A stretch of DNA of 64,000 nucleotides from Cyanophora paradoxa CCMP329. Taxonomy: Eukaryota > Plantae > Glaucophyta. This document shows positions 1 through 64,000 of this stretch, piece by piece. A program made the position numbers and the translations under genes. Below the pieces are notes generated by a model. The model saw nothing but the letters and a program-made list of their open reading frames with translations. It searched no databases and was not told the DNA's origin. The DNA lies in contig QPMI01000490.1 in assembly GCA_004431415.1 (NCBI GenBank), positions 62,001 through 126,000 on the forward strand. Reading direction: 5' to 3'. Positions within the stretch are counted from its first letter, which is position 1, and each line of letters opens with the position of its first letter.

Positions 1-284
1 GACAATTATGCCCTACCCCGAAACCGACTATATCGTTTTCTACTCGAAGAGCCCGTGCGCTCGGATCGAAAACAGCTGCATTACCCTTGCCCGCATCCAA
101 TGTCGCTGACGCCGCCCCAGGGCTTACATCACGAAGGTCCACTGCAGCTGTTATTGCGCCTGGCCTGCGGCACATACTTCGTGTCTTTCTAAGAGCTCTC
201 CGTTATGCGCAGGTCTACACGAACTGCCCCGTGGGCAGCGTGCGCGATTTTTGTGCTGCGGCTTAGACTCTTCTGCGGTACGTC

Positions 285-3200
285 TTGACCCCGCGTGCGA
301 ATGCGGCGCAGCATTTCAACAACGACTCGATTGCTGGGGAGGCTGTGGGGCCGAGCTGCGTCCCCATTCGACCGGGCCTTCACTCCAACAAGTCCGGCCT
401 TCTGAGCGCCGCGGAGGCCGATCCGTGCCCCGCCGGCACCTTCTCCCTCGGCGGGACCTCGGGCTGCCAGGTGCAAGCTCGAGGGCAGCCTTCAGTTAAA
501 CGCTGCCGCCTCTGTCCGGCCGCCCGCCGGCGCCAACCCCCCGCGCGCCTCTCGCAGCCGTGCCCCGCCGGCTCATACAGCGCCCCCGGCTCAGCATCCT
601 GCTACGGTCCGTCAATCTAGCGCGTGCAAGATTCATATTATTGTGTTCCTCACGCGCCGCAGACTGCCCTCAAAACACATATTCGATCACACCGGGCTCG
701 CCCTGCAAGCCTTGGTGCCCCACCTCCTCGCACGAAATCCACCGTACCATCCCTCACGGACCGTGCTCGCGATCGCCTTCGACAGTGCGAACAACTCGTT
801 CACGCAAACCGAGCGCTGGACATCCGGTGCCCGCCCACCGTCGCCGCGCGCGTCATCCCCGCGCCCGTGTTCATGAGCGTCGCCACGGGTGCAGAGTGCC
901 AGACGTGCCCGCCGGGCATGTACCTGCAGTACACGGGGGCTGCTGTCTGCACGCCCTGCCCGCCTCTGACCTACAGTGCTCGAGGTACTTTCGTACCCGT
1001 CCCGTCTCTATTCCAGTCGCACCATGCCTAAAGGGGCACAGGAACCCTCGGGTCCTGCAGCACGTGCCCCCCCGGGCAGGTGCCCAGTGTGGACGGCTCT
1101 CGCTGCGTGGATTGGTATCTTCTCTTTTGCTTCGCTCGGCTCTTTGGCTTGCTTTCGGCTCATACCGTTTTGTGCAGTCCGGCAGGGATGTACCAGCCGA
1201 ACAATGAGACAGGGTGCTTGTACTGCCCCTGGCTGACCTATTCCGCTGCCGGCGCATTCGGCAGCTGCACGCCCTGCCCGCCCGGTCAGCTGCAGCTCAA
1301 ATAATATTTGTACCCGCGTTCTAAACCTCGTCCGCAGGGTCGACGAGTCTTGAAGACGGGACGGAGTGCCGGCCCTGCGGGAAAGGCATGAAGGAGGAGG
1401 GCGGCATCTGCAAGCCCTGCGTCGGCAACACGTACAACCCGGAGCGCTACTCGACAGTCTGCCTCAGCTGGTTCGCATCTCTTTGATTCCCGTGCCTCGA
1501 CACCTCAGCTCGCGCTGCTCGTGCCTCGAGCACCTCGGCTGGCGCCGCTTGACGGTTCTGGTGCTGCCAGCCCGGACGGGTTCCAGGCGAGTGCGGACCA
1601 GGAGTCGTGCCAGGGCTGCCTCCCGGGCTTCTTCCGCTCGGGCAACATGTCCGCCTGCACGCAGTGCCCCCCGCAGGTGCCCCCGCACCAGCTTTGTCTC
1701 TCGCCTTGCAAGTCCCTCACGGCCCGTGGCCGTGCAGACCTTCAGCACCGGCGGCTCGGGCCACTGCAGGGCGTGCCCCCCCGGCACTGTCTCTACCCCC
1801 GAGCGGTCCGCTCTTCCCGCCCTCTTGCGCGGCGCCGGCGCCAACGAGTGCCCGCGCGAAGGACGGCCTGCGTGGACTGCAGGGCTGGCTTTTACGAGAG
1901 CAACGGCACTTGCATCGAGTGCGAATCTAACGTGAACTTGCGACGCAGCCTGCAGACCGTTCTTGATCTCGATTGGCAGGTGCCCCGACAACAGCGTGAC
2001 GCCGCTGGCGGGAGCGCAGGATTGCGTCGAGTGCGGACCAGGTCGGCTCCGTCGCAAGTTCGGCACTCAGTTTGATGTGACACGTTTTATCCGCAGGCTT
2101 TTATGCGTCGCGGGACCGTCAGAACTGCCTCCCATGCCTGCAGGTCTGGCAATGCTCACACATTGACATTCAAAATACATAACCTGACTTATAATTTCCG
2201 TGGTTTGTTTTAGGGCACGTACCGCGCAACTAATAACTACACTTGTATTCAATGCCCGTTTGGCTCCACGTCTGGCCCTGCTGCCGCTTTCTGCGAGCCT
2301 TGGTTTGCAGCACGTGAAATGGTCAAGCCCGCTCGTTCTTATATTGCTTCGCAGTCCACCCGGCACGCAGAGTTCGGATGACCGATCGGAATGCAGGGTG
2401 CACACGTCTGAGCTCTCCATCTCGGAGTCCAATCAATCGATTCTATCCACTAAGAGAGTAAACTGCTTTGCAGCCCTGCATCGCTGGATACTATGAGCTG
2501 AAAGGACTCTGCTACCAATGTCCTATGGTACCATCCCCCTTCTTTTAACTTTGCAGCATGCGCATATTCGTAGCGAGAGTCGTCTTCAGGGCACATTCAG
2601 CAGCATGGGGAGCCCGCTCTGTCAGCGGTGCCCGCAAGGGCAGATGTCGAATCCAGAGCGCACGGCCTGCATTTTGTGAGTCCCCTCCCCCACTTTATCC
2701 TGGGATTTTCTTCGGTATCCTCTTCCTGACGCCCTCGCAGCTGTCCTGTGCGTCGGCAGCGCTCCCGCGAAACCTCTCTTGCTGACCCCTAGATCTCTTG
2801 AATTCACGCACAGCCCGGCTTCTACGAAAATGCCACGTTCTGCATTCCCGTGCGTCGCCATGTTGGCAAACCATGTTGGCACGCTTGCCTGACGGAAGTC
2901 ACGCACTCGTCGCCCAGTGCCCAATTGGATCCATCTCTGTGCTCGGAGCAAACGAGTTTTCTAACTCGACAATGGTCTGCAAGAAGTGTGAGGAGGTGAT
3001 CTGTCTTCTTCAAATTTCTATTAAATGCAATTCAATAAATGCGCCTCAAATATAGGGCACGATCACCAACGATGACCGCACGAAATGCATCGACGTGCGC
3101 TTTCTGTGGTGTCATTCACCGCTGCTCTGCATATGCATCGTTGCCGAGCCCGGCCCCGGCGCAGTGCCCTGCGGGCTCCTACCAGCCCACCGGGCAGAAC

Positions 3201-6200
3201 ATATGCCTCCCCTGCAAGGCGGTGCGTTTACCTCTTGGCTTGGCACTGGACTTGCCTTCTCAAACCGAACCCGCCCCGCGCAGGGACACTACGCTCCAGG
3301 AAAGACCCACGGGGCGTGCCTTCCCTGCCCGCTGGGCTCCTACGCCTCCAGCGACGCGACGAGCTGCATCCCGTGCGAACCCGGTCCGTCTGCTCTCATC
3401 GCACCTGCGATTTCGCCTGCGCCCAAGCCCGTTCAGGCTTCTACATGCGCAACGGGTCCACTGTCTGCGAGCAGTGCCCGGCCAACACGTTCGCGGGAGC
3501 GCCGGGGCAGGCGGGCTCCTGCAAACCCTGCGCCCTCGGTGCCGTCTCCGCACCCGACTTCCGCTCGTGCTCGCTCTGCCGCCCCGGCACCGCCCGCAAT
3601 GCAAGCGCGACAATTTGCACGACGTGCGACCCTTCGAGCGTCTCGTCTAACTTCGGCGCCGCCTCCTGCACGCCCTGGTTAGCTTTTCTTGACTTTGACA
3701 AAGCTTTATCTTTGTTCGTGTCCCGACTCTGCTCCGCAGCCCTGCGGGCGCCGTCGCTCGATCTGACAGGTGCTTTAATCTTGAGAACGAACTTTAACAA
3801 ACGTTGAACAAACGCCATCCCGTTGCGATCGCAGGCAAGAGTGCATAACGTGTAACGCGGGGAGCATCCCTGTGGACGACGTCTGCGTGCTCTGCCCCGG
3901 CAACTCCACGGCCGCCCGCCGCGGCTCGACCGCCTGCGAGCCCTGCATGGCGGGCCACGTCTCCGACGCGGCGCGCCTCAGCTGCGGGGCGTGCCCGGCG
4001 GGCACGTTCGTGCCGCGCGGGGGGACGCGGTGCCTGCCGTGCGCGCGGAACAGCATCTCTTTCGAGGCTTCGACGGTGTGCGGGCCCTGCCTCGCCGGCT
4101 TCTCGAGCGAGGACTCGGTCGAGTGCGGTGAGGCCGCTCCTCTTTGACGCGCGTGTGCACGTGAATGCGCCGCAGTCTGACGTGATCGCCCCCCCCCCCC
4201 CCCCCCCCCCAGCCTCTTGCCCGCCCGGCTCCTTCCGCAACGCCACCATGGACTCGTGTATGCCTTGGTCCGCTCTCGCCCCGCCCCGTCCCAGCCCGCG
4301 CCCTTTCAAGCCGACTGCCGGCTGTGCGCAGCCCGTGGGGCTTCTTCGCCCGCGGAGAAGCAAACTCGAAGTGCGCCGAGTGCCCCACCGACAAGATCTG
4401 CCCCGTCGGTGCGCGTTCCCGGAACGCCTCTGGCCCTTCCTCTAGCCGGGCTCGCCCACCTGCGGCCCTGCAGGCTCTGCCGAGCCGATCGACATCGCGT
4501 TCAAGGGCGACGCGTCGGCCCTTCCTTCGCCCAGCGCCCCGGGCCGCCGGCAGCGCAGCCGTGCGCGGCGGCTGCTGGAAAGCCTGCTGCTGCCCGAGAA
4601 GCCCGGCTCTGGTGCCGTAGAGAGCGCCGCCGAGACCTTCGTCTACGGGTGCGCGCGGCCCGTCCGGCGCGCCGAGCCGCGCCACTCGTCGAGCGGGCGG
4701 GCGGCGGCGGCGGCGGCAGGACGAACACTGTGGTGGTCTCCCAGGCGGTCGTGCGGACGGAGGAGGAGGTCCAGACGCGCCTCAGTCGCGTGCGCCCAAG
4801 TCCCAGCTTTCGCCTCCGGCGTCCATTTAAAATACGCGATCTCTGACTCGCGACGCCGACGTCGCCATTCCCAGCTCTTTGCGGTGCTGACGGCGGCGGC
4901 GGTCGGGTTCGTGCTGGTCCTCGGCCTTCTGGGGTACATCTACCTGCGCGTCCTGCCCGCCTCCACCGCCCGCCGCGCCGCCCGCTTCCGCCTCGTCCAG
5001 CGCCTCCACCTTCTATTCCGGGGTACCTCTATTCTATTAGAGCGACCCCCCCCCCCCCCCCCCCCCCGCCCCCCTCTTTCCCACTGAATAGAGGTCTCGT
5101 TCGTTTGCAGAGCCGGAGGACGAGGAGGAGGAGGCGGCGCGGGAGACGGCGGCCAAGGCGGGGGAGTACACGCCGCTCCGGAACCAGACCGTCCCCGGCG
5201 CCTTCTTCTCGACCCTCGCGATCGCCGGCGTCGCCGTCGCAGGCCCGCGCCTCTTTCGCTTGCCGCTGCTTTGCTCGGCCGGCCTGACTCCTCGCCCAGT
5301 CTCTTTCGTGGCCGCGCAAGCACTTTACGCGAACTACACCGTGCGCTGACCGCCACGCGCCTTCCGTGCAGCTTGCTTGTGTGGCCGACGCGGCCCTGCA
5401 GATCGTGCAGTCGCTGGCGCCCGGCGTCTCGCCGTCGGGGGCGGCCATCCGGGGCACCTTCGCCCTCTCCGCCGTCTTCCGCGGCTACCGCGGCGAGTGC
5501 CGCGCCGGCGCCGACGCCGACTTCGCCAGCGGCGGCTTCTCCGGCGTTGAGACACTGACAACCGTTCCCGCTGATGCCGGCGCCTCCTGCAAGTGCGCAA
5601 CCCGCTCCGACTGGTTCCAACTGCCACTGACGGCGCACATTGCCGCGCAGCGCAACGTGGACTTGCACGTCCTGCAGGCAACCGCGCCCCGCCCCCGCCC
5701 CGCCCCGCCCCTCGCCGGCTCGAGCAGCGGCGCGCAGGATCGCGGCGGCGGAGGACGTGCGCGTCGTGCTCCGCCTCCGCTCCCGCCTCGCCTTCGCCGC
5801 CAGCATCCTCTACTCCATCCAGGCCCGCGTCCCGCCCGCCCCGCCGGGCTGGCGCCGCTGAGGCGGGCGGGGGCGGGGCAGGTGCCGGAGCACGTGAGGG
5901 CGGAGGGTCTTCTGACGACCGCCTCCAACGCGACCGTCTTCCGCGGCTCGGCCGCCCTCCTCCTCCCCGTCGACCTCACTCCCATGCACTTCACCTCCCG
6001 GCCGCGCCCCGCCCCCCCCCCCCCCCCCCCCCTCCTCCCCCTCCCCCCCTCCCCATTCACCCTCTCCAGGCCGCTGACCCTTCGTGCAGGCGGACGGGAC
6101 GCCACGCTACTTTGCGGCCCTTTCCTCCACGGAGACCCTTCAGACCGAGCGCGGCGAGCGCAACTTTGTAAGTACATAATTTCCTGTAGTCGCCGCGCGC

Positions 6201-7955
6201 CATCGATCCATTTGCAGGCGATCTGCGCGCCGACGCGGCCGCTGACGGACCCGGCGTGCGGGGAGGAGGTCGTCCAGCTCGGCGCCGCCTTCCGCATCGC
6301 GCAGGTGCCGCCCCTGTCGCCGCCGCCGCTGGCGGATCGCGCCGCGCGCGGCGTCGGCGCCGGCGCCGGCCTCACGCGGCGCCGCGCAGGTGTACGTCTT
6401 GGTGGACCGGAAGGTGCTCGCAACGGCCCTCGACACGCTCGCCAACGCCCTCTCCCTCGCCGGCGCCGCGTTCGGCGCCGGCGCCGAGGGCCTCGCCGCA
6501 TACATTTTTGTCCGCCGCCTCCTGCGGGTGCGTCTCCTGGAGCGCGCCGCGATCGACTGTCGGGGGCCTCGTGACCAGCCCCGCCCGCAGCGAAAGCTCA
6601 AGGTGCGGCTTGTCGAAACGGAGGAAGACGTGAAGGAAGAGGCCCACGGAGGGGCGGCGCCCGCGGGCGAGGGCGGCGGCGTCGACGTCGGGAGCTCCGG
6701 GAAGGCTGGCGGCGCGGAAGAGGTATCCATGGCCGGGGCGAGGGACAAATTCGCGAGCGTGACGCTCCTCGACGAGTCGCCGCGGGACGGGTCGCGCGCG
6801 TCTCCGCGGCCCGCCACGACGGCGGTCTCAGCCGAGCGGACCCCCAGCTTCGAGCGGACGGAGTTCGAGGCTGGCGCCGGCGCCGGCGCCGACGCAGGCC
6901 TTGCTTGCACCTTGGACCCGACGACGCCGCCGGCGACGGCGACGAGGCTGCCGCGCCGCCCGTTCAGCTTCCGCGAGGCGCACGCATCGGCAGCGGGATC
7001 GGGGTCAGGGGAGGGGCCAGAAGGCGAGGCGGCCTGGCCCGTGCCAACGACCCGGTCCCTCGGGCGGCGCGGCAGCGCCGTTGCCCCCGCGCCGAGCGAC
7101 TTCTTTCTTTCTTCCGGCCCGGGCCCGCGGGCTGCCGCGGAGCAGGGGCCGGCGGGGCGGACGAGGCGGGTGGCGTCTGTGGTGCTGGACGTGGCGCCCG
7201 TGCTCGGGAGCACCGGCGAGCCGGTCGCCCTCGACGTCCCCCTCCACGAGCTCGAGGCGGGGCCCGGCCTCGCCGCCCCTCTCGTCGCGATCGCCACGCC
7301 CGCCGCCCCGCGCCCCGCCTCCGCGGCGCCTCCCTCGTCTGCCTCGAGCTCGCGATCGCCGCGACCGGCTCCGTCCGAGCACGGGAGCCCGCGCCCGGCA
7401 CCGGAGCTGGCGTCCTCCCCCCAGCACTCCCCGCGCCACCCCGCGCTGGCCCCGCCCCTGCCCCCCGCTGGAGCGGAGCCTCTCGGCTTGCAATTGGAGA
7501 GCGCCCGGTTCACGCCTCCCACGCCGCCGCGGCCCCGCGACAGCCCCCTCCCTCCGGATCCGGAACCAGCGCCCCCCGCCGCGGCCGCCCCCGCGATCAA
7601 ATTCGCCGACGCGCTCCGCGCGTCCGCGCCGGCCCCGGAGCAGGGCCCGTCGCTCTCAAAAGAGGCGAGGAGGCCCCTGGCACCGCCTATGCGAAGGCAG
7701 CGGCGCTCGGCGAGCCTCGTGGACATGACGCACACGGTTCAACAAGCGGGCGCCGGCGAGCTCCCGGGCCCGCCCCGCGAGGTCTGGCACCTCGCGAACC
7801 TCGGTGCCCCGGCCTCTCCGGCGGCGCCCGCGCCGCACGTGCACGCCGGCGCCGTGCCGGCGCCAAATGCGGCGCGGGCGGTCTTGCCACGGAACGCCTC
7901 CGCCCCGAGTATGGTGCACATTCTCGAGCAGCTTGACAAGGTCGAGAACGCGTAG
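285..7955 (+). CDS. Multi-exon Cys-rich GCC2/GCC3 (ephrin-receptor-like) repeat membrane protein; 5' end not defined
   Basis: Dozens of CxxCPxGxY/F motifs across successive short exons (PCPAGTFSLGGTSGCQ, CQTCPPGMYLQYTGAAVCTPCPPLTYS, CEQCPANTFAGAPGQAGSCKPCALG). TM-like segment AVLTAAAVGFVLVLGLLGYIYL at about 4880-4945. Second hydrophobic segment near 6430-6510, then a Pro/Ala/Ser-rich tail ending at TAG 7953-7955. Confidence 0.75.
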
Positions 7956-9169
7956 CTATAGCATGAAAGGCTCTATAGCTAGATCTACGTACCAGCTCCA
8001 GATCTGATGTCGTAGTATATAATATTACTAGTTGCGCAGGCGTTACTTAGATATAGTATATTTCGAATTAGATTTGCGTCGTGCCCTCCACACAGATCCT
8101 ACAATGATCCCACAATTGCAATAAAAATTGCAATACTATTAGAGCAAGCGTGACTCGGCTTGACAGTATCCCTGTGATTCCCGATACCGTGACTTGTATC
8201 CTCGTTGTGTACTACGAGTGGGCACGCCCACCGTAGATCTTAAAAAAAAAAAAAATTGACAGTAAATAAGATTATGATGTTTTCGATAGGATTTTGATCA
8301 ATGCGCGATGCTGATGTTCGAACTACGAAATTCTTGCAGTTGTGAATTAAACTCGCATCCGATGATACGAAACGTACGAGTTGGCCAGCTCCACATCACT
8401 CGTAAAATTAAAGCTATAGGCGGGATTAATATGTATATAATGTTGTTTTCTGACTGCCTCGCTGCACCTGATCATGAATTCGAAATAGGCTTACGTGATC
8501 ATGATCTCATGATAATGAGCCAACGTCAACGAGCAGTTGCGTAGTGACACACGCACTGTGGCGCCTGGATCCCCCCGCCCGCATGCGCACCGGCCCACAA
8601 GTACTGTACTACTAGTACTTGCAGCTTGGGCGCGGTCACCGTGGCACTTAAGCTAGTGCACGTGCACGTGCTCATTTGCACGCTGCAATTTGCACCAGCG
8701 CTAGCTATAGGCACCTAGTGGCACACTCATATGCACGCTGCAGCTGCAGATATATAAGTCTCTCCCCGGGCTAGCTGGGCCGGCCTGCTGCGGGAACACA
8801 TGCGCATGCAAATCTAGATTTCAAGCATATTGATCCGTCCATGCACCTAGATCTGTCCATGCGTATTCTCAAGCCCGATATTAATACCACTATCGTACAT
8901 GGGACAGAGATCACAATGAATCCTGCTAGGCTACTTGAATGTCATACGTATACGACATAATATACTGAAAGTGAAATACAGACGAGTCGCAACACCGGTG
9001 ACTCCGTAGCCTCTCAAAAAAAAGCCTCCGAATCCGAATCTAAAGATCTAGAAGTTGAACAAACGCGGGGACGCCCGCAGAAATAAGAATAGTTCTTCAA
9101 GGAGACATATAAATTATGCGCAGTTCTCCAAGGAATAAGCTGAACGGTGCACACGCCGGGGGACGTCAT

Positions 9170-9854
9170 CTAAGACTTGGGGCCGTTGGAGAGCTTGCGG
9201 AAGCGGGCGGAGGTGGAGGCGCCCGGGTTGGAGGTGACGGAGCTCTGGCGGGAGAGGGCCGGCTGCTTGCGCACGACCTGCACCTCGCGCCAGTGCCCGC
9301 TCGTGTCGCCCTCATCCGCGACCACCGCGGCGGCGGCGGCCGCCTCCTCCGCCAGCGCCGCCAAGTGCGCCTGCGTCGGGGCCACCGCGTGGTGCCCGTG
9401 CCCGTGCCCGCCGTGGCCGTGGCGCCCGTGCGGGCCCGTGTGCATGTTCAGGAAGCTCGTCGGCGAGGCGACGACGGCCGAGATGACGACGCTGCCGCCG
9501 CCGTCGCCGTCGTCCAGGGCGGGCGGCATGGCGGAGAGCGTCGGGATCTCGGGGTGCGCGGTCGGCCGGTCGCTCTGCCCGCGCGCCGGCCCGATGTGGT
9601 ACACCGCGCTGTCGGCGCGGGCGAAGGCGCCGGCGCCGGCGCCGAGGGCGCGCAGGTTCGTGAACTCGACGGGGCCGCCGTCGCCGTCGCCGTCGGGCTG
9701 GTCGAGGTCGATGCCGGCGACGCGGGAGCGGCTGCGGCGGACGAGCGTGCGGCGGATGCCGTACGCGGAGAGGCCGACGACGAGCGCCGCGGCGACGGCG
9801 CCGACGACGATGCCGGCGACCACGGCCGCCTGGTTCACGCCCGAGGCCCCCGCC

Positions 9855-9887
<33 letters not shown>

Positions 9888-12800
9888 GCGCCCGAGCCGC
9901 CCGCGACGCTCGTGTCAAGCGACGGCGCGCCGGGCCCTGGAAGGTGGAGCCCGAGCCCGAGCCCGAGCCCGGCGTGGACGGCTGCTGGGCGGTGTTGGTG
10001 GCGGGGCCAGAGCCGGCGCCGGCGCCCGACTGCCCGCCGGCGACGGGCGCGAGCGGGTCGGACGAGGCTGGCGGGGCCGGGGCGCTGTACGAGTAGCCGG
10101 CGACGTTCGAGACGCCGCTGACGGTGAGGCCGCCGAGGCGCAGCGTGCCGGCGCTGACGCGCGCCGCCAGCGACTCAAAGAGGGACGCCGGCGCCGGGGC
10201 CGAGCCGCCGGCCGCGGCCGCGATGGCGACGTCGATGAGGATGGAGCCGCAGCGGACGGCGCCGACGGAGAGCTGGCCGGCGCCGCGCCCGAGCGACTCG
10301 ACCAGGGACGCCGCGATGGCCGCCGGCGAGTTGCTCGCGATGAAGTCGTTGCAGACGTCCGCAGAGGCGACGGCGATGCGCAGCGTGAGCGAGATCGGCT
10401 GCGGCGTTGGCGCAGACGCCGGTGCAGAGGTCTCCTCGGCGCCCGCGGCCGGCGTTGGGCTCGGCTGCGCGGCCGCCGGCTGCGCCGAGGGCGCGGGCGA
10501 CGGCGCGGCCCCCTCCGCGGCGGCGGCGGCGGCCGGCGTGGGCGCGGGCGTGGGCTGCGCGGGCGCCGCCTCGGGCTCGGCGGGCTCGTCGCTGACGGAG
10601 CGCGGGGCCGGCGGCGGCGGCGGCGTCTCGACGAGCACGTCGCGGACGGTCATGTTCGCCGCCTGCGCCAGGAGGGCGCTGAAGTTGCCCGACTCGGTCT
10701 TGGCGGCGATGAGCGCCGCCAGCTGCGCCAGCTCGCCGTACAGCTCCTCGGCGGCCGTCGTGCAGTTGGCGCCCATCACGATGTCGTCCACCGTGCACGT
10801 GCCGTTGCCGCCGCCGCCGCCCGCGGCCGGCCCCGTCGCGTTCGCGCTCGCCGCCGCGTCGGTGCCATTGAGTGCGGCCGAGCCGACGGGCACCTCGTCC
10901 GTCGTCGCCGGCGGCGTCTGCTCCGAGTAGCTGCGGGGCAAAGACGCGGTTCGTGAGCGGCGGCCGCGGGCGGCACTGCGGGCGGCGCGCTCGAGCTCGC
11001 GGCTCACCCCTCGGGGAGGATGTGGACGTCGACGGTCGACTCGCCTGCCAGCAGGCTGCGCCGGCTCGTCCCCGCGACGACGCTCACGACGCGGATGCGC
11101 AGCGGGTCGATGTTCAGCATGAAGGCCAGGCCCTGCACGAAGCTCGCCGTCCCCGAGTTGCTGCCAGGCGGGGCGATCAGCAATTAAGCTTCGGCTTTCA
11201 CTTCGAAGAGATCGAGAACGGATGCGAGCGGAGCGCACAGGAACTGCTCGGTGGGCATCTCGACGGTGAGGGAGACTTTGACGACGGGGACGACGCGGAG
11301 GGTGACGACGGCGCCGCCGCCGCGCACGACGAGGTGCAGCCGGCGCGCCACGAAGTCGAAGTGGTTCGAGCCGACGGGGTCAGTCAGCCGCGGCACGCTC
11401 GCGTTCATCGGGACGAAGACGGAGGCCACGGCGGCGCCGGCGCCGGCGCCGGCGCCGCGGACGAAGACGTCGATGCGGTGCGCCCGCATGTACAGGAGCG
11501 AGACGACCATCGAGTCGGAGGCGGTGCCCGTCAGCTGGCTCACGGTCATCACGTCGGGCATGGTGCCCGTGAAGGAGACGTTGGCGCGGCGGCCGGCGGG
11601 GATGACGGTGAAGAAGGTCGACGGCTTCGTGCGGCAGCGGTAGCCCATGCACCAGCCGAAGAAGGAGGGGCCGTTGATGACGTCGAGCGCGTCATCGACG
11701 TAGACGCCGACGGGGCCGATGCGGCGCGTCAGGCTGTCCGCGTCCTGCGAGGCGAACACGACCTGCTGGTGGTTGAGCTCCGGCCCCAGGCACCAGTACG
11801 CGTTGCCGGCCGGGACGAGGAGGCAGTCCTTGCGGGCGATGCCCTCCACGGGCTGCGCCGGGTTCCAGCGCGCCCACGGGACCTGGAGGGGGCGGGACAT
11901 GTCGCCGGCGGCGGCGGCGGCCACGTCGAGGCGGAGCCAGTCGTCGGAGAAGGCCTGGTGCGACGTGATGACCGAGCCGCCGCGGAAGCCCGTCAGCGTC
12001 CCGTCGGCGTCGCGGAAGAGGCTGCCGGGCGGCGCGCGCGGCCGCGTCAGGCGAAAGAAAGGAAGGACGGGGGCGGACTCGCGCGGACCACTTCTTGGCG
12101 GCGTCGCAGTGCATGTTGCCGCAGGTGTCCTCGTCGGGTGGCGCGGGCGGCCCGAAGCGGACGAAGTCCTCGCGCGAGACGTTGGCGAGCTCGATGCCCG
12201 AGAAGGTGTGCGCCACGCAGCGGTCCCCGCTCTTGTTGTTGTTCGTCATGCCCCACGACGCGACGCTGAGGAAAGCAGAAGGATGTAAGAGACTGCATGC
12301 AAACTTCGGAAATGTGTGCATTGTAATCGAGCACCCGCAGGAGTCGAAGGCGGGCCCGAAGTTGGCGAAGAGGACGTTGGAGAAGAAGGCCTCGCCGAGG
12401 GGCGACGGCGGCTCCTTGACGCCGCCGGCCGGCCAGTCCTCGTCCTTGAGGACCGTCGGGAAAGAGGCGACGAAGACGCCGACGGTCGGGTCCGAGTGCT
12501 CGTGCGACTCGACCGGGCGGTACGCCGGCGGCCGCAGCGCGCAGTCGCGCTGCGCCGTGTGGCCCACGACGGCCGAGTTGCGGAACTGCACCTCGCGGCC
12601 CCTCCCGAGCTGTCGAGGGAGTTTAGATTTTTTTTATAGGCCAGGACGCAACATCCGAGATTGCTCTTCGACATCGCACCGTGATGAGCATGCCCTGCTT
12701 GTTGTCGACGAGGTTGACGCGGTCGACCTCGAGGAAGGAGGCGCCCAGGATGTTGACGTAGATGCCGTAGTCCCAGCTCTTCCAGACCGTGAAGTCGCTC

Positions 12801-15800
12801 ACGCGCGCGCACGGCTCGGTGTTCTCGACCAGGATGACGCCGACGAGCGCCGAGTGCGCCGTGTTGTTGCGGAAGACGGGCGCCTGGCCCGAGGAGGGCC
12901 CGCACTGCACGCCGGCGTACTTGAAGCCGCCGCGCTCGGAGCCGCCGACGGCGTTGCCGGCGATGACGGAGCCGGCGAGGTCGGTCGCCTCGAGGGAGAA
13001 GGCGGCCATCTTGCGGCGGTTGTCCTTGGCGGTGCGCGCCTGGTAGCGCGTCGCGATCGCGACGTTGCCGACGATGCGGGCCCGCGTCGCCGTCTCCTCC
13101 ATCACGAAGACGGGGCCGATCGAGTCGAAGGCCACGTTCTCCTCCAACACGACGCCGGCGCTGGCGCGGATGGAGAGGGCGGGCGAGTAGCCGAGGCCGA
13201 AGGCGCAGCGGCGGACGACGGCGGCGCCCTCGGCGGCGGCGCCGAGGTTGCGGAACATGACGCCGGAGCGGTCGAGGCCGTCCTGCCCGAACGACTCGAA
13301 GGCGACGGAGTCGAAGACGGCGCGCCCGACGCCGACGAGCGGGCCGCCCGAGGCGCGCGGCTCGTCGTAGCGGCCGACGAGGACGTGCGCGCCGAACTGC
13401 TCCTCGAGCACCGAGACGGGCGACGGGTCCGAGCCGCGGATGACGACGTTGCGCGTCAGGACCGCCACCTCGGCGCGCGTGTCCAAGGTCAGGACGCGCC
13501 CGTCGGCGCGGGTGATGGTCTGCAGCGTGCCGAAGTGGCGGTGGCGCAGCGGGCGGTCCAGCGTGAGCGTCTGGCGCGTCCCGTTCAGGCGCACGCCGAC
13601 GACGACGGCGCGGTCCCACTGGTTCGCGTCCCAGTCGGCGGCGGCGATCGCGATCGTGTCGTTGAGGCGCGCCAGCGGCCCGTCGACGACGACCTGCGTG
13701 GCGCCCGGCATGGCGTCCCCGTCCAGGCGCTGCGGAACGGTCTCAGATCACGGAAACACACGACAAGACAGAGATCGCTAACGCACCGTCCAGGACTTGA
13801 GGGGCGGGATGCCGTGCGCCTCGAGCCGCCCGAAGACGGCGAGGCCCTTGGTGCCGAGGTTGAGCGTGTTCGAGAGGGCCCAGTCGTTCGGGGCGAAGCG
13901 GCTCCCCGTGAGCACGATCTGGGGCACGCGCAGCGCGAGTCAGATTCGATGCGTCCAGGGGCGCGGAAGGGGCCGACCTCGGCGCGGTTGAGGAAGGGCC
14001 TGGTGGCGTTGCCGATGGTGAGGCGCCCCGTGGCGGTGACGAGCACGTTGCGCGCCACGAGCGACAGCGTCGTGTTCGAGACGGACTCGTCGAAGCGGAG
14101 CCAGCCGCGGACGGTGACGCGGTTGAGGCCCGGCGTGGCCGTGTCGAGGACCATGCGGCGCCAGGACTCGATCAGGACGTCCTCGCCGGCCCGCGGGACC
14201 GTGAAGTTGCGCTCGGGCCACGATTTCGGGTCCGACCAGCGGAACCACGTGTCGTTGCCGGGCGCCTCCGGCACCGACGGCGGCGCCGGGCAGCCAGAGT
14301 CCGGGCACATGTGGACGGGCGTCGCGAGCCACGTCGGCGAGCTGTCGTTCACGCAGCCGACGGCGAGCGTCCACGAGGACGGGCTCCGCGTGTAGTTGAA
14401 GGCGCCGGCGCCGGGGCTGCTGAGCAGCTCGGCGAGCGGCGTGCCGGCCATCTCGGTGCGGGTCGCGGCGACGCCGCGGAGGGTGCGGCGGACGTGCACG
14501 TGGTCCGGGGCCGACGTGAAGTCGAACTGGAGGTACATGGTCTCGTTCGGGTGCCAGAGCGAGGCGTGCAGGTTGAAGTCCTCGGGGTCGACGTACGCCC
14601 TTGCGAGCGGGGCGCCCGTCCCCTGGAAGTCCCACTGCAGCGAGTAGCGGCGCCCGACCTTGGCGAGGAAGACCCAGCCGAACTGGGGAGGCGCGCCGTC
14701 AACGTCAAGCAGAAGCAAAGACCGTCGAGACGCAAAGTTAAGGCGGACCTCGTTGTACTTGTCCCAGGGTACCTGCAGCGTGGCGTTCGTGCCGAGGTCG
14801 GTGACGAGAAGGAACTTAAAGTCGAGCGCGCTCGGCGCGATCCCGTTGATGTGCACGCGGCGGAAGGGCGCCCCCGTGCAGACGGCGCTGCGCCAGCCCG
14901 GCGGGTGCGAGCACTCCGGCAGCGCGAGCGTGTGCGGCGTCGGCATCTGCGGGCGCCGAAGAGTGAGGGCGCGTGTGATTACGAGGCGACGCGGAGCTGG
15001 AGCGCACCAGGATCTGGCCGCCGGGGGTGCCGGTGAGGGTGCCGTCGACGTCCGTGACGATGCCCACATCCTGCCACGCGTACCGAGCGTACCTGGAGAG
15101 AGATTGAGCGCGCTGCTCCGAGTGGATTCAGACAGCGAGAAGGCGGGCACCAGTAGACGTTCTCGAACTTGAGCTTCTCGACCCAGGTGTTGAAGCCGCC
15201 CTGGCGGGAGTGGGCCTTGGCGCCCGGCTCGAAGACGGCGTCACCCTCGCCCTCGAAGTTGACGAAGGTCACGTTGGAGATGGTGAAGCCGTAGGACTTG
15301 GGCGTCCAGACGCCGACGCGGCCCTCGCCCCGCGTCGGGTTGTACTGCGAGCTGCCCACGACGACGATGTCCTCCGCCCGCGAGATGTTCTCGAACGAGT
15401 TGCGGTGGTTGCCGCGGCCGAGCGTGCCGCCGAACGCCATGTCGATCCAGCCGTCCTCGCCCGGGTGCACGCCCGTCACCTCGAAGCCGAAGCGTTTGTT
15501 GTCGACGAGGATCATGTCACGGAAGGTGACCCACGAGACCGCCGTCGCCGTGAAGCCGTTGCGCCCGTTGGCGTACGTCGTGAAGTTGTGGAAGACGGCG
15601 GGGGCCGGCCGGTTGCGGACGAACGGGACCGTGCTGGGGTAGAACTCGGGGAAGATGCGGAAGCCGTACCGGCCCGACGAGTGCGCTGCCATCGTATCAG
15701 AGCGGGCGCGAGTCGCGCCGCGAAACTACATGCTCGCACCGGTGTTGTTACGGAACTCGCCGAGGGGCGCGCACTTGGGGCAGATCTCCGTGTTGCCGAG

Positions 15801-18800
15801 GAAGGCGCCGTCGGGGGCCCCAAGCAGCTGGTACCAAAAGCCCCAGTCCGAGCCGACCGCCACGTTGTTCGTCTGCGCAGCGGAATCAGCGCTGTCAACT
15901 GGTACGGTGACTAGCAAGCAAAAGGCGCACGATGTAGTTGGTCGGGTGCACGATCCAGAAGCCGGCGGGTTGCTGGTCCGTGTTGAGCATCGAGAACGAG
16001 GGGATGTTCGTCTGAACGCGAAAGCGTGAGTGAGAGAAACGCAGATCTAGAGCGGGTCCGCTGCGGCCGCGCACGATGATAAGGTTCTGGTCGATGACGT
16101 TCTCGCGCTCGACGCCATCCTCGAGGAAGTATGCGTGGCCCTCGATGCGGTACGCCACGTTGCGGGTGACGCGCAGGCGGTTGACGCCGTGCACCGCCAC
16201 CGCGCGGTTCCATGAGCGGTGGATGGCGCACGAGCGCACGTACGACTGCGTGGTGTCGCCCATCATGTGGAAGTGGATGGCGTAGCGGCCGAGCGTGAAG
16301 GCCTGGCCGACGTCGAAGAACTCGACGTTGTCCATCCGCGTCGTCGACGCCATGCCCATCGAGGCCATGCTGTGGATCAGCATCGTCGCGCCGAAGCGGA
16401 ACGCGAGCGTCGACTCCGGGTCGCCCCGCACGAGCACGTTGCGCGTCAGGTACGCCACCTCCGCACGCTGCGGGCGAAGCGCGTGAGAAATAGAGAGGAA
16501 AAGCTTTGAGCAGCGATTGCAAATGGCGCGCCATGTCGATGGTCTTGCCGCCGAACATGTCGATGACGCCGAGGTGGCGGTAGTTGAGGGGGCGGTCGAG
16601 GACGACCGTGCGGCGGTCCTCCGAGACGGCGACGATCGCGCGCTCCTCCGACTCGGCGTCCCCGTCGAAGGAGCTCGAGGCGACGGCGACGCGGCCGCCC
16701 ACCTCCCAGTCCACGGGCTCCTTCAGCGTGATGTTCGCGTCGCCGGGCCAGACGGTCGCCGCCAGCTGCGTCCACGGCAGCCGCGGCGTGCCGTGGAAGT
16801 CGAGGACGCCGCCGCGCTGCGCGATGACCTGCGGCGGGCAATCAGATTTCAGAGCTCGACAGAAGCCGGTTCCGAGCGCTGGGACGGCGGGGCTGACCTT
16901 GGCGCCGTACTTGGGGATCTCGTAGGAGAGCGGCGTGCCGTAGAGGGTGACGGTCGCCTTGTGCTGGTAGGGCTTGCCCTCCGTGCCGATCTGGAGGCGC
17001 GCGTGGTGCCCGCGCAGCATGATCTGCGGCAGGCGTCAGCTGCAGCTTCCGGTCTTCGCAGCGACGGCTGCTCTCTGAGCGCACCCACTCGGCGCGGAGC
17101 TCGTAGTCGCCCTGGTCGTCGAAGATGAGGGAGCCCTCGATGAGGAGGAGGCGGAGCTTGGCGGGCGAGCAGTCGAGGAGGACGGTCTGGTGCGCCAGGA
17201 TGACCACCGAGTCGCCGTCCGCCGGCGGCGCCGCGCCGCCCCAGGTCGTGCGGCGGCTCCAGAGGTCCGCGAACGCGTACGTGGCCGACGCGTCAGCGAG
17301 GCCCTTGCCGGCGACGAGCACCGCGGGGGCCATCGGCATGCCGTGGCTGGAGGCGCGCGTCACGCAGACCACCTCGGTCTCCGTCGCGCTCTGCACGTCG
17401 CAGACGGTGCCACCGGCGAGGGTCACGTTCGGCGCGGCGCCGGCGGCCGAGAGGAGGCCGGTGCCGGTGAGGGTGATGACCGTGCCTCCCGCGGTGCTGC
17501 CGCGGTTCGGCGTGACCGAGACGACGGTGGGCGTGGACGCCGCCGAGTAGGCAAACGTCACGTTGGTGAAGGTCGCGTTCACGGCGGCGGCCTCTGGGCT
17601 GTTGAAGACCGAGACGACGATCCGGCAGGCGCCGGTCGTGTTGCTAGAGACGCGTCCGGTGACGCAGACGAGCGACGTGTACGAGGACGAGGTGACGCGG
17701 CAGGGTGCGCCGCAGATGGTGACGCCCGTCGCGTTGTGGGCCGCCGGGTCGAAGCCGTTGCCGTCGATTGTCACCGACTGGCCGCCGGCGAACGAGGACG
17801 TGGCGGGGGCGATGGCGAAGACGGAGAGCGGGACGGTGAAGCGGGTCGTGGGCGCGACGGTCGCGTAGCCGCGGTCCGCGAAGAGGACCGAGACGCGCTG
17901 GCTGGGGCCCGCGCGGCCGGCGCTCAGCGTGCACGAGATGGCGACGGTGGTGGCCGCAGTGGGCGTGCACGACGAGGCGCCGACGGTCACCGCAATGTCC
18001 GAGAGGCTCCAGCTGCTATCGTTGCCGTACGTGCCGATGATGGTGATGCTGACGCCTGAGAAGCCCGATGAGGGCTTGACGCTGGTCACGGCCGGCGTGT
18101 AGTTCGCCGAGTACTGGAAGGCGGGGCCAGCGACGGAGACGCCGTTGACGGCGACCTGCACGGGCGCCGCGCCCGCCGAGCCGGAGGGCAGCGTGCACGT
18201 CAGGCTCGTGTAGGCGGCGGCAAGGACGGGGCAGGCGCGGCCGCCGACGGTCACGTCGACGGCGGACGCGTTGGGCCCGAAGCCGGTGCCGTTGATGTGC
18301 AGCACCGCCCCGCCGTTCGTCTGCGATCGCGAGGGCGTCAGGCTAACATGGACTGAAAAAGACAGTCAAAGAGGCGCACAGAGCCGGCGTTGCGGAAGGT
18401 GCCATCGAAGACGGGCAGCCCGAGCGACGTGACGGAGAGGGCGTAGCCAAAGCTGGTGGCCGGCTCGGGCTGCGCGGCGAGGCCGACGGTCTCGACGAGG
18501 ATGACGACGGGGAAGGCGCCGGCGACGCCGAGGCCGAGCGTGCATGCGATGGATTCATTGGAGGACGACTCGACCGCGCAGGGCGCAGTGCCGATGCTGA
18601 CGGAGAGCGCGCCGGTGGGGAAGAAGCCCGAGATGGTGAGCACATCGCCGTTGGCGCCCGAGGCGGGACTGACGGAGCTGATCTGCGGCGTGGTCTCCGC
18701 CGCGATGGTGACGGTGCAGGCGGTCGCGGCGTCAGAGCAAACAACGGCGGCGCCGGCGACGGACGAGATGGCGTACGCGCCGGCGGCGGCGGCGCCGACG

Positions 18801-21800
18801 GCGGGCATGGTGCAGGCAACCTCGCCGGCAGCGAGGGCGGTCATGGCGCAGGCGATTGCCGGGCCCGAGGCGGGCGTCAGCTCCACGACGGCTGCGGAGA
18901 CAGGCCCTGCGAGCTTGACGGAGCCGGCGAGGCCGAGGCGGAGCGCGAGGCCGCCGGCCAGCGACGCCGCGGCGCTGGAGAGGCCCGTGACCTCGGCGGC
19001 GTACTCAAAGGAGGCGGCGCCCGAGGCGGCGCCCGTGCCGGCGAAGACGACGGAGACGGCGGCGGGGCCCGGGAGGGACTCGCCGGCCACGCAGACGATG
19101 GAGTCATCGGCGACGCTCGTGACGGCGCAGGGTGCCGCGCCGAGCTGCACGGTCGGCGCGCCGACGGCCTGCGAGAAGTTGCCGCCGGCAATGGTGACCG
19201 TCGCTCCGATGCCGGCGGCGGGGGGCAAGACGCCCGTGATTGTCGGCGTGGCCGCTGCGCGGGGTCTAAGCGGGGGACTCGAGTAGAGAGGGCAAATGGA
19301 GGCGTACCGGGGTCGAATGTGTAGGCCGGGGCTGGGAGGGCGACGCTGACGTTGCCGAAGGCGACGGACGCGACGAGGAAGGGCTCGCTCGCGTTGGGCG
19401 CGGCGGCGGGCCGGCAGACGAAGGCGCCGGCCGCGGACGAGAGCGGGGCGCACGCGACGGAGCCGCCGGCCGCCGAGACGAGCTCGACTGAGGCGAAGGT
19501 CGCGGGGTCGACGGGGAAGCCCCGCCCCGCGAACGTGACGGCACCGCCGCCCAGGACCGAGCCGGAGGCGGGGCTCGCCGACGCGATCTCTGCTCCGGGA
19601 AGGCGCGGTCAGATTGAGAAGAATGAGAGCGGCAGGCCGGGACCGGGGCCGGCGTGCGCACCGGTGCCGACGGCGACGGAGACGGCGCCCGAGGCGCGGC
19701 CGGCGGCGGGGAGCAGGATGGAGAGGGGCAGGTCGCCGCCGTAGAGGGCCCGCGCGACGCTGCAGACGAGGGACGAGGCGGTGGCCGACGCGGCGTCGAC
19801 CGCGCAGGGCACGCCCCCGATGGCGACCTCGGCGTCGGCCGCGAGGAGCGCCCCGGTGACGGTGAAGGTGGCCACGTCGCCAAAGGGGCCGCAGGCCGCC
19901 GGCGAGATCGAGGCGACCGAGGGCGTCGCGGCGCCGTCGGCGGCGAAGGCGGCCGCCAGCGTCGCCGACTGTCCACCGACGGCGACGACGACGTCGTGGG
20001 CGCCCTCCGCGAGGGCCGGCGCCGCGCAGACGAGGCTCCCGTACGCGGAGGAGAGCACGGGGCACTCCGCGCCGCCGACGGTGACAGAGGCCGTCGCGTT
20101 GCCGAGGGGCCCCAGGCCGGCGCCCGAGACGGTCAGGCGCGCGCCGCCCAGGGTGCCGCCCGCCGCGGGCGACACCGACGTCGCGCCTGCGCAAGGTCGC
20201 GTAAGCTCGGGGAAGCAGGGTTCAGAGGAGACCGCAGTACAGGCGCACTCAGGGTAGAGTTGAACTTGGCGGAGCTCGAGGCAGCGCCGAAGCCGGCGAC
20301 GGTCACCGCGACGTCGTGCTCGCCGGCCGGCAGCGCGGGGACGGTGCACTCGAGCGAGGACGGCGAGGCGCGGGCGACGGCGGCGCAGGCGACGCCGCCG
20401 ATCGCGACGGCGGCGTCGCGCGTGTCGTTGAGGCCCTTGAAGTCACCCGAGACGGTCACGTTGTCGCCGGCGAAGCCGGCCGCCGGCGCGACCGACGCGA
20501 CCGAGGGCGTGGCCTCTGCGGCGAGAGTGAGGAGCGGTGTCCGGCAGCTGCAGGGAGAGACCGGCGCGCCCGCACCGTCCGAGAGCGTGAAGGTGCAGTC
20601 GTCCATCTTGCAGGCGGCGAGGAGGCCGTTGACGCGGACGGTGACCTGCGGGGCCGGCTCGACCGTCGAGAGGAACTCGCCGGGGATCGGCCCCAGCATG
20701 AAGCCGCCCGAGGCGCGCTCGGTCGCCGTGGCGGTGACGGCGCCCGAGGGCGCGGAGAGGCCCGAGGCGTCGACCTCGAGGAGCGGGAGGTCGCCCGGCG
20801 TGCCGTCGAAGGTCACGTCGTAGTTGAGGCCGTAGCAGGAGCCCCAGCGGAGGACCGAGGCGCGCAGGCCGACGGCGAGCAGCGCGGCGCGCACGTCGGC
20901 GGCCGGCGCGTCCCACGCGAGCGGCTCCGTCGCGTTGGCGAGGCCCGGCATGGCGAGCGTGAAGGTGCCCGAGAGGCCGGCCTCGGCGCTCTGGTTCCTG
21001 GCGGCCGACGCGGCGAGCGGGGCGGGGCCGGAGAGGGCCGAGGCGGAGATGTCGGCGGCCGGCGCGCAGGTGCGGAGGCTCACGTCGTACGCGAAGGTGG
21101 CGGGGCCGGCGGCGCGGCGGGCGACGGAGACGGACTGGACCCACTCGGGGACGTAGCCCGAGACGGAGAACTCGTCGATCCAGAAGGCGCCCGCCGGCTC
21201 GCTGACGCCGTCGCCGGCGAGGACGATGCTCTGCACGAAGCGCTGGCCCGCGCCGAAGCGCGCGTCCAGGATCCGGTCCAGGTCGATGCACGTGTAGTGC
21301 CTGGGCGCAGCGTGAGCGGGGCTGAAGCTTACGCTTAAGTGCATTGGGACGCGCGCACCACTGGTTGTCGGCGATGACGTTCCAGGAGGCGACGGGGGGG
21401 AAGCTCGAGGTCGGGTCGATCGGCATGGTCATCTCGAGGGAGCGCCAGCCCTGGCCGCTGATTTGCACTGCGACGCGGGCAGGGGCGTCACTCCACAGGA
21501 ACGAGGCGGGCTCGGAGCTCGAGGGCCGCCGGCGGCACTGACCGAGCATGTTGGCGCGCGTGGAGGCCGGGATGCGGTAGGCCATGCAGACGAGCGGGTA
21601 GAGGTTCGTGTCGTAGCCGGCGGAGGTCATCCCCGGGCGCAGGTTCATCTCCCGCTCGAAGGCGCGCACGCTGGCGCCGCCCTCGACGCGCATCGAGACC
21701 GAGCCGGCGTACGCCGTCGTGTCGTCGGCGGCGGCCGTGGCAGCGCCCGAGCGGCGCTGCCAGGCGCCGCCGGCCTCGAACGAGTCGCGGAAGAGGAGGT

Positions 21801-23924
21801 CGGGGGGCTGGAGGAGGCCGCCGTCCGTCCGGTCCATCGCGAAGACGAGCGACTCGACGGCCGCCTTCACCTCGGCCGCGGAGGCGTTGCCGGGCACGGT
21901 CGCCGTCAGCGGCCCGAGGGCCAGCTGCACGGTGCCGTTCGCCGTCCCGTTCGCGATCGTGATCGTCTGCACGTCGTTCCTGGGCGCCCCGCGCAAGTAC
22001 ACGCGCTGCGCGGCGGCGAAGAAGAGCTTAGGAGCAGAAGATACACACGGAAATCGAGGAAATCGGGGACCTGGCGCTCGTCGACGGCGTTGGCGGCCTG
22101 CGCATTCGTGTAGAGCGGCGCGCCGACCCGCACGGCGACGTCCTGGTTCGAGCCGCCGCTGCCCTGCTGCTGCAGGGAGCGCAGGAAGAGCCGCTCGCCC
22201 TTCTTGAGCGCCATCTTGGGCGACGCCTGCGCCGGGCTGGAGGCGTAGGTGCGGGGGGCCGTCCACGTGTCGACGCGGGCGGCGCGGGTGAGGTTGGCGG
22301 GGCTCGGGCCGGCCCACAGCTCGCTGGCGTCGTCCGAGGACTGGAAGAAAGTGTACACCGCGTCCATCGGGGCCGTGAAGTAGGCTCTGAGGGGGAGGAA
22401 GAAGAGGAAAGTGAGGGGCAGACTTCAAGGATGGAAGAGGGGAGATCGAGGGCCGCACTCGATGAGCTGGCCGGTGTTGACGCCCCAGTCGCGGGGGGCC
22501 TCGAAGGCGGCGGGGAGGAGGCGGGAGACGTTGGGCGAGGCGGGGAAGCGCCGGTCGGCCTTGAGCGCCGAGAGGCCGCCGCTGACGCCCGTCCAGCCCC
22601 GGAAGCGAACGCCGCGGGAGCCGGGGAAGAGCTCGCCCGCCCCCGCCACGAACGCCGCGCCGGCCCGCGTCGTGCACACCACTGCGCGCCGCGCCCGTCA
22701 GCGGGGCGCGCGGGGAGGGGGGGCGGAAGAGCGCAGTGGGGGTACCGTGGTCGTAGGTGGAGAAGGTGACGTCGCAGGGGAGGCCGCCGGCGGTGACCTC
22801 GTTGTCGGCGGGGACAGGCGAGAAGCCCGAGCCGCGCACGGTCAGCGAGAGGCCGCCCCGGACCGACGCCGCCGGCGCCGAGAGGCCCGTGATCGCGGGG
22901 TACACCTGCCGAAGGCATCAGAGCGGCGCGGCGCGCGCGAGCGGACGAGCGGCCGGGGAGCTGGAGGGCGCGCCTGGAAGGTGTAGAGGCGGGCCTGCCC
23001 ATCCATAAGGAACTCGTTGCGCGCCGGCTGCGCGTTGCCGTACTGGCGCGCGACCTGCGCCGACGCGTAAGCGGACGAGGGCCAGGGGGGGTAGGCCTAG
23101 GGGGGCCCTGGCGCTGGGCGGGCCTGGAGGGTGAGGTTGTAGGAGCCGGCGGGGGAGGGCCCGGCGGTGGCGGCGAGCTTGTCCCAGGTCGGCATCTCCG
23201 TGTAGGGCGCCCCCGAGCTCGCGTTGAAGAGCCCGAAGCGGCCCTCGCCGGCGTACAGCCCGATAATGTCGTTCACGTCGCTGGGGCAGAGGTTCTATGA
23301 GGGCCGGGCCCGGGCCCGGATCAAATTCGATCAGAAGGGCGTACCGGATGGAGAGGTTGGAGCCGCGGAGGGAGACGGGATCGCCAAAGCTGCCGGCCTG
23401 CGGCTCGATCGAGGAGAGCGCCGGCGTGTTCCCCTCCCGGTACGAGAACGCCTGCCGCCGCGTCAGCGCGAGATCGGCGCGGAACGGGAATCCGAGCGGG
23501 CGCACGCTGAAGAGGGTGGCGACGGAGGACTCCTTGCCGTCGACGATGACGGTGACCGGCACGCCCTCGGCGGGGGCGCTCGGCGCCGTCTCGCACACGA
23601 CGCGCGTGCTCGTCGTGTAGTAGGGGAGGACGCGGCAGGGCGCGCCGCCCACAATGACGCCGTTCGAGCTCGTGAAGTCGCCGTTGTACTCCGAGAAGCC
23701 GTTGCCGACGATCGTCAGGTACGTCCCGCCCGCGACGGAGCCCGCCGTGGGCGTCACGTAGCCGATCACTGCGCGGCGCGGTCAGGTCAGGCGGCCGGCC
23801 GCGGGGCGCGGGGGGCGGGCGAGCGGCGGCGCGCACTCTGGGCGGATGTGACCGCGGTCAGGGCGAGCGCCAGCAGCAGCACGAGCACCGCCGCGGCGCC
23901 CCGCGGGCGCGCTAACCGCGTCAT
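9170..23924 (-). CDS. PKHD1L1: Fibrocystin-L/PKHD1L1-like giant type I membrane protein (signal peptide, IPT/TIG repeats, PA14, two G8 domains, parallel beta-helices, TM), multi-exon
   Basis: ATG at 23924 gives signal peptide MTRLARPRGAAAVLVLLLALALTAVTSAQ. TIG repeats (VTPTAGSVAGGTYLTIVGNGF; VTPNRGSTAGGTVITLTGTG). PA14 motif YTFFQSSDDASELW. G8 domains DLWSRRTTWGGAAPPADGDSVVI (about 17270) and FRWSDPKSWP (about 14240). Beta-helix GQAFTLGRYAIHFH..SYVRSCAIHRSWNRAVAVHG. TM AAVVAGIVVGAVAAALVVGL at about 9770-9830. The symbol denotes family likeness, not proven orthology. Confidence 0.88.
9857..9886 (-). repeat. (CAG)10 trinucleotide repeat encoding poly-Gln in the juxtamembrane stalk of the PKHD1L1-like protein
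   Basis: (CTG)10 run on the + strand, in frame with PAGASGVNQAAVVAG on the - strand. Confidence 0.7.
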
Positions 23925-25492
23925 GGCTGGGGGATCCCCGCTCTCCGGGACGCCGCGACCACGCGCCGCGCTCCTCCGGGCTTCCTTGCTTCAAGTTCGA
24001 ACGCTTTCCCGGCCGATGTGGAGCTGCGCTGAGCTGGCGCTGGATGCTGGAGGCGGGGCCTAGCTCTATCTCCGGCGGCGGCTGCCGTCCGGAGGCGTAG
24101 GCGACGAGCGCAGAGGCCTAGGGAGCGCCGAGAGCCGCCACTCGGTACGAAGGCGCAGATCTGCGCGCGTGCGCGAGCATCTCGACGTCAGCCCCCGCGG
24201 CGCGAGCGCTCCTCGCGTGCGCATATCGCCCCGCACCTTCCGATTGTCACGCAGATGAGATCGAACGCGCCGATCCGCGTCCGAAGGCCGCCCGAGCGCG
24301 GCTTCCACCCAACACCACCCACCCGTGCGCGAACGAATCGCCTGAGAGCGCTGGTGCTGCTGCCGTGCGGGAAGCGACGGGCGCTGCTGCGATCGATGCC
24401 TTGGAAGAGAGCGAATGATGCCGATGCGCGCCGGATCGTAATCGACTCGGCCCGAGGCGCCTCGCTGGCGGTCTCTCCGCGCCAAGCAGGCACTCGGAAG
24501 AGCGCATGATGAACCGGCGAACAGAGGCCTGCACTCGGCGTTCCTCCCCCCCCCCCCCCCCTCGCTCGGAGGTGTGGACACGTGTTCGAAGTCGCGCGGC
24601 CAGCTAGCGCCACGGGGGTGACGACTCTCACTGACGAGACCGCGGCGCAGCGAAAGCGCATGCGCAGGCGACGGCCAAGCAGCCGGCTCTGTCGCTGATG
24701 CTATATAGCTAGCCTGCGGATGGCGCGGCGCCGGCAGCGCGGATGTGGCGCGTTGCACGCGTGTACCCCAAGAGATCTTCTTCCCCCGGAGGGGCCGAAT
24801 TGATTGATCGCGCGCAACCTTGTGCTTCTCCGCAGAGTCCGTACCCGCAGGTGACCGAAGTCACGCGCGTGCGCAAGCTGCCTGCAAGGCTGCAACCAGC
24901 GCACTGCCGCAGTGCGCCTGCAACTTCCAAGATATAGCTACTTCCAGCTTGCAGCCTGGAAGCGCCCGGAGGCGCCGGACAGCTGTGAGTTCGCGCGGCT
25001 TCCGGAGCTCTGTCGGAGGTGCGCAGCACCTCAGCGCGTGCCGAGGTCCAGCAGCAGCCAGGTGCAACTTCACGTAACCTCGCTTACAAAGCGCAAAGGA
25101 TCGCGCTCGAGCCTCGTTGGGTGCGCCGAGGCTGCATGCATATGCGCGCGAGGCGCCGCGCGCGCCGCGCATGCGCAGTTTTTTGACCCCCCACGTGCAC
25201 TGCAGCTGGTAGCTAAGGCGGTCGGAGGCTGCCGAGGAGCGCGGCTGAGCAGAGGAGGCTTGTGGCCCAATTGCAACGGGCGCTTGAAGCTTGAAGTGCT
25301 GGGTTGGCGCGCGCCGAGACTGCCGGTGCGCGTGGTGCGCCGCTGCGCGCGCCTCCCACCACGTGCGCGTGCAATCATCGGTAGCTAACAGAGCCAAAGC
25401 CCCGCAGGAGCTGCCGAGGAGGCGGCGGGTGGCCCAGCGATCGGGGGCCCGGCGGCCGTGCGCGAGGCGCTCCTGCCAGCTAGGGCGCAGCA

Positions 25493-28400
25493 ATGGCGGA
25501 CGGAGCGGCGCCGGCGGGGCCGGCGGGCGGGGCCGGGGCGAAGCGGGGGCGGCACGCGGCGCTCGCCTCGCGGAACCGCAGCGTGACGGGACTCGGGAGC
25601 CAGCTCGTCCTCAGCGACCGCGCCTCGGGTCCGCCCCCCCGCCCCCCGCCCGCGCAGCTCAGGCCCTAGAAGAAGAAGAGGCGCCCCGCCTCGCCTCGCC
25701 CCTCCTCGCGTGACGGGCGGCCGCGGGGCCAGCGACGAGCGGCGGGGACGGGGAGGGGAGCAACCGCTTCACGGGCTCGACGACCTCCTCGGGGAACACG
25801 TCGGCCCTCTTCGGCCTCGGCGAGGTCGCCCGCCTCTTCCAGGAGACCGTGCGCGCCCCCCGAGCCCGACCCGGGCTCGACCCCCGCGCCCGCGCTGACG
25901 CTCGGGGCAGGTCTTCGGAGTGGTCCGCCGGCCGTCTTGGGGGGGGGCGGGCTCCCCGGGCCACGCCGCTGAGCGCGCCGCCCGGCCCCGCCCCGCGCAG
26001 GTCGCCGTGATGTCCCGCGGCTCGCAGCGTCGCCTCGCGTGGGCCGGTCCGCCCCCCGACTCCGAGCTGTGCGCGGAGGCCCGCGGGGGGCCAGACGCGC
26101 GCTTCGTTCGCATCGCAGTGCTGGAGGCGGCGATCGTGGGACTCCAGTTCCTCCTCTTCCCCATGCAGCTCTTCTCCTGGGCCGGCCTCGGCACCATCGC
26201 GCGTACCCCCGCCGACAGCGCCTCACCCGTACCCCCCTCACGCCCCCCGGCCCGCAGGCGAACCCCGTCCGGGAGGTCCTCCGCCTCGCAGTACCCTTCC
26301 GCCTCTCCAGGCCCGCCCCACTCCGGCTCTCCCGTACCCCCAAACCGGCTCTTCCATGAATCCGGTACCCCCCGCAGCCTACGGTACGAGATCTACCTCG
26401 GGATCTTCTGGACAGCCTCCGCGCTCGTCGGCCTGTGCCTCGCCACCGCCGCCTACGTCGGGTGCGTACCCCCCTGTCGTTTCGGAATTTCGTACCCCCC
26501 TCACGCCGGGTACAGCTACGCTTTTGCGAGGCAGGACTTCCGGTTCATGTTCCCCCTCCGCTTCCTCCACTTCGCCGTATCCCGCTGCATCTCCCTCCTC
26601 TACATGCCCCTCATCTCCGGTACCCCCGGGACCTCCTAGACAGCGTACCCCCAGCTCTGACCCCCCACACACACAAAAAAACCCAGTGTTTTCGGCCGCG
26701 TGGAACTGCCCCCTTCGCTCCAGCGGTCGCCCCACCGCCCACAACTACTTCCCCGGTACCCCTTTCGCTCCCATGTACCCCCCTCCCCCAACCGCCCCGC
26801 AGAGAACCTCATCTGCTGGACGGGCCCCCACATCCCGCTCATGTGCCCATTCCTTCTCCACCTTATCCCGTACCCCCGTTCCGACCCGGTACCCGTACCC
26901 CCAGGCTGGTGTCGCTGGCGGCGGCGCTGCTGTTCACGGCCTTCGCCTTCGCCGCCGCTCTGCTCTTCTTCGAGCCCGACGCGACCAAGGCCGGGCCCGA
27001 GGGCGAGCGCGAGTACTTCTCAAGGTGCCCCTGATTTCCCCCCCCCCCCCCCCCCCCTCTTGTTTTTGACGCCGGGGTAGGCCGCACTCGCGTGTGGACG
27101 CCCTCTTCCTCCTCAACAACGTAGCCCTCTCCGTGCGCGCCCCGTACCCCCGCCCCCCAAAGGAGGTGCGGCGGGCGCCGACCCGGGGCAGGTGCTGGTG
27201 AACATCGACTCTGTACCCCCCATCCTCCTCGGCCTGCTCTTCCTCGGCTCGGGGCTGGCCTTCCTCTACGCCACGCTCTCCTACTACCCCTACCACCGCC
27301 TCCCCGCCAACATGCACCAGGCCGGTGCGCCGCTCCCCGGCCCCTCCCCCCCGCCCTCGTCCCCCGCCCCGCCCCGCCAAGCCTGGGGCAGGCGTCTTCG
27401 GGGCCTTCTCGTACATGTCGCTGCTGTGCGTGCTGGACGCCCACTACGGCGAGCGCCTCCCGGGCCTCTCCTACGCCTTCCTCGGCGGCACCGTGCGCCC
27501 TTTCGTTCTCGTTCCACGGCCTCGGCCTCGGCCTCAGCCTCGGCCGCAGGTGCCGGCGTACCTGGCGGGTCTGGCCTTCGCGTGGGCGCGCTTCCGCCTG
27601 CAGATGTGCACCGGCCGCATCGACATCGTGCGGGCCCCGCGCGGCGGCCCCTTCTGGACCCGACGCCCCGGCAGGTGCGGCGGATCAAGAGCCCGCTGCA
27701 CGTGGAGATCGCCGCGCGCTTCGTCTTCGACTCGGCGGCCGGCGCCGGGGCCGAGGCCGACTTCGACGAGGCGGCCGTGGACGCCGCCAACCAAATCTTC
27801 CGCGCCGGTCAGCCGGCAACCAGAGGCACCGGCCCCGCCCCCGCCGCCGCCTCCTGACCCCGCCTGGCGGGGCAGGGGTGGAGAAGTTCCCGGGGTCGGC
27901 TTCGGTGCTGCTGGCGTACGCCACCTTCTGCTTCGGCGTCCTCCGCTCCCCCGAGCTCGGTCCGCGACCCGCGAAGAGGGAGGAGGACGCGGCGGGGCGC
28001 CCGACTGACGCCGCGCGCAGCGCACGAGAAGGTGCAGCAGGCGGCGAAGCTGCACCCCGCCCTCGACTCCCGCTACATCATCTACCAGGCGCGCCCGGGG
28101 CCCGCCCCCCCGGCCCCGCCCCTCCTTCCTTCCTCGCCGACGCCCCGCCCCGCCCCTTGTGCAGTACGAGCTGGAGAGGCAGCAGAAGGCGCACGCGATC
28201 GACCTCGGCGACGCCAAGCGCGACCTCATCGCCCACATCGGTGGGGCCCCCGCCCCGCTGGCCCCGCTGGCCCCGCTGGCCTCGCTGGCCCCGCCTCTGA
28301 GCGCGGGGGCGGGGTAGAGTACACGTCGAACCTGCAGGGGGCGCGCAAGTACCACCGCGCCGGCGTCCGCGCCCTCCGCAAGGCGAGCGCGCCAGCGAGC

Positions 28401-31400
28401 CAGCGGGCCGGGCCGGGTGGCCGGGCCCTTCAGCCTTTCTGGCTGACCGGGGGCCTTCTCCCGGGGACAGTTCTGGGGCCAGCTGGCGGGCGACCCCCAC
28501 GACCTCAACCTCCAGGCCCGCCCGCCCCCGCCCGCCCCCGCTTCCCTTCGCCTTGCGCCGAGCCCCGCCGCAGCAGCTCGAGTCCACGCTCGCCCGTATC
28601 GACCTCGCCGAGCGCCGGGTACGCCTTTGCGACCGAATCTCGAGTCCCATGGATGTGGCTCCCGGGGCCCGCCGCCCTGACTCCTCGGCAGGCCCACGCG
28701 CACTACCGGGCGCTCCTGGTTCGGTACCCCCGCGCCCCGCGCATCCTCCGCGCCTACGGCCGCTTCCAAGCGTACGTACCCCCCTGCTCCTCTTCCTCCC
28801 CTGCCCGTTGACGCGTACCCCCAGGGACGTGCTGAACGACGAGGGCGAGGCGAACGCGCTCTTCGAGCAGGCCGACATGTACGAGGTGCGAACGAAGGGG
28901 CCTCCTGGGGTACCGCGACCTTCCCCTCCGAGACGCGGTACCCCTCTGCCCGCAGGAGGCGAGGGGCCAGGACGAGGGCGGGGAGGCCGCGAGCCGTGGG
29001 AGCAGCGCGTACGGGCCGAGCCGGGGCGCATCGGTCCGCTTCGGGGCGGGGCCGGGGCCGCGGCAGGGCTCGTGGCGGGAGCAGCCGGCGCCGACCCTCA
29101 AGGGCCTCGCCGCCTCGCTCCTCTCGGGCCTCACCAGCTCGCTCCGCTCCCGCGCGGCCAAGTCCTCCACCCGCGTCCAGAACGACCCCGAGTGCGTCGT
29201 ACCCCCCTCCGCCTTCGTCGCTCGGGCGGGCCTCACGGGCGCGGGGCGCGGCGGCCAGGCACGCGTCCGGGGCGGAGGAGGCGGTGGGGAACCCCTGGGA
29301 GAGCCTCGTCTCGCCGCGGCCGGACAGCGAGGCCGAGGCGGGGGCGGCGGCTGGCGCCGCCGGGCTCGCGGCGCTGGCGCCGGGCGAGGAGGCGCTGGCG
29401 GCGAGCGCGGCGGCGCTGGGCGGGGAGGGGGCGCGCCGGCTGGTCAAGAAGACGTCGTTCCTCATCGATCGCGACGACGGCCCGCGACCACGCTCGCGGC
29501 TGCCCGAGCTGAGCCCCGAGGCCCTCGCCCAGACCCAGTCCTCGGCCCGCTCCCACTCGGGCTCCGGCGCCTCCTCCCCGGTCCCGCCGGCGCGGGCCGC
29601 GGCGCACGAGGCGGCCCCGCAGAAGCCGTCCATCCGCCGCCGCCGCCGCAGCGCCTCGCTCGACGACGCCGCCGACGCGCCCCCGGCGCCGCCGCCCCGC
29701 CGGCGCCGGCTGCCCCGCCGAGCCGCCGGCAACGCCGTCCGGGGCGACCTCGCCCGACCGCGACCGAGAGCCGCGGAGCGGCCGCTGCCGCCGCTGCGCG
29801 TCCCCACCCGCCTCAAGGTCTGCCCCCTCGTCCCCGACGGGCCCGAGGCAGCCGGCGGGGCCTCGGGCGAGAGCGGGCCGCCCTCGGCGCTGCCCTCCCC
29901 GCCCGCCTCGTTCAGCCTGCGCGGCGGGCCCCTCGGCGCCTCCCTCGCCTCCCTCCTCCGGCCCGCCGGCGACGGGGCGGCGCCGGGCGGCGCGTCGGTG
30001 CTGCTACTGGACCTGCAGGGGCCCGACGGAAGGGGCGAGGGCAAGGCGGCCCCCGCCGTCTTCTCTATGACGAGCTTCCTCAACGGGCCCACGCTCCTCA
30101 ACGGCGAGGGCGGGCCCCGCGCCTCGGCCGCCTCGTCCCCGGCGGCGGCGGCGGGGCGGGGCGGGGGCGGCCCCGCGGGGGCCTCTGCGGCGGGCGGCGG
30201 GGGCGGGGGCGCGGCGTCGGAGGGCGAGGCGAGCGGGACGGAAGACGAGGCGGCGGCGCGGCGGCGCAAGCTGCGGCGCTGGACGCGCGTCAAGCGGCGC
30301 GTGCAGAGCGCGGGGCAGGCCCACGCCTCCTCCATCCGGTGCCGCGCCCTCCCCCACAGAGAGAGCCGCTCCGAAGCGTCCACGCGGCTTTACCCATCCC
30401 TCCCCGCCCCGCGTCGCGCAGGCGGATGAAGCACGTGGTGCTGGCGGTGCTGGCGGCGGTCGCGATCCTCGCCGCCGTCGCCTTCGCCGTCATCGACCAC
30501 CTCGTCTCCCAGTAGTGCGCCCCGGCCCCGGCCCCGGCCCCGGCCCCGGGCCGGCCCGCCCCAAGCCTCGCGCCCCGCTCCCTAGCTCGCTCCGTAGCCG
30601 GGCCTTGCTTCCTCGGGCGCCTCCTCAGCTCTGGCCGGCTGCCTCGGTCTCTCTCCTGACGCTCCCGGGCGCAGCGAGGACGCGATCGTGCAGGTGGCCG
30701 AGTCGGGCAAGCGCCGCAAGGACGCCGCCCTCTCCGCCTTCCACGCCCAGGCCCGCCCTCTCCTCTCGCGTTCTTCTTCTTGCTTTCTTCTTGGCTCTCG
30801 CTCACGCTCTCCCCGCAGGGCCTGATGCTGGCGGGGGGCGCGTGGGACGGGGACGGGCGTCTGGAGGCGCGCTCGCGGGCGGGGCTCGAGGAGGCGGCCG
30901 CCGAGCTCGACAGGTTCCACGTCCTCCTCTACAAGCTCGGTGCGCTCGCGCGAAGGCGAAGGCGGCAAAGAGAAAGAAGAGAACGCGAGCCCGCCTCGCA
31001 GGGGCGCGGGTGCCGGAGGACACGGAGGCGTCGATACGGGTGCGGGCCGTCGTCTCGGACCTCGGCGACACCGGCGAGGCGCGCACCGCGGCGTCCTCCA
31101 TCCCGCTCGCTCCCTTTCCCTCTCATGGGGCGCGCAGGTGCCGACGACGCTCTGGGCGGCCGGCCTCGAGCTCGTCTCCAACGCGCAGCGCGTCGCCGGG
31201 ATGCCCCTCGCCGCCCTCCGCAGCCCCGAGCGGCCCCAGGCGCGCGCGCGCCCCCGGCCCCTCCCATCCCTCCGCCCGCCCCCTCGCTCGGCTCTAGGCA
31301 TCTTGTAGAGCGGCCCGCGTGCAGCAAAGCGAAACCTTGCATCTCTCAACAACTAGCTGACTTGCCTCCCTCCCTCCCCCCCTCCCTCCCTCCTCGCAGC

Positions 31401-34159
31401 GGGAGCTCTTCTTCGTGCGGGAGAACGGCCCCGACGTCCTCTACGAGGCCTTCCTCAACGCCACCACCACCCTCGACCGCCACGCCTACTCCCGCTTCGC
31501 CTCCATGCGGTCCGCGCGCGTTGCCCCCGCCCGCCCGCCCCCCGCCCGCCGGTTTAAGCAGTGCGCGTCTAGTGCCTCTAGTGTCCCCCTCCCTCCCTCC
31601 CTCCCCGCATCGAGCCCGGGGCGGGCGCAGGGCCTTTTTGATCGCGAAGTTCGTGGCGGTGACGTGCCTGCTGCTGCTGCTGGCGCTCGCCTTCTTCCGC
31701 CCCACCGTCGCCTCCGTCCAGCGCGAGAAGCAGGCCGCCCTCGGTGCACCACGGGCCCCCCCCGCCCCCCTTGGCGCCTCCGCCGCTGGGGATCTACTGG
31801 AGACACTAGACTCTGCGCGCCCCGCGGCCTGCGATCTAATAATAGAGACACTAGACTCTGGGCGTCGTCCTCCGCCCCTTCCTCCTCCCCCCCCTCCTCC
31901 TGACTGGGCGCAGCGCTCTTCCGGGACATCCCGCACGCCGCCATCCGCGAGCTCGCCGCCTCCCACCGGCCCGCCCCTCCCTCCTCCCCTCCCCCGCGCC
32001 CTTCTCACGCCTGTGCAGGCGGCGGGCGGTGCAGGAGGAGCTGGAGGCGGAGGGCTCGGACGACGAGCTCCTCTTCGACCACGAGCTCGACGACCTCGCC
32101 GAGGCCCCCGGCAGTGCGCACCGCGGGGGCGGAGGGGGCGCGGGGGCGGGGGCGGGACTTCGATCGAGATTGTGCGGTCGATCGCTCTAAAGCGTGGTCT
32201 TAGTAGCGGGCCGAAGGCGTAACGTCTCGGTCTCGAACAGTCGATAGCATGAGGTCTTGACTCATATCTGCGCCTGTCCCGCGGCTGGGCCCCTCCCGCC
32301 TCTGACGAGAGTGCGGGGGGCCGCAGACGAGCGGCGGGCGCCGCGGACGGGCCGCAGCGGTTCGGTCGATCCCGAGGACCCCCAGCACGCCCGCGAGGCG
32401 CGTACCCCCGCCGGCCTCCTTCCGTATCCCTCTCGGCGCGTCGCTGACCGCGCTTGGCGCGGAGTGTAGGGTGACAAGGAGGGGGGCGAGGCGGAGCCCG
32501 GCCGCGTGGCCGCTCCGTCGGCGGCAGCGGCGGCGCTCCGGCGGGCCCGCCGCCGCCTCCTCCGCGCCTGGCGCGTCGTCGTCCGGGTTCGAACTCGCCC
32601 TCTCGCTCGCCTCGCTCGGATTCCGATGCGAGCCCGCGCAGCGGCTGGGGTCGCCGGACCGGGTGACGGTAATGTGCGCGGCGGACCTCAGATCGGATCT
32701 GACTCAGATCTGATCTGATCTGATCTGACCTGACCTGACCTGGTGCGGCCAGGTACACGGCGGCCTTCCTGTGCCTCTTCTTCGTCTTCCTCGCCTGGTT
32801 CGTCGTCGGCATGGTGCGGTACCCCTCTTCGCTCCTTCTCCTCCTTCGTTCTCTTCTCTCCTAGGCCTGACCTCCCTTCCCCGCAGGACACGGCCTACAA
32901 CTGCGGTGCGTCCGTTATCGATCGCTCGCTCGCTTCCGCGGGCGGCGGGGCGTCGCCGCCGCCCGCCGCCCCCGCCCCTCCCCCGCCTGACGCGCGCGCC
33001 CCGCCGGCCCCTCAGAGTCGTTCAGCAGCGAGCGCAACTTCGCGGGGGCGCTGCGCTCCCTCCCCGCCAAGCTCCACTACCACGCCCGCGAGGCCCGCCC
33101 GCCCTCCCGCCCGCGCTTCTTCGTCTCCTGAGCCTCGCCCCTCGCCCCTTCAGATGGCGACGAACCCGGGGGACTACGCGCGGCAGCGGGCGCTCCTCGC
33201 GCGCACCGTTGACATGATCCACACCTTCCACCGGTCCGCCCCGCCCCCGCCCAGCCCCCCCCCGCCTCCTCCTACGCTGCTCCTTACCGCGAGGCGCAGG
33301 GGCCTGCTGTTCGGGGACGCGTCGCTGCACCTGCCCGGGGCCCTCCACCGCTACGCCTCCGCCGACGAGCTCCTCTTCGGCCCTGCCTGCCTCGCCGCCG
33401 CCCCCGCCGACTGCGCCCCCGCCGCGCCCAACGCGGCACTCCTCCGCGTCGGCCTCGAGAAGATGCTGGCGCGTCTCGTGGAGGAGGCGCGGCTCCTCCT
33501 CACGACGCCCCCCGAGCGCCTGGGCCCGGCCGACGAGCACCTGGCGTACATGGAGGCCGTGGGGGCCTCGGCCCTCCAGCCCTCCCTCCAGCGCCTTGCC
33601 GACCTCTTCGTCGAGGAGGCGCGCGTACCCCCTTCTATATTTAGCGTTTCTAATTTTAGGCCGAGCGGCTTGCGCGCCGGCTTGAGCGCGTGCCTTAGAC
33701 GCCGCCCAGCGCCTCGCTCGTGAGCTTGATTCGAGCGCCGCTCGCTCACTTCCGGGGGCGGGGGGGCAGGCGGACCTGCGGCTGCGGCAGTTCGCAGCGG
33801 CGCAGGCGGCGTGCTTCGCGGCGGTCTGCGTGCTCCTGCTCTTCGAGTACCTCCTCGTCTTCCGCCGCATCGTCTCGGGCCTCAACGACGAGGCCCGCCG
33901 CACCGTCTTCATGTTCCTCATGTCCGCCCGCCCCGGTCCCCCTAACTCCCCCGACCCGCCGGCGTCCGGCCCGAGAGGCCCGCTAGGCCCCAGAGAGCGC
34001 CTCGGACGCCTCTCCCTCTAGACGAGGCCCTTGAGCCTGACGCGCCCCCCCCCCCCCCGCCGGGCCAGGCTGCCGGCGGAGGTGATCGAGGCGACGGAGA
34101 GCATCAAGACGCACCTCGCGCGCCTCGTCGCCTCCGTCGCCGCCGGCGACGAGCTCTAG
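25493..34159 (+). CDS. TmcB/TmcC-like multipass membrane protein, many short introns
   Basis: N-terminal TM cluster (LEAAIVGLQFLLFP, YEIYLGIFWTASALVGLCL, LLFTAFAFAAALLFFEPD). TmcB-type helical repeat AHAHYRALLVRYPRAPRILRAYGRFQ..DVLNDEGEANALFEQADMYE. Low-complexity linker, further TM segments, and C-terminal CVLLLFEYLLVFRRIVSGLNDEARRTVFMFLM..LPAEVIE typical of this family. Stop TAG 34157-34159. Confidence 0.65.
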
Positions 34160-34388
34160 ATCTAGGGCCCCAGCCTTCATTCGCCCGGCCGGCCCAAGGC
34201 CTTAGCCGCGAGTCCGACGGTCTATTCGCATTGCTAGTCTTGCTTATTTTATTGCGCCCCCGAGGGCCCCGCTTCTTCTATTTCCCGCCGCTGTAGCTAC
34301 CCGCTATGGCGCCGGCGTCGAGCTCTAGGCCCCCGGCACGCCAGCTGCCGGCCCGAGGTCGTGCTCGCTAGTCTATTGATATTGCTAG

Positions 34389-34451
34389 TCTTGATTATTG
34401 CCCGCCGGGCGGGGCGGACCCCCCCACCACAGTCCTAGGTTTCAACGGCCT
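34389..34451 (+). repeat. Direct repeat copy A (63 bp, 56/63 identical to 40153-40215)
   Basis: TCTTGATTATTGCCCGCCGGGCGGGGCGGACCCCCCCACCACAGTCCTAGGTTTCAACGGCCT, ungapped match to copy B. Confidence 0.9.
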
Positions 34452-34922
34452 ACAAGGCTGGGGCCTGGTCGATGCTTCGCCCCGCGAAATGTGTACTATC
34501 ACCTTTTGCAAGCACTATGGAGTAGTTCTGTGCTTGCTTGATTATCATGATCAGAGCTTCAGTACATCAGCCCGGCCTTGAAGGCTGCGACTGGTAGTCT
34601 CTAAGGCTTCGCGATTGTCTGCAGTTCGAATTCGTATTCGCAGTTGAGTCAACAGTGCATGAACGGCGCGAGATCTCGAGAGTCCGCCGAGGCCCTGATC
34701 ATGAGGGTCCGCGCGCGCGCAGCGGGGACCTCGTTGCCCTCGGGAGGACCTAGCTATAGAGCCGCCCACACCACGTTGCTCCGGGTCCAGGTCCTGGGCC
34801 GCATCAGGCGGTTTGATTCGCAGGAATCGCAGCTCGAACTGGGAGAAAGCGAAGACATGCGCGATCACCCGACGAAGACGGTCACGATCATGAATGAACA
34901 TGAACTCGCGGTGGCTCGCCGC

Positions 34923-37900
34923 CTACGCCTCGGCCACGGCCTCGCCGCGCGGCCCCGGACCCTGGCCCTGCCCCGCATCAGATCTAGACGGCCGCGGTGC
35001 ACTGCGGCAGCTGGGAAAATCGATTTCATGTATTGCAAGCGGGCACGCGCACCCGATCGCGACGAAGGCGGCCGGGCCGCCGCCTCCGCCAGGGCCAGGC
35101 GAGCCTCGAGGGCGGCCTGCGCCTCCTCCGCCGCCCGCCGCTCCGCCTCCCGCTGCCGCTGCTCCAGATTCGAGGGAAGCCGGTCAGAGGAAGCCGGTTG
35201 GACATCTAGACCAGTTGGGAAGCTGGCGCCGGTGATCTAGATCTAATTTTTTAACGCACCTGGAGCTGCCCGAGCGCCGCGGCCAGGCCCGCCTCCCGCT
35301 CCGCCGCCGCCGAGAGCAGGGCCTCCATTTCCGCCAGGCGTCGCTGGAGCGGCTCGACTTGCATGCGTACAGCCGCTTCGACTTCGGAGCGGAGGGGCTG
35401 CGCCTGCAGCTGCAGCTGCTGGCGCGGGCCGCCCGGCGGCTGGTAGGGGCGCGGCGCCGGCGCCGACCGGGAGCTCGAGGGGGACTGGAGGTGGTTTAGG
35501 GCGGGTGGAGGGCCAGTATCTATGCCAACATTGCTGTTTGTTGCGCTCGCGACGGTGGCAGGTTTAGGAGCGACATGCACAGGGCTAGGGGCCTCGTGAT
35601 CAGTCGCTGCAAAGGCCGCGGCCGTGGCCGGCGCCACTAGATCTAGAACTGGGAGATTGATAGGCGGTTCCGCTGGATCCGGAGCGACAGCTGCATGTGC
35701 GGCTGCAGGGGCCTTCGGCGTGGGCCGATGTTCGTCGAGCGGGGCGCGGCAGATGGGGCAGCAGCCGTCCGAGAAGTCCGAGCGCGCCCAGCCGTCGATG
35801 CACGAGCCGTGGAACTCGTCTGCGAAATTGCAACCCTTCGGTCGAACCCCCGGGTGATGGGGAGCTCGAGGGCGGGAGGGAAGCGTGTATACGCACGGCC
35901 GCAGAGGAGGCGGCGGGCGGGGCCGCGCGTGGCCGACGCGGTCAGCGGCTCGCTGCAGATGGCGCACTCACGATCGTCCTCGGTGCTGCTGCGTCGGACG
36001 GGTCCGGAGACCGAAGAAAAAGAAGCGAAAGGCCTGCGAAGATTTTGAGAGCTGTACAAACACAACGTAATTTAAATTATACATCGTTGTCGCCGGGCGC
36101 GAGCGCCGGCGCCGCTCACGGTGTTGCCGGCGCGAGCGCCGGCGCCGCTACATCGGGGTTGTGCAGGTACCTGCGCATGCGAAATTAAAGCCAGCAGTAA
36201 GATTTTATATTAAGCTTAAGAGATGTAGGTGGCAGGTATTGAAAGATTACCCACCGGCAACGGCCCCCGAGGCGGCAAAAGCCCCTCGCAAAATAGCGAC
36301 ACGCAGATCTAATCGCTTCCTTCCCCTTCGCCTTCAGCTTTCGGTCCGCCTTCAAAGGGGCCTTCTGTTTGCTCCCGGTCAGGTTCGACTCGGCCTTCGC
36401 GGCCGACTCGCGATCTCCATCAGGAGCGGCCGGCACCGGCGCTGTCCCGGGCTGAACATGTGCAATCGGGGGAAAGTCACTGAGCGACTCGAGATCTGGC
36501 ACCTCCAACTCGCTGCTGGGAGGTCGAAGGCGAGTTCCGCAAAGTTTTGCAATTGCAAATATTAATAGGGAAAGCGAATTCGAACGTGCCTGGATTTGGG
36601 GCGCGGGGCCTCGAGGGCGTCGCGATGGGCAAGAGCGGACTGCGCGGCTGCAAGCTGCTCCACCAACGATCCCGATCGCGGCAGCTGCAGCGAATCGACG
36701 CTCTCTCCACGCGAAGCACGCGAGCCTTCTGCGGACAGATGACCGGAACGTCCATCGCGATCGAGAGCGATATCGATCGATATCAAGGGCGGGGAAATTT
36801 TCAAAGGACGGACCCTCCAGATCTTCATTCGTGGTGGCGTTGCCGATTTTGTGGAGCAGAGCCCGGATTCTGCGGATGATGCCTTAATCATGGACCGGAT
36901 CGGGAGTAGCTAGTGCTAATCTTCGGGACGCGGGCGCACATTTCCAGCAGGGTTTCTCCGGCGGGGGCTCCGGGAAGCAGGCGGAGAGCGGCCGCGCACG
37001 CCTCCCGAGCCGCTCCGAACTCCGACAGCCGAACGAGACGCTCCGCAAGGGCCACTCGGGCCTCAACGTCGGCGGGGTCGCGCTGCGAATTCGACTTCAA
37101 TTTGTAATTGGCAGGCCTCCGCGAGGGTCGCATTGTAATTAAGGCACCCCTACAACGGACAGAAGCTGGTCTTTCGCAGAGACCACCTGCCGCTCCTGAA
37201 CTTCTGTACATGTACATGTGGTCTCGCATCAGTCCGGACGTCAACCGTGTACGTCAACGTTTCAGCTCAATTCAACTCGCCTGAAGGGAACTCATCACTT
37301 GGTGCATCGGCCCCTTCTTCCTCCATGCCTCGTCTTGATTCCAGCAGCAGCCTCTGGACGCTGCGCATGCGGAAAATTAGAACGTTTACCCCGCGCGTCG
37401 ACAGAGACGCCAGACAACGTTTCTACAGCCGAACCGTTCCAGCCGCTCGTCGCCAGCAGGGATCAGGCGGAGCACGGCCGAACTCTGGAATAGGGCCTCG
37501 TCGAAGTAAGACAGCCGAAAAAGGCACTCCGCGAGGGCTGTGCGAGCTTCCACGTCGGCGGCGTCTCGCTGCACAAAGGGAGGTTCAATTGCAAGACCGT
37601 CAAACAGCTGCAGGGTGGATTCGATTCTAAAACTTAAGATCGAGAGTTAAGAGAGCGTTTAACGGATATGCATTGGGCGTGGTAGGCAACTTGAAGTTAG
37701 GCATATATATATGTGGATAGCGTTTAATCCATGTTTGATGTATTTCGATTTCTGGTGCACCCGCAGAGCCCGGAGAAGCTGCTCCTCGGCGAGGCCCCAC
37801 TCGGACTGCGCCATCAGCTCCAGCCCCCGCGCCTTTGAAGAGTTATAATCAAGAATTGAGATGAGAATCCAGATCGACGCAGTCGCTGTCGGGTTTGAGC

Positions 37901-39337
37901 GCACCTTTGCTTGTGCGAGCTTCTTCCTGCTCCGTTTTTCGCTGGGCTGAGATGACGACGGCCGTTTTTTCGACGCCCCCGGCGAAGGGGTGGATGGGGA
38001 AGCTCGAGCTCCGAGGTCTAGATCTGGGACGCAGAGCGCTAGCGCGGCTTTTTAGAATCTTCATTTGCGCTGCAGCTGGCTGCAATAATTTCGCAAATGG
38101 GACCTGCAAGTGGTGTCGAGCTTGACGATATCAATTTCGGTGTCTTCCCTGTTTCGAATATATTAATTAATTTGAGAATTCGCCGCTGGCAGCTGCAGCT
38201 GCAACGACTTCGGTGGCTTCCGCTTCCGCACCGGGTTCGGAGCTTGCAATTGATGATGCCGCTGGCGTCGGCTCAGGTCTCGTTTCCTTCGTCAGGGACT
38301 CGTTGTAGTCGCCGATCCGTCTTTCCATCTGAAATGGCGTAATTGTATAAGCATCTGGTATATCTTGACCTTCAGCTTGCCTTGTCTCAGTCTCAAAGGC
38401 GGACCTTGTCGTATTTGAGCGCGGCAGGTCCGCTCCCGATCTTGTGGTAACACATGGAAAGATTTTTGCAGAGCGCGCGCAGAGCGCGCCTGAGCCGAAC
38501 ATCTGCAGCGAATGGCATGCTCGTCGGGTCGACAGCAGCCTTCCTGTCTTTGATGAACCTCGAGAAGAGTTCGTGTTTAAGAGCATCCTGGAGACCCGTT
38601 CGGAAATTCGATAAATTGTATACGTACAAGCTCTGGACAGGCGTTCATGATCACGATCAGCTATAGCTACAGCGCACCTGGTAGTACTGGACTGCGCGCC
38701 CGGCGTTCCCCTGTACTGCCTGGGTGATCTGCCCCGCATTGAAAGCGCCGAAGAGAGCTGCCTGGGTCCGTCGGTAGCGCTTTGCGGCGTGCTGTACCAT
38801 AGTCGAGGCGCTTTCTTCCTCTGACTGCCAGTAGGAACGCGTACTCATGACAGACTGCGAAGAAACCATTTTATATATATTTAATTTGAAAATTATTGCC
38901 TCCTCTTTTAATTCGCACCTCCGCGACAATTACAGCATCGTTGAAACATGGTCCTTCCAGAATGCAGCTGTTGAACTGCCACCACAAAGCTGAGGATACC
39001 AGCTCGTAAAAATCCATCGAAAATTCAGGCTCGCTTTTGATCAAGCTCAGCGTTTTAACCACTGCGTTGACTGTCTGCTTGCTCGCCGACAGGGGGGAGT
39101 GCGGTAGTGAGCTGCAACAGAGAAAGGCCGGCGCCGCAGCGAGCTCGGTACGTTTACCTCGGTCAACTCAGTGACGAGAGGCCTGATGACATCCGTGCTC
39201 TTCGGAGACAGGCTTTGCTCCCCGAGGAGATCGAAGATTTCCAGTGCTTGCTTCACCCCAGGTACATGCGAATGCCTCTGCCACTGCGAAAATGCGGGTC
39301 GAATCGACAACCGCGCGCGGCCGCCGGGTATATTCAT
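34923..39337 (-). CDS. TPR-like helical repeats + CCCH zinc finger + RING-H2 protein (putative E3 ligase), multi-exon; may be two genes
   Basis: TPR-like DVEARTALAECLFRLSYFDEA and DVEARVALAERLVRLSEFGAA. CCCH finger CRYFARGFCRLGGRCR|YLH split by an intron at about 36170-36250. RING CAICSEPL..LLCG|HEFHGSCIDGW..CPICR at about 35740-35970. C-terminal coiled coil. Ends approximate. Confidence 0.6.
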
Positions 39338-40152
39338 GCAGATGGCCTAGGTATAGATGCGGACCCGGACGCGAGCTTCGCTGTCGCGACGCGACAGATC
39401 GGGCTTGACGACGAGCAATTCCATTTCAATACTCCATTCTTCTTGCGGAGCGCCTGCGGCCTGGAGGGCGGAAATCGAGATCGGTTTCGACGAACCAACT
39501 CGCATCCGGCCGAATTCGAATTTAAAAAACAAGCACGGCGAAGTCTCGGAGTCGGCAATAGCATGTGAACACTTGTCCAGATGCATCCATCGCGCTTTCG
39601 CGGTTGCCAATCGCCCGCGAAATTCGCGCCGCGAACTTCGCGCCTCCCTTCAAATTCGCGCCCGGCCGCAGCCGTCGTCTGATCGAAAATCTGCGGCAGC
39701 TGATCCTTCGAATTCGGCAGCCGATCCTTCGCAGGCGGAAAGAGGCGATTGCAAGCGGCGATTGCGAGACGAGGAAAGAGGCGGAAAGAGCGGAAAAGAA
39801 TAATATTATTTGCGTCACGGCGGACCGGCCGGGATCGTGGGGAGATATCGCCAAGCTTAAGGGTAATTTTTATTTGTATAGGCCAGGGGAGGTCCGGTCG
39901 TTGGGCGCATCCTGTAGTTCGCGCGATCGCCGTCGGCATCGGTTGCCTGAAAATTGGATTTATCTAGCACGATTCCGTCTTCTGCTGATCCGACGATCGT
40001 GTTTTTCATTGCGTCCGACGGTCCGGCCGCCCGGGCGGTCGTTCCCCTTTGGTTTAAATTTGCCTCTTCCTCGTCAACTTCTGCCTCCCCTTCAAGGCTT
40101 CGAAATTCGGCTTGCAAAAAAAATTGGCACTTGTTCCCGCGGCTAATCGATA

Positions 40153-40215
40153 TCTTGCTTATTGCACGCCGGACGGCGCGGGCCCCCCCACCACAGTCCT
40201 AGGGTTCAACGGTCT
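40153..40215 (+). repeat. Direct repeat copy B
   Basis: TCTTGCTTATTGCACGCCGGACGGCGCGGGCCCCCCCACCACAGTCCTAGGGTTCAACGGTCT. Confidence 0.9.
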
Positions 40216-40748
40216 TGAATTCGTCACAGTCACAGTTTGCGCATGCAGTCACAGTCACAATATGCAGTTCGAATTCGTATACGTACTTGCAATTGATTCA
40301 ACAGTGCGCGTGTTGTGTTATTAGTGCTTCAATATACTAGTTCTAGTCACTGAGTACAAGATGTTACTAGTCTGGTACTTCACTATGAGCTTTCGCAAGC
40401 CATATTAGCAGCAATGAATGTGCATGTCGCGATAATCCTGGAAAATTAAAATGAAATGGATCTGTAGGCATAGGCCGTGACAGCCACGTACACTGAGTAA
40501 TCTGAACTAAAAGACCGAGCAGTAAAGGGCTGTGTAAATGTGCAGCTGGGGGCTTAAATCGGCCCTCGGCCGCGATCGAGATCGGCCCTCGCGATCGACA
40601 GCTGCAGGTGACTGCCCACGGCCAGGCCTGAACACAAGATCGCGATGGGGAGGGGGGCGCCCCGACCGCGCCCCCTCCGGGAGCTCCCCGACCCTCGCGA
40701 GCCATCGGGCGCCGCCGCCCGGCGGCCGCCCCGCGGGCCACAGCCGCA

Positions 40749-43700
40749 TCAACGCGGCCCCGCCGCCTTCGCCCGCAGCCGCGTCACCTCCTGCGCAGCC
40801 CCGAGGTGCGGTCAGGGCCGACGGCCGCGGACGAGGCCGGCGCGACGCCGGCGCAGCCCCAGAGGCGAGGTCAGGGCCGAGGGCCCGGGGGGCCGGGGCC
40901 GGACGAGGCCGGCGCGACGCTGACGCTAAGGATCTGGGGGGCCGCCGCACCTCCATGAGGGCGCGGGCAGCGTCGGCCTCGCCCTGCGCCCGCATGACGA
41001 CGGAGAGGTTCTGCATCGCCGCCAGCACGTTCGGGTGCTCCGCCCCGTGCGCCCGCCTCAGCAGCCGCAGCGCCTCCTGCGAGGGGTCGAAGACGCGTGA
41101 GGAGGGGGAGGGCAGAGGGGGAGGAAAGGCGGGCGGACCTCGAGGAGGGGGCGGGCGGCGGCGGTGTCGCCCTGGGCGTGCGTCAGGTTGGCCAGGTTCA
41201 GCGTGTACGCCGCCACCGCCGCGTGCTCCGCCCCCAGCGCCGCCCTCTTCAGCCCCAGCATCTCCTGAGGGAAGGAGGAGGTCATGATCAGCCGAACGCC
41301 GGGGGAACGATCAGCGGCTGATCGCGCGCGCGCCTGGTACGCGGCGCGGGCGGCGGGGACGTCGCGCTGCTCGAGCAGCAGCGCCGCCAGTGCCTCGAGC
41401 GTCGTCGCCACGTCGGCGTGCGCCGGGCCCAGCGCCTTCTTCAGCAGCCGCAGCGCCTCCTGCGCGGGTCGCTCTCAGGTTCCAGAGGGCCCCCAAGAAG
41501 GCGAAGGCGCCGGCGCGCGCGCCTCGAGGACGGGGCGGGCGGCCGCGTAGTCCTTCTGGGCGTACAGCAGGCCCGCCAGGTTCTGCATCATCCGCCCCAC
41601 GTCGGGGTGCTCCGGCCCCAGCGCCTTCTTGAACACCCGCAGCGCCTCCTGCAAGGGCGACGGATGTCAGATAGGACTTTCGCGGAGGCGCGGGCGCGCG
41701 CGGGCGCGCGGGGCACCTCGTAGAGGGGCCGGGCGGAGGAGAGCTTTCCCTGCGCGTGCAGCAGCTGGGCGAGCCGCTGCGTCGTGTTCGCGACGTCGAG
41801 GTGGTCCGCCCCCAGCGCCTTCTTCCGCAGCCTCAGCGACTCCTGCGGAGCGGCGGGCGTCAGGCACGGGCGGCGGCCGGGTAGGCGGGCTGGCGCCGGC
41901 GGGCGCGCCTCGAGCATGGTCCGGGCCCCGGCGGCGTCGCCCTGGTCCTGCAGCAAGAGCGCCAGGTTCTGCAGCGTCGTCGCCTGCTGCGGGTGCTCCG
42001 GCCCCAGTGTCTTCTTCTGCACCCGCAGCGCCTCCTGCATGCGCGGCGTTGAAATCAAGAAAGCGAGAGGAAGGAGGAAGGCAGGGGGCCGGCACCTCGT
42101 ACAGGGGCCGCGCCGCCGCGAGCTTGCCCTGCGCCTTGAGCGCCAGGGCCAGGTTCTGCATGGTGCCCGTCACGTCCGGGTGCTCCGGCCCCATCGACTT
42201 CTTCAGCAGGCGCAGCGCTTCCTGCGCGGCGCGGAGAACGATCAACGATCTAGAGAGGGAGGGGGGCGGCGGGGGGCGCCGGCCGGACCTCGAGGAGCGG
42301 CTGCGCCGCCGCGTAGTCCCCCGCGCCGATCCGCATGCTCGCGAGGTTCTGCATCGTCTTCGCGACCTGCGGGTGCTCCGCCCCGTGCGCCTTCTTCTGC
42401 ACCCGAAGCGCCTCCTGCGCAGGCCGGTCCGAAGCCGTCAGCGGTGCGGGGCGAAGGGCAGGGAAGCAGATCTAGAGGCCCCGGTGGGGAGAGTGGCTGC
42501 GCGAGCGCGCGCTCGCCTCGAGCATGGGCCGCGCGGCGGCGGCGTCGCCCGTGGCGTAGAGCAGCAGGGCCAGGTCCTGCATGGCGGAGGCTACCTCGGG
42601 GAGCTCCGCCCCGCCCGCCTTCCTCTGCAGCCGCAGCGCCTCCTGCTCGGAAAAGGTCAGAGCTCGGAAAAGAGCGCAGAAGCGACGGGGCGGCGCGCCA
42701 CACCTCGTAGAGGGGCCGGGCGGCCGCGTAGTCGCCCTGGGCCTCGTGCAGGTTGGCCATCTTCTGCATCGCCCTCGCCACGTTCGAGTGCTCGGGCCCC
42801 AGCGCCTTCTTGTAAAGCTGCTGCGCCTCCTGCGCGGGGCGGCCGGGGCGGCCGGTCACCGACACGGACGAAGCCTAGACCTAGGGCGGGGAGGAGGAGG
42901 CGGCGGGGGCGGGCCTCGAGCAGGGGCCGCGCGGCCTTGAAGTCGCCCTGGGCCTTGAGCAGGGTGGCCAGGTTCTCCAGCGCCAGCCCGACCTCGGGGT
43001 GCCCCGGCTCCAGCGTCTTCCTCCGCACCCGCAGAGACTCCTGCCCGGCCCGCGCGCGTGGGACTCCGGCGCGGATCCGGAGAAGAAGGGGCCGGGCGCC
43101 GGGCGCCGGTCGCACCTCGTAGAGGGGGCGGGCCCCCGCGAAGTCGCCGGTCGCCATCCGCAGGTTCGCGAGGCTGAGGGCCGCCGCCGCCGCGTCCGCG
43201 TGCTCCGGCCCCCTCAACTTCGTCTGCAGCCGCAGCGCCTCCTGCGCGACCGGAAGTCAGCGGGCGCGGAGGGGCGGGTCGGCAGAGCGCGCCTGGAGGA
43301 ACGGGATGCCCTCGCCGGCGCGGCCCATCGCGTCCAGGAGGACGCCCGCCCGCCGCAGGTCCGCCGGGTCCGCCTCGTCGCTGCCCTTGTGCAGCGCCGC
43401 CGCGAGCCGCCCGGCCGCCTCCGCCGGGCGCCCGCTGGCGAGCCAGAGCCGAGCCGCCTCCGCCTCGTCCAGGTGCCGGAGGACGTCGGGCCGGCACAGG
43501 ACGTCCGCGAGGCGCTCCGCCGAGCCCGGCCCGCCCCGCGCCAGCGCCCAGGGCGCCTCCTCCGCGCGCCGCTGCGACGCCGGCCGCCGCGCGAAGAAGG
43601 CGCCCAGGCTCGCGTGCATGGCCGCCCGCTCGCCCTCCACCGGCGCCAGCGCGCCGCCGGCGCCCCGCCGGCCTCGCGGGCCAGGCCGAACTCGAGCTCG

Positions 43701-44947
43701 GCCGCCTCGCCGGCCGAGCGGTGCGCGAAGGCGAAGAGGCCGCCCCCGGAGGCGAGGAGCGGCCGGAACTCGCCCCAGAAGCGGTCCCACTCCTCGGGCT
43801 CGGGCCCGCCGATGTTGTCGACGCCCACCAAGGCCTTCAGCTCGTCCTCCGCCATGCCGCGCCGGGCGCACGCGACGGCCGATGCCGCCTCGCGCACGAG
43901 CGACGCGCCGTGGCGCGCGGCGAGGCGGCGCAGGACGGCGCGGAAGAGGTCCCGCGGCGCGCCCCCGCAGCCGAGCAGCGCGTCAACTTCGGCCTCGAGG
44001 TGGGCCTCGGCCGGGGCGCGCGAGAGCTCGTCGAGGAGGACGGCGAGGAAGAGCGGGCGGCGGCACGCCTCGGCCCGCGCGACGCGCTCGAGGCACGCGT
44101 CGGGCAGGGGGCGCCCCCGCTCGCGGAGCGCGGCCTCGGCCGCCGCGCGGCGCCGGGCCTCCGAGAGCGGCGCGACCTCGCGCGCCGTGTGAGGCCTCGC
44201 CATCGCCGCGTCGAGGACAGGGCCTGCGCGCGGGGCCGCGTCGGCGGAGCGCCGGGCGCGCGAGCGGCGGCGGCCGCCGCACCGCGCGGGCCGCTCGAGA
44301 CGAGGATGCGGAGGCGGGGGCCGGCGGCTGGCGGGAGCCATGCGAGGTCGCGCACGGCGGTCGCCGAGTCTTCCCGGAGCGCGTCCAGACCGTCCAAGGC
44401 GAGGACGACGCGGGCGGCCGAGCTGGAGGCGCCAGCGGCGAGGAAGGCGCTCAGGCGGGCGGCGACCTCGGCCTCCGAGCCGCGCAGGTTGAGGCCCTCC
44501 GTACCGGGCCATTGGGCGCGGATCACATCCCCGCTGAGGCGCCTGCCGGGCGCGTGAGCATCCGTATAAGTGGGGATGAGGGGCGCGTGCGGCGCGGGCC
44601 GCGCGGCGCCCGCACCGGGCGATGGAGGCGAGCGGCGCGCTGCCCTGCGATTCGAAGCCGAAGTACAGAATCATCACGTCGTCCGGGTGCAAGGCCGCCC
44701 ACTCTTTCGCCCAGTTGGCGAGGAGAGCTGCCGGCGGCGCATGCGGTCAGCTCGATCGGATCGAGCGGGCGGATCGATAGAACTGCGCATGCACACCGCT
44801 CTTGCCGCAGCCTTCCTCCCCGCGCACGATGAGGATCTCAGGCCCCGAGGCCGCCGCGTACGCGCTCAGGGCCTCCATCTCCTCCTCGTCGCGCACAAAC
44901 ACACGCTGCAGCATCGCGTCGCCCGCCCGCTCCGCGGGCTGATCCAT
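40749..44947 (-). CDS. NACHT/STAND NTPase + 42-aa TPR array (nephrocystin-3/NLR-like architecture)
   Basis: Walker A GEEGCGKS|ALLANW spanning an intron, Walker B VVLALDGLD, then LAWLP, PLFL and LFAFAH motifs. Twelve kinesin-light-chain-type TPRs (EALRLQKKALGPEHP.VA..MQNLA.LL.AQGD.AAARPLYE). Stop TGA 40749-40751. The start codon could be in an upstream exon. Confidence 0.85.
40951..43241 (-). repeat. Array of 12 exact 126-nt phase-0 exons, one TPR each
   Basis: Exons 43241-43116, 43040-42915, 42829-42704, 42642-42517, 42414-42289, 42221-42096, 42034-41909, 41842-41717, 41648-41523, 41459-41334, 41264-41139 and 41076-40951. Each is preceded by CAG and followed by GT or GC. Confidence 0.92.
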
Positions 44948-45529
44948 CGCAGACCCCGCCGGAGCATGTACCCCCCGAGACCCGAACTTCAGATCTGCGC
45001 CCTTCTTTTCGCATGACGTCGACGCGCTCTGAAGTCAATTCTAGGCGCAGCGCGGTGCAGGGAAGGCGGTGCAGGCCCGCTGCAGCCCAGGCGAGCTAGC
45101 GTCACATCCGGACTACAGCCGTTTCTCAGTGCTTCAGATCTAGCTATATAGACCCGATCAACCGATCGGCCCGACAGAATACATCCTCCGGCTGCGTACG
45201 TTGGTTTTGGAGAAGATCCCGGCCTCAGCTCCCAATTGTAAGCTCACGCCCGAACGTCAGACTAGTACTTAAGCTTGCACATGCATATGCATATGCGCAT
45301 GCCGGGCGAGAGCTGAGCTTTACATCGAACCGTTGGACCCCCGAAGTTCCAGCTCATGATTAGGACGTGCAACCCGCACGGGGGCCGACGCGTGCAGATC
45401 GATATCTTGAGATAGGACCGGTATACGTACCGGCCGCGGCGCGGCCCGGACGTCGACCGGGCAGAGCGCGACGTAGCCTCCGGCCGGCCGGCCAGCGCTG
45501 ATCCCTCTGAGCGATCTCGGGGCAAGGCC

Positions 45530-47476
45530 ATGGGCGTCGTGGTCTCGTCGGCGTCCGTGGCGTCTTCTCCGCCCTCCTCGCACTCCAGCTTCCAGCTGGA
45601 AAAGCCCGGGGCCGGCTCGCAGCGCCGCGGCTCGCGGCCGCGCACGCTCTCGGGCTCCTCGTCGGCGTCGGGATCGGGCGAGGCGCAGCCGCAGCCGCGG
45701 CTGCACTGGGCGCTCGCGCACGTGCACCGCCTCCAGGCGCACCTCCGCCAGCGCCTCGACTCGAACGCCCTACCGGACCCCGAGCCGCACGAGGAGGAGG
45801 CCCCCGCCCCGGCCCCGGCCCCGGCCCCGCCCCGGGCTCCTCCGGCGCGGCACGGCAGCTGGGGCTCGCGGCGGGGGTCGACGTCCCTGAACCGGGACCG
45901 GACGCCGGAGCGCCCGGAGCCGCCGGACCCCGCCGCCGCCGCCGCCGCCGCCCGCATGCTCAAGACGTTCGAGCCTTCCGCCGTCCCTTCCCTCACCGTC
46001 TGCCCCCCGCCGGCCCCGCCCCGCTCCGCCCCCGAGCACCCCGCCGAGCCGCCCCCGCGCTTCCTGCACGGGGCGCGGGAGGGGTACGGCGAGCTGGAGC
46101 GGGCGGGCCTCTCGCTGCCCGCGCTGGCGGCCCTCGTCAACCACGCGGAATTCGCGGGGGACCCGGAGGCTTGGGCCCCCGCCCTGCTCGCCCTCGCCCT
46201 CTGCGAGCTCGCCGACCGCGGGCTCGCCGGCTTCGCCCCCCCCGCCGAGGACGGCATCGCCGCCGGCGAGGCCGGGTACGGCAACTTCGCCGTCGTCCTG
46301 GCGGATCCGGGGGGGTACGAGGATGCCGAGGGGCCGGGGCTGCCCGGGGGGCTGGGGGCCATCGCCGCCTTCGTCGCCTCGCGGGGCGGGCGGGCCACGA
46401 CCCTCGAGATCTGCCGCGCCTTCATCGCTCAGGTGAGCCAGATCCCGCCCTGGCCCGCGGCCGGCGCCCCGCCGCCCCGGACCGGAGCCGGCTGGGCTGA
46501 CCGCTTACCCCCCCGCGCAGCGCGACCCGGAGGCGGAGGAGGGCACCGGGGTGCGGGGCCGCGTCTACTCCCGGGTACCCTTCCCCCCTTCCCCCCCCCT
46601 CTCCTACCCCGTCTCACGGGCCCCAGTACACGGGCGCGCTCTCGCGGGAGCTGGCGGAAGCCGGCCTCAAGCGCGTCCTGCCCCACGTCGCCGCCTTCCG
46701 CCTCCCACCCCGCCCCGCCCCGCCCCCCTCGGGCCCCGGGGGGCCGGCGCCGGCGCCGGGCGGGGCCGGCGGGGGCCGCCCCGCGATCTCGCCCTCGTGC
46801 CCGCTGACGCCGGCGGGGCGGCGGGCGGCCGTCGCCGGCGCCGTGCTCGCCGGGGCCCTCTGGGAGGCCGAGCGAGCCCGCCGCGCCCTCTCCCTCCTCT
46901 CCCGCGGCCTCCTCCGCCAGCTCTGCTCGGGCCCCCTGTACGCGTACCCCCCCGCGGAGGAGCCCGCGGCGGCGTACCCCCGGAACCCCATCCCGGCGGC
47001 GCTGATGCTGGCTCTGGAGGATAGGCAGCGCCCCCGGTTCGCCGCCTCCCTTGCCGGGCCCGCCGGCGCCGGGCCCGGCGCCGACCCCCTCCCGGGCCTC
47101 GGGCGCGTACCCCCCGAGCCCGAGCCCCCCGGGCCAGAGGGCGGGCCCGCCTTCTCCATCGACTCCGCGGACGTCCTAGCGTGCGCCGGCTACCCCTCCC
47201 CCCCCTCCTCTTCCTCACCTGAGGCGCCTCCCCCCCCCCCACCGCAGGCGGGTGCTGTTCCTCACGGAGTCGCGGCGCCCCTGGGGGCGGCGGCACCTCT
47301 GGGAGAACACGTGGGTGGCCGGCCTCGCCGCCGCCCGCGAGAAGGAGAGCCCCGGCCCCGGCCCCGGCCCCGGCCCCGAGCCCAGCCGGCAGCGCCCCGC
47401 CCCCTTGGCCTGGGCCCCCCCGGCTCCCCTGGAGCTCCCTGGCCCCGCCCCGCCCCTCCCGATCGCGGCCGCGTGA
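45530..47476 (+). CDS. Hypothetical protein, multi-exon, divergent from the NACHT-TPR gene
   Basis: Long first coding exon 45530 to about 46432 ending at CAG|GTGAG. Further exons (AGALWEAERARRALSLLSRGLLRQL; VLFLTESRRPWGRRHLWENTWVAGL). No recognised domain. Confidence 0.5.
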
Positions 47477-47573
47477 CCGCGGCGCTGCTGCCAACTTAAG
47501 CTTGGGGCCGGCACCGGTCGCCGGACAGGTGAGCCTGCAGCTGGTGACAAGTGGTGAGCCTTGAGCTCCGATC

Positions 47574-47682
47574 GCGAGCTTGGCCTGCCACTGACTCATT
47601 AGCCTTCATTAGCCTCCGAGCTTGGCCTGCCACTAGCTCACTAGCCAGCTGAAGCCTTATTGATTAGCCTTCATTGTAGCCT
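47574..47682. repeat. Short imperfect intergenic tandem repeats (GAGCTTGGCCTGCCACT x2; TTAGCCTTCATT motifs)
   Basis: Directly visible duplicated 17-mer and repeated TAGCCT units. Confidence 0.7.
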
Positions 47683-47966
47683 TGTTAATTATATACAATC
47701 GTTGGCGTTGATCACGTTGGCATCGGTTGATTGATTATATCTATAAAATTCTGCCATATCGATCTACCACATACTGAATCACGATATCGCGATCGATCGC
47801 GAGCGCGATATCGCGACGTTGATCGCGAGCTCGAGGCGAAGGCACACGACTTCCCCGACTCCCTCCCCGGGTCTCGGAAGGGGTATAGGTCCCATCGCAG
47901 CGGTGGCCAGCTCCAGTCGCAGCCGTCTGACCTCTTGTCTTTACGTGGATTCGAGCATCAATATTA

Positions 47967-50742
47967 ATGGCCGAACCCGCGGCCGAGTCGCTCATGAGCT
48001 CGATGCCAGGTGCGCATTCGATTTCGCATTCGCCGTCTTGACTCCGAGCTCGAGGGTCGCTTGCCCTCATCGCTGGCGCTCATCGCACCGCAGACGAGCT
48101 GATAATGCTTGTGATGCTGAAAGCGGCACCCATCGATGGCACGATGGGCGTGTTGCGAGGCTTCGCCTCGGCTCGGCGGCGCTTCCAGAAAATCGCCTGC
48201 GGTCTTTCCTCGAAGCTTTTCGAGGAGCCTGTCTTCGTCGGTGCTCGTGGCACCGATCGTTCAGCATCTGCAGCTGGCCCAGTACTAGTGAGCTTAGGCT
48301 TGCAAATTAAATATTAATTTCGCGTACGCGTGCGATACCCGCGCTTGCGATTGACGTACACGTGTGCGTGCGCATTCGCAGCGTGTTCCTGACACGATTG
48401 TGGACGTCGCGAGGCTAGCTGCGAAGTTCGGGCGCCGAATTGAGCGGCTGCACCTTGGAAACGTCAACTTCGCCGTCGGCGCATCTACAGTCCTGTGGGA
48501 CGTTCTCTGCGCCTGCCCGAACCTCACGCACCTGTCCCTCGCCGGCGCCAGCTGCAGTCACACGAATCTCTTTTACGAGAAGCCCTTCCTGCCCCTCGCC
48601 GAGCTCGCGGACCTCCCCGCCGGCTTCGAATTCTCCCTGCCCCGCCTCCGCCACCTCGACCTCTCCGGCCTCTCCCTGACCTCTTCCGCCCTCCGGCGCC
48701 TCCTGAGCGCCTGCTCGAACTCCCTTGAGCGCCTCTACCTCCGGTGAGCGCCCTGGCCTTTCTCTCGGCGCATGTGTGCATCCAGTCCCACGCTCCGTTA
48801 CCCTGAGCCGCCTGCAGGAACGCGGAGGTCCGTTTCGGAGGTCTCGGGTGCGAAGCTTTCATGATCAGCGGTCTCAGGTGCGCGAGCGACCGCGCCGCTC
48901 TCAGACTTGGACTGACATCGCTCCCTCCGCCCCGCCTCGCAGCTTCCCCCGCCTGGAGAGCCTGGACGTCTCTGGCGTGTCCGACTTCGCCGACGCGGGC
49001 AAGCTGCGGCAGCTCCTCCGCTGCCTTCCCGCCCTCCGAGACCTCTACGCCGTGCCCCGCCGCGGGATCAGGAACGAGCATCCGGAGCTGGAGCAGCTTG
49101 CGCAGGACGCCCGCCGCTCGAACCGTCTCCTCATCTACGAAAATCTCGTGCGCGGCCCTCTCAATAGGGAAGGGTTTTTTAATTCTTTTCTTATTTTGAA
49201 TTGCAGCTCGATATGGACGCTGCGTCGCTTCGGGAGCTCCGCCGGCACCTTGACGGGATGGCGTACCCCCGCCCCACGGAGGCTCGCCTCGACGTACCCC
49301 TCCTCGCTGGCCCCTTCTTCCTCGAAGGTCCACGATTTCCCCCTCACCCTCCCCCCCTCCCCTCCCCCCCCCCGCCCCTCCCCCCCTCCCCCCTCTCCCC
49401 CCCCCCCGCCCCACCTTGCCTCCTCCTCATTTCGGATTGTAATTATAACATGTCGCTCTACTCCACAGCGATCGTGAACGTGTACATGTCGCGAGTTCTC
49501 GAAGCTGCGAAGCGGCTCGTCTCCGAGCTCGGCGTCTCGCCGCTCACCGCCCGTCTCCAAGGCGCCGCGGCATCGGAGACTTGGGGCTGGCAGTGGGCGA
49601 TCCCGCCCTACTTTCGCTCCGATTTTAAGCTACCTGAGCCGCTGTGTGAAGATCCGGCCGGCTCGTCAGCTCTGCACGTCCTGGTCGTCAGCTGCTGGCG
49701 GACAAGTGTTCACATCACGGAACAGGTAAGTAACGTGTTGCGGCCTTTGCTTTTAGGGGCGCGAAGCATATAATTATTAGCACTGAAGATCTGGCCATAT
49801 AGCCAACAATCACTATATATCTCCGCAGCTGATCGTGGAGTGGGAGCTGGGCCCCCTCCTGAACGTTGCGCTGCGCTCAAGAATCCGAAGCCGTCGCACT
49901 CCCCTTCACCTTGCTGCCGAGCACTCGCGGTCGTCCGGGCTGGTCAGAATCCTGCTGGAGTTAGGCTCCGACCCTCTCCTACAGGCACGGCCCCGCCCGT
50001 CGCGTGATCGCGCGCCCTAGGCCTCCACCGCAGCTCATCACGCTGGGGCGGCGCGCGCGCAGGATGCGGGGGGTGAGACCGCGCTCCACACTGCCTGCCG
50101 TCTGCGGAGCTCCGACGCCGTACACGCTCTGCTGGAGGTGGCCCGTACGCAGACTGGCGTGCTCTCCGTGAAGGACGCCGAGGGCCGTACCCCTCTCCAG
50201 TGGCTCCTCGTCGGCCATGTTCTGGACGATTACGATTCTGTGCGGTCCGATCTCGCTGTGCATGCCGTCAGTACGTCCGCTTGCCTCTCGTTCACCCCTT
50301 GCCCCTCCAACCATTTTCGCAGAGGTTTTGCGGCTCGACGGTCCGAGGCTGGAGGCCCTGGGGGTACGCCGCGCCTTCCTGGAGGAGCCCTGCTGGGGAC
50401 GGGGGCGCGGCGAGTTCCTCGTACACTATGCCGCCAAAACAGCTTCGCCCCCGGCGCCGGCCGTCCGGGCCTTCCTCGAAGCCGGCGCCGACCCCTGTCT
50501 CCAGGCCCGTCCACCGACCCTTTGAAACAAGCTTGCGTACCCCAATGTCACCTCACTCACCCCACCCTTCCCGGTCGCAGGACGCGAGAGGCAGGACGGT
50601 GCTCCAGATCGCCCTAAGCGGGGGGAACGAGTCGCTGCAGCAGGCGATCCTGGACTTCGCCGAGCAGAGGGGCGTCCCCCGCGAGCGCCTCGTCGGGCCG
50701 ACACGCCCGGAGAAGCGCGCCCGCACCGCCCCCGGCAGCTGA
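47967..50742 (+). CDS. F-box-like + leucine-rich repeat + ankyrin repeat protein, multi-exon
   Basis: Spliced N-terminus MAEPAAESLMSSMP|DELIMLVML..LRGFASARRRFQKIA (F-box-like). LRRs CPNLTHLSLAGAS, LPRLRHLDLSGLSL, FPRLESLDVSGVS. Ankyrin repeats RTPLHLAAE..LVRILLELGSDP, GETALHTAC, DAEGRTPLQW, DARGRTVLQIA. Confidence 0.75.
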
Positions 50743-51466
50743 TTTTACAAACTAAAAATATGCGAGATTATCATTGAATTCTGTCTGTCTGAATTCTGGG
50801 CTCGTGGAGGCCAGATCTAGAGTGGGAAGATTGGAGGTCTTGAGGAGACTCTGAGAGCGAGATGGAAGTAGTAGGGCGAGAGCCGTTCTACCGTCTTAAC
50901 GTTAACGATGGTCTTACGAATTCGAGCTCGCGCGATGAATTCGGATCGAAGCGGGAGCGGAGAAATTCGAATTCGAAGGGGCTGGCCATCGGCCATATGA
51001 GTTGAGAAGATTTATAATTAGAGGAGACGAACTGTTTTTAACACGCGCGCGCCGTGGCCGGGCCGGCCCGCGCGGGCCGGTATATAAGTATATATACGTC
51101 GGAAGATTTAATTGAGGGGAGACGTACGTATACGTATACGAACGGCCGGATCGACCAGCGGATCGAGCTAGGATCGAGGCCTAGGAAGCGGATCGAGGAT
51201 CGAGGCCGGAGGGAATTAATTAAGATGTAGAGGAGACGAATTAACTCGAGGAGCCGGTGCGAAAAATGCGCGAGCTGCGCTTGAGTTATCCCTGTACCCC
51301 AGATAACCAGCAAAACCTGAAACCAGCTCACAGCCCCCGGCCGCTCTCGCCGCGCGTTTAGATCGGGTGCGCAGCGTCAGATCGATCGGTTGCGTAGTGT
51401 CAGGCATCGCTTGGCACCGAGCTCGGCTGATTTCAAAAATTCGCGCGAGGCGGCAGGCCGTCGGAG

Positions 51467-54400
51467 ATGGAGGACGGGCAAGCGCACGCGAGCACCTCTA
51501 GCGCAGAGGCACCGCCCAGCAAGCGCCTTCGCCTTCATTCGGTCCCTGCGCCGGCGGAGCCCGCGGCCGACGGAGAGAAGAACGCGTGCATCAATATCCA
51601 AGAAGGCGCGAATGGCCTCCAAGACTCATCAGGTGCTGCATTGCGATTGTCAATATGTAACACTAAGGCCCGCGGGCGGCGCAGGGAGACCGGTACCAGA
51701 TCCTGCAAGATTTGAAAAAATCGATCCCGCGGCGCAATCCGACGATATGGCTGTGGATGCAGAAGCTGCGCCTCCGAAGATCGTTGCGAATGCAAGGATC
51801 CGGACGTGGTCTGCCCTTGACTAGATTATTCGTGATCACTCGCGCCTCACGATTGCAAATTCGCTGTCAGGATCGCGCGCCTGAATCCGGGAGCGAAGGT
51901 TGCTGACCTGCAGGATGCCCTGCGGATGGCCGCAGGGCTTCTGCCCCTCGTCGACGTCAGCACTCGCAAGGGGCACCATCGCCAGCGCACCCTCCGCGAA
52001 TTGTGCCGCCGCTTCCGCCACTGCCGCCGCGCCCGGCTTTTGAAATATGCTCTTAAGCTTGTGTCCACGCCGATTGCGCAGCTTGATTCCGACGGCGCTG
52101 CAGCAGTACTTAGTCGATGGGGATACGGAGCGGGTGCCTTGGAGCCGGGGCCGCGCCGGAGCCTTCCTCCAAGACCTCCACTCCGCCCACCAGCAGTGCC
52201 TCCAGAGCCCCGTGCGCCGCTCTTCCCCGGCCCGCGTTCGCGCCTCTAGATCTACTGCTGAATGCGGCCCCCGGCCATCGGGATCTGGCCCGACGTCGAC
52301 TTTTCGATTCGCCACCAGTACGGCGATGCAATGGTACCCGCGCGCTCCGGTCCGATCCCACAGAGCTCGCGATATTCTTACGCGCACGCGCGCCACGCAG
52401 ATGGCGTACGCCCTTCTCTACGCCTGCAGCGAGGGGGACCTCTTTGCGGCCCTCGCGCTCGCCCTCTTCGGGGCCAAGTGGGGCGTGAACGTCACCGAGT
52501 TGAGCTATACGGCACCGCAGCTGTTAGCGTGCAGGCTGCGGGACCTGGACGACGTGAAACCTGATCACGTCCCGTCGAAGTTGGTTTCGATGTGCGCGCG
52601 CGGTCCGATCGCGATCGCGAGGCCCCCGACGTGCGGCCGCGGGCCGGTGCGCAGGCTGGAGACAGCGCTGGAGGCTCTGTGGGAGGCCGAGCAGCTAGGA
52701 CCAGTTCGCGTCTCGCGCTTTAACGCCAACCGCTTCGCCCTCGACGTCCTCTACGCTGCCGGTGCGCCCCAATTTAAAACTTGCTCATGGTCTGCGAAAT
52801 TCGCCTCTCCAGTGTAGCGCAAAAAACCTTCCGCAAAATTAAATCTTTATCAGCAGCGCGAATTGGCAAACCATCATGGTCTTAACTTGAGCGGAACCCG
52901 GCGGATGCGCAGACGCCTGGCATGATTTGCCAGCGGAGACGGCGAAGGTGCTGGAAGAAGCGAAAAGGGTGGCGGACCTTTGCATTCTCTGTTCAGCCTG
53001 GCGGCGCTTCATTATGCGCCTCCTGCGAGAGGGGCCGAGCCAGGATGTGCTCCCTTACGTGATTGCTCTCCTAGCGATTTACGGTGGTACCGAGGCGTGT
53101 CGCAGCGCCCCGCCGCCCGTGGCCGCCCGCCGCTTTAATTTGAAATCACTGAGTAAACACCTCATAAACGTTAACTTCTCGTTTACACAGGAGCGCGATC
53201 ACGCGATGCCATTGCTCCAGCGCCTGGGACCCCCCGCCATCATTGCCCTACTGGGGATTTTCGAGATCCTTTCTCCCTTCGTTCGCGATCGCCTTCTATG
53301 CGCCGCCACCCCACGCGTACGAGAATTCGAAATTCAGTGCGCAGAGCCGCGGCACGGCGCTGCTGCGACAACGTGTGCAGACGGCGCTGCTGAAGGATAT
53401 GGCGCTGGAATTTTATGAAGCGCCGGCAGTCGGAGAAGCGCTTCTCGGCGCCGTCACGCGGGCCGCGGGGGGCCCCCAAGCGGAGCTCTTCCTCGCTGAT
53501 GCGCTGCAGGAAGGAGCGCCCCTGGCCGTCCTCCTGCACGCGCAGGACATTCTTCGCGCGGGCATCCCCGGCGTGCGCGCCTTCGCCGCCACAGAACGCG
53601 CGGGGCGTCAAAACAAGCCCCTCCTGCCGCCGCCCTTTCTCGCCGAGCTCGAGGCTGCCGCCAGTGGGCGGCCCTCCAAGTGCCCCGCGGACGTCGCGGC
53701 CGCCCTCCTCGGAGCACTCCTCGCGCACCGCCCGACCCGCGCTGCCCTTTCCTCCGCGGCGTGCCCCGCCGATATTACCTTCGATATCACCGCCGGAATC
53801 ACCGATATCGTCGTCAAAGCCGACATCCGCGACAGGCAGCAGCGCGCCCTCCACAACTTGTGCAGCCATCCCTGCCCCGCGGTCGCGGCCGTCGCCTGCA
53901 TTGTCGCTGCTGACGGATCCGAACTGCAGCCTGGCGCAGGCCGCGGCTCCGGAGTTGCTCGAATGCCTGGCGGACGGGAACCGGCTGTCCCGTAGCCGAG
54001 ACGACGTCCTTGTACATGCCTTTCTCGTGAACCTCTACCGCGCCCACCGCCAGAGTTTCACGGTCAAGAGCCCAGTGCGCCGCACCGTCGCACCCTTGCC
54101 CTGCAGCTGCGCATGCGGCTTACTAATTGAAACGCACGTACATGCGATGCACGCTTCTGGCGAAAAGTACGGTGAAGAATTGGTGCGGCCCGCCGATGTC
54201 GGAATTCGAATATATATATACTGTAATATTTAATTAATATAAATTTTAATATTATGCCGCTCAGAAATCGAAAAGCCTCCTGCACGCCTGCGCAACGGGA
54301 AGCCTTTTCGCGGCTCTCGCACTCGCCCTCTTCGGAGCCAGATGGGACACCAAGGACGCGGCGACGGGCCTCAACGCTCCAGCACTCTTCGTTCGACAGC

Positions 54401-57400
54401 TTCAGATGCAGGCAGACGCTGATGCCGACGTTGCAATAGGTCACTTGAAGCTCGTTTCGCTGTACGTGTGGCGAGGCGGCGAGCGCTGCGGCTGGATCCC
54501 GATCGATATCCTGATGCGCGGGGCGCATGGCAGGCTTCAGGCTGCATTCCAACACATTTACAAGGAGCTCGAGGACAAGCGCTTCCCGGAAGTCGAGTCG
54601 GAAAGCTTCTCGCGGGCCAATGCAAATCGCTTCGCCATAGAAGTCCTCTGCGCCGCCGGTGCGCGCCGCCCTCGCGCTTCGAAACTCGAAGGACGGGGCG
54701 CGAGCAGCGCTGGCGCAGGCGCCTGGCGCGACCTGCCAGTGGGGACGCGGGGGGCCCGGCGTGAAGCGCGACGGATCCTGGGCTTGTGCGCGAAACAACC
54801 CGTTTGGCGGAGCTTCGTCTTGCGCCTCGTGAAGGAGGGGCTGATCCAGGCCGTGCATCCTTATATTATCGCTTGCTTCGCCATTTCCGACCGCGTAAAG
54901 GCGCGTATTTATTCTCCCTTTTTCTTTCTCTCCCGCTCCCCTCTTCTCCCGCTTTAAATTTGCCAGCGACCCGCTCCACACGCAGGAGCGCGAGTTTGCG
55001 CGTCCGGAGCTTGAAACCCTTGGGCCGTCAGCCGTTGACGGACTACTGGCCCTCTTGGAGGTACACTCAATCTCTGTTCGCCGAGGCTTTTACAGACATT
55101 TGCCCATGGCCACTAAGTATTTTGCGGACGCCCGTTCGGCGCCGCGCAGGATTTTCGCCGCCCCAGGTGTCGGCAGCGGGTGAAGGCAGTGCTGCTATCG
55201 CTTGCGAAAATTCCGGCAATCAACTTCGAGGCGCCCGCCGTCGGGGAAGCGCTTCTCGACGCCGTCACGCGGGCTGCGGGAGGGCCCCAAGCGGAGCTCC
55301 TCCCCGCTGAGGCGCTGCAGGATCCGGAGGGATCAGCCCTGGCCGTTCTTCTGCAGGTCATCCTCCGCGCAGGCATCCCCGGCGTGCGTGCCTTCGCCGC
55401 CACCGAACGCGGGAGGCAGCGGACCAAGCCCCTCCTGCCTCTGTCCATTCTCTTTCACCTGCGAGATGCGGCAAGCGGGCGCGGGCAGACCTCCAAGTGC
55501 CCCGCGGACCTCGCGGCCGCCCTTCTCGACGCGCTCTCTGTGCACGTCCCGACCCGCGTCGCTCCTCTCTTTGCCTTTGTCCCGCCCGTCATTTCCGAGC
55601 TCCACCGTCTCGCCGAACTTTCAGCCCTTGCAAACGAGCAGGGGCTGCTGCAGGACCAGCTCCCGGACGCCATCGAGCAGATGCTGCTGCAGAACCCGGA
55701 GCTACAATTGCTAGATGTGAGATATCCGCAGGTGCAGCTGTCGGGGGCGTGGGCCCTGGACCAGCTGGAGGGGGCGCTGGCCTCGCTGCACCTCGACTCG
55801 GGAGACGGGCTCGAGACGGCCCTGCGGCGCGCTGGCGTCGTCGACCTCGCCCTCCGCCTCGCGTCCGCTGCCCGCGTTCCCTGAATAGCAATGGCGCTTT
55901 TTGTTGCAGCTGCCCAACGCTACCTTGTACGCGTGCAGCTCGGAGATCGCGGCGCTCATGCGCCCCTTGGAACGCCTTCACCTCGCGGCTCCAGATTTGG
56001 ATGTCCTCTCCTGTAAGGTGAACGGCCGCGGCCTGCGCGCGCGGTCCGCCGCCACGTGCGCCGCGCCTGACAAGAGAAATCGAACAGCCGATGAGCTTCT
56101 TGTGGCGCTCGATTGTCGCGGGGGCGTCGGTGGCGGCGGCGGCGGGGCTCTTCGCGGCCGTCGATTTCGCTAAGCCCCTGAAGCCCTTCAAGTGCGGTCC
56201 CTATAGCTATCCGCTGTATAACTGCGCTCCCGTCCGCTTTGTTGCGTTTTACATTTATAATTATACGCACACGTGTACGTATACGCGGCGCAGTCGGCTG
56301 CTCTTGGATTTCGTGCGGGAGCCGGCGCGCAACAAATTCTCGGCGACAATTGCGCGCCTGCCAGGCCTGTTCGACATTCATCTCCGGCGGGAGGCGTGCA
56401 ACAACCCCGATGCGGTACTGTCCCGCACCCGCGAACCCTTTTTAACTTCCCGCCATGGCCAGGCGATCGTGAGCGAACATGTGGAAGAGTCGCGGGTCCC
56501 ATACGGCGACACAGACCCGTTCCTCTTCCTCAATGTCTCCCGGGGTTCTCTGATCAGTTCGAGGCGAGTTCATTCATATGCCGCACGCGGCCGCCCGCGA
56601 AGTATATATGTACTAATTGTGCCGCCTCATCGATTTTCGCGGCGCGGCCGTCTGCGCAGCTTCGGGAACAAAGACCTTGAGGCGGCGCTCCTCGCGATCG
56701 GGGGGCCCAACCCCCAGGCCGACCCCGCTCTCCCGACGCCCGCACTTTCCGCCGCTCCGTCATCGATCTGATGGTTCGAAGGGCCGGCCTCTCTAGCTCG
56801 ACGGACCGGGCCCGGGCCGGGGCTGTAGCTGTAGCTGCAGGTGACGCGGGGCTGCACAGGTGGCATTCGAAGGAGAACCTGCGGTCGGCGACGGGTTGAA
56901 GCGGGAGTACCTGACAAAGCTGGCGCATGAGTTTTTGGACCCTAACACGGCCCTATTCTGCCGTCTCGGCGACGCTGGCGGCGTCTACTATCCCTCCACG
57001 GACGCGCGCGTTCATGATTTCAGCGATCAGCCCGGCCACCACACGCCCCTTCCCCGTCCCGGCCGCCTCGAGTCTGAGCCAACATTTTCGCACTTGGCTG
57101 TCTAAACTCTGATCGGGAGTGCCGCGCAGCATGTTTCGCCTCTGTGGGTGGGCGATGGGCGCCGCTTTCGCGACCGGCGCAGTCTCCCCCGTCTACGTTC
57201 GTTCTGCCCCGTCCGGCCCCGCTGAATGCAGTCCCGCCCGCCCCGCCAACCATTTTGCGCATGCTGCAGTTCCCGCAGTGCCTTTATCGGTACCTTCTAG
57301 ATCTGCCGCGGGCGCGGTCGCAGACGGGCCTTAAGGACCTCGCATCCATCGAGCCGAGCGTCGCGAAGAGCTTCAAGGAAATGCTGGGGCGGGGCCTGGC

Positions 57401-57861
57401 GGAGCTGGGGCTCGAGCATCTCGTTTTTATGGTCGAAGAAGACTTCTTCGGAGAGCGCCGCACCGTTCCGCTGCGCCCCGGCGGCGAGCAAGAGCCCGTC
57501 ACCGACGCCAACAAGGCCCGCGCGCGCCCTCCGTCCCCAAATTCCACAATCGGGCGCCCCGGGGGCCCTCACGTGCCACGTACGCGTGCACAATCGTAGA
57601 AAGAGTACGTTCGACTGGCAGCGGACTACTACATTGTTGGGCGCGTCCGCCAGGAGGCTCGCCCACTGCCCGCCATGCCCCGCCCCCCCGCCGCTCGCGC
57701 TGTTCCTCGAATCATTTCCGCAGCTGGATGCGCTGCGGGAGGGGCTGCGGCTGGTGCTGCCCGCAGCTGCGTCGCGGATGTTGAGTTCAACCGAGCTGCG
57801 CATGATCGTCGAGGGGCTCCACACAATCGACGTGGAAGACTGGCGACGCAACACTCGCTAC
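51467..57861 (+). pseudogene. HECT-type E3 ubiquitin ligase gene, interrupted within the HECT domain by the AT-rich element
   Basis: HECT N-lobe VAFEGEPAVGDGLKREYLTKLAHEFLDPNTALF..YYP, VPLRPGGEQEPVTDANK|KEYVRL, LSSTELRMIVEGLHTIDVEDWRRNTRY. A stop (TAG 57868-57870) then falls inside the foreign DNA. The C-lobe with the catalytic Cys is absent from the window. Confidence 0.85.
52401..55570 (+). repeat. Intragenic tandem duplication (about 52401-53760 vs about 54265-55570) in the HECT gene N-terminal region
   Basis: LLYACSEGDLFAALALALFGAKW vs LLHACATGSLFAALALALFGARW. NANRFALDVLYAAG vs NANRFAIEVLCAAG. EAPAVGEALLGAVTRAAGGPQAEL..ILRAGIPGVRAFAATER..SKCPAD occurs in both copies, with matching intron positions. 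Confidence 0.88.
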
Positions 57862-58146
57862 CACACATAGTAAAATGCGGAGTTTTAACCCTCGGCTTAT
57901 CTTAATTGATTTTGTTGATATATCTCGTATATTCTATTTCAATCAATCGTTAATCTGTGTATATCTTATCGAATATTCATTTATTTCGATTATTTTGTAT
58001 TCTTTTCGATATTTTATCGTAAATTTCTCTTATTTTCCGATTAGTCTTACTGAGTGAATCGATAATCTGTATATGTTTCCGAATAATATAACTGAATCTC
58101 AATTAGATCTTGCCTCTGGTTAAAACTCCGCATTTTACTATGTGTG
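57862..58146. repeat. 285-bp terminal palindromic unit with perfect 29-bp inverted arms
   Basis: CACACATAGTAAAATGCGGAGTTTTAACC (57862-57890) and its exact reverse complement (58118-58146). The interior is degenerately symmetric. Confidence 0.95.
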
Positions 58147-58397
58147 ATTGGTCTAAAAGTTAATTGATTTAATCGATATTATATTCATGTACTTTCTCGA
58201 TTAAATTTAATTAAATTTAATTCATTTAATCGGAAACATATCGCTAAACTCGATTAAGATCCATAAATGATTCATTTGTTTATATTAACAAATCGATCTC
58301 TTATTGAATCCAATCGTAATTATACATGAAACTTATATGTTTTTATCATGTTTTAATGATTCTAAGGGGGGACCCTTAGGATTTTTGAAATAATTGG

Positions 58398-58488
58398 GTG
58401 TGACAGGTGTGACAGGTCCATCCAAGGAAAGTCCTAGTGAGAAATTGATTTTTAAAATCCACGGATAGACCTGTCACACCTGTCACAC
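58398..58488. repeat. 21-bp perfect inverted repeat built from tandem GTGTGACAG 9-mers
   Basis: GTGTGACAGGTGTGACAGGTC (58398-58418) and GACCTGTCACACCTGTCACAC (58468-58488). Extends to 26 bp with one mismatch. Confidence 0.95.
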
Positions 58489-58525
58489 ATACCATATTCA
58501 GTAAGGACCTCATATATTGTTAAAA

Positions 58526-58835
58526 TCTCAGTGTTAGTTGGTGTAGTTGATTCAAATGTGATCTTAGGAATGTGATTTAAAATCTTTCAGGCAGCATTTA
58601 TTTGTCAGGCATTAAATCCATCGATTTTGACAAAGTATTTTATTTTGGCAAAGTCATTGTTTGGATCAACAATGAAATTTGAATTATAGAAAAGTTTTCT
58701 AAAAAGGTGCCTGACAATGCCTGACATACTATATAAGTGCCTGACAACTATATTATAGTGCCTGACAAACCATATATGGTAATACTATATGATATCTTCT
58801 ACTTTCTCAGTGTTAGTTGGTGTAGTTGATTCAAA
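58526..58835. repeat. 31-bp direct repeat pair enclosing a TGCCTGACA iteron-like cluster
   Basis: TCTCAGTGTTAGTTGGTGTAGTTGATTCAAA at 58526-58556 and 58805-58835. TGCCTGACA at 58708, 58718, 58738 and 58759, with an inverted copy at 58603-58611. Confidence 0.92.
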
Positions 58836-59258
58836 AAATGCATTTATACTCTGATTCATTGTTATTTCCTGTGAAATTTGAGTCAACTCAACCCACTTAG
58901 TCAACCCTTGCATTGAATTCGTAACAAAATCCATATACTTTTACTACTTTTACGATTAATATGAGTCAACCTTGAGTCCACTTAAATATAAATATAATAT
59001 AATAGGGGGAATCAAGGGGAGATGCTGAGTGTTATTGTAAGGAAATCGAATAGTATTCGAAATACTTGACATTGCTTAATGTAGGGTGCATTCATATTTC
59101 GGCTACATCATACAGTAGAATTCTATTGTAACAAAAGCTACTGTAGAAAGAAAATCATTGTAGAAAGCTATTGTAGGAAAGGATATATTATATCCTTTTT
59201 TAACGATTGCCATTGTAATAAAAAAGGTAAATTACCCTGTTTATCATTATAGAAACCA

Positions 59259-59656
59259 TCAAAACGGGAATCTATCATGTTTATGTCTCTCAGTCTTCTC
59301 AAATGTTAAGAAATTCATTGTTTTATCGATCTCATCTGCTACTGATTGTGTTTTATGCTGAGCTTCTTTACCACAACTGAATATATCAATTGCTAACATG
59401 CCTTCATTGGAATAACAATGAGCTGTGCAATGGCTTTCATCTAATAGCAGAACCAATGCAAAACCAGGAGGTGATAGTTTGCCATCAATATCTCACAATG
59501 CTTATGAACAATCCTAATACCTTGTCTCAATACTGCTTGTTCAAGGGTTCCCATAATCCAATTACCTAGGAAGCTAACATGCTCATATCCTGTTGCTATA
59601 GCTGATTTAGCTTTGTAATCAAGCATAACATGAAAGCCTCTGTATTGAGTCTCCAT
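59259..59656 (-). CDS. speD: Prokaryote-type (short, pyruvoyl-dependent) S-adenosylmethionine decarboxylase proenzyme; one apparent 1-nt deletion at about 59487
   Basis: Joined ORFs give METQYRGFHVMLDY..IVHKHCEI(F)DGKLSPPGFALVLLLDESHCTAHCYSNEGMLAIDIFSCG. This has the ESH self-cleavage motif and the DIFSCG motif. About 132 aa. Confidence 0.85.
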
Positions 59657-59685
59657 TAAGAATACCTTAGAAAAATTAATTAAAC

Positions 59686-59958
59686 CTAATCGAACCTAAT
59701 GCAAATATCCCTATACTCTACTCTAATTGATGAAGTAGCCCTTTTCCTATAAGCCTGAGAGTGCTTTTTGTTGCATTCCCTACACCCTGATCCCTTCACA
59801 TGATTAAAGGGATAGGTAAGGATCACCTTATTACACTGCAAACATCTAACAGATACTTTCTCTTGAGCTTTGATGTAATGTGTCTCACTGTAATCGAATT
59901 TATCTTTACCATGAACTGTCATAGCAGCATCAATAAACTTTTTTGTTTTACTATCCAT
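59686..59958 (-). CDS. Small Zn-ribbon protein (DUF723-like domain typical of viral homing-endonuclease-associated proteins)
   Basis: FIDAAMTVHGKDKFDYSETHYIKAQEKVSVRCLQC..PFNHVKGSGCREC. Confidence 0.7.
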   Translation of the reverse strand: MDSKTKKFIDAAMTVHGKDKFDYSETHYIKAQEKVSVRCLQCNKVILTYPFNHVKGSGCRECNKKHSQAYRKRATSSIRVEYRDICIRFD

Positions 59959-59980
59959 ACTCTATATATAACCAATATTC

Positions 59981-60810
59981 TTATGGAGCAGTATCCTGCC
60001 CAAAAATGGGGAAATATCGATTTGTGCCATAGTATTCAGCATAGGTATTCTGCCTTGCAATAAAATCGGTTCTCTCAGCATATAATACACACTTGTAGAT
60101 ACCAAACTTGGTGGCTCTCACCAGAAACTGATAGTCTTCCAAACCGAAATTGACTCCATGATAAGCAATACCAAAATTATCATATGGGGTGATCACAACT
60201 GCAAAATTAGGAGTTCCACCCTCCACTTGACATACAGCATATACATCTGGTGGAATATCCACAACAACCTTGTAGTGGTCACCAATCTCAACAAGAGAAT
60301 CTACTACTGCTGTCTGTTCATTTACTACAATGGGGAATATTTTGATTATATAGGGGCATTCATGCTGGGGACATAGGTTCGAATTCTTGTATTGGGATCA
60401 ATGGGATTGGGTTGATCATTCACAAATAAAGGCGCTCCAACAGCCCACCAACCCTAAGACCATCACCAATATAAGCTCCCCCGATTTGCAGTTAATAGCT
60501 CCCGACCTAGATTCAAAAGAATAAGTAGAAAGAGGATCTCCATAGCTATCTGGGTCTCCATAATGAGCAGAAAAGTTTGCATTGGTAACAAGTAGCTTAG
60601 TTGTCTTAACTATTCCATTATTTTTATCACATCTGAGTTCCTGTAATCTCAGTTTATGGGTGGAACCAAAGGTGTTCATTGTAGGTTGGACCTCTGTTGA
60701 TTGGAGACCCTCTACATCATCAAAAGTAGCATGCTGCAGAACATGGTTTGCTGGTGCAGCTAATGATAGCTGAGGTGTAATAATTCGTTCAAGTGGGGTT
60801 GCTCAGCCAT
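59981..60810 (-). CDS. Fibre/spike-like protein paralogue 2 (four apparent 1-nt deletions in homopolymers)
   Basis: Adding one base at 60795-98, 60478-82, 60444-46 and 60353-56 yields one ORF: MAEQPPLERIITPQLSLAAPANHVLQH..LRLQELRCDKNNGIVKTTKLLVTNANF..SGGAYIGDGLRVGG..DIPPDVYAVC. It is colinear with paralogue 1. Confidence 0.65.
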
Positions 60811-60832
60811 TTTACATTAAAGGATATATCTT

Positions 60833-61686
60833 TTATGGGGTTGGGTCATCAATTACATCTAATTCTTGGTAAAATCCTGTTGTGAATATATCAGCAACAT
60901 TTACCCCACGAAGTGCTGATACAGCTGCTATATCTGTTCTCAGTCCCATAATCATAGTATTGTATACTCCAACCTCAGTGACAAACAGATCATAGGTAAA
61001 TGTCAAATTGTTATAAACACAATATCCTCTGCCAAAATGGTTCGAAGCTTGAACAAAGAATAAGTAGTTGTGTCCTGGTTGATTATTATTGGCTCTACAC
61101 ATGGAAAGCATTGCAGTGGGAAGAGGAATATTTCTTCTTACTCGATCAGTTCCTGTAATGGAAACTAATTCCGAATTCTCAAGAGTTACAGAGGATGCAA
61201 CATAGAAATGCAAAAAAGGTTGCTGTGCAACAGGTGTGTAGAAACGAATTCGTTGTGGGTTCTCCACATTTTGTTCGAGAGTATCTGGACATCATTGTAG
61301 GAAACAGATGAAGATAGCTGACCTGAAACTCTGCAGCCACCACCAATAAATGCTCCTCCTGATCTCACAGTTACAGCAGCAGTGTTTTTATCATAATCAA
61401 GGGCTTTCAGATCAACACTGTAAGCATCAGGACCTCCATTAGTAGGCTGAAAGAAGTTAGCATTTGTGACAAGAAGTCGAGTTGTTTTAACCACACCAGA
61501 ATTCTTATCAGCTCTCAGCTCTTTAACTCGAATAATCGAATTTTTATCAAAGGAGTTACCATTGGAATTGGGTCTCTCTGTGGATTCTAAACCACGAACC
61601 TCATCATTAACTTCATGCTGGCGAAAGTGCATTGCAGGGGATCCAAGGGAATATATTGGAAGTTGAACTCGATTATATTCACCCAT
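60833..61686 (-). CDS. Fibre/spike-like protein paralogue 1 (one apparent 1-nt deletion at about 61287)
   Basis: ORFs 61186-61686 and 60833-61267 join as NDV(P)DTLEQNVENPQRIRFY. Contains IRVKELRADKNSGVVKTTRLLVTNANF and TAAVTVRSGGAFIGGGCRVSG. Confidence 0.68.
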
Positions 61687-61725
61687 TGCTTCTTTTACTA
61701 AGAAGGAAAGAAAAATAAACTACCA

Positions 61726-62031
61726 TCAAGCCAAAGTGATTAAATTCGATCCAAGGGATTGGTAAACAGTTGAAAGAACTTGCAGGTTGGACGTCATTGC
61801 TTTAATGTTGTTATCACACTCATTGTATTTAGCAACAGGGTCACCATATGCAGATTTGGCAAGGACATTAACCAAGAGGTTTTTATACTCATTGACAACT
61901 GGTGAGAGCTTATTGGTTTGCTGAATCGTTTTTTCAACTGTTTGTAATGCGTTTACAAGGGTGATTGTATCGAAAGAAAGCGCAACAGGCTCAGTAGAAT
62001 AGGTGGTTCCACCAAGTGGATAGGTTGCCAT
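61726..62031 (-). CDS. 101-aa hypothetical, largely helical viral protein
   Basis: Intact ORF whose ATG directly follows the TAATAA stops of the fibre gene. Amphipathic or coiled-coil pattern. Confidence 0.65.
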   Translation of the reverse strand: MATYPLGGTTYSTEPVALSFDTITLVNALQTVEKTIQQTNKLSPVVNEYKNLLVNVLAKSAYGDPVAKYNECDNNIKAMTSNLQVLSTVYQSLGSNLITLA

Positions 62032-62034
62032 TTA

Positions 62035-64000
62035 TTATACTGAGATATTTTTAATTTGATCTATTTGACTTTGGAGATTCTGACATGTTTGTGTTAAATC
62101 TTTGCATTTCTGGGATAATTCTTTAACGGCTTCTATGAGAACTGGAATTAAACCTGTGTATTCGAGAGCTAAGTAGCCATCGTCTTGTTTTGCTCTCACA
62201 ACTTCTGGTATTACCTGTTGCACATCTTGCGCAATTAAACCTAATCTTGTTCCATCTTTTTCACTTCCGATTCGTTTAAAACTCACTCCTTCTAATTTCT
62301 CTATTGCTGAAAGAGCGCCAGTTATCTTTTTAATATCGGTTTTGTATCTTCTATCGCTACCTTGTCCGAGATAGTTTCTAACCCACATGTATCCATCATC
62401 ATTTATAAATGCTACATGTGTATCCCACGTATTTCTAAATTCTACTACTGTTGTTGCATGTCCTCTAATATATGTAGTTGATGCTGAACCGAAATATATT
62501 CTTGAATAACCTTCACTTGAAGTAATCCAAGTTCCGGTTGCCCAAATGGTGCGTTCATCTTTACTAAAAACGTTATCCCAACTTATAAAACCATTTGCTG
62601 GGGCTGTTCTTCCTTTTTCTTTTGTCCATCCAATCATACCAATGTGACATCTCCCTTTCCTTGCAACAAATCTTACATGGGAGAATGTATCACAATGGAA
62701 AGAAGTCCATGTTAAGCCATCATGCCAGTCTGAATCGTAATTATTTGAAACGGCTTGGTAGCAATTCACCCTCATAATGTGATGCCACCTCCCATTTCGA
62801 TAGCCTCCAATATCGAAATATCTGCAATTTGTCCAACACATATACTGAACATGACATGTTTTCATATTGCCAGGGACTTCAATTTGCGCCCAACCACCAT
62901 CTGTTTCATCGCCTGAAATGTTACTATAAAATCCATCGACTGGATTTGTGTAGGTTGGTGTCCAACCTGTTGTCCAAGATCCACTAAATGATAGACCGGG
63001 GGAGCCTGTCCCACTCCAAGTATCAAAACTGGTAATATTTCCAATTGAATTAGTGACATCTGTTAACGACAGATAGGATGTAGGAATAGTAGGTTTACTA
63101 TAAACATTATTCCAATGAATAAAACCGGTAGAACCACCATGTGAACTACTATTAGCTCGATCGTGTGTAAAACCAATACCCATAATGTGAACTCTTCCGA
63201 CTCTCGGATAAATACGGAGGTGAGTAAATCGACCGGCAAGGAAGATTGGGACATTATTAACTCCATGGTGATGGTTATCTACACTACCATCGTGTGGGTG
63301 ATAATTATTTACTCTTGTAATAAATACAATTCCATTTGCTCTAACTCCCCAAATCTCAAAGTAACGGCAAGAATTCCATGGTAAATGTGTTAGGAATGCT
63401 GTCCCATTCACCAATGCGGTAGGTATTGTATACTGAATCCAAGTAGTTGTAGAAACTTCATCATTGCCTTCACTGTTATAGGCATAACTTCCATAATTGT
63501 ATCCTGGATCCCATTGCCACCCACTACCGATTGTCCAAGTTCCGCCCGATGAATGATAAGCACCACCCGCTACTGTGTCGTCGAAACCGTAAAATTTCGG
63601 AATCTCATAACCATTTCTTTTAATGTTGCAACATCTATTGTTGTTGCACCAATGGTGGTAGCGCTTATTGTCGGAACTGTCAAAGTGTTGTTTACCCAAA
63701 GGTTACCATTGTCATAAGACTTCAAAATGGCTGTATCTCCTGAATTTCTAAATTCAATTGACACACCTTCACCATTCCCATACCCTCGAATATATGTTGT
63801 ATTACCACTACCAAACCAAAACCTTGGAATATTATCTGTTGATTTGTGCCAGTCCACAGAATTCACTGTCAATAAACTACCTAATGTATAGGTCGCTTCT
63901 GCTTTTGTTGCATAAGTTGCTGCAAAATCCGGTTGCTAAACACATTGTCCCAACTTACCATTCCAATCTCATTATCTGTTGCTCTCTGTCTACTCCAACC
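62035..64000 (-). CDS. Modular tail-fibre/spike protein with C-terminal peptidase S74 intramolecular chaperone; 5' end outside the window; apparent 1-nt deletions at about 63618-21 and 63933
   Basis: C-terminus SDRRYKTDIKKITGALSAIEKLEGVSF..LGLIAQDVQQVIPEVV..LEYTGLIPVLIEAVKEL plus a coiled coil. Repeated WxNVxSK(P) linkers and duplicated beta-rich domains. Confidence 0.85.

Follow-up and report, generated by a model that had tools for sequence, protein, structure and literature searches.

The gene on the minus strand between positions 44947 and 40749 of the window (the 64,000-nucleotide stretch of Cyanophora paradoxa DNA analysed here) is probably a derived, truncated member of a DUF4062(NIR)-NACHT-TPR protein family, whose repeats are encoded by an old, constitutively spliced array of tandemly duplicated exons. 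It is made up of four 5′ exons, 12 TPR exons and a last exon. Sequence comparison identifies it as C. paradoxa tig00020876_g14848, since the EukProt Cyanophora protein P0001 matches it at 98%. For this comparison the exons were joined in a local script with an N placed at a one-nucleotide deficit in exon 4, and the model is identical except at that deficit. Once the base found in RNA at this position (43662) is included, the open reading frame is intact, with 1002 codons over 17 exons.

Spliced RNA contigs from three runs, belonging to two studies, span the gene from about 44974 to 40307. At least nine intron joints are listed in these data, GC-AG introns among them, and two further joints are implied by contig pieces. 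Exon 1 (44797-44974, GT donor) is supported by RNA and holds a short 5′ UTR, the start codon at 44947 and the Walker A motif GEEGCGKS. Exon 2 (44616-44727, 112 nt) encodes the NACHT strand and helix that follow the P-loop; it is placed by the joint 44541/44615 and by two RNA contig pieces (44797-44973 and 44299-44541) separated by 113 nt. Exon 3 (44283-44542, 260 nt) carries the Walker B motif VVLALDGLD and the strand LRILVSS, with weak Pfam matches to AAA_16 and NPHP3_N, the only type of match to the nucleotide-binding module that single exons gave by themselves. Exon 4 (43293-44223, GC donor) measures 931 nt in the window and 932 nt in RNA. It encodes the helical and winged-helix domains (with the motif FAHRS), followed by a linker and by a degenerate, TPR-like stretch ("repeat 0"), and its end falls at the point of the repeat where the TPR exons end as well. 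At the other end of the gene, the last exon (40307-40790) contributes 13 codons, a stop codon at 40749-40751 and some 440 nt of 3′ UTR. With these 13 codons a 13th repeat period begins, and they complete the last helix B in the AF2 secondary structure. The intron before this exon is 160 nt long and contains an internal direct repeat; it showed no TPR similarity, and a decayed exon at this place was ruled out.

The array itself consists of 12 exons of 126 nt each, running from 43241-43116 to 41076-40951, all on the minus strand, each preceded by AG and open in frame 0. TPR exons 1 (43116-43241, GT donor), 2 (42915-43040, GC) and 3 (42704-42829, GT) are drawn from sequence and Pfam. RNA confirms a joint of exons 4 (42517-42642, GC) and 9 (41523-41648, GC) and the joints of exons 5 (42289-42414, GT), 6 (42096-42221, GT, also Pfam), 7 (41909-42034, GC), 10 (41334-41459, GC), 11 (41139-41264, GT) and 12 (40951-41076, GT, also Pfam), while exon 8 (41717-41842, GT) is drawn from sequence and RNA. 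GC donors thus follow five of the 12 TPR exons as well as the preceding exon 4, and the RNA contigs confirm GC-AG introns. Each exon encodes one 42-residue TPR period of the KLC/NPHP3 type, and single exons matched TPR_10 or TPR_12 in Pfam with E-values from 1e-5 to 6e-9.

All introns of the array are in phase 0 and interrupt the repeat at one constant position, as the first-pass annotation had described. The equation of one exon with one repeat holds in the sense of one period per exon. It does not extend to one hairpin per exon, as the exon border falls in the middle of helix B in every repeat (AF2 secondary structure and Pfam register); an exon is therefore a repeat period and not a self-contained TPR hairpin. 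The same annotation had pictured a conserved scaffold with varying helix positions. The eight peptide strings it quoted are all present, in TPR exons 2, 3, 4, 5, 6, 8, 9 and 11, but variation of this kind in helix A is typical of any TPR array.

Such a layout could belong to an active combinatorial receptor, in which exons are skipped, duplicated or swapped, through splicing or through somatic or germline recombination, and ligand binding is thereby diversified. Twelve symmetric exons (phase 0-0) of equal length speak for it, since any subset of them stays in frame. So do the paralogues, which differ in repeat number and one of which (P0002) has near-identical repeats, and so does the precedent of Ectocarpus (PMC3341825). 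The RNA data point in the opposite direction. No joint between non-adjacent exon borders was found among the joints listed for the contigs of the three runs, and exons are included at every joint shown. Assembled contigs lose rare isoforms, and low-level exon skipping may occur; in the contigs and joints listed, the TPR array is spliced constitutively. Six odd joints in the reads table (41434>41601, 42284>42531, 42929>43175, 44141>44260, 41710>43398 and 41086>42723) have sides of 21-23 nt, lie off the exon borders and are out of register with the repeat, and one of them also occurs in a DNA run. We attribute them to contigs from paralogues or from GC-rich repeats rather than to isoforms.

The divergence within the array also bears on exon exchange. 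The repeats share 38-64% amino acid identity and their exons 61-77% nucleotide identity, while the introns between them are mutually unrelated and measure 51-102 nt, and are therefore too short to harbour spare exons. A tblastn search with the exons and 17 paralogues revealed no orphan TPR exon on either strand of the window. Diverged repeats, unrelated introns and the lack of orphan exons in the window together lead us to regard the layout as a record of tandem duplication that has been frozen, and not as a set of active cassettes. The "interchangeable cassettes" and the recent exon turnover proposed at first reading find no support in these results, and we consider a combinatorial receptor highly improbable. 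On the evidence of its sequence, the one-repeat exon layout of this gene is best read as a frozen trace of tandem exon duplication. Selection among the repeats cannot be called upon in either direction: the overall Nei-Gojobori dN/dS among the 12 exons is about 1.1, a value made uninformative by a GC3 of 98%, which caps dS, and a post hoc choice of variable columns for this calculation would be circular.

The nucleotide-binding module of the protein is of the NACHT type. Pfam NACHT (PF05729) matched P0001 with 41.0 bits (cut-off 26.7), NPHP3_N matched with 29.4 bits (cut-off 24.8), 12 stretches were assigned to TPR_10, and NB-ARC gave no Pfam match on P0001 at E<=0.001. Both Walker motifs are conserved over 13 paralogues. 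In AF2 models, residues 1-360 (pLDDT 83.7) are predicted to fold into a nucleotide-binding domain, a helical domain and a winged-helix domain, the arrangement of the STAND fold, and the 12 repeats into a regular superhelix (pLDDT 89.5). Foldseek matched the model of residues 1-360 to NLRP9, NLRP2/7, Apaf-1, NRC2 and Avs3 (E-values from 1e-5 to 3e-7), a fold match that cannot tell NACHT from NB-ARC. Searches against solved structures by sequence, using pieces of the protein and residues 1-457 of P0001, returned noise only. The NLR-like NACHT-TPR architecture that had first been suggested is borne out by the Pfam match above cut-off and by the fold of the model.

The remark that no N-terminal effector domain is visible was likewise correct. 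The start codon lies 37 residues ahead of the P-loop, and RNA contigs begin about 27 nt before this codon, at 44965-44974. When P0001 is aligned with the paralogues, its first residues fall on the linker that directly precedes their P-loop. DUF4062 is absent from P0001 by Pfam, and the N-terminal domains of the paralogues have no match anywhere in the window.

The relatives of this gene provide the context for this absence. An exhaustive protein search with a 183-residue piece of exon 4 recovered 756 relatives, and within Cyanophora the family comprises at least 20 diverged paralogue clusters at <50% identity. The DUF4062 N-terminal domain was found in 8 of the 10 paralogues scanned, and phmmer comparisons with DUF4062-bearing proteins (E-values from 5e-60 to 1e-13) point to homology of the NOD module. 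In our tree, the Cyanophora sequences form a clade with 100/100 support, in which P0001 stands beside the DUF4062-bearing P0002 and P0003. Outside Cyanophora, the nearest relatives come from metagenomes and bacterial MAGs. Judging from these alignments and the tree, the gene diverged long ago within its family and has lost the N-terminal NADase-type domain. Repeat number varies between paralogues, and the repeats within the closest paralogue, P0002, the product of tig00000241_g20969, are 76-93% identical to one another, which suggests repeat turnover in that sequence.

Cyanophora is a flagellate, and the gene could instead encode a scaffold resembling nephrocystin-3, whose conserved role would lie outside immunity, for instance in the flagellum. 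The NPHP3_N match above cut-off agrees with this proposal, as do the TPR_NPHP3 score of 233 bits, which is a sum over nine partial stretches, a weak match to NPHP3_hel, which stays under its cut-off, and the DUF4062-NACHT-TPR order of human NPHP3. Nevertheless, the generic NACHT profile outscores NPHP3_N, the N-terminal region (PF25022/DUF4062) is wholly absent, and the closest sequences outside Cyanophora come from the metagenomes and bacterial MAGs mentioned above. It also sits within a lineage-specific clade of at least 20 paralogue clusters and is not a single-copy orthologue, in agreement with the multi-copy family that had been anticipated. We therefore consider such a scaffold improbable.

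The truncation also raises the question of whether the gene is a decaying paralogue, an effector-less copy that is still transcribed but has no selected function and is turning into a pseudogene. The loss of the DUF4062 region kept by most scanned paralogues would fit decay, and so would a branch three times the length of the one leading to its sister P0002 (0.51 against 0.16), a last exon that is a stump with 13 codons of one more repeat, and a frameshift in the window sequence. The latter lies at 43662-43663, where a C-run is one base short and the frame of exon 4 is broken. RNA contigs of two runs (X1 and X3) carry an extra C at 43662, which restores the frame, while in the one DNA run contigs with the extra base account for 0 of a summed depth of 47; the genomic copy itself may be frameshifted. 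A 38-nt intron was rejected as an explanation of the break, because the RNA contigs continue straight across it with one extra C. The public model masks the break with an 85-nt intron that has no RNA support and removes 28 residues, so that correcting this model exposes a one-nucleotide deficit concealed by a spurious intron. Decay is nonetheless at odds with contigs that are in frame and preserve the full reading frame over all exons, and with transcripts that recur in each of the runs and in both studies. The Walker A, Walker B and winged-helix FxH motifs have all been kept, 12 of the 12 repeats score as TPR_10 or TPR_12, and the predicted superhelix is regular and well modelled. We regard a decaying paralogue as unlikely.

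Brown algae provide a known precedent for TPR units arranged in 126-nt exons. In Ectocarpus, NB-ARC-TPR genes contain phase-0 TPR exons of 126 nt (42 amino acids), one period each, and these multi-copy genes are candidate immune receptors (Zambounis et al. 2012, PMC3341825). The Cyanophora gene resembles them in joining a STAND NTPase to TPRs, in its 126-nt phase-0 exons and in belonging to a multi-copy algal family. It differs in having NACHT by Pfam where Ectocarpus has NB-ARC, in the lack of inactivated TPR exons in its introns and of a gene cluster within the 64-kb window, in the constitutive inclusion displayed by its RNA contigs, and in coming from a glaucophyte rather than a brown alga. 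Since the nucleotide-binding domains differ, the exon-per-repeat layout probably arose independently in the two lineages.

A second point of comparison concerns the missing domain. DUF4062 has been reported as a TIR-like NADase in NLR-like proteins, and human NPHP3 has been reported to follow the order DUF4062-NACHT-TPR (preprints 10.64898/2026.05.01.722283 and 10.64898/2026.09.04.749371). The Cyanophora gene shares with these proteins KLC/NPHP3-type TPRs of 42 residues and a NOD whose homologues occur in the Cyanophora paralogues with DUF4062 and in DUF4062-NACHT-TPR proteins from bacteria or metagenomes. It departs from them in lacking DUF4062 and in being part of a lineage-specific expansion and not a 1:1 orthologue of NPHP3. 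Meanwhile, fungal NLRs possess highly conserved TPR, WD or ANK repeats (Dyrka et al. 2014, PMC4986451). Like them, the Cyanophora proteins combine NACHT (NB-ARC in some fungal cases) with TPRs in a large and variable family, and P0002 likewise has very similar repeats, but the repeats of the gene studied here are diverged and not highly conserved. To our knowledge, fungal repeat arrays are not arranged one per exon.

Based on these findings, we postulate that the gene derives from a Cyanophora-specific expansion of DUF4062(NIR)-NACHT-TPR NLR-like proteins, with a domain order as in nephrocystin-3 and bacterial homologues. A 126-nt exon together with its own phase-0 intron would have been duplicated in tandem to produce the array, a layout in which repeats can be gained or lost in evolution while the reading frame is kept; other family members show signs of such changes. 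The predicted product is a 1002-residue NACHT-type STAND NTPase followed by a TPR superhelix of 12-13 repeats. We infer a putative immune role from this domain architecture. In such a role, a ligand would bind in the TPR groove, which might otherwise keep the NACHT module autoinhibited, and binding would lead to nucleotide exchange and then to oligomerisation. Lacking an effector domain itself, this copy might pass on its output through hetero-oligomers with NADase-bearing paralogues, or else the gene product might act as their regulator or decoy.

The gene by itself demonstrates no new mechanism. These findings add a glaucophyte to the few lineages with NLR-like receptors built from one TPR per symmetric exon, and the presence of a NACHT switch instead of NB-ARC suggests that this layout recurs as repeat sensors expand in intron-rich genomes. 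An effector-less member in a DUF4062 (NADase)-NACHT-TPR family also bears on recent work on eukaryotic NIR/TIR-like NADases. A broader reading, which we hold to be rather doubtful, draws on the number of paralogue clusters (at least 20), the symmetric one-repeat exons, the variable repeat number and the recently duplicated or homogenised arrays such as that of P0002. According to it, the Cyanophora family as a whole might be a germline-diversifying repertoire of innate immunity, with effector-less sensors or regulators paired with NADase-bearing "helper" paralogues. If this were true, a unicellular relative of plants would have evolved, independently, a counterpart to the sensor/helper NLR networks of plants, and would have arrived by convergence at the exon-per-repeat design of brown algae.

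The minus-strand NACHT-TPR gene tig00020876_g14848 (window 44947-40749) lies in a region of about 73% local GC. A scan for AG, then 126 nt open in frame 0, then G[TC], recovered 12 TPR exons of 126 nt, from 43241-43116 down to 41076-40951, separated by introns of 51-102 nt that are in phase 0 throughout. Each exon encodes a 42-residue unit (consensus E-A-L-R-L-x-K-K-A-L-G-P-E-H-P-d-V-A-x-a-m-Q-N-L-A-x-L-L-x-A-Q-G-D-x-A-A-A-R-P-L-l-E), and single exons match Pfam TPR_10 or TPR_12 (E 1e-5 to 6e-9). The scan and these matches bear out the phase-0, one-exon-per-repeat layout described in the first-pass annotation, and the eight TPR peptides quoted there were all found in the exon translations. The four upstream exons (coding part of exon 1, 44947-44797; exon 2, 44727-44616; exon 3, 44542-44283; exon 4, 44223-43293) specify a P-loop NTPase (Walker A motif GEEGCGKS; Walker B motif VVLALDGLD), and C-terminal to it lies a helical and winged-helix region. 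At the other end, the gene closes, after a 160-nt intron, with an exon of 13 codons whose opening resembles another repeat and whose stop lies at 40749. GC donors occur in 6 of the 16 introns (window 40790-44797), namely those after exon 4 and after TPR exons 2, 4, 7, 9, and 10. GC-AG introns usually account for roughly 1% in eukaryotes, and their share here is far above that level, which may be a genome-wide trait of this very GC-rich alga. The window's right end (57800-64000) shows a sharp fall in GC to 33-39%; this AT-rich stretch is unrelated to the gene.

An exhaustive protein search with the 183-aa exon-4 piece found 756 relatives. The top match, 98% identical, was P0001, the 974-aa EukProt Cyanophora paradoxa model tig00020876_g14848.t1. 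With the exons joined locally and an N placed at a 1-nt deficit, the exon-derived model equalled P0001 in every exon, that one place excepted. P0001 matches Pfam NACHT (41 bits, cut-off 26.7), NPHP3_N (29.4 bits, cut-off 24.8), and, in twelve stretches, TPR_10; no NB-ARC match was among those listed. Residues 1-360, modelled with AF2 from an alignment of 13 paralogues (pLDDT 83.7), had structural matches to NLRP9, NLRP2/7, Apaf-1, NRC2, and Avs3. The modelled N-terminal part is a STAND NOD module, a fold that cannot tell NACHT from NB-ARC. The NACHT score and the STAND-type matches uphold the NLR-like NACHT-TPR architecture initially read from the sequence.

Spliced contigs were present in three RNA runs from two studies (X1, X3, and X7), and those of a further run, X8, were unspliced, identifying it as DNA. 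Among the RNA joints listed, at least nine coincide exactly with predicted introns and at least four of the six GC-AG introns are directly confirmed; the first two introns were placed from the spacing of contig pieces. RNA contigs start at 44965-44974 and finish at 40307-40317. Accordingly, the transcript carries ~27 nt of 5′ UTR and ~440 nt of 3′ UTR, with no further coding exon upstream of exon 1. Odd RNA joints were rejected as isoforms, having sides of only 21-23 nt that fall inside exons or introns and out of register; one of them is present in the DNA run too. In X1, X3, and X7, a contig links ~40729 to ~44589 via 20 GC-only letters, and a 4086-nt DNA contig of X8 departs from the window sequence at 40730. 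Both features probably arose as artefacts when contigs were assembled across GC-rich repeats. On the plus strand, a divergent gene (window 45531 onward, with RNA contigs from 45536) starts about 580 nt upstream of the ATG of the NACHT-TPR gene; its predicted protein opens with M-G-V-V-V-S, which may be a start for N-myristoylation, and is thereafter of low complexity and rich in Ser, Pro, and Ala.

In the window sequence, exons 1-4 total 1454 nt, 1 base too few to hold the frame. In X1 and X3, the RNA contigs have five C at 43662-43663, where the window has four, and counting the extra C behind 43662 gives an ORF of 1002 codons. The extra C was found in none of the X8 DNA contigs, whose summed depth of 47 pools many partial contigs. 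The deficit is probably an assembly error. The public model bridges it with an 85-nt "intron" that costs 28 residues and is unsupported, since RNA contigs read straight through that stretch. The correction of tig00020876_g14848.t1 is specific to the present analysis. The gene itself is genuine and transcribed, and its RNA is intact.

In the AF2 model of P0001 residues 400-974 (pLDDT 89.5), helices of ~16 and ~19 residues alternate, and each exon border lies roughly midway along the longer one, helix B. The Pfam register concurs, TPR_10 position 1 being exon residue 17. Each TPR exon therefore makes up one repeat period, running from mid-helix B through the loop and helix A to the middle of the following helix B, rather than one hairpin. 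The half-helices lacking at the two ends of the array come from the terminal part of exon 4 and the 13 codons of the last exon. The most variable columns are 6, 16, 19, 26, 29, and 34, of which the helix-A positions 19, 26, and 29 lie, by helical periodicity, on the same face as the conserved Asn23. This face is compatible with a putative binding groove, yet such variability is seen in any TPR array. A GC3 of 98% makes dN/dS among the TPR exons unusable.

The TPR exons had also been proposed to be interchangeable cassettes, with a search for orphan 126-nt exons suggested as a check. Within the gene, they are only 61-77% identical to each other in nucleotides and 38-64% in amino acids. The introns show no similarity among themselves and are too short for a spare 126-nt exon, and no orphan TPR exon occurs on either strand of the whole 64-kb window. 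No joint links non-adjacent exon borders among those listed for X1, X3, and X7; minor exon skipping is possible, as assembled contigs lose rare isoforms. Shuffling in Ectocarpus was marked by inactivated exons within introns (PMC3341825), which are absent from the Cyanophora gene. Given diverged exons, unrelated short introns, and no listed non-adjacent joint, the cassette proposal is not supported for this gene. In the closest paralogue, P0002 (tig00000241_g20969), eight 42-aa TPR units share 76-93% identity, a level suggestive of recent tandem duplication or homogenisation in that gene, and show no unit-by-unit correspondence to the P0001 repeats. Repeat number also differs between paralogues; thus, repeats have turned over within the family, though not of late in the gene under study. 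The central P0001 units 6 and 9 are nearest the family consensus and the end units most diverged, as is usual where unequal crossing-over has shaped an array. Although real, the exon-per-repeat layout is best taken as what tandem duplication of exons has left behind. The 126-nt, 42-aa design was already published for Ectocarpus NB-ARC-TPR genes (PMC3341825), and no paper in the literature searched links Cyanophora to genes of that design or to DUF4062-NACHT-repeat NLR-like proteins. The contrast of the old P0001 array with the young P0002 array is specific to this analysis.

Proteins P0001-P0019 and P0022 belong to Cyanophora, each in its own 50%-identity cluster and mostly encoded on different contigs. 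Eight of the ten paralogues scanned have an N-terminal DUF4062. According to two 2026 preprints, this domain is a NADase of TIR-like type ("NIR") that typifies NLR-like proteins, human TEP1, NWD1/2, and NPHP3 among them; the same preprints already describe DUF4062-NACHT-repeat NLR-like proteins (10.64898/2026.05.01.722283; 10.64898/2026.09.04.749371). Pfam finds no DUF4062 in P0001, whose first residues align to the paralogues' conserved linker directly before the P-loop, and no remnant of the missing part was found anywhere in the 64-kb window. Together with the RNA 5′ end, this confirms the initial impression that no N-terminal effector domain is encoded. In a tree of 23 NOD modules (P0009, P0013, and P0017-P0019 omitted as gapped or short), the Cyanophora proteins form a single clade, set apart with 100/100 support from the nearest outsiders, DUF4062-NACHT-TPR proteins that come from metagenomes and bacterial MAGs. 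P0001 clusters with DUF4062-bearing P0002 (91/65) and P0003, on a branch of 0.51 vs 0.16 for P0002. The linker start, this grouping, and the long branch are most simply read as a derived loss of the effector followed by faster change, and the effector-less, long-branch state is specific to this copy. The nearest non-Cyanophora relatives (among P0021-P0040; 33-39% identity in the winged-helix region) come from metagenome contigs and a Thermodesulfobacteriota MAG rather than from other eukaryotes, which could reflect an old transfer or poor glaucophyte sampling.

The gene product is an effector-less NACHT-TPR protein of NLR-like type. By analogy with the STAND family, its likely mode would be a nucleotide-dependent oligomerisation switch that a ligand releases. 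Its output might then depend on the NADase-bearing paralogues, or P0001 might regulate them.

Follow-up and report, generated by a model that had tools for sequence, protein, structure and literature searches.

An AT-rich virus-like element with its terminus in a coding exon of a HECT ligase gene of Cyanophora paradoxa

The truncated HECT gene and its junction with the element

The window analysed here, a 64,000-nt stretch of Cyanophora paradoxa CCMP329 contig QPMI01000490.1, carries the last five exons of a host HECT E3 ligase gene before a break (56860..57862, plus strand), as judged by Pfam and HUWE1 matches and by splicing; the gene extends further upstream. The exons (56860-57029, 57130-57196, 57270-57515, 57600-57656 and 57724-57862) are separated by introns of 67-100 nt, three out of four with GC-AG boundaries, a feature for which no confirming paper in the host lineage was found in the literature. 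Intron length and the GC content of the host part (0.686) compare with those described for Cyanophora (mean intron 86 nt, GC 67.6%; PMC6704402). The spliced frame is open over 226 codons and ends with ...DWRRNTRY. It covers model positions 57-140 and 157-206 of the 306 positions of Pfam HECT, and its alignment to HUWE1 (7bii) ends at residue 2386 of 2492. No counterpart of the remaining C-terminal residues of HUWE1 (about 106) is present in the window. The C-lobe is incomplete, the break preceding the catalytic half with the catalytic cysteine, while the exons upstream keep intact splice sites and are themselves intact. Continued past the junction, the HECT frame runs into a stop at 57868-57870.

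Composition changes at the same place. The ten best GC change points all fall within 57857-57867, where GC drops from 0.66 to 0.30; the overall value beyond the junction is 0.367. Thus an AT-rich virus-like element is integrated in the HECT exon and removes the catalytic end of the ligase. This bears out the earlier note, which had placed such an element inside an E3 coding exon, truncating the gene, with a flip in composition at the junction.

The note had also called for long reads or PCR products across the junction. Contigs of the three DNA-type runs (3/3) cross it: X1, X4 and X10 each have a 7530-nt contig that spans 56000-57889 and departs from the window by 0 substitutions and 1 gap, at single-copy depth (66.7, 20.2 and 28.9, respectively). 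These contigs enter the element by 27 letters only, which is below the 31-letter bridging rule, and one of the runs may be the source of the assembly. Positions 57335-57601 stand at 1.5-1.7 times single-copy depth in all three runs, which suggests that there are close HECT paralogs. In run X15 (guessed to be RNA) part of the element was covered and the HECT exons were not (0), a result that carries no evidence on expression.

The terminus, its fold-back and the end region

The element terminus lies at 57863..57870 on the plus strand (5'-ACACATAG, +/- one base). Position 57863 is more likely to be the first base than 57862, because a contig of X15 begins there and another copy differs at 57862. 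Its first two bases are AC (CA, should the element start at 57862), not the 5'-AG with which canonical Polintons start. Since the AG rule is known from animal-type Polintons alone, an end without AG does not set the element apart from Polinton-like viruses (PLVs). The earlier remark that this terminus departs from the canonical Polinton end is therefore correct as a reading of the bases but does not separate the element from PLVs. With canonical Polintons/Mavericks the element shares an integrated, presumably linear form, probable long terminal repeats and a short dinucleotide repeat at the terminus. An exact scan for the terminus in viral and metagenome contigs returned 0 stretches. With an end at 57863, the left copy of a target-site duplication is predicted at 57857..57862 (plus strand) rather than at 57856-57861, its length of 5-6 bp being taken from PMC12220804. 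No 6-bp motif was shared among three left-type flanks of copies in the runs.

Inverted-repeat analysis and folding delimit a terminal fold-back at 57863..58145 (no strand assigned). Pairing is perfect between the first 28 nt and 58118-58145, and the arms reach about 47 nt at 81%, with an energy of -42.4 kcal/mol (z -9.1; equally good shuffles, 0/200). Another copy (57863-58339) spans both arms. The repeat at the junction had been taken for the start of a terminal inverted repeat; instead, 57862-57909 pairs with 58099-58146, 189 nt away, so that it forms a local fold-back which is uninformative on the far end. A stand-alone MITE of 283 nt was considered and rejected, as no host sequence follows 58146 and the same short repeats go on.

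The fold-back belongs to a repeat-rich, non-coding end region of 1.39 kb (57863..59250, no strand assigned) with no ATG-initiated ORF longer than 60 aa. It includes a 31-nt inverted pair (58398-58488), a 31-nt exact direct repeat (58526 and 58805) and five CCTGACA motifs, for an expectation of 0.07. Other copies diverge behind 58908 (X1, X15) and 59026 (X15). The end region is probably a terminal inverted repeat of about 1.0-1.2 kb with a putative inner boundary. A search against Rfam gave one match, at chance level (E 0.49).

Element genes, frameshifts and copies

Six element genes follow, all on the minus strand, directed at the terminus and without signs of introns, in agreement with the earlier description of intronless, co-oriented genes. 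The gene nearest the end region (59259..59656, frameshift near 59486) encodes a homolog of AdoMetDC/SpeD of class 1b (prokaryotic-type) with the ESH self-cleavage motif (E 6.5e-10; TIGR03330 on the C-terminal piece, E 7e-10). Its closest relative found, 54% identical over 48 aa, lies on a giant-virus contig. The next gene (59686..59958) encodes a 90-aa CxxC zinc-binding protein (phrog_681, E 2.7e-9; phrog_559, E 1.2e-8) resembling a repeated domain of phage HNH-type endonucleases; the nuclease domain was not seen in it.

Two orphan paralogs come next: paralog 2 (59981..60812, about 275 aa), with breaks at about 60794, 60477, 60443 and 60352, and paralog 1 (60833..61686, about 285 aa), with one frame break near 61295. 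They are truly related: one half is 42% identical between them and the other 26%. No relatives were confirmed for them among 25, 73 and 104 pattern matches in viral contigs or among 142 in metagenome contigs, and none of 237 and 26 candidates in the protein database reached E 0.001. They could not be assigned to a family: PDB profile matches had E values of 0.59-0.99 and the best Atlas score, 0.76, is a lead at most. A single-sequence fold was unusable (pLDDT 33.6), and comparison with the fibre module gave no likeness (probability 0.1). Their size is compatible with a minor capsid (penton) protein, with no family, PDB or Atlas match, and two mCP copies are present in some PLVs. Beyond them lies a 101-aa orphan ORF (61726..62031) with weak matches below the cut-off; none of its 3 candidate relatives was confirmed and a TrbJ match was far under the cut-off.

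The last gene (62035..64000, frame breaks near 63700 and 63935) extends past the end of the window and encodes a modular fibre. It comprises three or more galactose-binding-like beta-sandwich modules and their linkers, a coiled coil and a C-terminal S74 chaperone (E 6.7e-17), and includes an open stretch of 555 codons. The beta-sandwich module had no Pfam match; of the 11 loci with relatives of it, 5 were labelled GVMAG, and giant-virus genes were found nearby. The AdoMetDC and S74 fibre identities proposed earlier were thus recovered at the E values given. As for the cargo being virion-related, there is support for this in the S74 fibre only; the supposed 'twin spikes' are real paralogs without assignable fold or homolog. 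None of 10 element ORFs was found by exact sequence in the protein collection. Among the six genes of this 6.1-kb segment no PLV hallmark gene (capsids, A32 ATPase, pPolB/helicase, integrase) and no NCLDV core gene was seen.

Four of the six genes are frameshifted in the window. The breaks are single-letter shifts only, and a premature stop is not needed to account for them. In comparison with other copies, all of the 12 gaps listed (of 31) are single letters missing from the window, and 9 of 11 gap places lie directly before a stretch in which the same letter occurs at least twice in a row (background 0.29). Frame changes in tblastn coincide with such gaps in two genes, AdoMetDC and paralog 2; for paralog 1 and the fibre, the 12 gaps listed do not include the breaks. 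As judged from these patterns, the frameshifts are probably for the most part long-read consensus errors, an artefact described in PMC10120064. They would have arisen in repeat sequence beyond the reach of short-read polishing.

Pieces of the element with 0-2 differences reached peak depths of 4049 against 66.7 for the host (X1), 1845 against 20.2 (X4) and 875 against 28.9 (X10). Element depth is thus up to 30-90 times that of the host, with some pieces near the fibre at only 1.3-6 times; contig depth does not equal copy number and GC bias may inflate these values. Such depth indicates a multi-copy family and not a chimeric join. In run X15 the same element end is joined to two other flanks, and loose contig ends and joints show that copies vary in structure. 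Judging from where the unique contig stops, 3 flank bases are shared with other copies, as expected for about 50-400 random ends. Many pieces are identical to other copies (0 differences) and the HECT exons and splice sites are intact; a recent insertion is plausible. It is also plausible that the copy is intact, given frameshifts that look like assembly errors in the comparison with other copies.

Relation to Polinton-like viruses and alternative origins

As tabulated in a 2025 survey (Table S6 of PMC12220804, the columns other than AdoMetDC being counted by us), 156 glaucophyte Polinton-like elements include 66 with AdoMetDC, 37 with S74, 40 with HNH_3, 85 with rve, 139 with the A32 ATPase and 0 with a tyrosine recombinase. 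Of 19 taxon rows, 4 have PLVs with AdoMetDC, glaucophytes most commonly, and the survey terms S74 fibres ubiquitous in PLVs. The cargo is therefore not new, at least as tabulated there, and lends no support to an undescribed group, which the earlier note had thought possible; the parts left unexplained are the fold-back end and the two orphan genes. The tabulated gene content of endogenous Glaucocystophyceae elements is alike in HNH-type genes as well, and high copy number and a GC-rich host with short introns are further points in common. For Cyanophora, 366 capsid hits in two clusters are tabulated (Table S4, PMC10120064). Ends, twin orphan genes or a gene knock-out are not described for the glaucophyte elements in the available parts of these sources; in the accessible main text of PMC12220804 'AdoMet', 'decarboxylase' and 'polyamine' occur 0 times. 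The literature searched yielded no paper specifically on the ends of glaucophyte PLVs or on AdoMetDC genes of PLVs; subscription papers and bioRxiv supplements may hold such data.

Cryptophyte PLVs (Rhodomonas, Cryptomonas), as presented in the same survey, are also alike in their S74 modular fibres and AdoMetDC (45/706, 10/177 and 17/57 elements), and have long terminal inverted repeats (TIRs), as is probable here. Their fibres carry Laminin_G_3, collagen or avian-adenovirus domains, in contrast to the unnamed galactose-binding-like sandwich found here. In virophages and PLVs of Halocafeteria, a preprint (bioRxiv 10.64898/2026.07.28.741278) describes an inverted repeat at the TIR tip adjoining the insertion site and proposes a hairpin there. 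Those palindromes are tight (52 nt, from a search that allowed a gap of at most 10 nt), whereas here a perfect 28-bp stem surrounds about 227 nt, which suggests that it recreates a duplex end rather than the tip of a priming hairpin.

The sequence beyond the junction is one end of a copy of an AT-rich, multi-copy element, which we consider most likely to be an endogenous Polinton-like virus inserted in the HECT exon by its own integrase (probability roughly 0.7). Its membership in PLVs is likely: it is integrated, multi-copy, unlike the host in composition and has intronless genes, and the fibre with a C-terminal S74 is an accessory typical of PLVs, though not defining. Counting against it, the window shows no hallmark gene, far end or right-hand duplication, and the nearest relatives found for AdoMetDC and the fibre module belong to giant-virus contigs, not to PLVs. 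A defective or non-autonomous derivative, with PLV ends and accessory genes kept, capsid or replication genes lost or the copy truly decayed, and moved by helper copies, appears unlikely. The four broken genes and the structural variation among copies would suit it, as would the fragmented PLVs with TIRs and target-site duplications described for Halocafeteria in the same preprint (10.64898/2026.07.28.741278), but the breaks are all of the single-letter error type and the 555-codon fibre stretch is open.

A giant endogenous viral element (Nucleocytoviricota or related) with terminal repeats, of which this would be one end, is quite improbable. AdoMetDC and the fibre module do have relatives on giant-virus contigs, class 1b AdoMetDC is known in Algavirales (PMC9992855) and GEVEs have been reported for Cyanophora (PMC12344493). 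Nevertheless, tens of near-identical copies at several sites suit a size of 15-40 kb better than hundreds of kb, the same cargo is tabulated in PLVs and the 6.1 kb hold 0 NCLDV core genes. The chances are slimmer still for a large capsid-less DNA transposon with captured viral genes, of foldback or Transib/Chapaev-like type. The latter have a CAC end motif, which the terminus would match if the end were 57862, and the complex terminal repeats contain a nested inverted repeat; against this, 57863 is likelier as the end, and tightly packed, intronless, AT-rich genes with an S74 fibre among them are traits of viruses. That host DNA was falsely joined to that of a contaminant phage is extremely improbable, even if the fibre and the HNH-like gene match phage families and the junction contigs fall below the 31-letter rule: X1, X4 and X10 all show the junction at single-copy depth, the element end recurs at other flanks, 14 runs of one organism label contain 0.69-0.73 of the words in a stretch that is one-third host, and blastn against 50,697 phage records gave 0 matches.

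If the element is an endogenous PLV, a linear viral genome with TIRs of about 1 kb would have entered at 57862/57863 through an rve-type (DDE) integrase, with a duplication of 5-6 bp as the trace. The ligase without its catalytic cysteine region would be a null allele, and close paralogs would explain why it is tolerated. With its first 28 nt mirrored internally, a single-stranded end could restore a double-stranded terminus on the spot, to serve as an origin or as a substrate of the integrase. A more far-reaching joint reading is tentative and rather doubtful. It would see here an unnamed, recently mobile glaucophyte-virus lineage whose capsid escapes standard PLV profiles (2/156 matched, Table S6), with a nested mirror at each end rebuilding the duplex terminus without the far end, and with two paired, new virion proteins besides a polyamine enzyme; the copy would be intact and fixed in a living culture, with an E3 ligase knocked out.

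None of these findings overturns current views. Endogenous PLVs have mostly been counted in bulk, and a sharp single exon insertion is a clean marker of integration chemistry (end sequence, duplication). Present in several runs of the cultured organism, it illustrates that such elements can be gene-disrupting mutagens in a gene-dense alga, and the nested mirror at its terminus suggests a variant, amenable to testing, of how an end is rebuilt in replication or integration.

Concerning the cargo, the fibre may trimerise via its S74 chaperone and bind cell-surface sugars through its beta-sandwich modules. AdoMetDC is an auxiliary metabolic gene tabulated for PLVs, with no discussion or test of it found in the accessible part of that source, and the homolog here may supply polyamine synthesis during replication; ornithine or arginine decarboxylase activity is possible. 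It resembles viral class 1b AdoMetDC in being a small pyruvoyl-type enzyme with the ESH motif; those tested came from phages and Algavirales, and some homologs have turned into arginine or ornithine decarboxylases (PMC9992855).

Truncation of a HECT ligase gene

The host side of the window (GC 0.686) is a eukaryotic gene region rich in introns, and the last 6.1 kb, the element side, has a GC content of 0.367. The ten best GC change points within 57000-59000 all fall at 57857-57867 (0.66 to 0.30), in agreement with the flip in composition at the element start described in an earlier note. In a hand-made model, five HECT exons at 56860-57861, separated by introns of 100, 73, 84 and 67 nt (three GC-AG, one GT-AG), are spliced into an open frame of 226 codons, in which two exon pieces match positions 57-140 and 157-206 of the 306 in Pfam HECT. 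For the last piece, the alignment with HUWE1 ends at residue 2386 of 2492, past which the frame carries two further residues and then a stop at 57868-57870. Since the catalytic cysteine of HECT ligases belongs to the C-terminal part, absent here, the truncated product would be inactive.

Depth at 57335-57601 was 1.5-1.7x single copy in the contigs of three sequencing runs, and one contig of run X4 joins 57517 to 57721, skipping the sequence between them, which together suggest a close HECT paralog. A short repeat of high depth lies at 56000-56266. Upstream of the HECT domain, a 338-nt local duplication (53417-53741 versus 55228-55558, 78% identity) possibly represents repeated exons of the same gene. 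GC donors in three of the four introns (57030-57723) are an unusual share and may be in excess genome-wide in this host. Host GC and intron length in the window fit the Cyanophora values in the excerpt of PMC6704402 (67.6% GC, mean intron 86 nt).

Words of 56500-60500 were present at 0.69-0.73 in each of fourteen runs carrying one organism label. Contigs were compared for four of 24 listed runs: X1 and X4 (both possibly DNA), X10 (of unknown kind) and X15 (guessed to be RNA). In X1, X4 and X10, one of which may be the source of the assembly, a 7530-nt contig (depth 66.7, 20.2 and 28.9, respectively) covers 56000-57889 with no substitution and one gap. It extends 27 letters into the element, below the 31-letter bridging rule, a stop that is expected because contigs built from 31-letter words cannot enter a multi-copy repeat further. 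The junction between host and element is real, though its proof lies with long reads. As the contig is unbroken at the junction, a common empty allele in these three runs is argued against, with contigs dropping rare variants and loose ends judged among those listed.

Multi-copy family and fold-back end

On the element side the contigs fragment into many short pieces. Among 1139 X1 pieces there, 435 were at least 99% alike, 356 at 95-99% and 348 at 90-95%. Single pieces with 0-2 differences reached depths of 4049 (X1), 1845 (X4) and 875 (X10), peaking at about 61x, 91x and 30x the host contig, respectively, and some pieces near the fibre gene reached just 1.3-6x host depth; contig depth is not copy number and may be inflated by GC bias. 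The plain reading is tens of related element copies, with a more variable fibre.

In X15, the same element end occurs on two other flanks, diverging before 57863 and before 57860, and a 477-nt contig starts at 57863. The first base of the element is therefore probably 57863, an end at 57862 also being compatible with the DNA runs alone. With 57863, the stop of the unique contig at 57889 would mean that this flank and another site have three bases in common, for which simulation gave a probability of 0.34-0.59 with 50-400 random ends.

The repeat at 57862, taken in the earlier note for a terminal inverted repeat, pairs locally instead: 57862-57909 matches 58099-58146 at 81% over 48 nt. The single strand of 57863-58145 is predicted to fold, as DNA, into a stem of 28 perfectly matched bp (-42.4 kcal/mol; z -9.1; 0/200 shuffles as good). 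Both arms are covered by the 477-nt X15 contig, which shows 12 differences over its length; the fold-back is therefore common to another copy. The first 1.39 kb of the element contains no ATG ORF above 60 aa and carries further repeats; among motifs chosen post hoc, CCTGACA occurs in 5 copies where 0.07 would be expected, and none of 500 simulations gave more than 2. Behind 58908 (X1 and X15, nearly identical letters) and behind 59026 (X15), loose ends may delimit a terminal inverted repeat of 1.0-1.2 kb on its inner side, or represent variant copies. CpG observed/expected is highest in the host part (1.17), lower in the element's non-coding end (0.85) and lowest in its coding part (0.45); the low values may stem from loss through methylation or from a composition native to the virus. 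Methylated repeats and GEVEs are reported in Cyanophora in part of PMC12344493.

Gene content and affinity

All six element genes lie on the minus strand. The fibre ends in a C-terminal S74 chaperone (E 6.7e-17) preceded by a repeated module of ~155 aa, the third starting at the window edge. The module has 43,790 relatives at E 0.001 (up to E 3e-88 among the best 150 listed) and is predicted as a beta sandwich (pLDDT 86, 23 sequences). The model resembles the Eph ligand-binding domain, a gingipain adhesin and CBM6 (E ~1e-4 to 1e-3, TM 0.4-0.56), suggestive of a galactose-binding-like fold. IMG/VR holds the module in eleven loci, five labelled GVMAG and several beside giant-virus genes. In two giant-virus-like contigs (L001:8939-10660 and L002:9287-10960) it is fused to collagen repeats, not S74, and in a third locus (L003) to a ricin-type lectin domain; a 5217-aa database protein (P0001), on a 70-kb contig, has 11 matched stretches.

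AdoMetDC matches PF02675 and TIGR03330, and a single 126-aa protein on a GVMAG contig (L012) aligns with both of its pieces, with the N-terminal one at E 0.25 only. The match of the 90-aa CxxC protein to phage endonuclease families falls in their non-catalytic part, and the 101-aa ORF was an orphan in the homolog search. The twin genes, for which no homolog or fold was found, are paralogous to each other (42% and 26% identity); their paralogy holds, but 'spikes', as they had been called, is conjecture, twin pentons being equally plausible.

Frames are broken in the fibre, both paralogs and AdoMetDC. Every gap listed (12 of 31) is a single letter absent from the window, and at 9 of 11 gap places equal letters follow in a run, against a background of 0.29. 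Listed gaps sit at the breaks of paralog 2 and AdoMetDC, whereas the breaks of paralog 1 and the fibre match none of the listed gaps. Error is likelier than decay, but the compared contigs represent other copies, so that this copy is at most possibly intact; false frameshifts of this type are described in multi-copy endogenous viruses in a portion of PMC10120064.

In the sections of PMC12220804 considered, S74 fibres are called ubiquitous in Polinton-like viruses (PLVs), and AdoMetDC appears in 4 of 19 taxon rows of Table S6: Glaucocystophyceae 66/156, Cryptomonas borealis 10/177, C. pyrenoidifera 17/57 and Rhodomonas lacustris 45/706. By column count, the glaucophyte row holds rve 85, tyrosine recombinase 0, A32 ATPase 139, S74 37, HNH_3 40 and pPolB 49, with just 2 matches to the standard PLV capsid profile. 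The PMC10120064 excerpt gives 366 Cyanophora capsid hits in two clusters which, judged by column position, belong to the unnamed block, and that of PMC8502044 mentions adintovirus-like proteins in Cyanophora contigs. Of two 2026 preprints, whose excerpts mention neither glaucophytes nor AdoMetDC, one pairs DDE integrases with pPolB and the other describes double mCP genes.

Origin of the insertion

Taken together, the insertion is real and disrupts a gene, and the reading we favour (probability about 0.7) is that it is a Polinton-like provirus, from a set that surveys have already counted. Within the window, the element behaves as a PLV would, and membership would rest on genes beyond 64000. 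Starting from the observed insertion, truncation, multi-copy family, cargo and fold-back, a linear viral genome bounded by terminal inverted repeats would have been inserted by an rve-type integrase, duplicating 57857-57862. The null HECT allele could be buffered by paralogs, as the extra depth and the skipping contig would allow. A trimeric fibre would bind sugars, and the cargo might supply polyamines; part of PMC9992855 shows activity for viral AdoMetDCs of class 1b, in some cases towards other substrates. The fold-back might restore a duplex terminus to a displaced single strand; this is the weakest step, since a relic of end duplication would look identical. The tight terminal palindromes of virophages and PLVs, in the portion of the Halocafeteria preprint concerned, are a related but different end.

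Elsewhere in the window, a very large fibrocystin-like gene occupies ~9800-24000 (minus strand); it encodes numerous IPT/TIG domains and several of the G8 type. A 1.2-kb intergenic stretch at 7950-9150 has lower GC (0.41-0.46), contains a poly(A) run at ~8243 and is rich in short palindromes. A diverged exon-intron repeat array (40940-43260, minus strand; period ~190 nt, 64-66% identity) consists of units which we take to be kinesin-light-chain-like TPR with a GPEHP motif.

Follow-up and report, generated by a model that had tools for sequence, protein, structure and literature searches.

A 285-bp unit with perfect inverted arms at the probable end of a multicopy virus-like element that interrupts a eukaryotic HECT ligase gene

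The 285-bp unit at positions 57862-58146 of the window, the 64,000-nucleotide stretch of DNA analysed here, is the start of a larger AT-rich insertion, which interrupts a HECT ligase gene of the host and extends beyond the window. Very probably the unit forms one end of a virus-like element present in many copies, and that element is probably a Polinton-like virus (PLV) or a virophage. On the more specific reading, in which the unit is both outer tip and replication-origin end of such a virus and its arms act as a fold-back primer, our judgement is evenly balanced.

The DNA to the left of 57862 is GC-rich, intron-rich eukaryotic host DNA, probably of a single-celled eukaryote. At the junction the GC content drops sharply from 60-65% to about 25-35%, and it stays at 30-40% up to the window end. 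A low-GC multicopy insertion with a sharp boundary is found in eukaryotic DNA. The host gene is interrupted within its HECT domain: positions 74-140 and 159-206 of the 306 in PF00632 were matched, the latter in the last host exon (E 1.7e-8), and the domain stops at profile position 206, which is the junction, with its last third missing from the window. Read by eye, two or more of the introns in this gene seem to begin with GC and not GT. The same junction was recovered in three DNA runs (7530-nt contig ending at 57889). Run X15, one of the runs X15-X20 whose RNA nature is only guessed, gave two other flanks at the outer arm, at 57860 and 57863.

A sequence-only reading of this DNA had described CAC ends and flanks that are not duplicated. 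Direct comparison confirmed the second point: the flanks of the unit, GCTAC and ATTGG, differ, and there is no duplication around the 285 bp. This is uninformative, because the partner flank is expected at the far element end, outside the window; given a larger insertion that starts at the unit, a missing duplication around it is what would be expected. The first point stood in part. CAC is present in this copy, but in one other junction contig, from X15, the first C is replaced by G; this C is thus kept in 2 of 3 junctions. AC lies directly before CACACATAG in 2 of the 3 (the window and one X15 contig), the third being without CC. Because of this G, and because TAC-CAC at the junction is also readable as Tyr-His, as in HUWE1, the true element end may be 57863 rather than 57862.

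At the extreme end of the element, beside the host junction, an inverted repeat of at least 20 bp is present in the form of two perfect 29-bp arms that start CACACATAGTAAAA (Table 1), as had been claimed. At up to 3 mismatches the arm has 2 matches in the whole window, and none of 100 shuffles gave one. The pairing of the arms reaches 48 bp at 81% identity when a 19-bp degenerate extension is included, the outer 19 bp on each side of the loop pairing weakly; the arms are 227 bp apart, or 189 bp with the extension counted. Searches of viral contigs gave 0 matches to the 29-bp arm, and no relatives of the terminus in other organisms were found in viral and metagenome contigs. The single metagenome contig with a 21-nt arm match had no second arm, and a gapped two-arm pattern returned 3 loci with arms of only 9-10 bp and ordinary GC content; both were judged to be chance.

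Table 1. Positions of the junction, the terminal repeats and the genes discussed in the text.
Feature	Position	Strand	Details
HECT E3 ligase exons, cut at ...DWRRNTRY	57297..57861	+	PF00632; HUWE1/NEDD4 matches
Outer arm, element end (first base may be host)	57862..57890	+	29 bp; X15 flanks; GC step
227-bp loop, T-rich + strand, nine CG-cored motifs	57891..58117	.	
Inner arm, perfect inverted copy of outer arm	58118..58146	-	
Continuation of CG-motif array past inner arm, 7 more CG	58147..58320	.	CG count and repeat families
Tandem pair of GTGTGACAG 9-mers and, facing it, two inverted copies; candidate primase-helicase origin iterons	58398..58488	.	
31-bp perfect direct repeat around TGCCTGACA array	58526..58835	+	copies 58526-58556, 58805-58835
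S-adenosylmethionine decarboxylase gene, two frames in this copy	59262..59695	-	PF02675 E 6.5e-10, phrog_3125
Small ORF like zinc-ribbon part of phage HNH-type endonucleases	59689..59961	-	phrog_681, phrog_559, E about 1e-8
Orphan ORFs	59984..62031	-	no relatives found
Fibre-like protein, C-terminal S74 chaperone, two copies of giant-virus-contig domain	62038..63702	-	PF13884 E 6.7e-17

We assessed the interior of the unit by folding, pairing and motif spacing, since it had been read as part of a self-contained fold-back with T-rich and symmetric halves. Both halves are T-rich (58 T and 27 A, and 49 T and 31 A, of 113 bases each), but the fold-back did not hold for the interior. Compared to shuffled controls, the whole unit folds at a z of about -9 on either strand because the arms supply it, whereas the 227-nt interior alone gave z values of -0.15 (plus strand) and -1.23 (minus strand), and the 189-nt core alone +0.43 and +0.30 (150 shuffles each). 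Pairing in hairpin register was at background, 17-41% over 25 registers and 30% at the central one. A hairpin-paired interior was rejected on these grounds, and mirror (non-complement) symmetry was also rejected (z 1.0).

All four of the mirrored CG pairs that had been reported are in place, and their symmetry is a by-product of regular CG spacing. The ten interior CG have a gap CV of 0.26 versus 0.77, a regularity reached in 1 of 5000 shuffles; four mirrored pairs arise in 48 of 5000 shuffles, and when the mirror centre is slid by 20 bp there are again four. Compared as reverse complements, mirrored partners agree at 6-8 of their 16 flanking bases (mean over all interior pairs, 6.1), and CG partners about 112 bp apart match in direct register at 9-12 of 16. 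The direct alignment of the two halves (z 3.9; 0 of 2000 shuffles) scored above the gapped alignment of the left half with the reverse complement of the right (z 2.9; 13 of 2000 shuffles), which spans the 19-bp degenerate arm extension and leans towards the earlier fold-back reading.

Nine CG-cored motifs of the type W(A/T)TCG(A/T)W, with gaps of 22, 22, 17, 20, 11, 20, 22 and 20 bp, follow one another in the same direction from 57926 to 58080, 11-22 bp apart with a period of about 20 bp. CG is in excess in the loop (10 observed, 4.0 expected) and beyond the inner arm at 58147-58320 (7 observed, 2.3 expected), and depleted in the genes of the element (79 observed versus 175). The motifs of the interior make up an array in a single direction, which runs on to about 58315. 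Similar sequence does continue past the right arm, as claimed, with a 27-nt, 78% inverted match between 58215-58241 and 58071-58097. The motif array, the low GC content and the read depth all run on past 58146, which argues against a self-contained unit.

The stretch was found, whole or in part, in 20 public runs of one organism, and at least half of it in 14; one of these runs may be where the window comes from. In three DNA runs with host DNA depths of 66.7, 20.2 and 28.9, we counted 640, 619 and 1555 contigs matching 4.5 kb at 85-100% likeness, almost all of them on the AT-rich part. The summed depth at nine tabulated positions was 28-312 times that of the host, a rough measure and not a copy number. 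The element is present in many copies. Depth inside the unit (57980) relative to just outside it (58160) was 1.15, 0.98 and 1.28 in the three DNA runs, and a run X15 contig of another copy, about 97% alike, covers 57863-58339 in the order and orientation of the window. These ratios and this second copy support the earlier proposal that a mobile virus-like element ends here. The unit does not exceed the adjoining DNA in abundance, as far as summed contig depth, a rough measure, can tell; a solo MITE was therefore rejected, the other copy continuing past the inner arm and there being no target-site duplication (TSD). None of 9 listed joints changes strand, in 31-mer contigs that hardly resolve a 29-bp repeat, and inversion of the loop was not seen in very limited data (one bridging contig).

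About 250 bp inward of the unit, at 58398-58488, short iterons are present in facing orientation, in a block with 31-bp arms and a 29-bp spacer. Like the arms, the block has TCACACATA at its end, and there is a 9-nt match between it and the inner arm extended by one base. Its hairpin gave 3 Rfam matches, all far below the gathering score. A second phased array, of TGCCTGACA with a period of 20-21 bp, lies at 58709-58777 in the non-coding end of the element.

We searched viral contigs with a 19-mer of the GTGTGACAG repeats and obtained 22 contigs, versus 1 for a reversed control. In 13 of the 22 the 19-mer lies inside a gene for a primase, helicase or initiator, or no more than 375 nt from the 3' end of such a gene, a placement seen in 11 of 15 distinct contexts (L021, L027 and L036 being taken as copies of L018, judged from their flanks); 12 of these 13 carry an inverted copy within 300 nt. 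Two further contigs have it 2.1-2.3 kb from a primase-polymerase gene, and in the other 7 it falls within unrelated coding repeats. Gene contexts rest on 20 neighbouring proteins scanned with Pfam and 13 with PHROGs. Since these contexts are all of bacteriophage type and none is eukaryotic, an iteron role in the element is something that we infer. Tandem GTGTGACAG occurs near genes of the Toprim, Prim-Pol, PriCT-2, AAA_25, D5_N and VapE-like families (loci L015-L036), and looks like a widespread origin iteron across unrelated gene families. A scan of prokaryote genomes with an 18-mer gave at least 121 matches, and one text search found no paper containing the 17-mer TGTGACAGGTGTGACAG. The single match of the reversed control (L037, 2990-3030) also consists of 9-mers in tandem, with related motifs close by, and is possibly another origin-type repeat.

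Inward of these repeats, the part of the element in view encodes the genes listed in Table 1. In other copies, one-base length differences fall near the frame breaks of this copy, including one near 59486 in the S-adenosylmethionine decarboxylase region and others in the orphan ORF chain; because several lie so close by, the frame breaks may be assembly errors or peculiar to this copy. Within the orphan ORFs, 61324-61686 and 60464-60790 are paralogous domains, 42% identical, and for 60836-61291 folding from the single sequence gave no usable model (pLDDT 34). Our searches, some of which covered longer proteins only, found no homologues of the orphan, S-adenosylmethionine decarboxylase and HNH-like ORFs, and a text search found no paper linking the decarboxylase with Polinton-like viruses. 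Relatives of the fibre domain were found at 10 viral loci, 5 of them labelled giant-virus MAGs, with no match in the phage collection; the neighbours scanned at one of these loci include XRN1, SWIB and RNase III genes. The fibre and S-adenosylmethionine decarboxylase genes would also fit a giant-virus insertion. The 6.1 kb of element within the window contains no capsid, packaging ATPase, polymerase, helicase, integrase or transposase gene, so the class of the element is something we can only infer.

The closest comparison comes from Halocafeteria seosinensis, where a 2026 preprint describes terminal palindromes in endogenous virophages (subtypes 1, 2, 5 and 6) as well as in PLV subtype 4; they lie beside TSDs, accompany non-pPolB replication genes and have been put forward as fold-back primers of replication (bioRxiv 10.64898/2026.07.28.741278). 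This preprint was the only one found in our literature search on PLV and virophage terminal palindromes, and in its text the copying of ends in PLVs and virophages without pPolB is an open question. The present terminus resembles those palindromes in being an inverted repeat that occupies the extreme tip of a low-GC endogenous element, adjacent to the junction with the host. As described there, however, the Halocafeteria palindromes are tight (52 nt in subtype 5; screen gap of at most 10), whereas here the arms stand 227 bp apart with a phased motif array as the loop, a spacing that such a screen would miss, and no TSD, TIR or capsid gene is in view. Because of this 10-nt gap limit, we regard the wide-loop terminus as a variant, not a tested member, of that group.

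Other systems share parts of the arrangement. In the entomopoxvirus-associated PLVs, end modules with inverted repeats, similar to this end, are proposed to be a primase-helicase origin and a tyrosine recombinase substrate (PMC11296320); according to that account helicase and recombinase genes adjoin the repeats, whereas here the neighbours are S-adenosylmethionine decarboxylase, HNH-like ORF and fibre genes. The origins of SaPIs are described as facing iterons just downstream of a helicase-initiator gene (PMC9371898). Short facing iterons are also found here, and phage loci L015-L035 share the GTGTGACAG tandem, but the SaPI and phage origins are bacterial and lie beside the gene, whereas the candidate origin here belongs to a eukaryotic element and is placed in its non-coding terminal part, with the gene expected beyond the window. 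For Gezel-14T, TIRs made of repeated units and no hairpin are described (10.1101/2022.07.28.501842).

In our preferred reading, the terminal 900 bp would form an origin module for a primase-helicase. The GTGTGACAG 9-mers would be loading sites for such an enzyme, encoded in the part of the element beyond the window, and the CG motifs, spaced at about two turns of the helix, would be binding sites in DNA that melts easily. The last 29 nt at the 3' end of the minus strand are complementary to the inner arm of that same strand. When single-stranded, this 3' end could fold onto the inner arm as a stem of 29-48 bp with a loop of about 200 nt; stem formation in this end is a prediction from its sequence. 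The folded end would place a 3'-OH opposite 58146 with the template running on into the element, and an end of this geometry could be self-priming or self-repairing, with no need of a terminal protein. One arm would then be copied from the other, which would account for their identity. Parvoviruses use the same self-priming end geometry. Integration would be carried out by an integrase encoded in the part beyond the window, and any TSD would be completed at the far end. Simple hairpin transfer, however, predicts two loop orientations, and only that of the window was seen, in the one bridging contig; since 31-mer contigs hardly resolve a 29-bp repeat, this objection is weak.

The full combination, an integrating eukaryotic DNA virus with a linear genome copied by a phage-type primase-helicase that loads at GTGTGACAG, a parvovirus-like fold-back over a 227-nt loop and flip/flop ends, we consider unlikely. 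If true, it would be a distinct solution to end replication, missed by screens for tight palindromes and present in tens to hundreds of copies. Under fold-back, the asymmetric 227-bp loop would record each hairpin transfer as an inversion, and loop orientations across many copies in long reads can confirm or exclude the model. The link to the 9-mers predicts which replication gene the element carries.

Several other explanations were weighed against the fold-back origin end. The arms might be only double-stranded sites bound by an integrase or a tyrosine recombinase, in an att-like left end that contains an inverted repeat and makes no single-strand fold-back, which we hold to be somewhat unlikely. 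The single loop orientation seen would fit such sites, as would the AC before CACACATAG in 2 of the 3 junctions, which a short crossover core would give, but the third junction is without CC and the number of junctions, three, is too small. The 227-bp spacer far exceeds the length of a recombinase core site, which counts against this explanation. In the literature, integration at a CC core is described for Ectocarpus viruses (PMC13236599), and one source describes the TSD behaviour of rve and tyrosine integrases, with tyrosine-recombinase PLVs that lack TSDs (PMC12220804), again in keeping with duplex sites. The unit could instead be the end of a CMC/Transib DNA transposon that carries a virus, as in Teratorn, its CG motifs being subterminal transposase-binding repeats. 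This is improbable in our view: the terminal CAC of this copy and the phasing of the subterminal motifs agree with it, but the first C is not invariant and the CAC can be a host His codon, no transposase is found in the 6.1 kb in view, and the origin-like 9-mers point to replication. We know of no inverted inner copy of a whole TIR in CMC/Transib elements. Transib TIRs are described as beginning with a CACAATG-like heptamer (bioRxiv 10.64898/2026.08.26.747230), which favours a transposon end insofar as this copy also starts with CAC.

An opened, incompletely paired giant-virus hairpin telomere of poxvirus or asfarvirus type, fixed at integration, had been put forward by the sequence-only reading and is very improbable. 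The AT-rich terminal inverted structure is reminiscent of poxvirus flip/flop telomeres, and the perfect arms, a fibre domain shared with giant viruses and the reverse-complement alignment (z 2.9) speak in its favour. Vaccinia hairpins, however, are described as paired stems with few loops and mismatches (PMC8956199), whereas the interior here is unpaired, its pairing being at background and its folding like that of shuffles; the telomere is therefore not supported. Tens to hundreds of copies would, in addition, suit a small element better. Finally, a MITE at the junction or an invertible segment, in either case unrelated to replication, would match the unit in size and terminal inverted arms. 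It is the most improbable of these explanations, because the depth over the unit does not exceed that of adjacent DNA, the motif array crosses the inner arm, the other copy continues in the same way, the unit has no TSD, and the window's 57.8 kb of host DNA contains no second copy.

Two other host loci were observed in the window. At 9800-24000, on the minus strand, one or more large host genes encode many IPT/TIG domains together with G8 domains and a CEMIP beta-helix, an architecture that we take to resemble fibrocystin-L/PKHD1L1. Twelve diverged repeats at 40941-43250, each about 145 nt long and spaced at about 190 bp, are probably repeated exons of a repeat protein.
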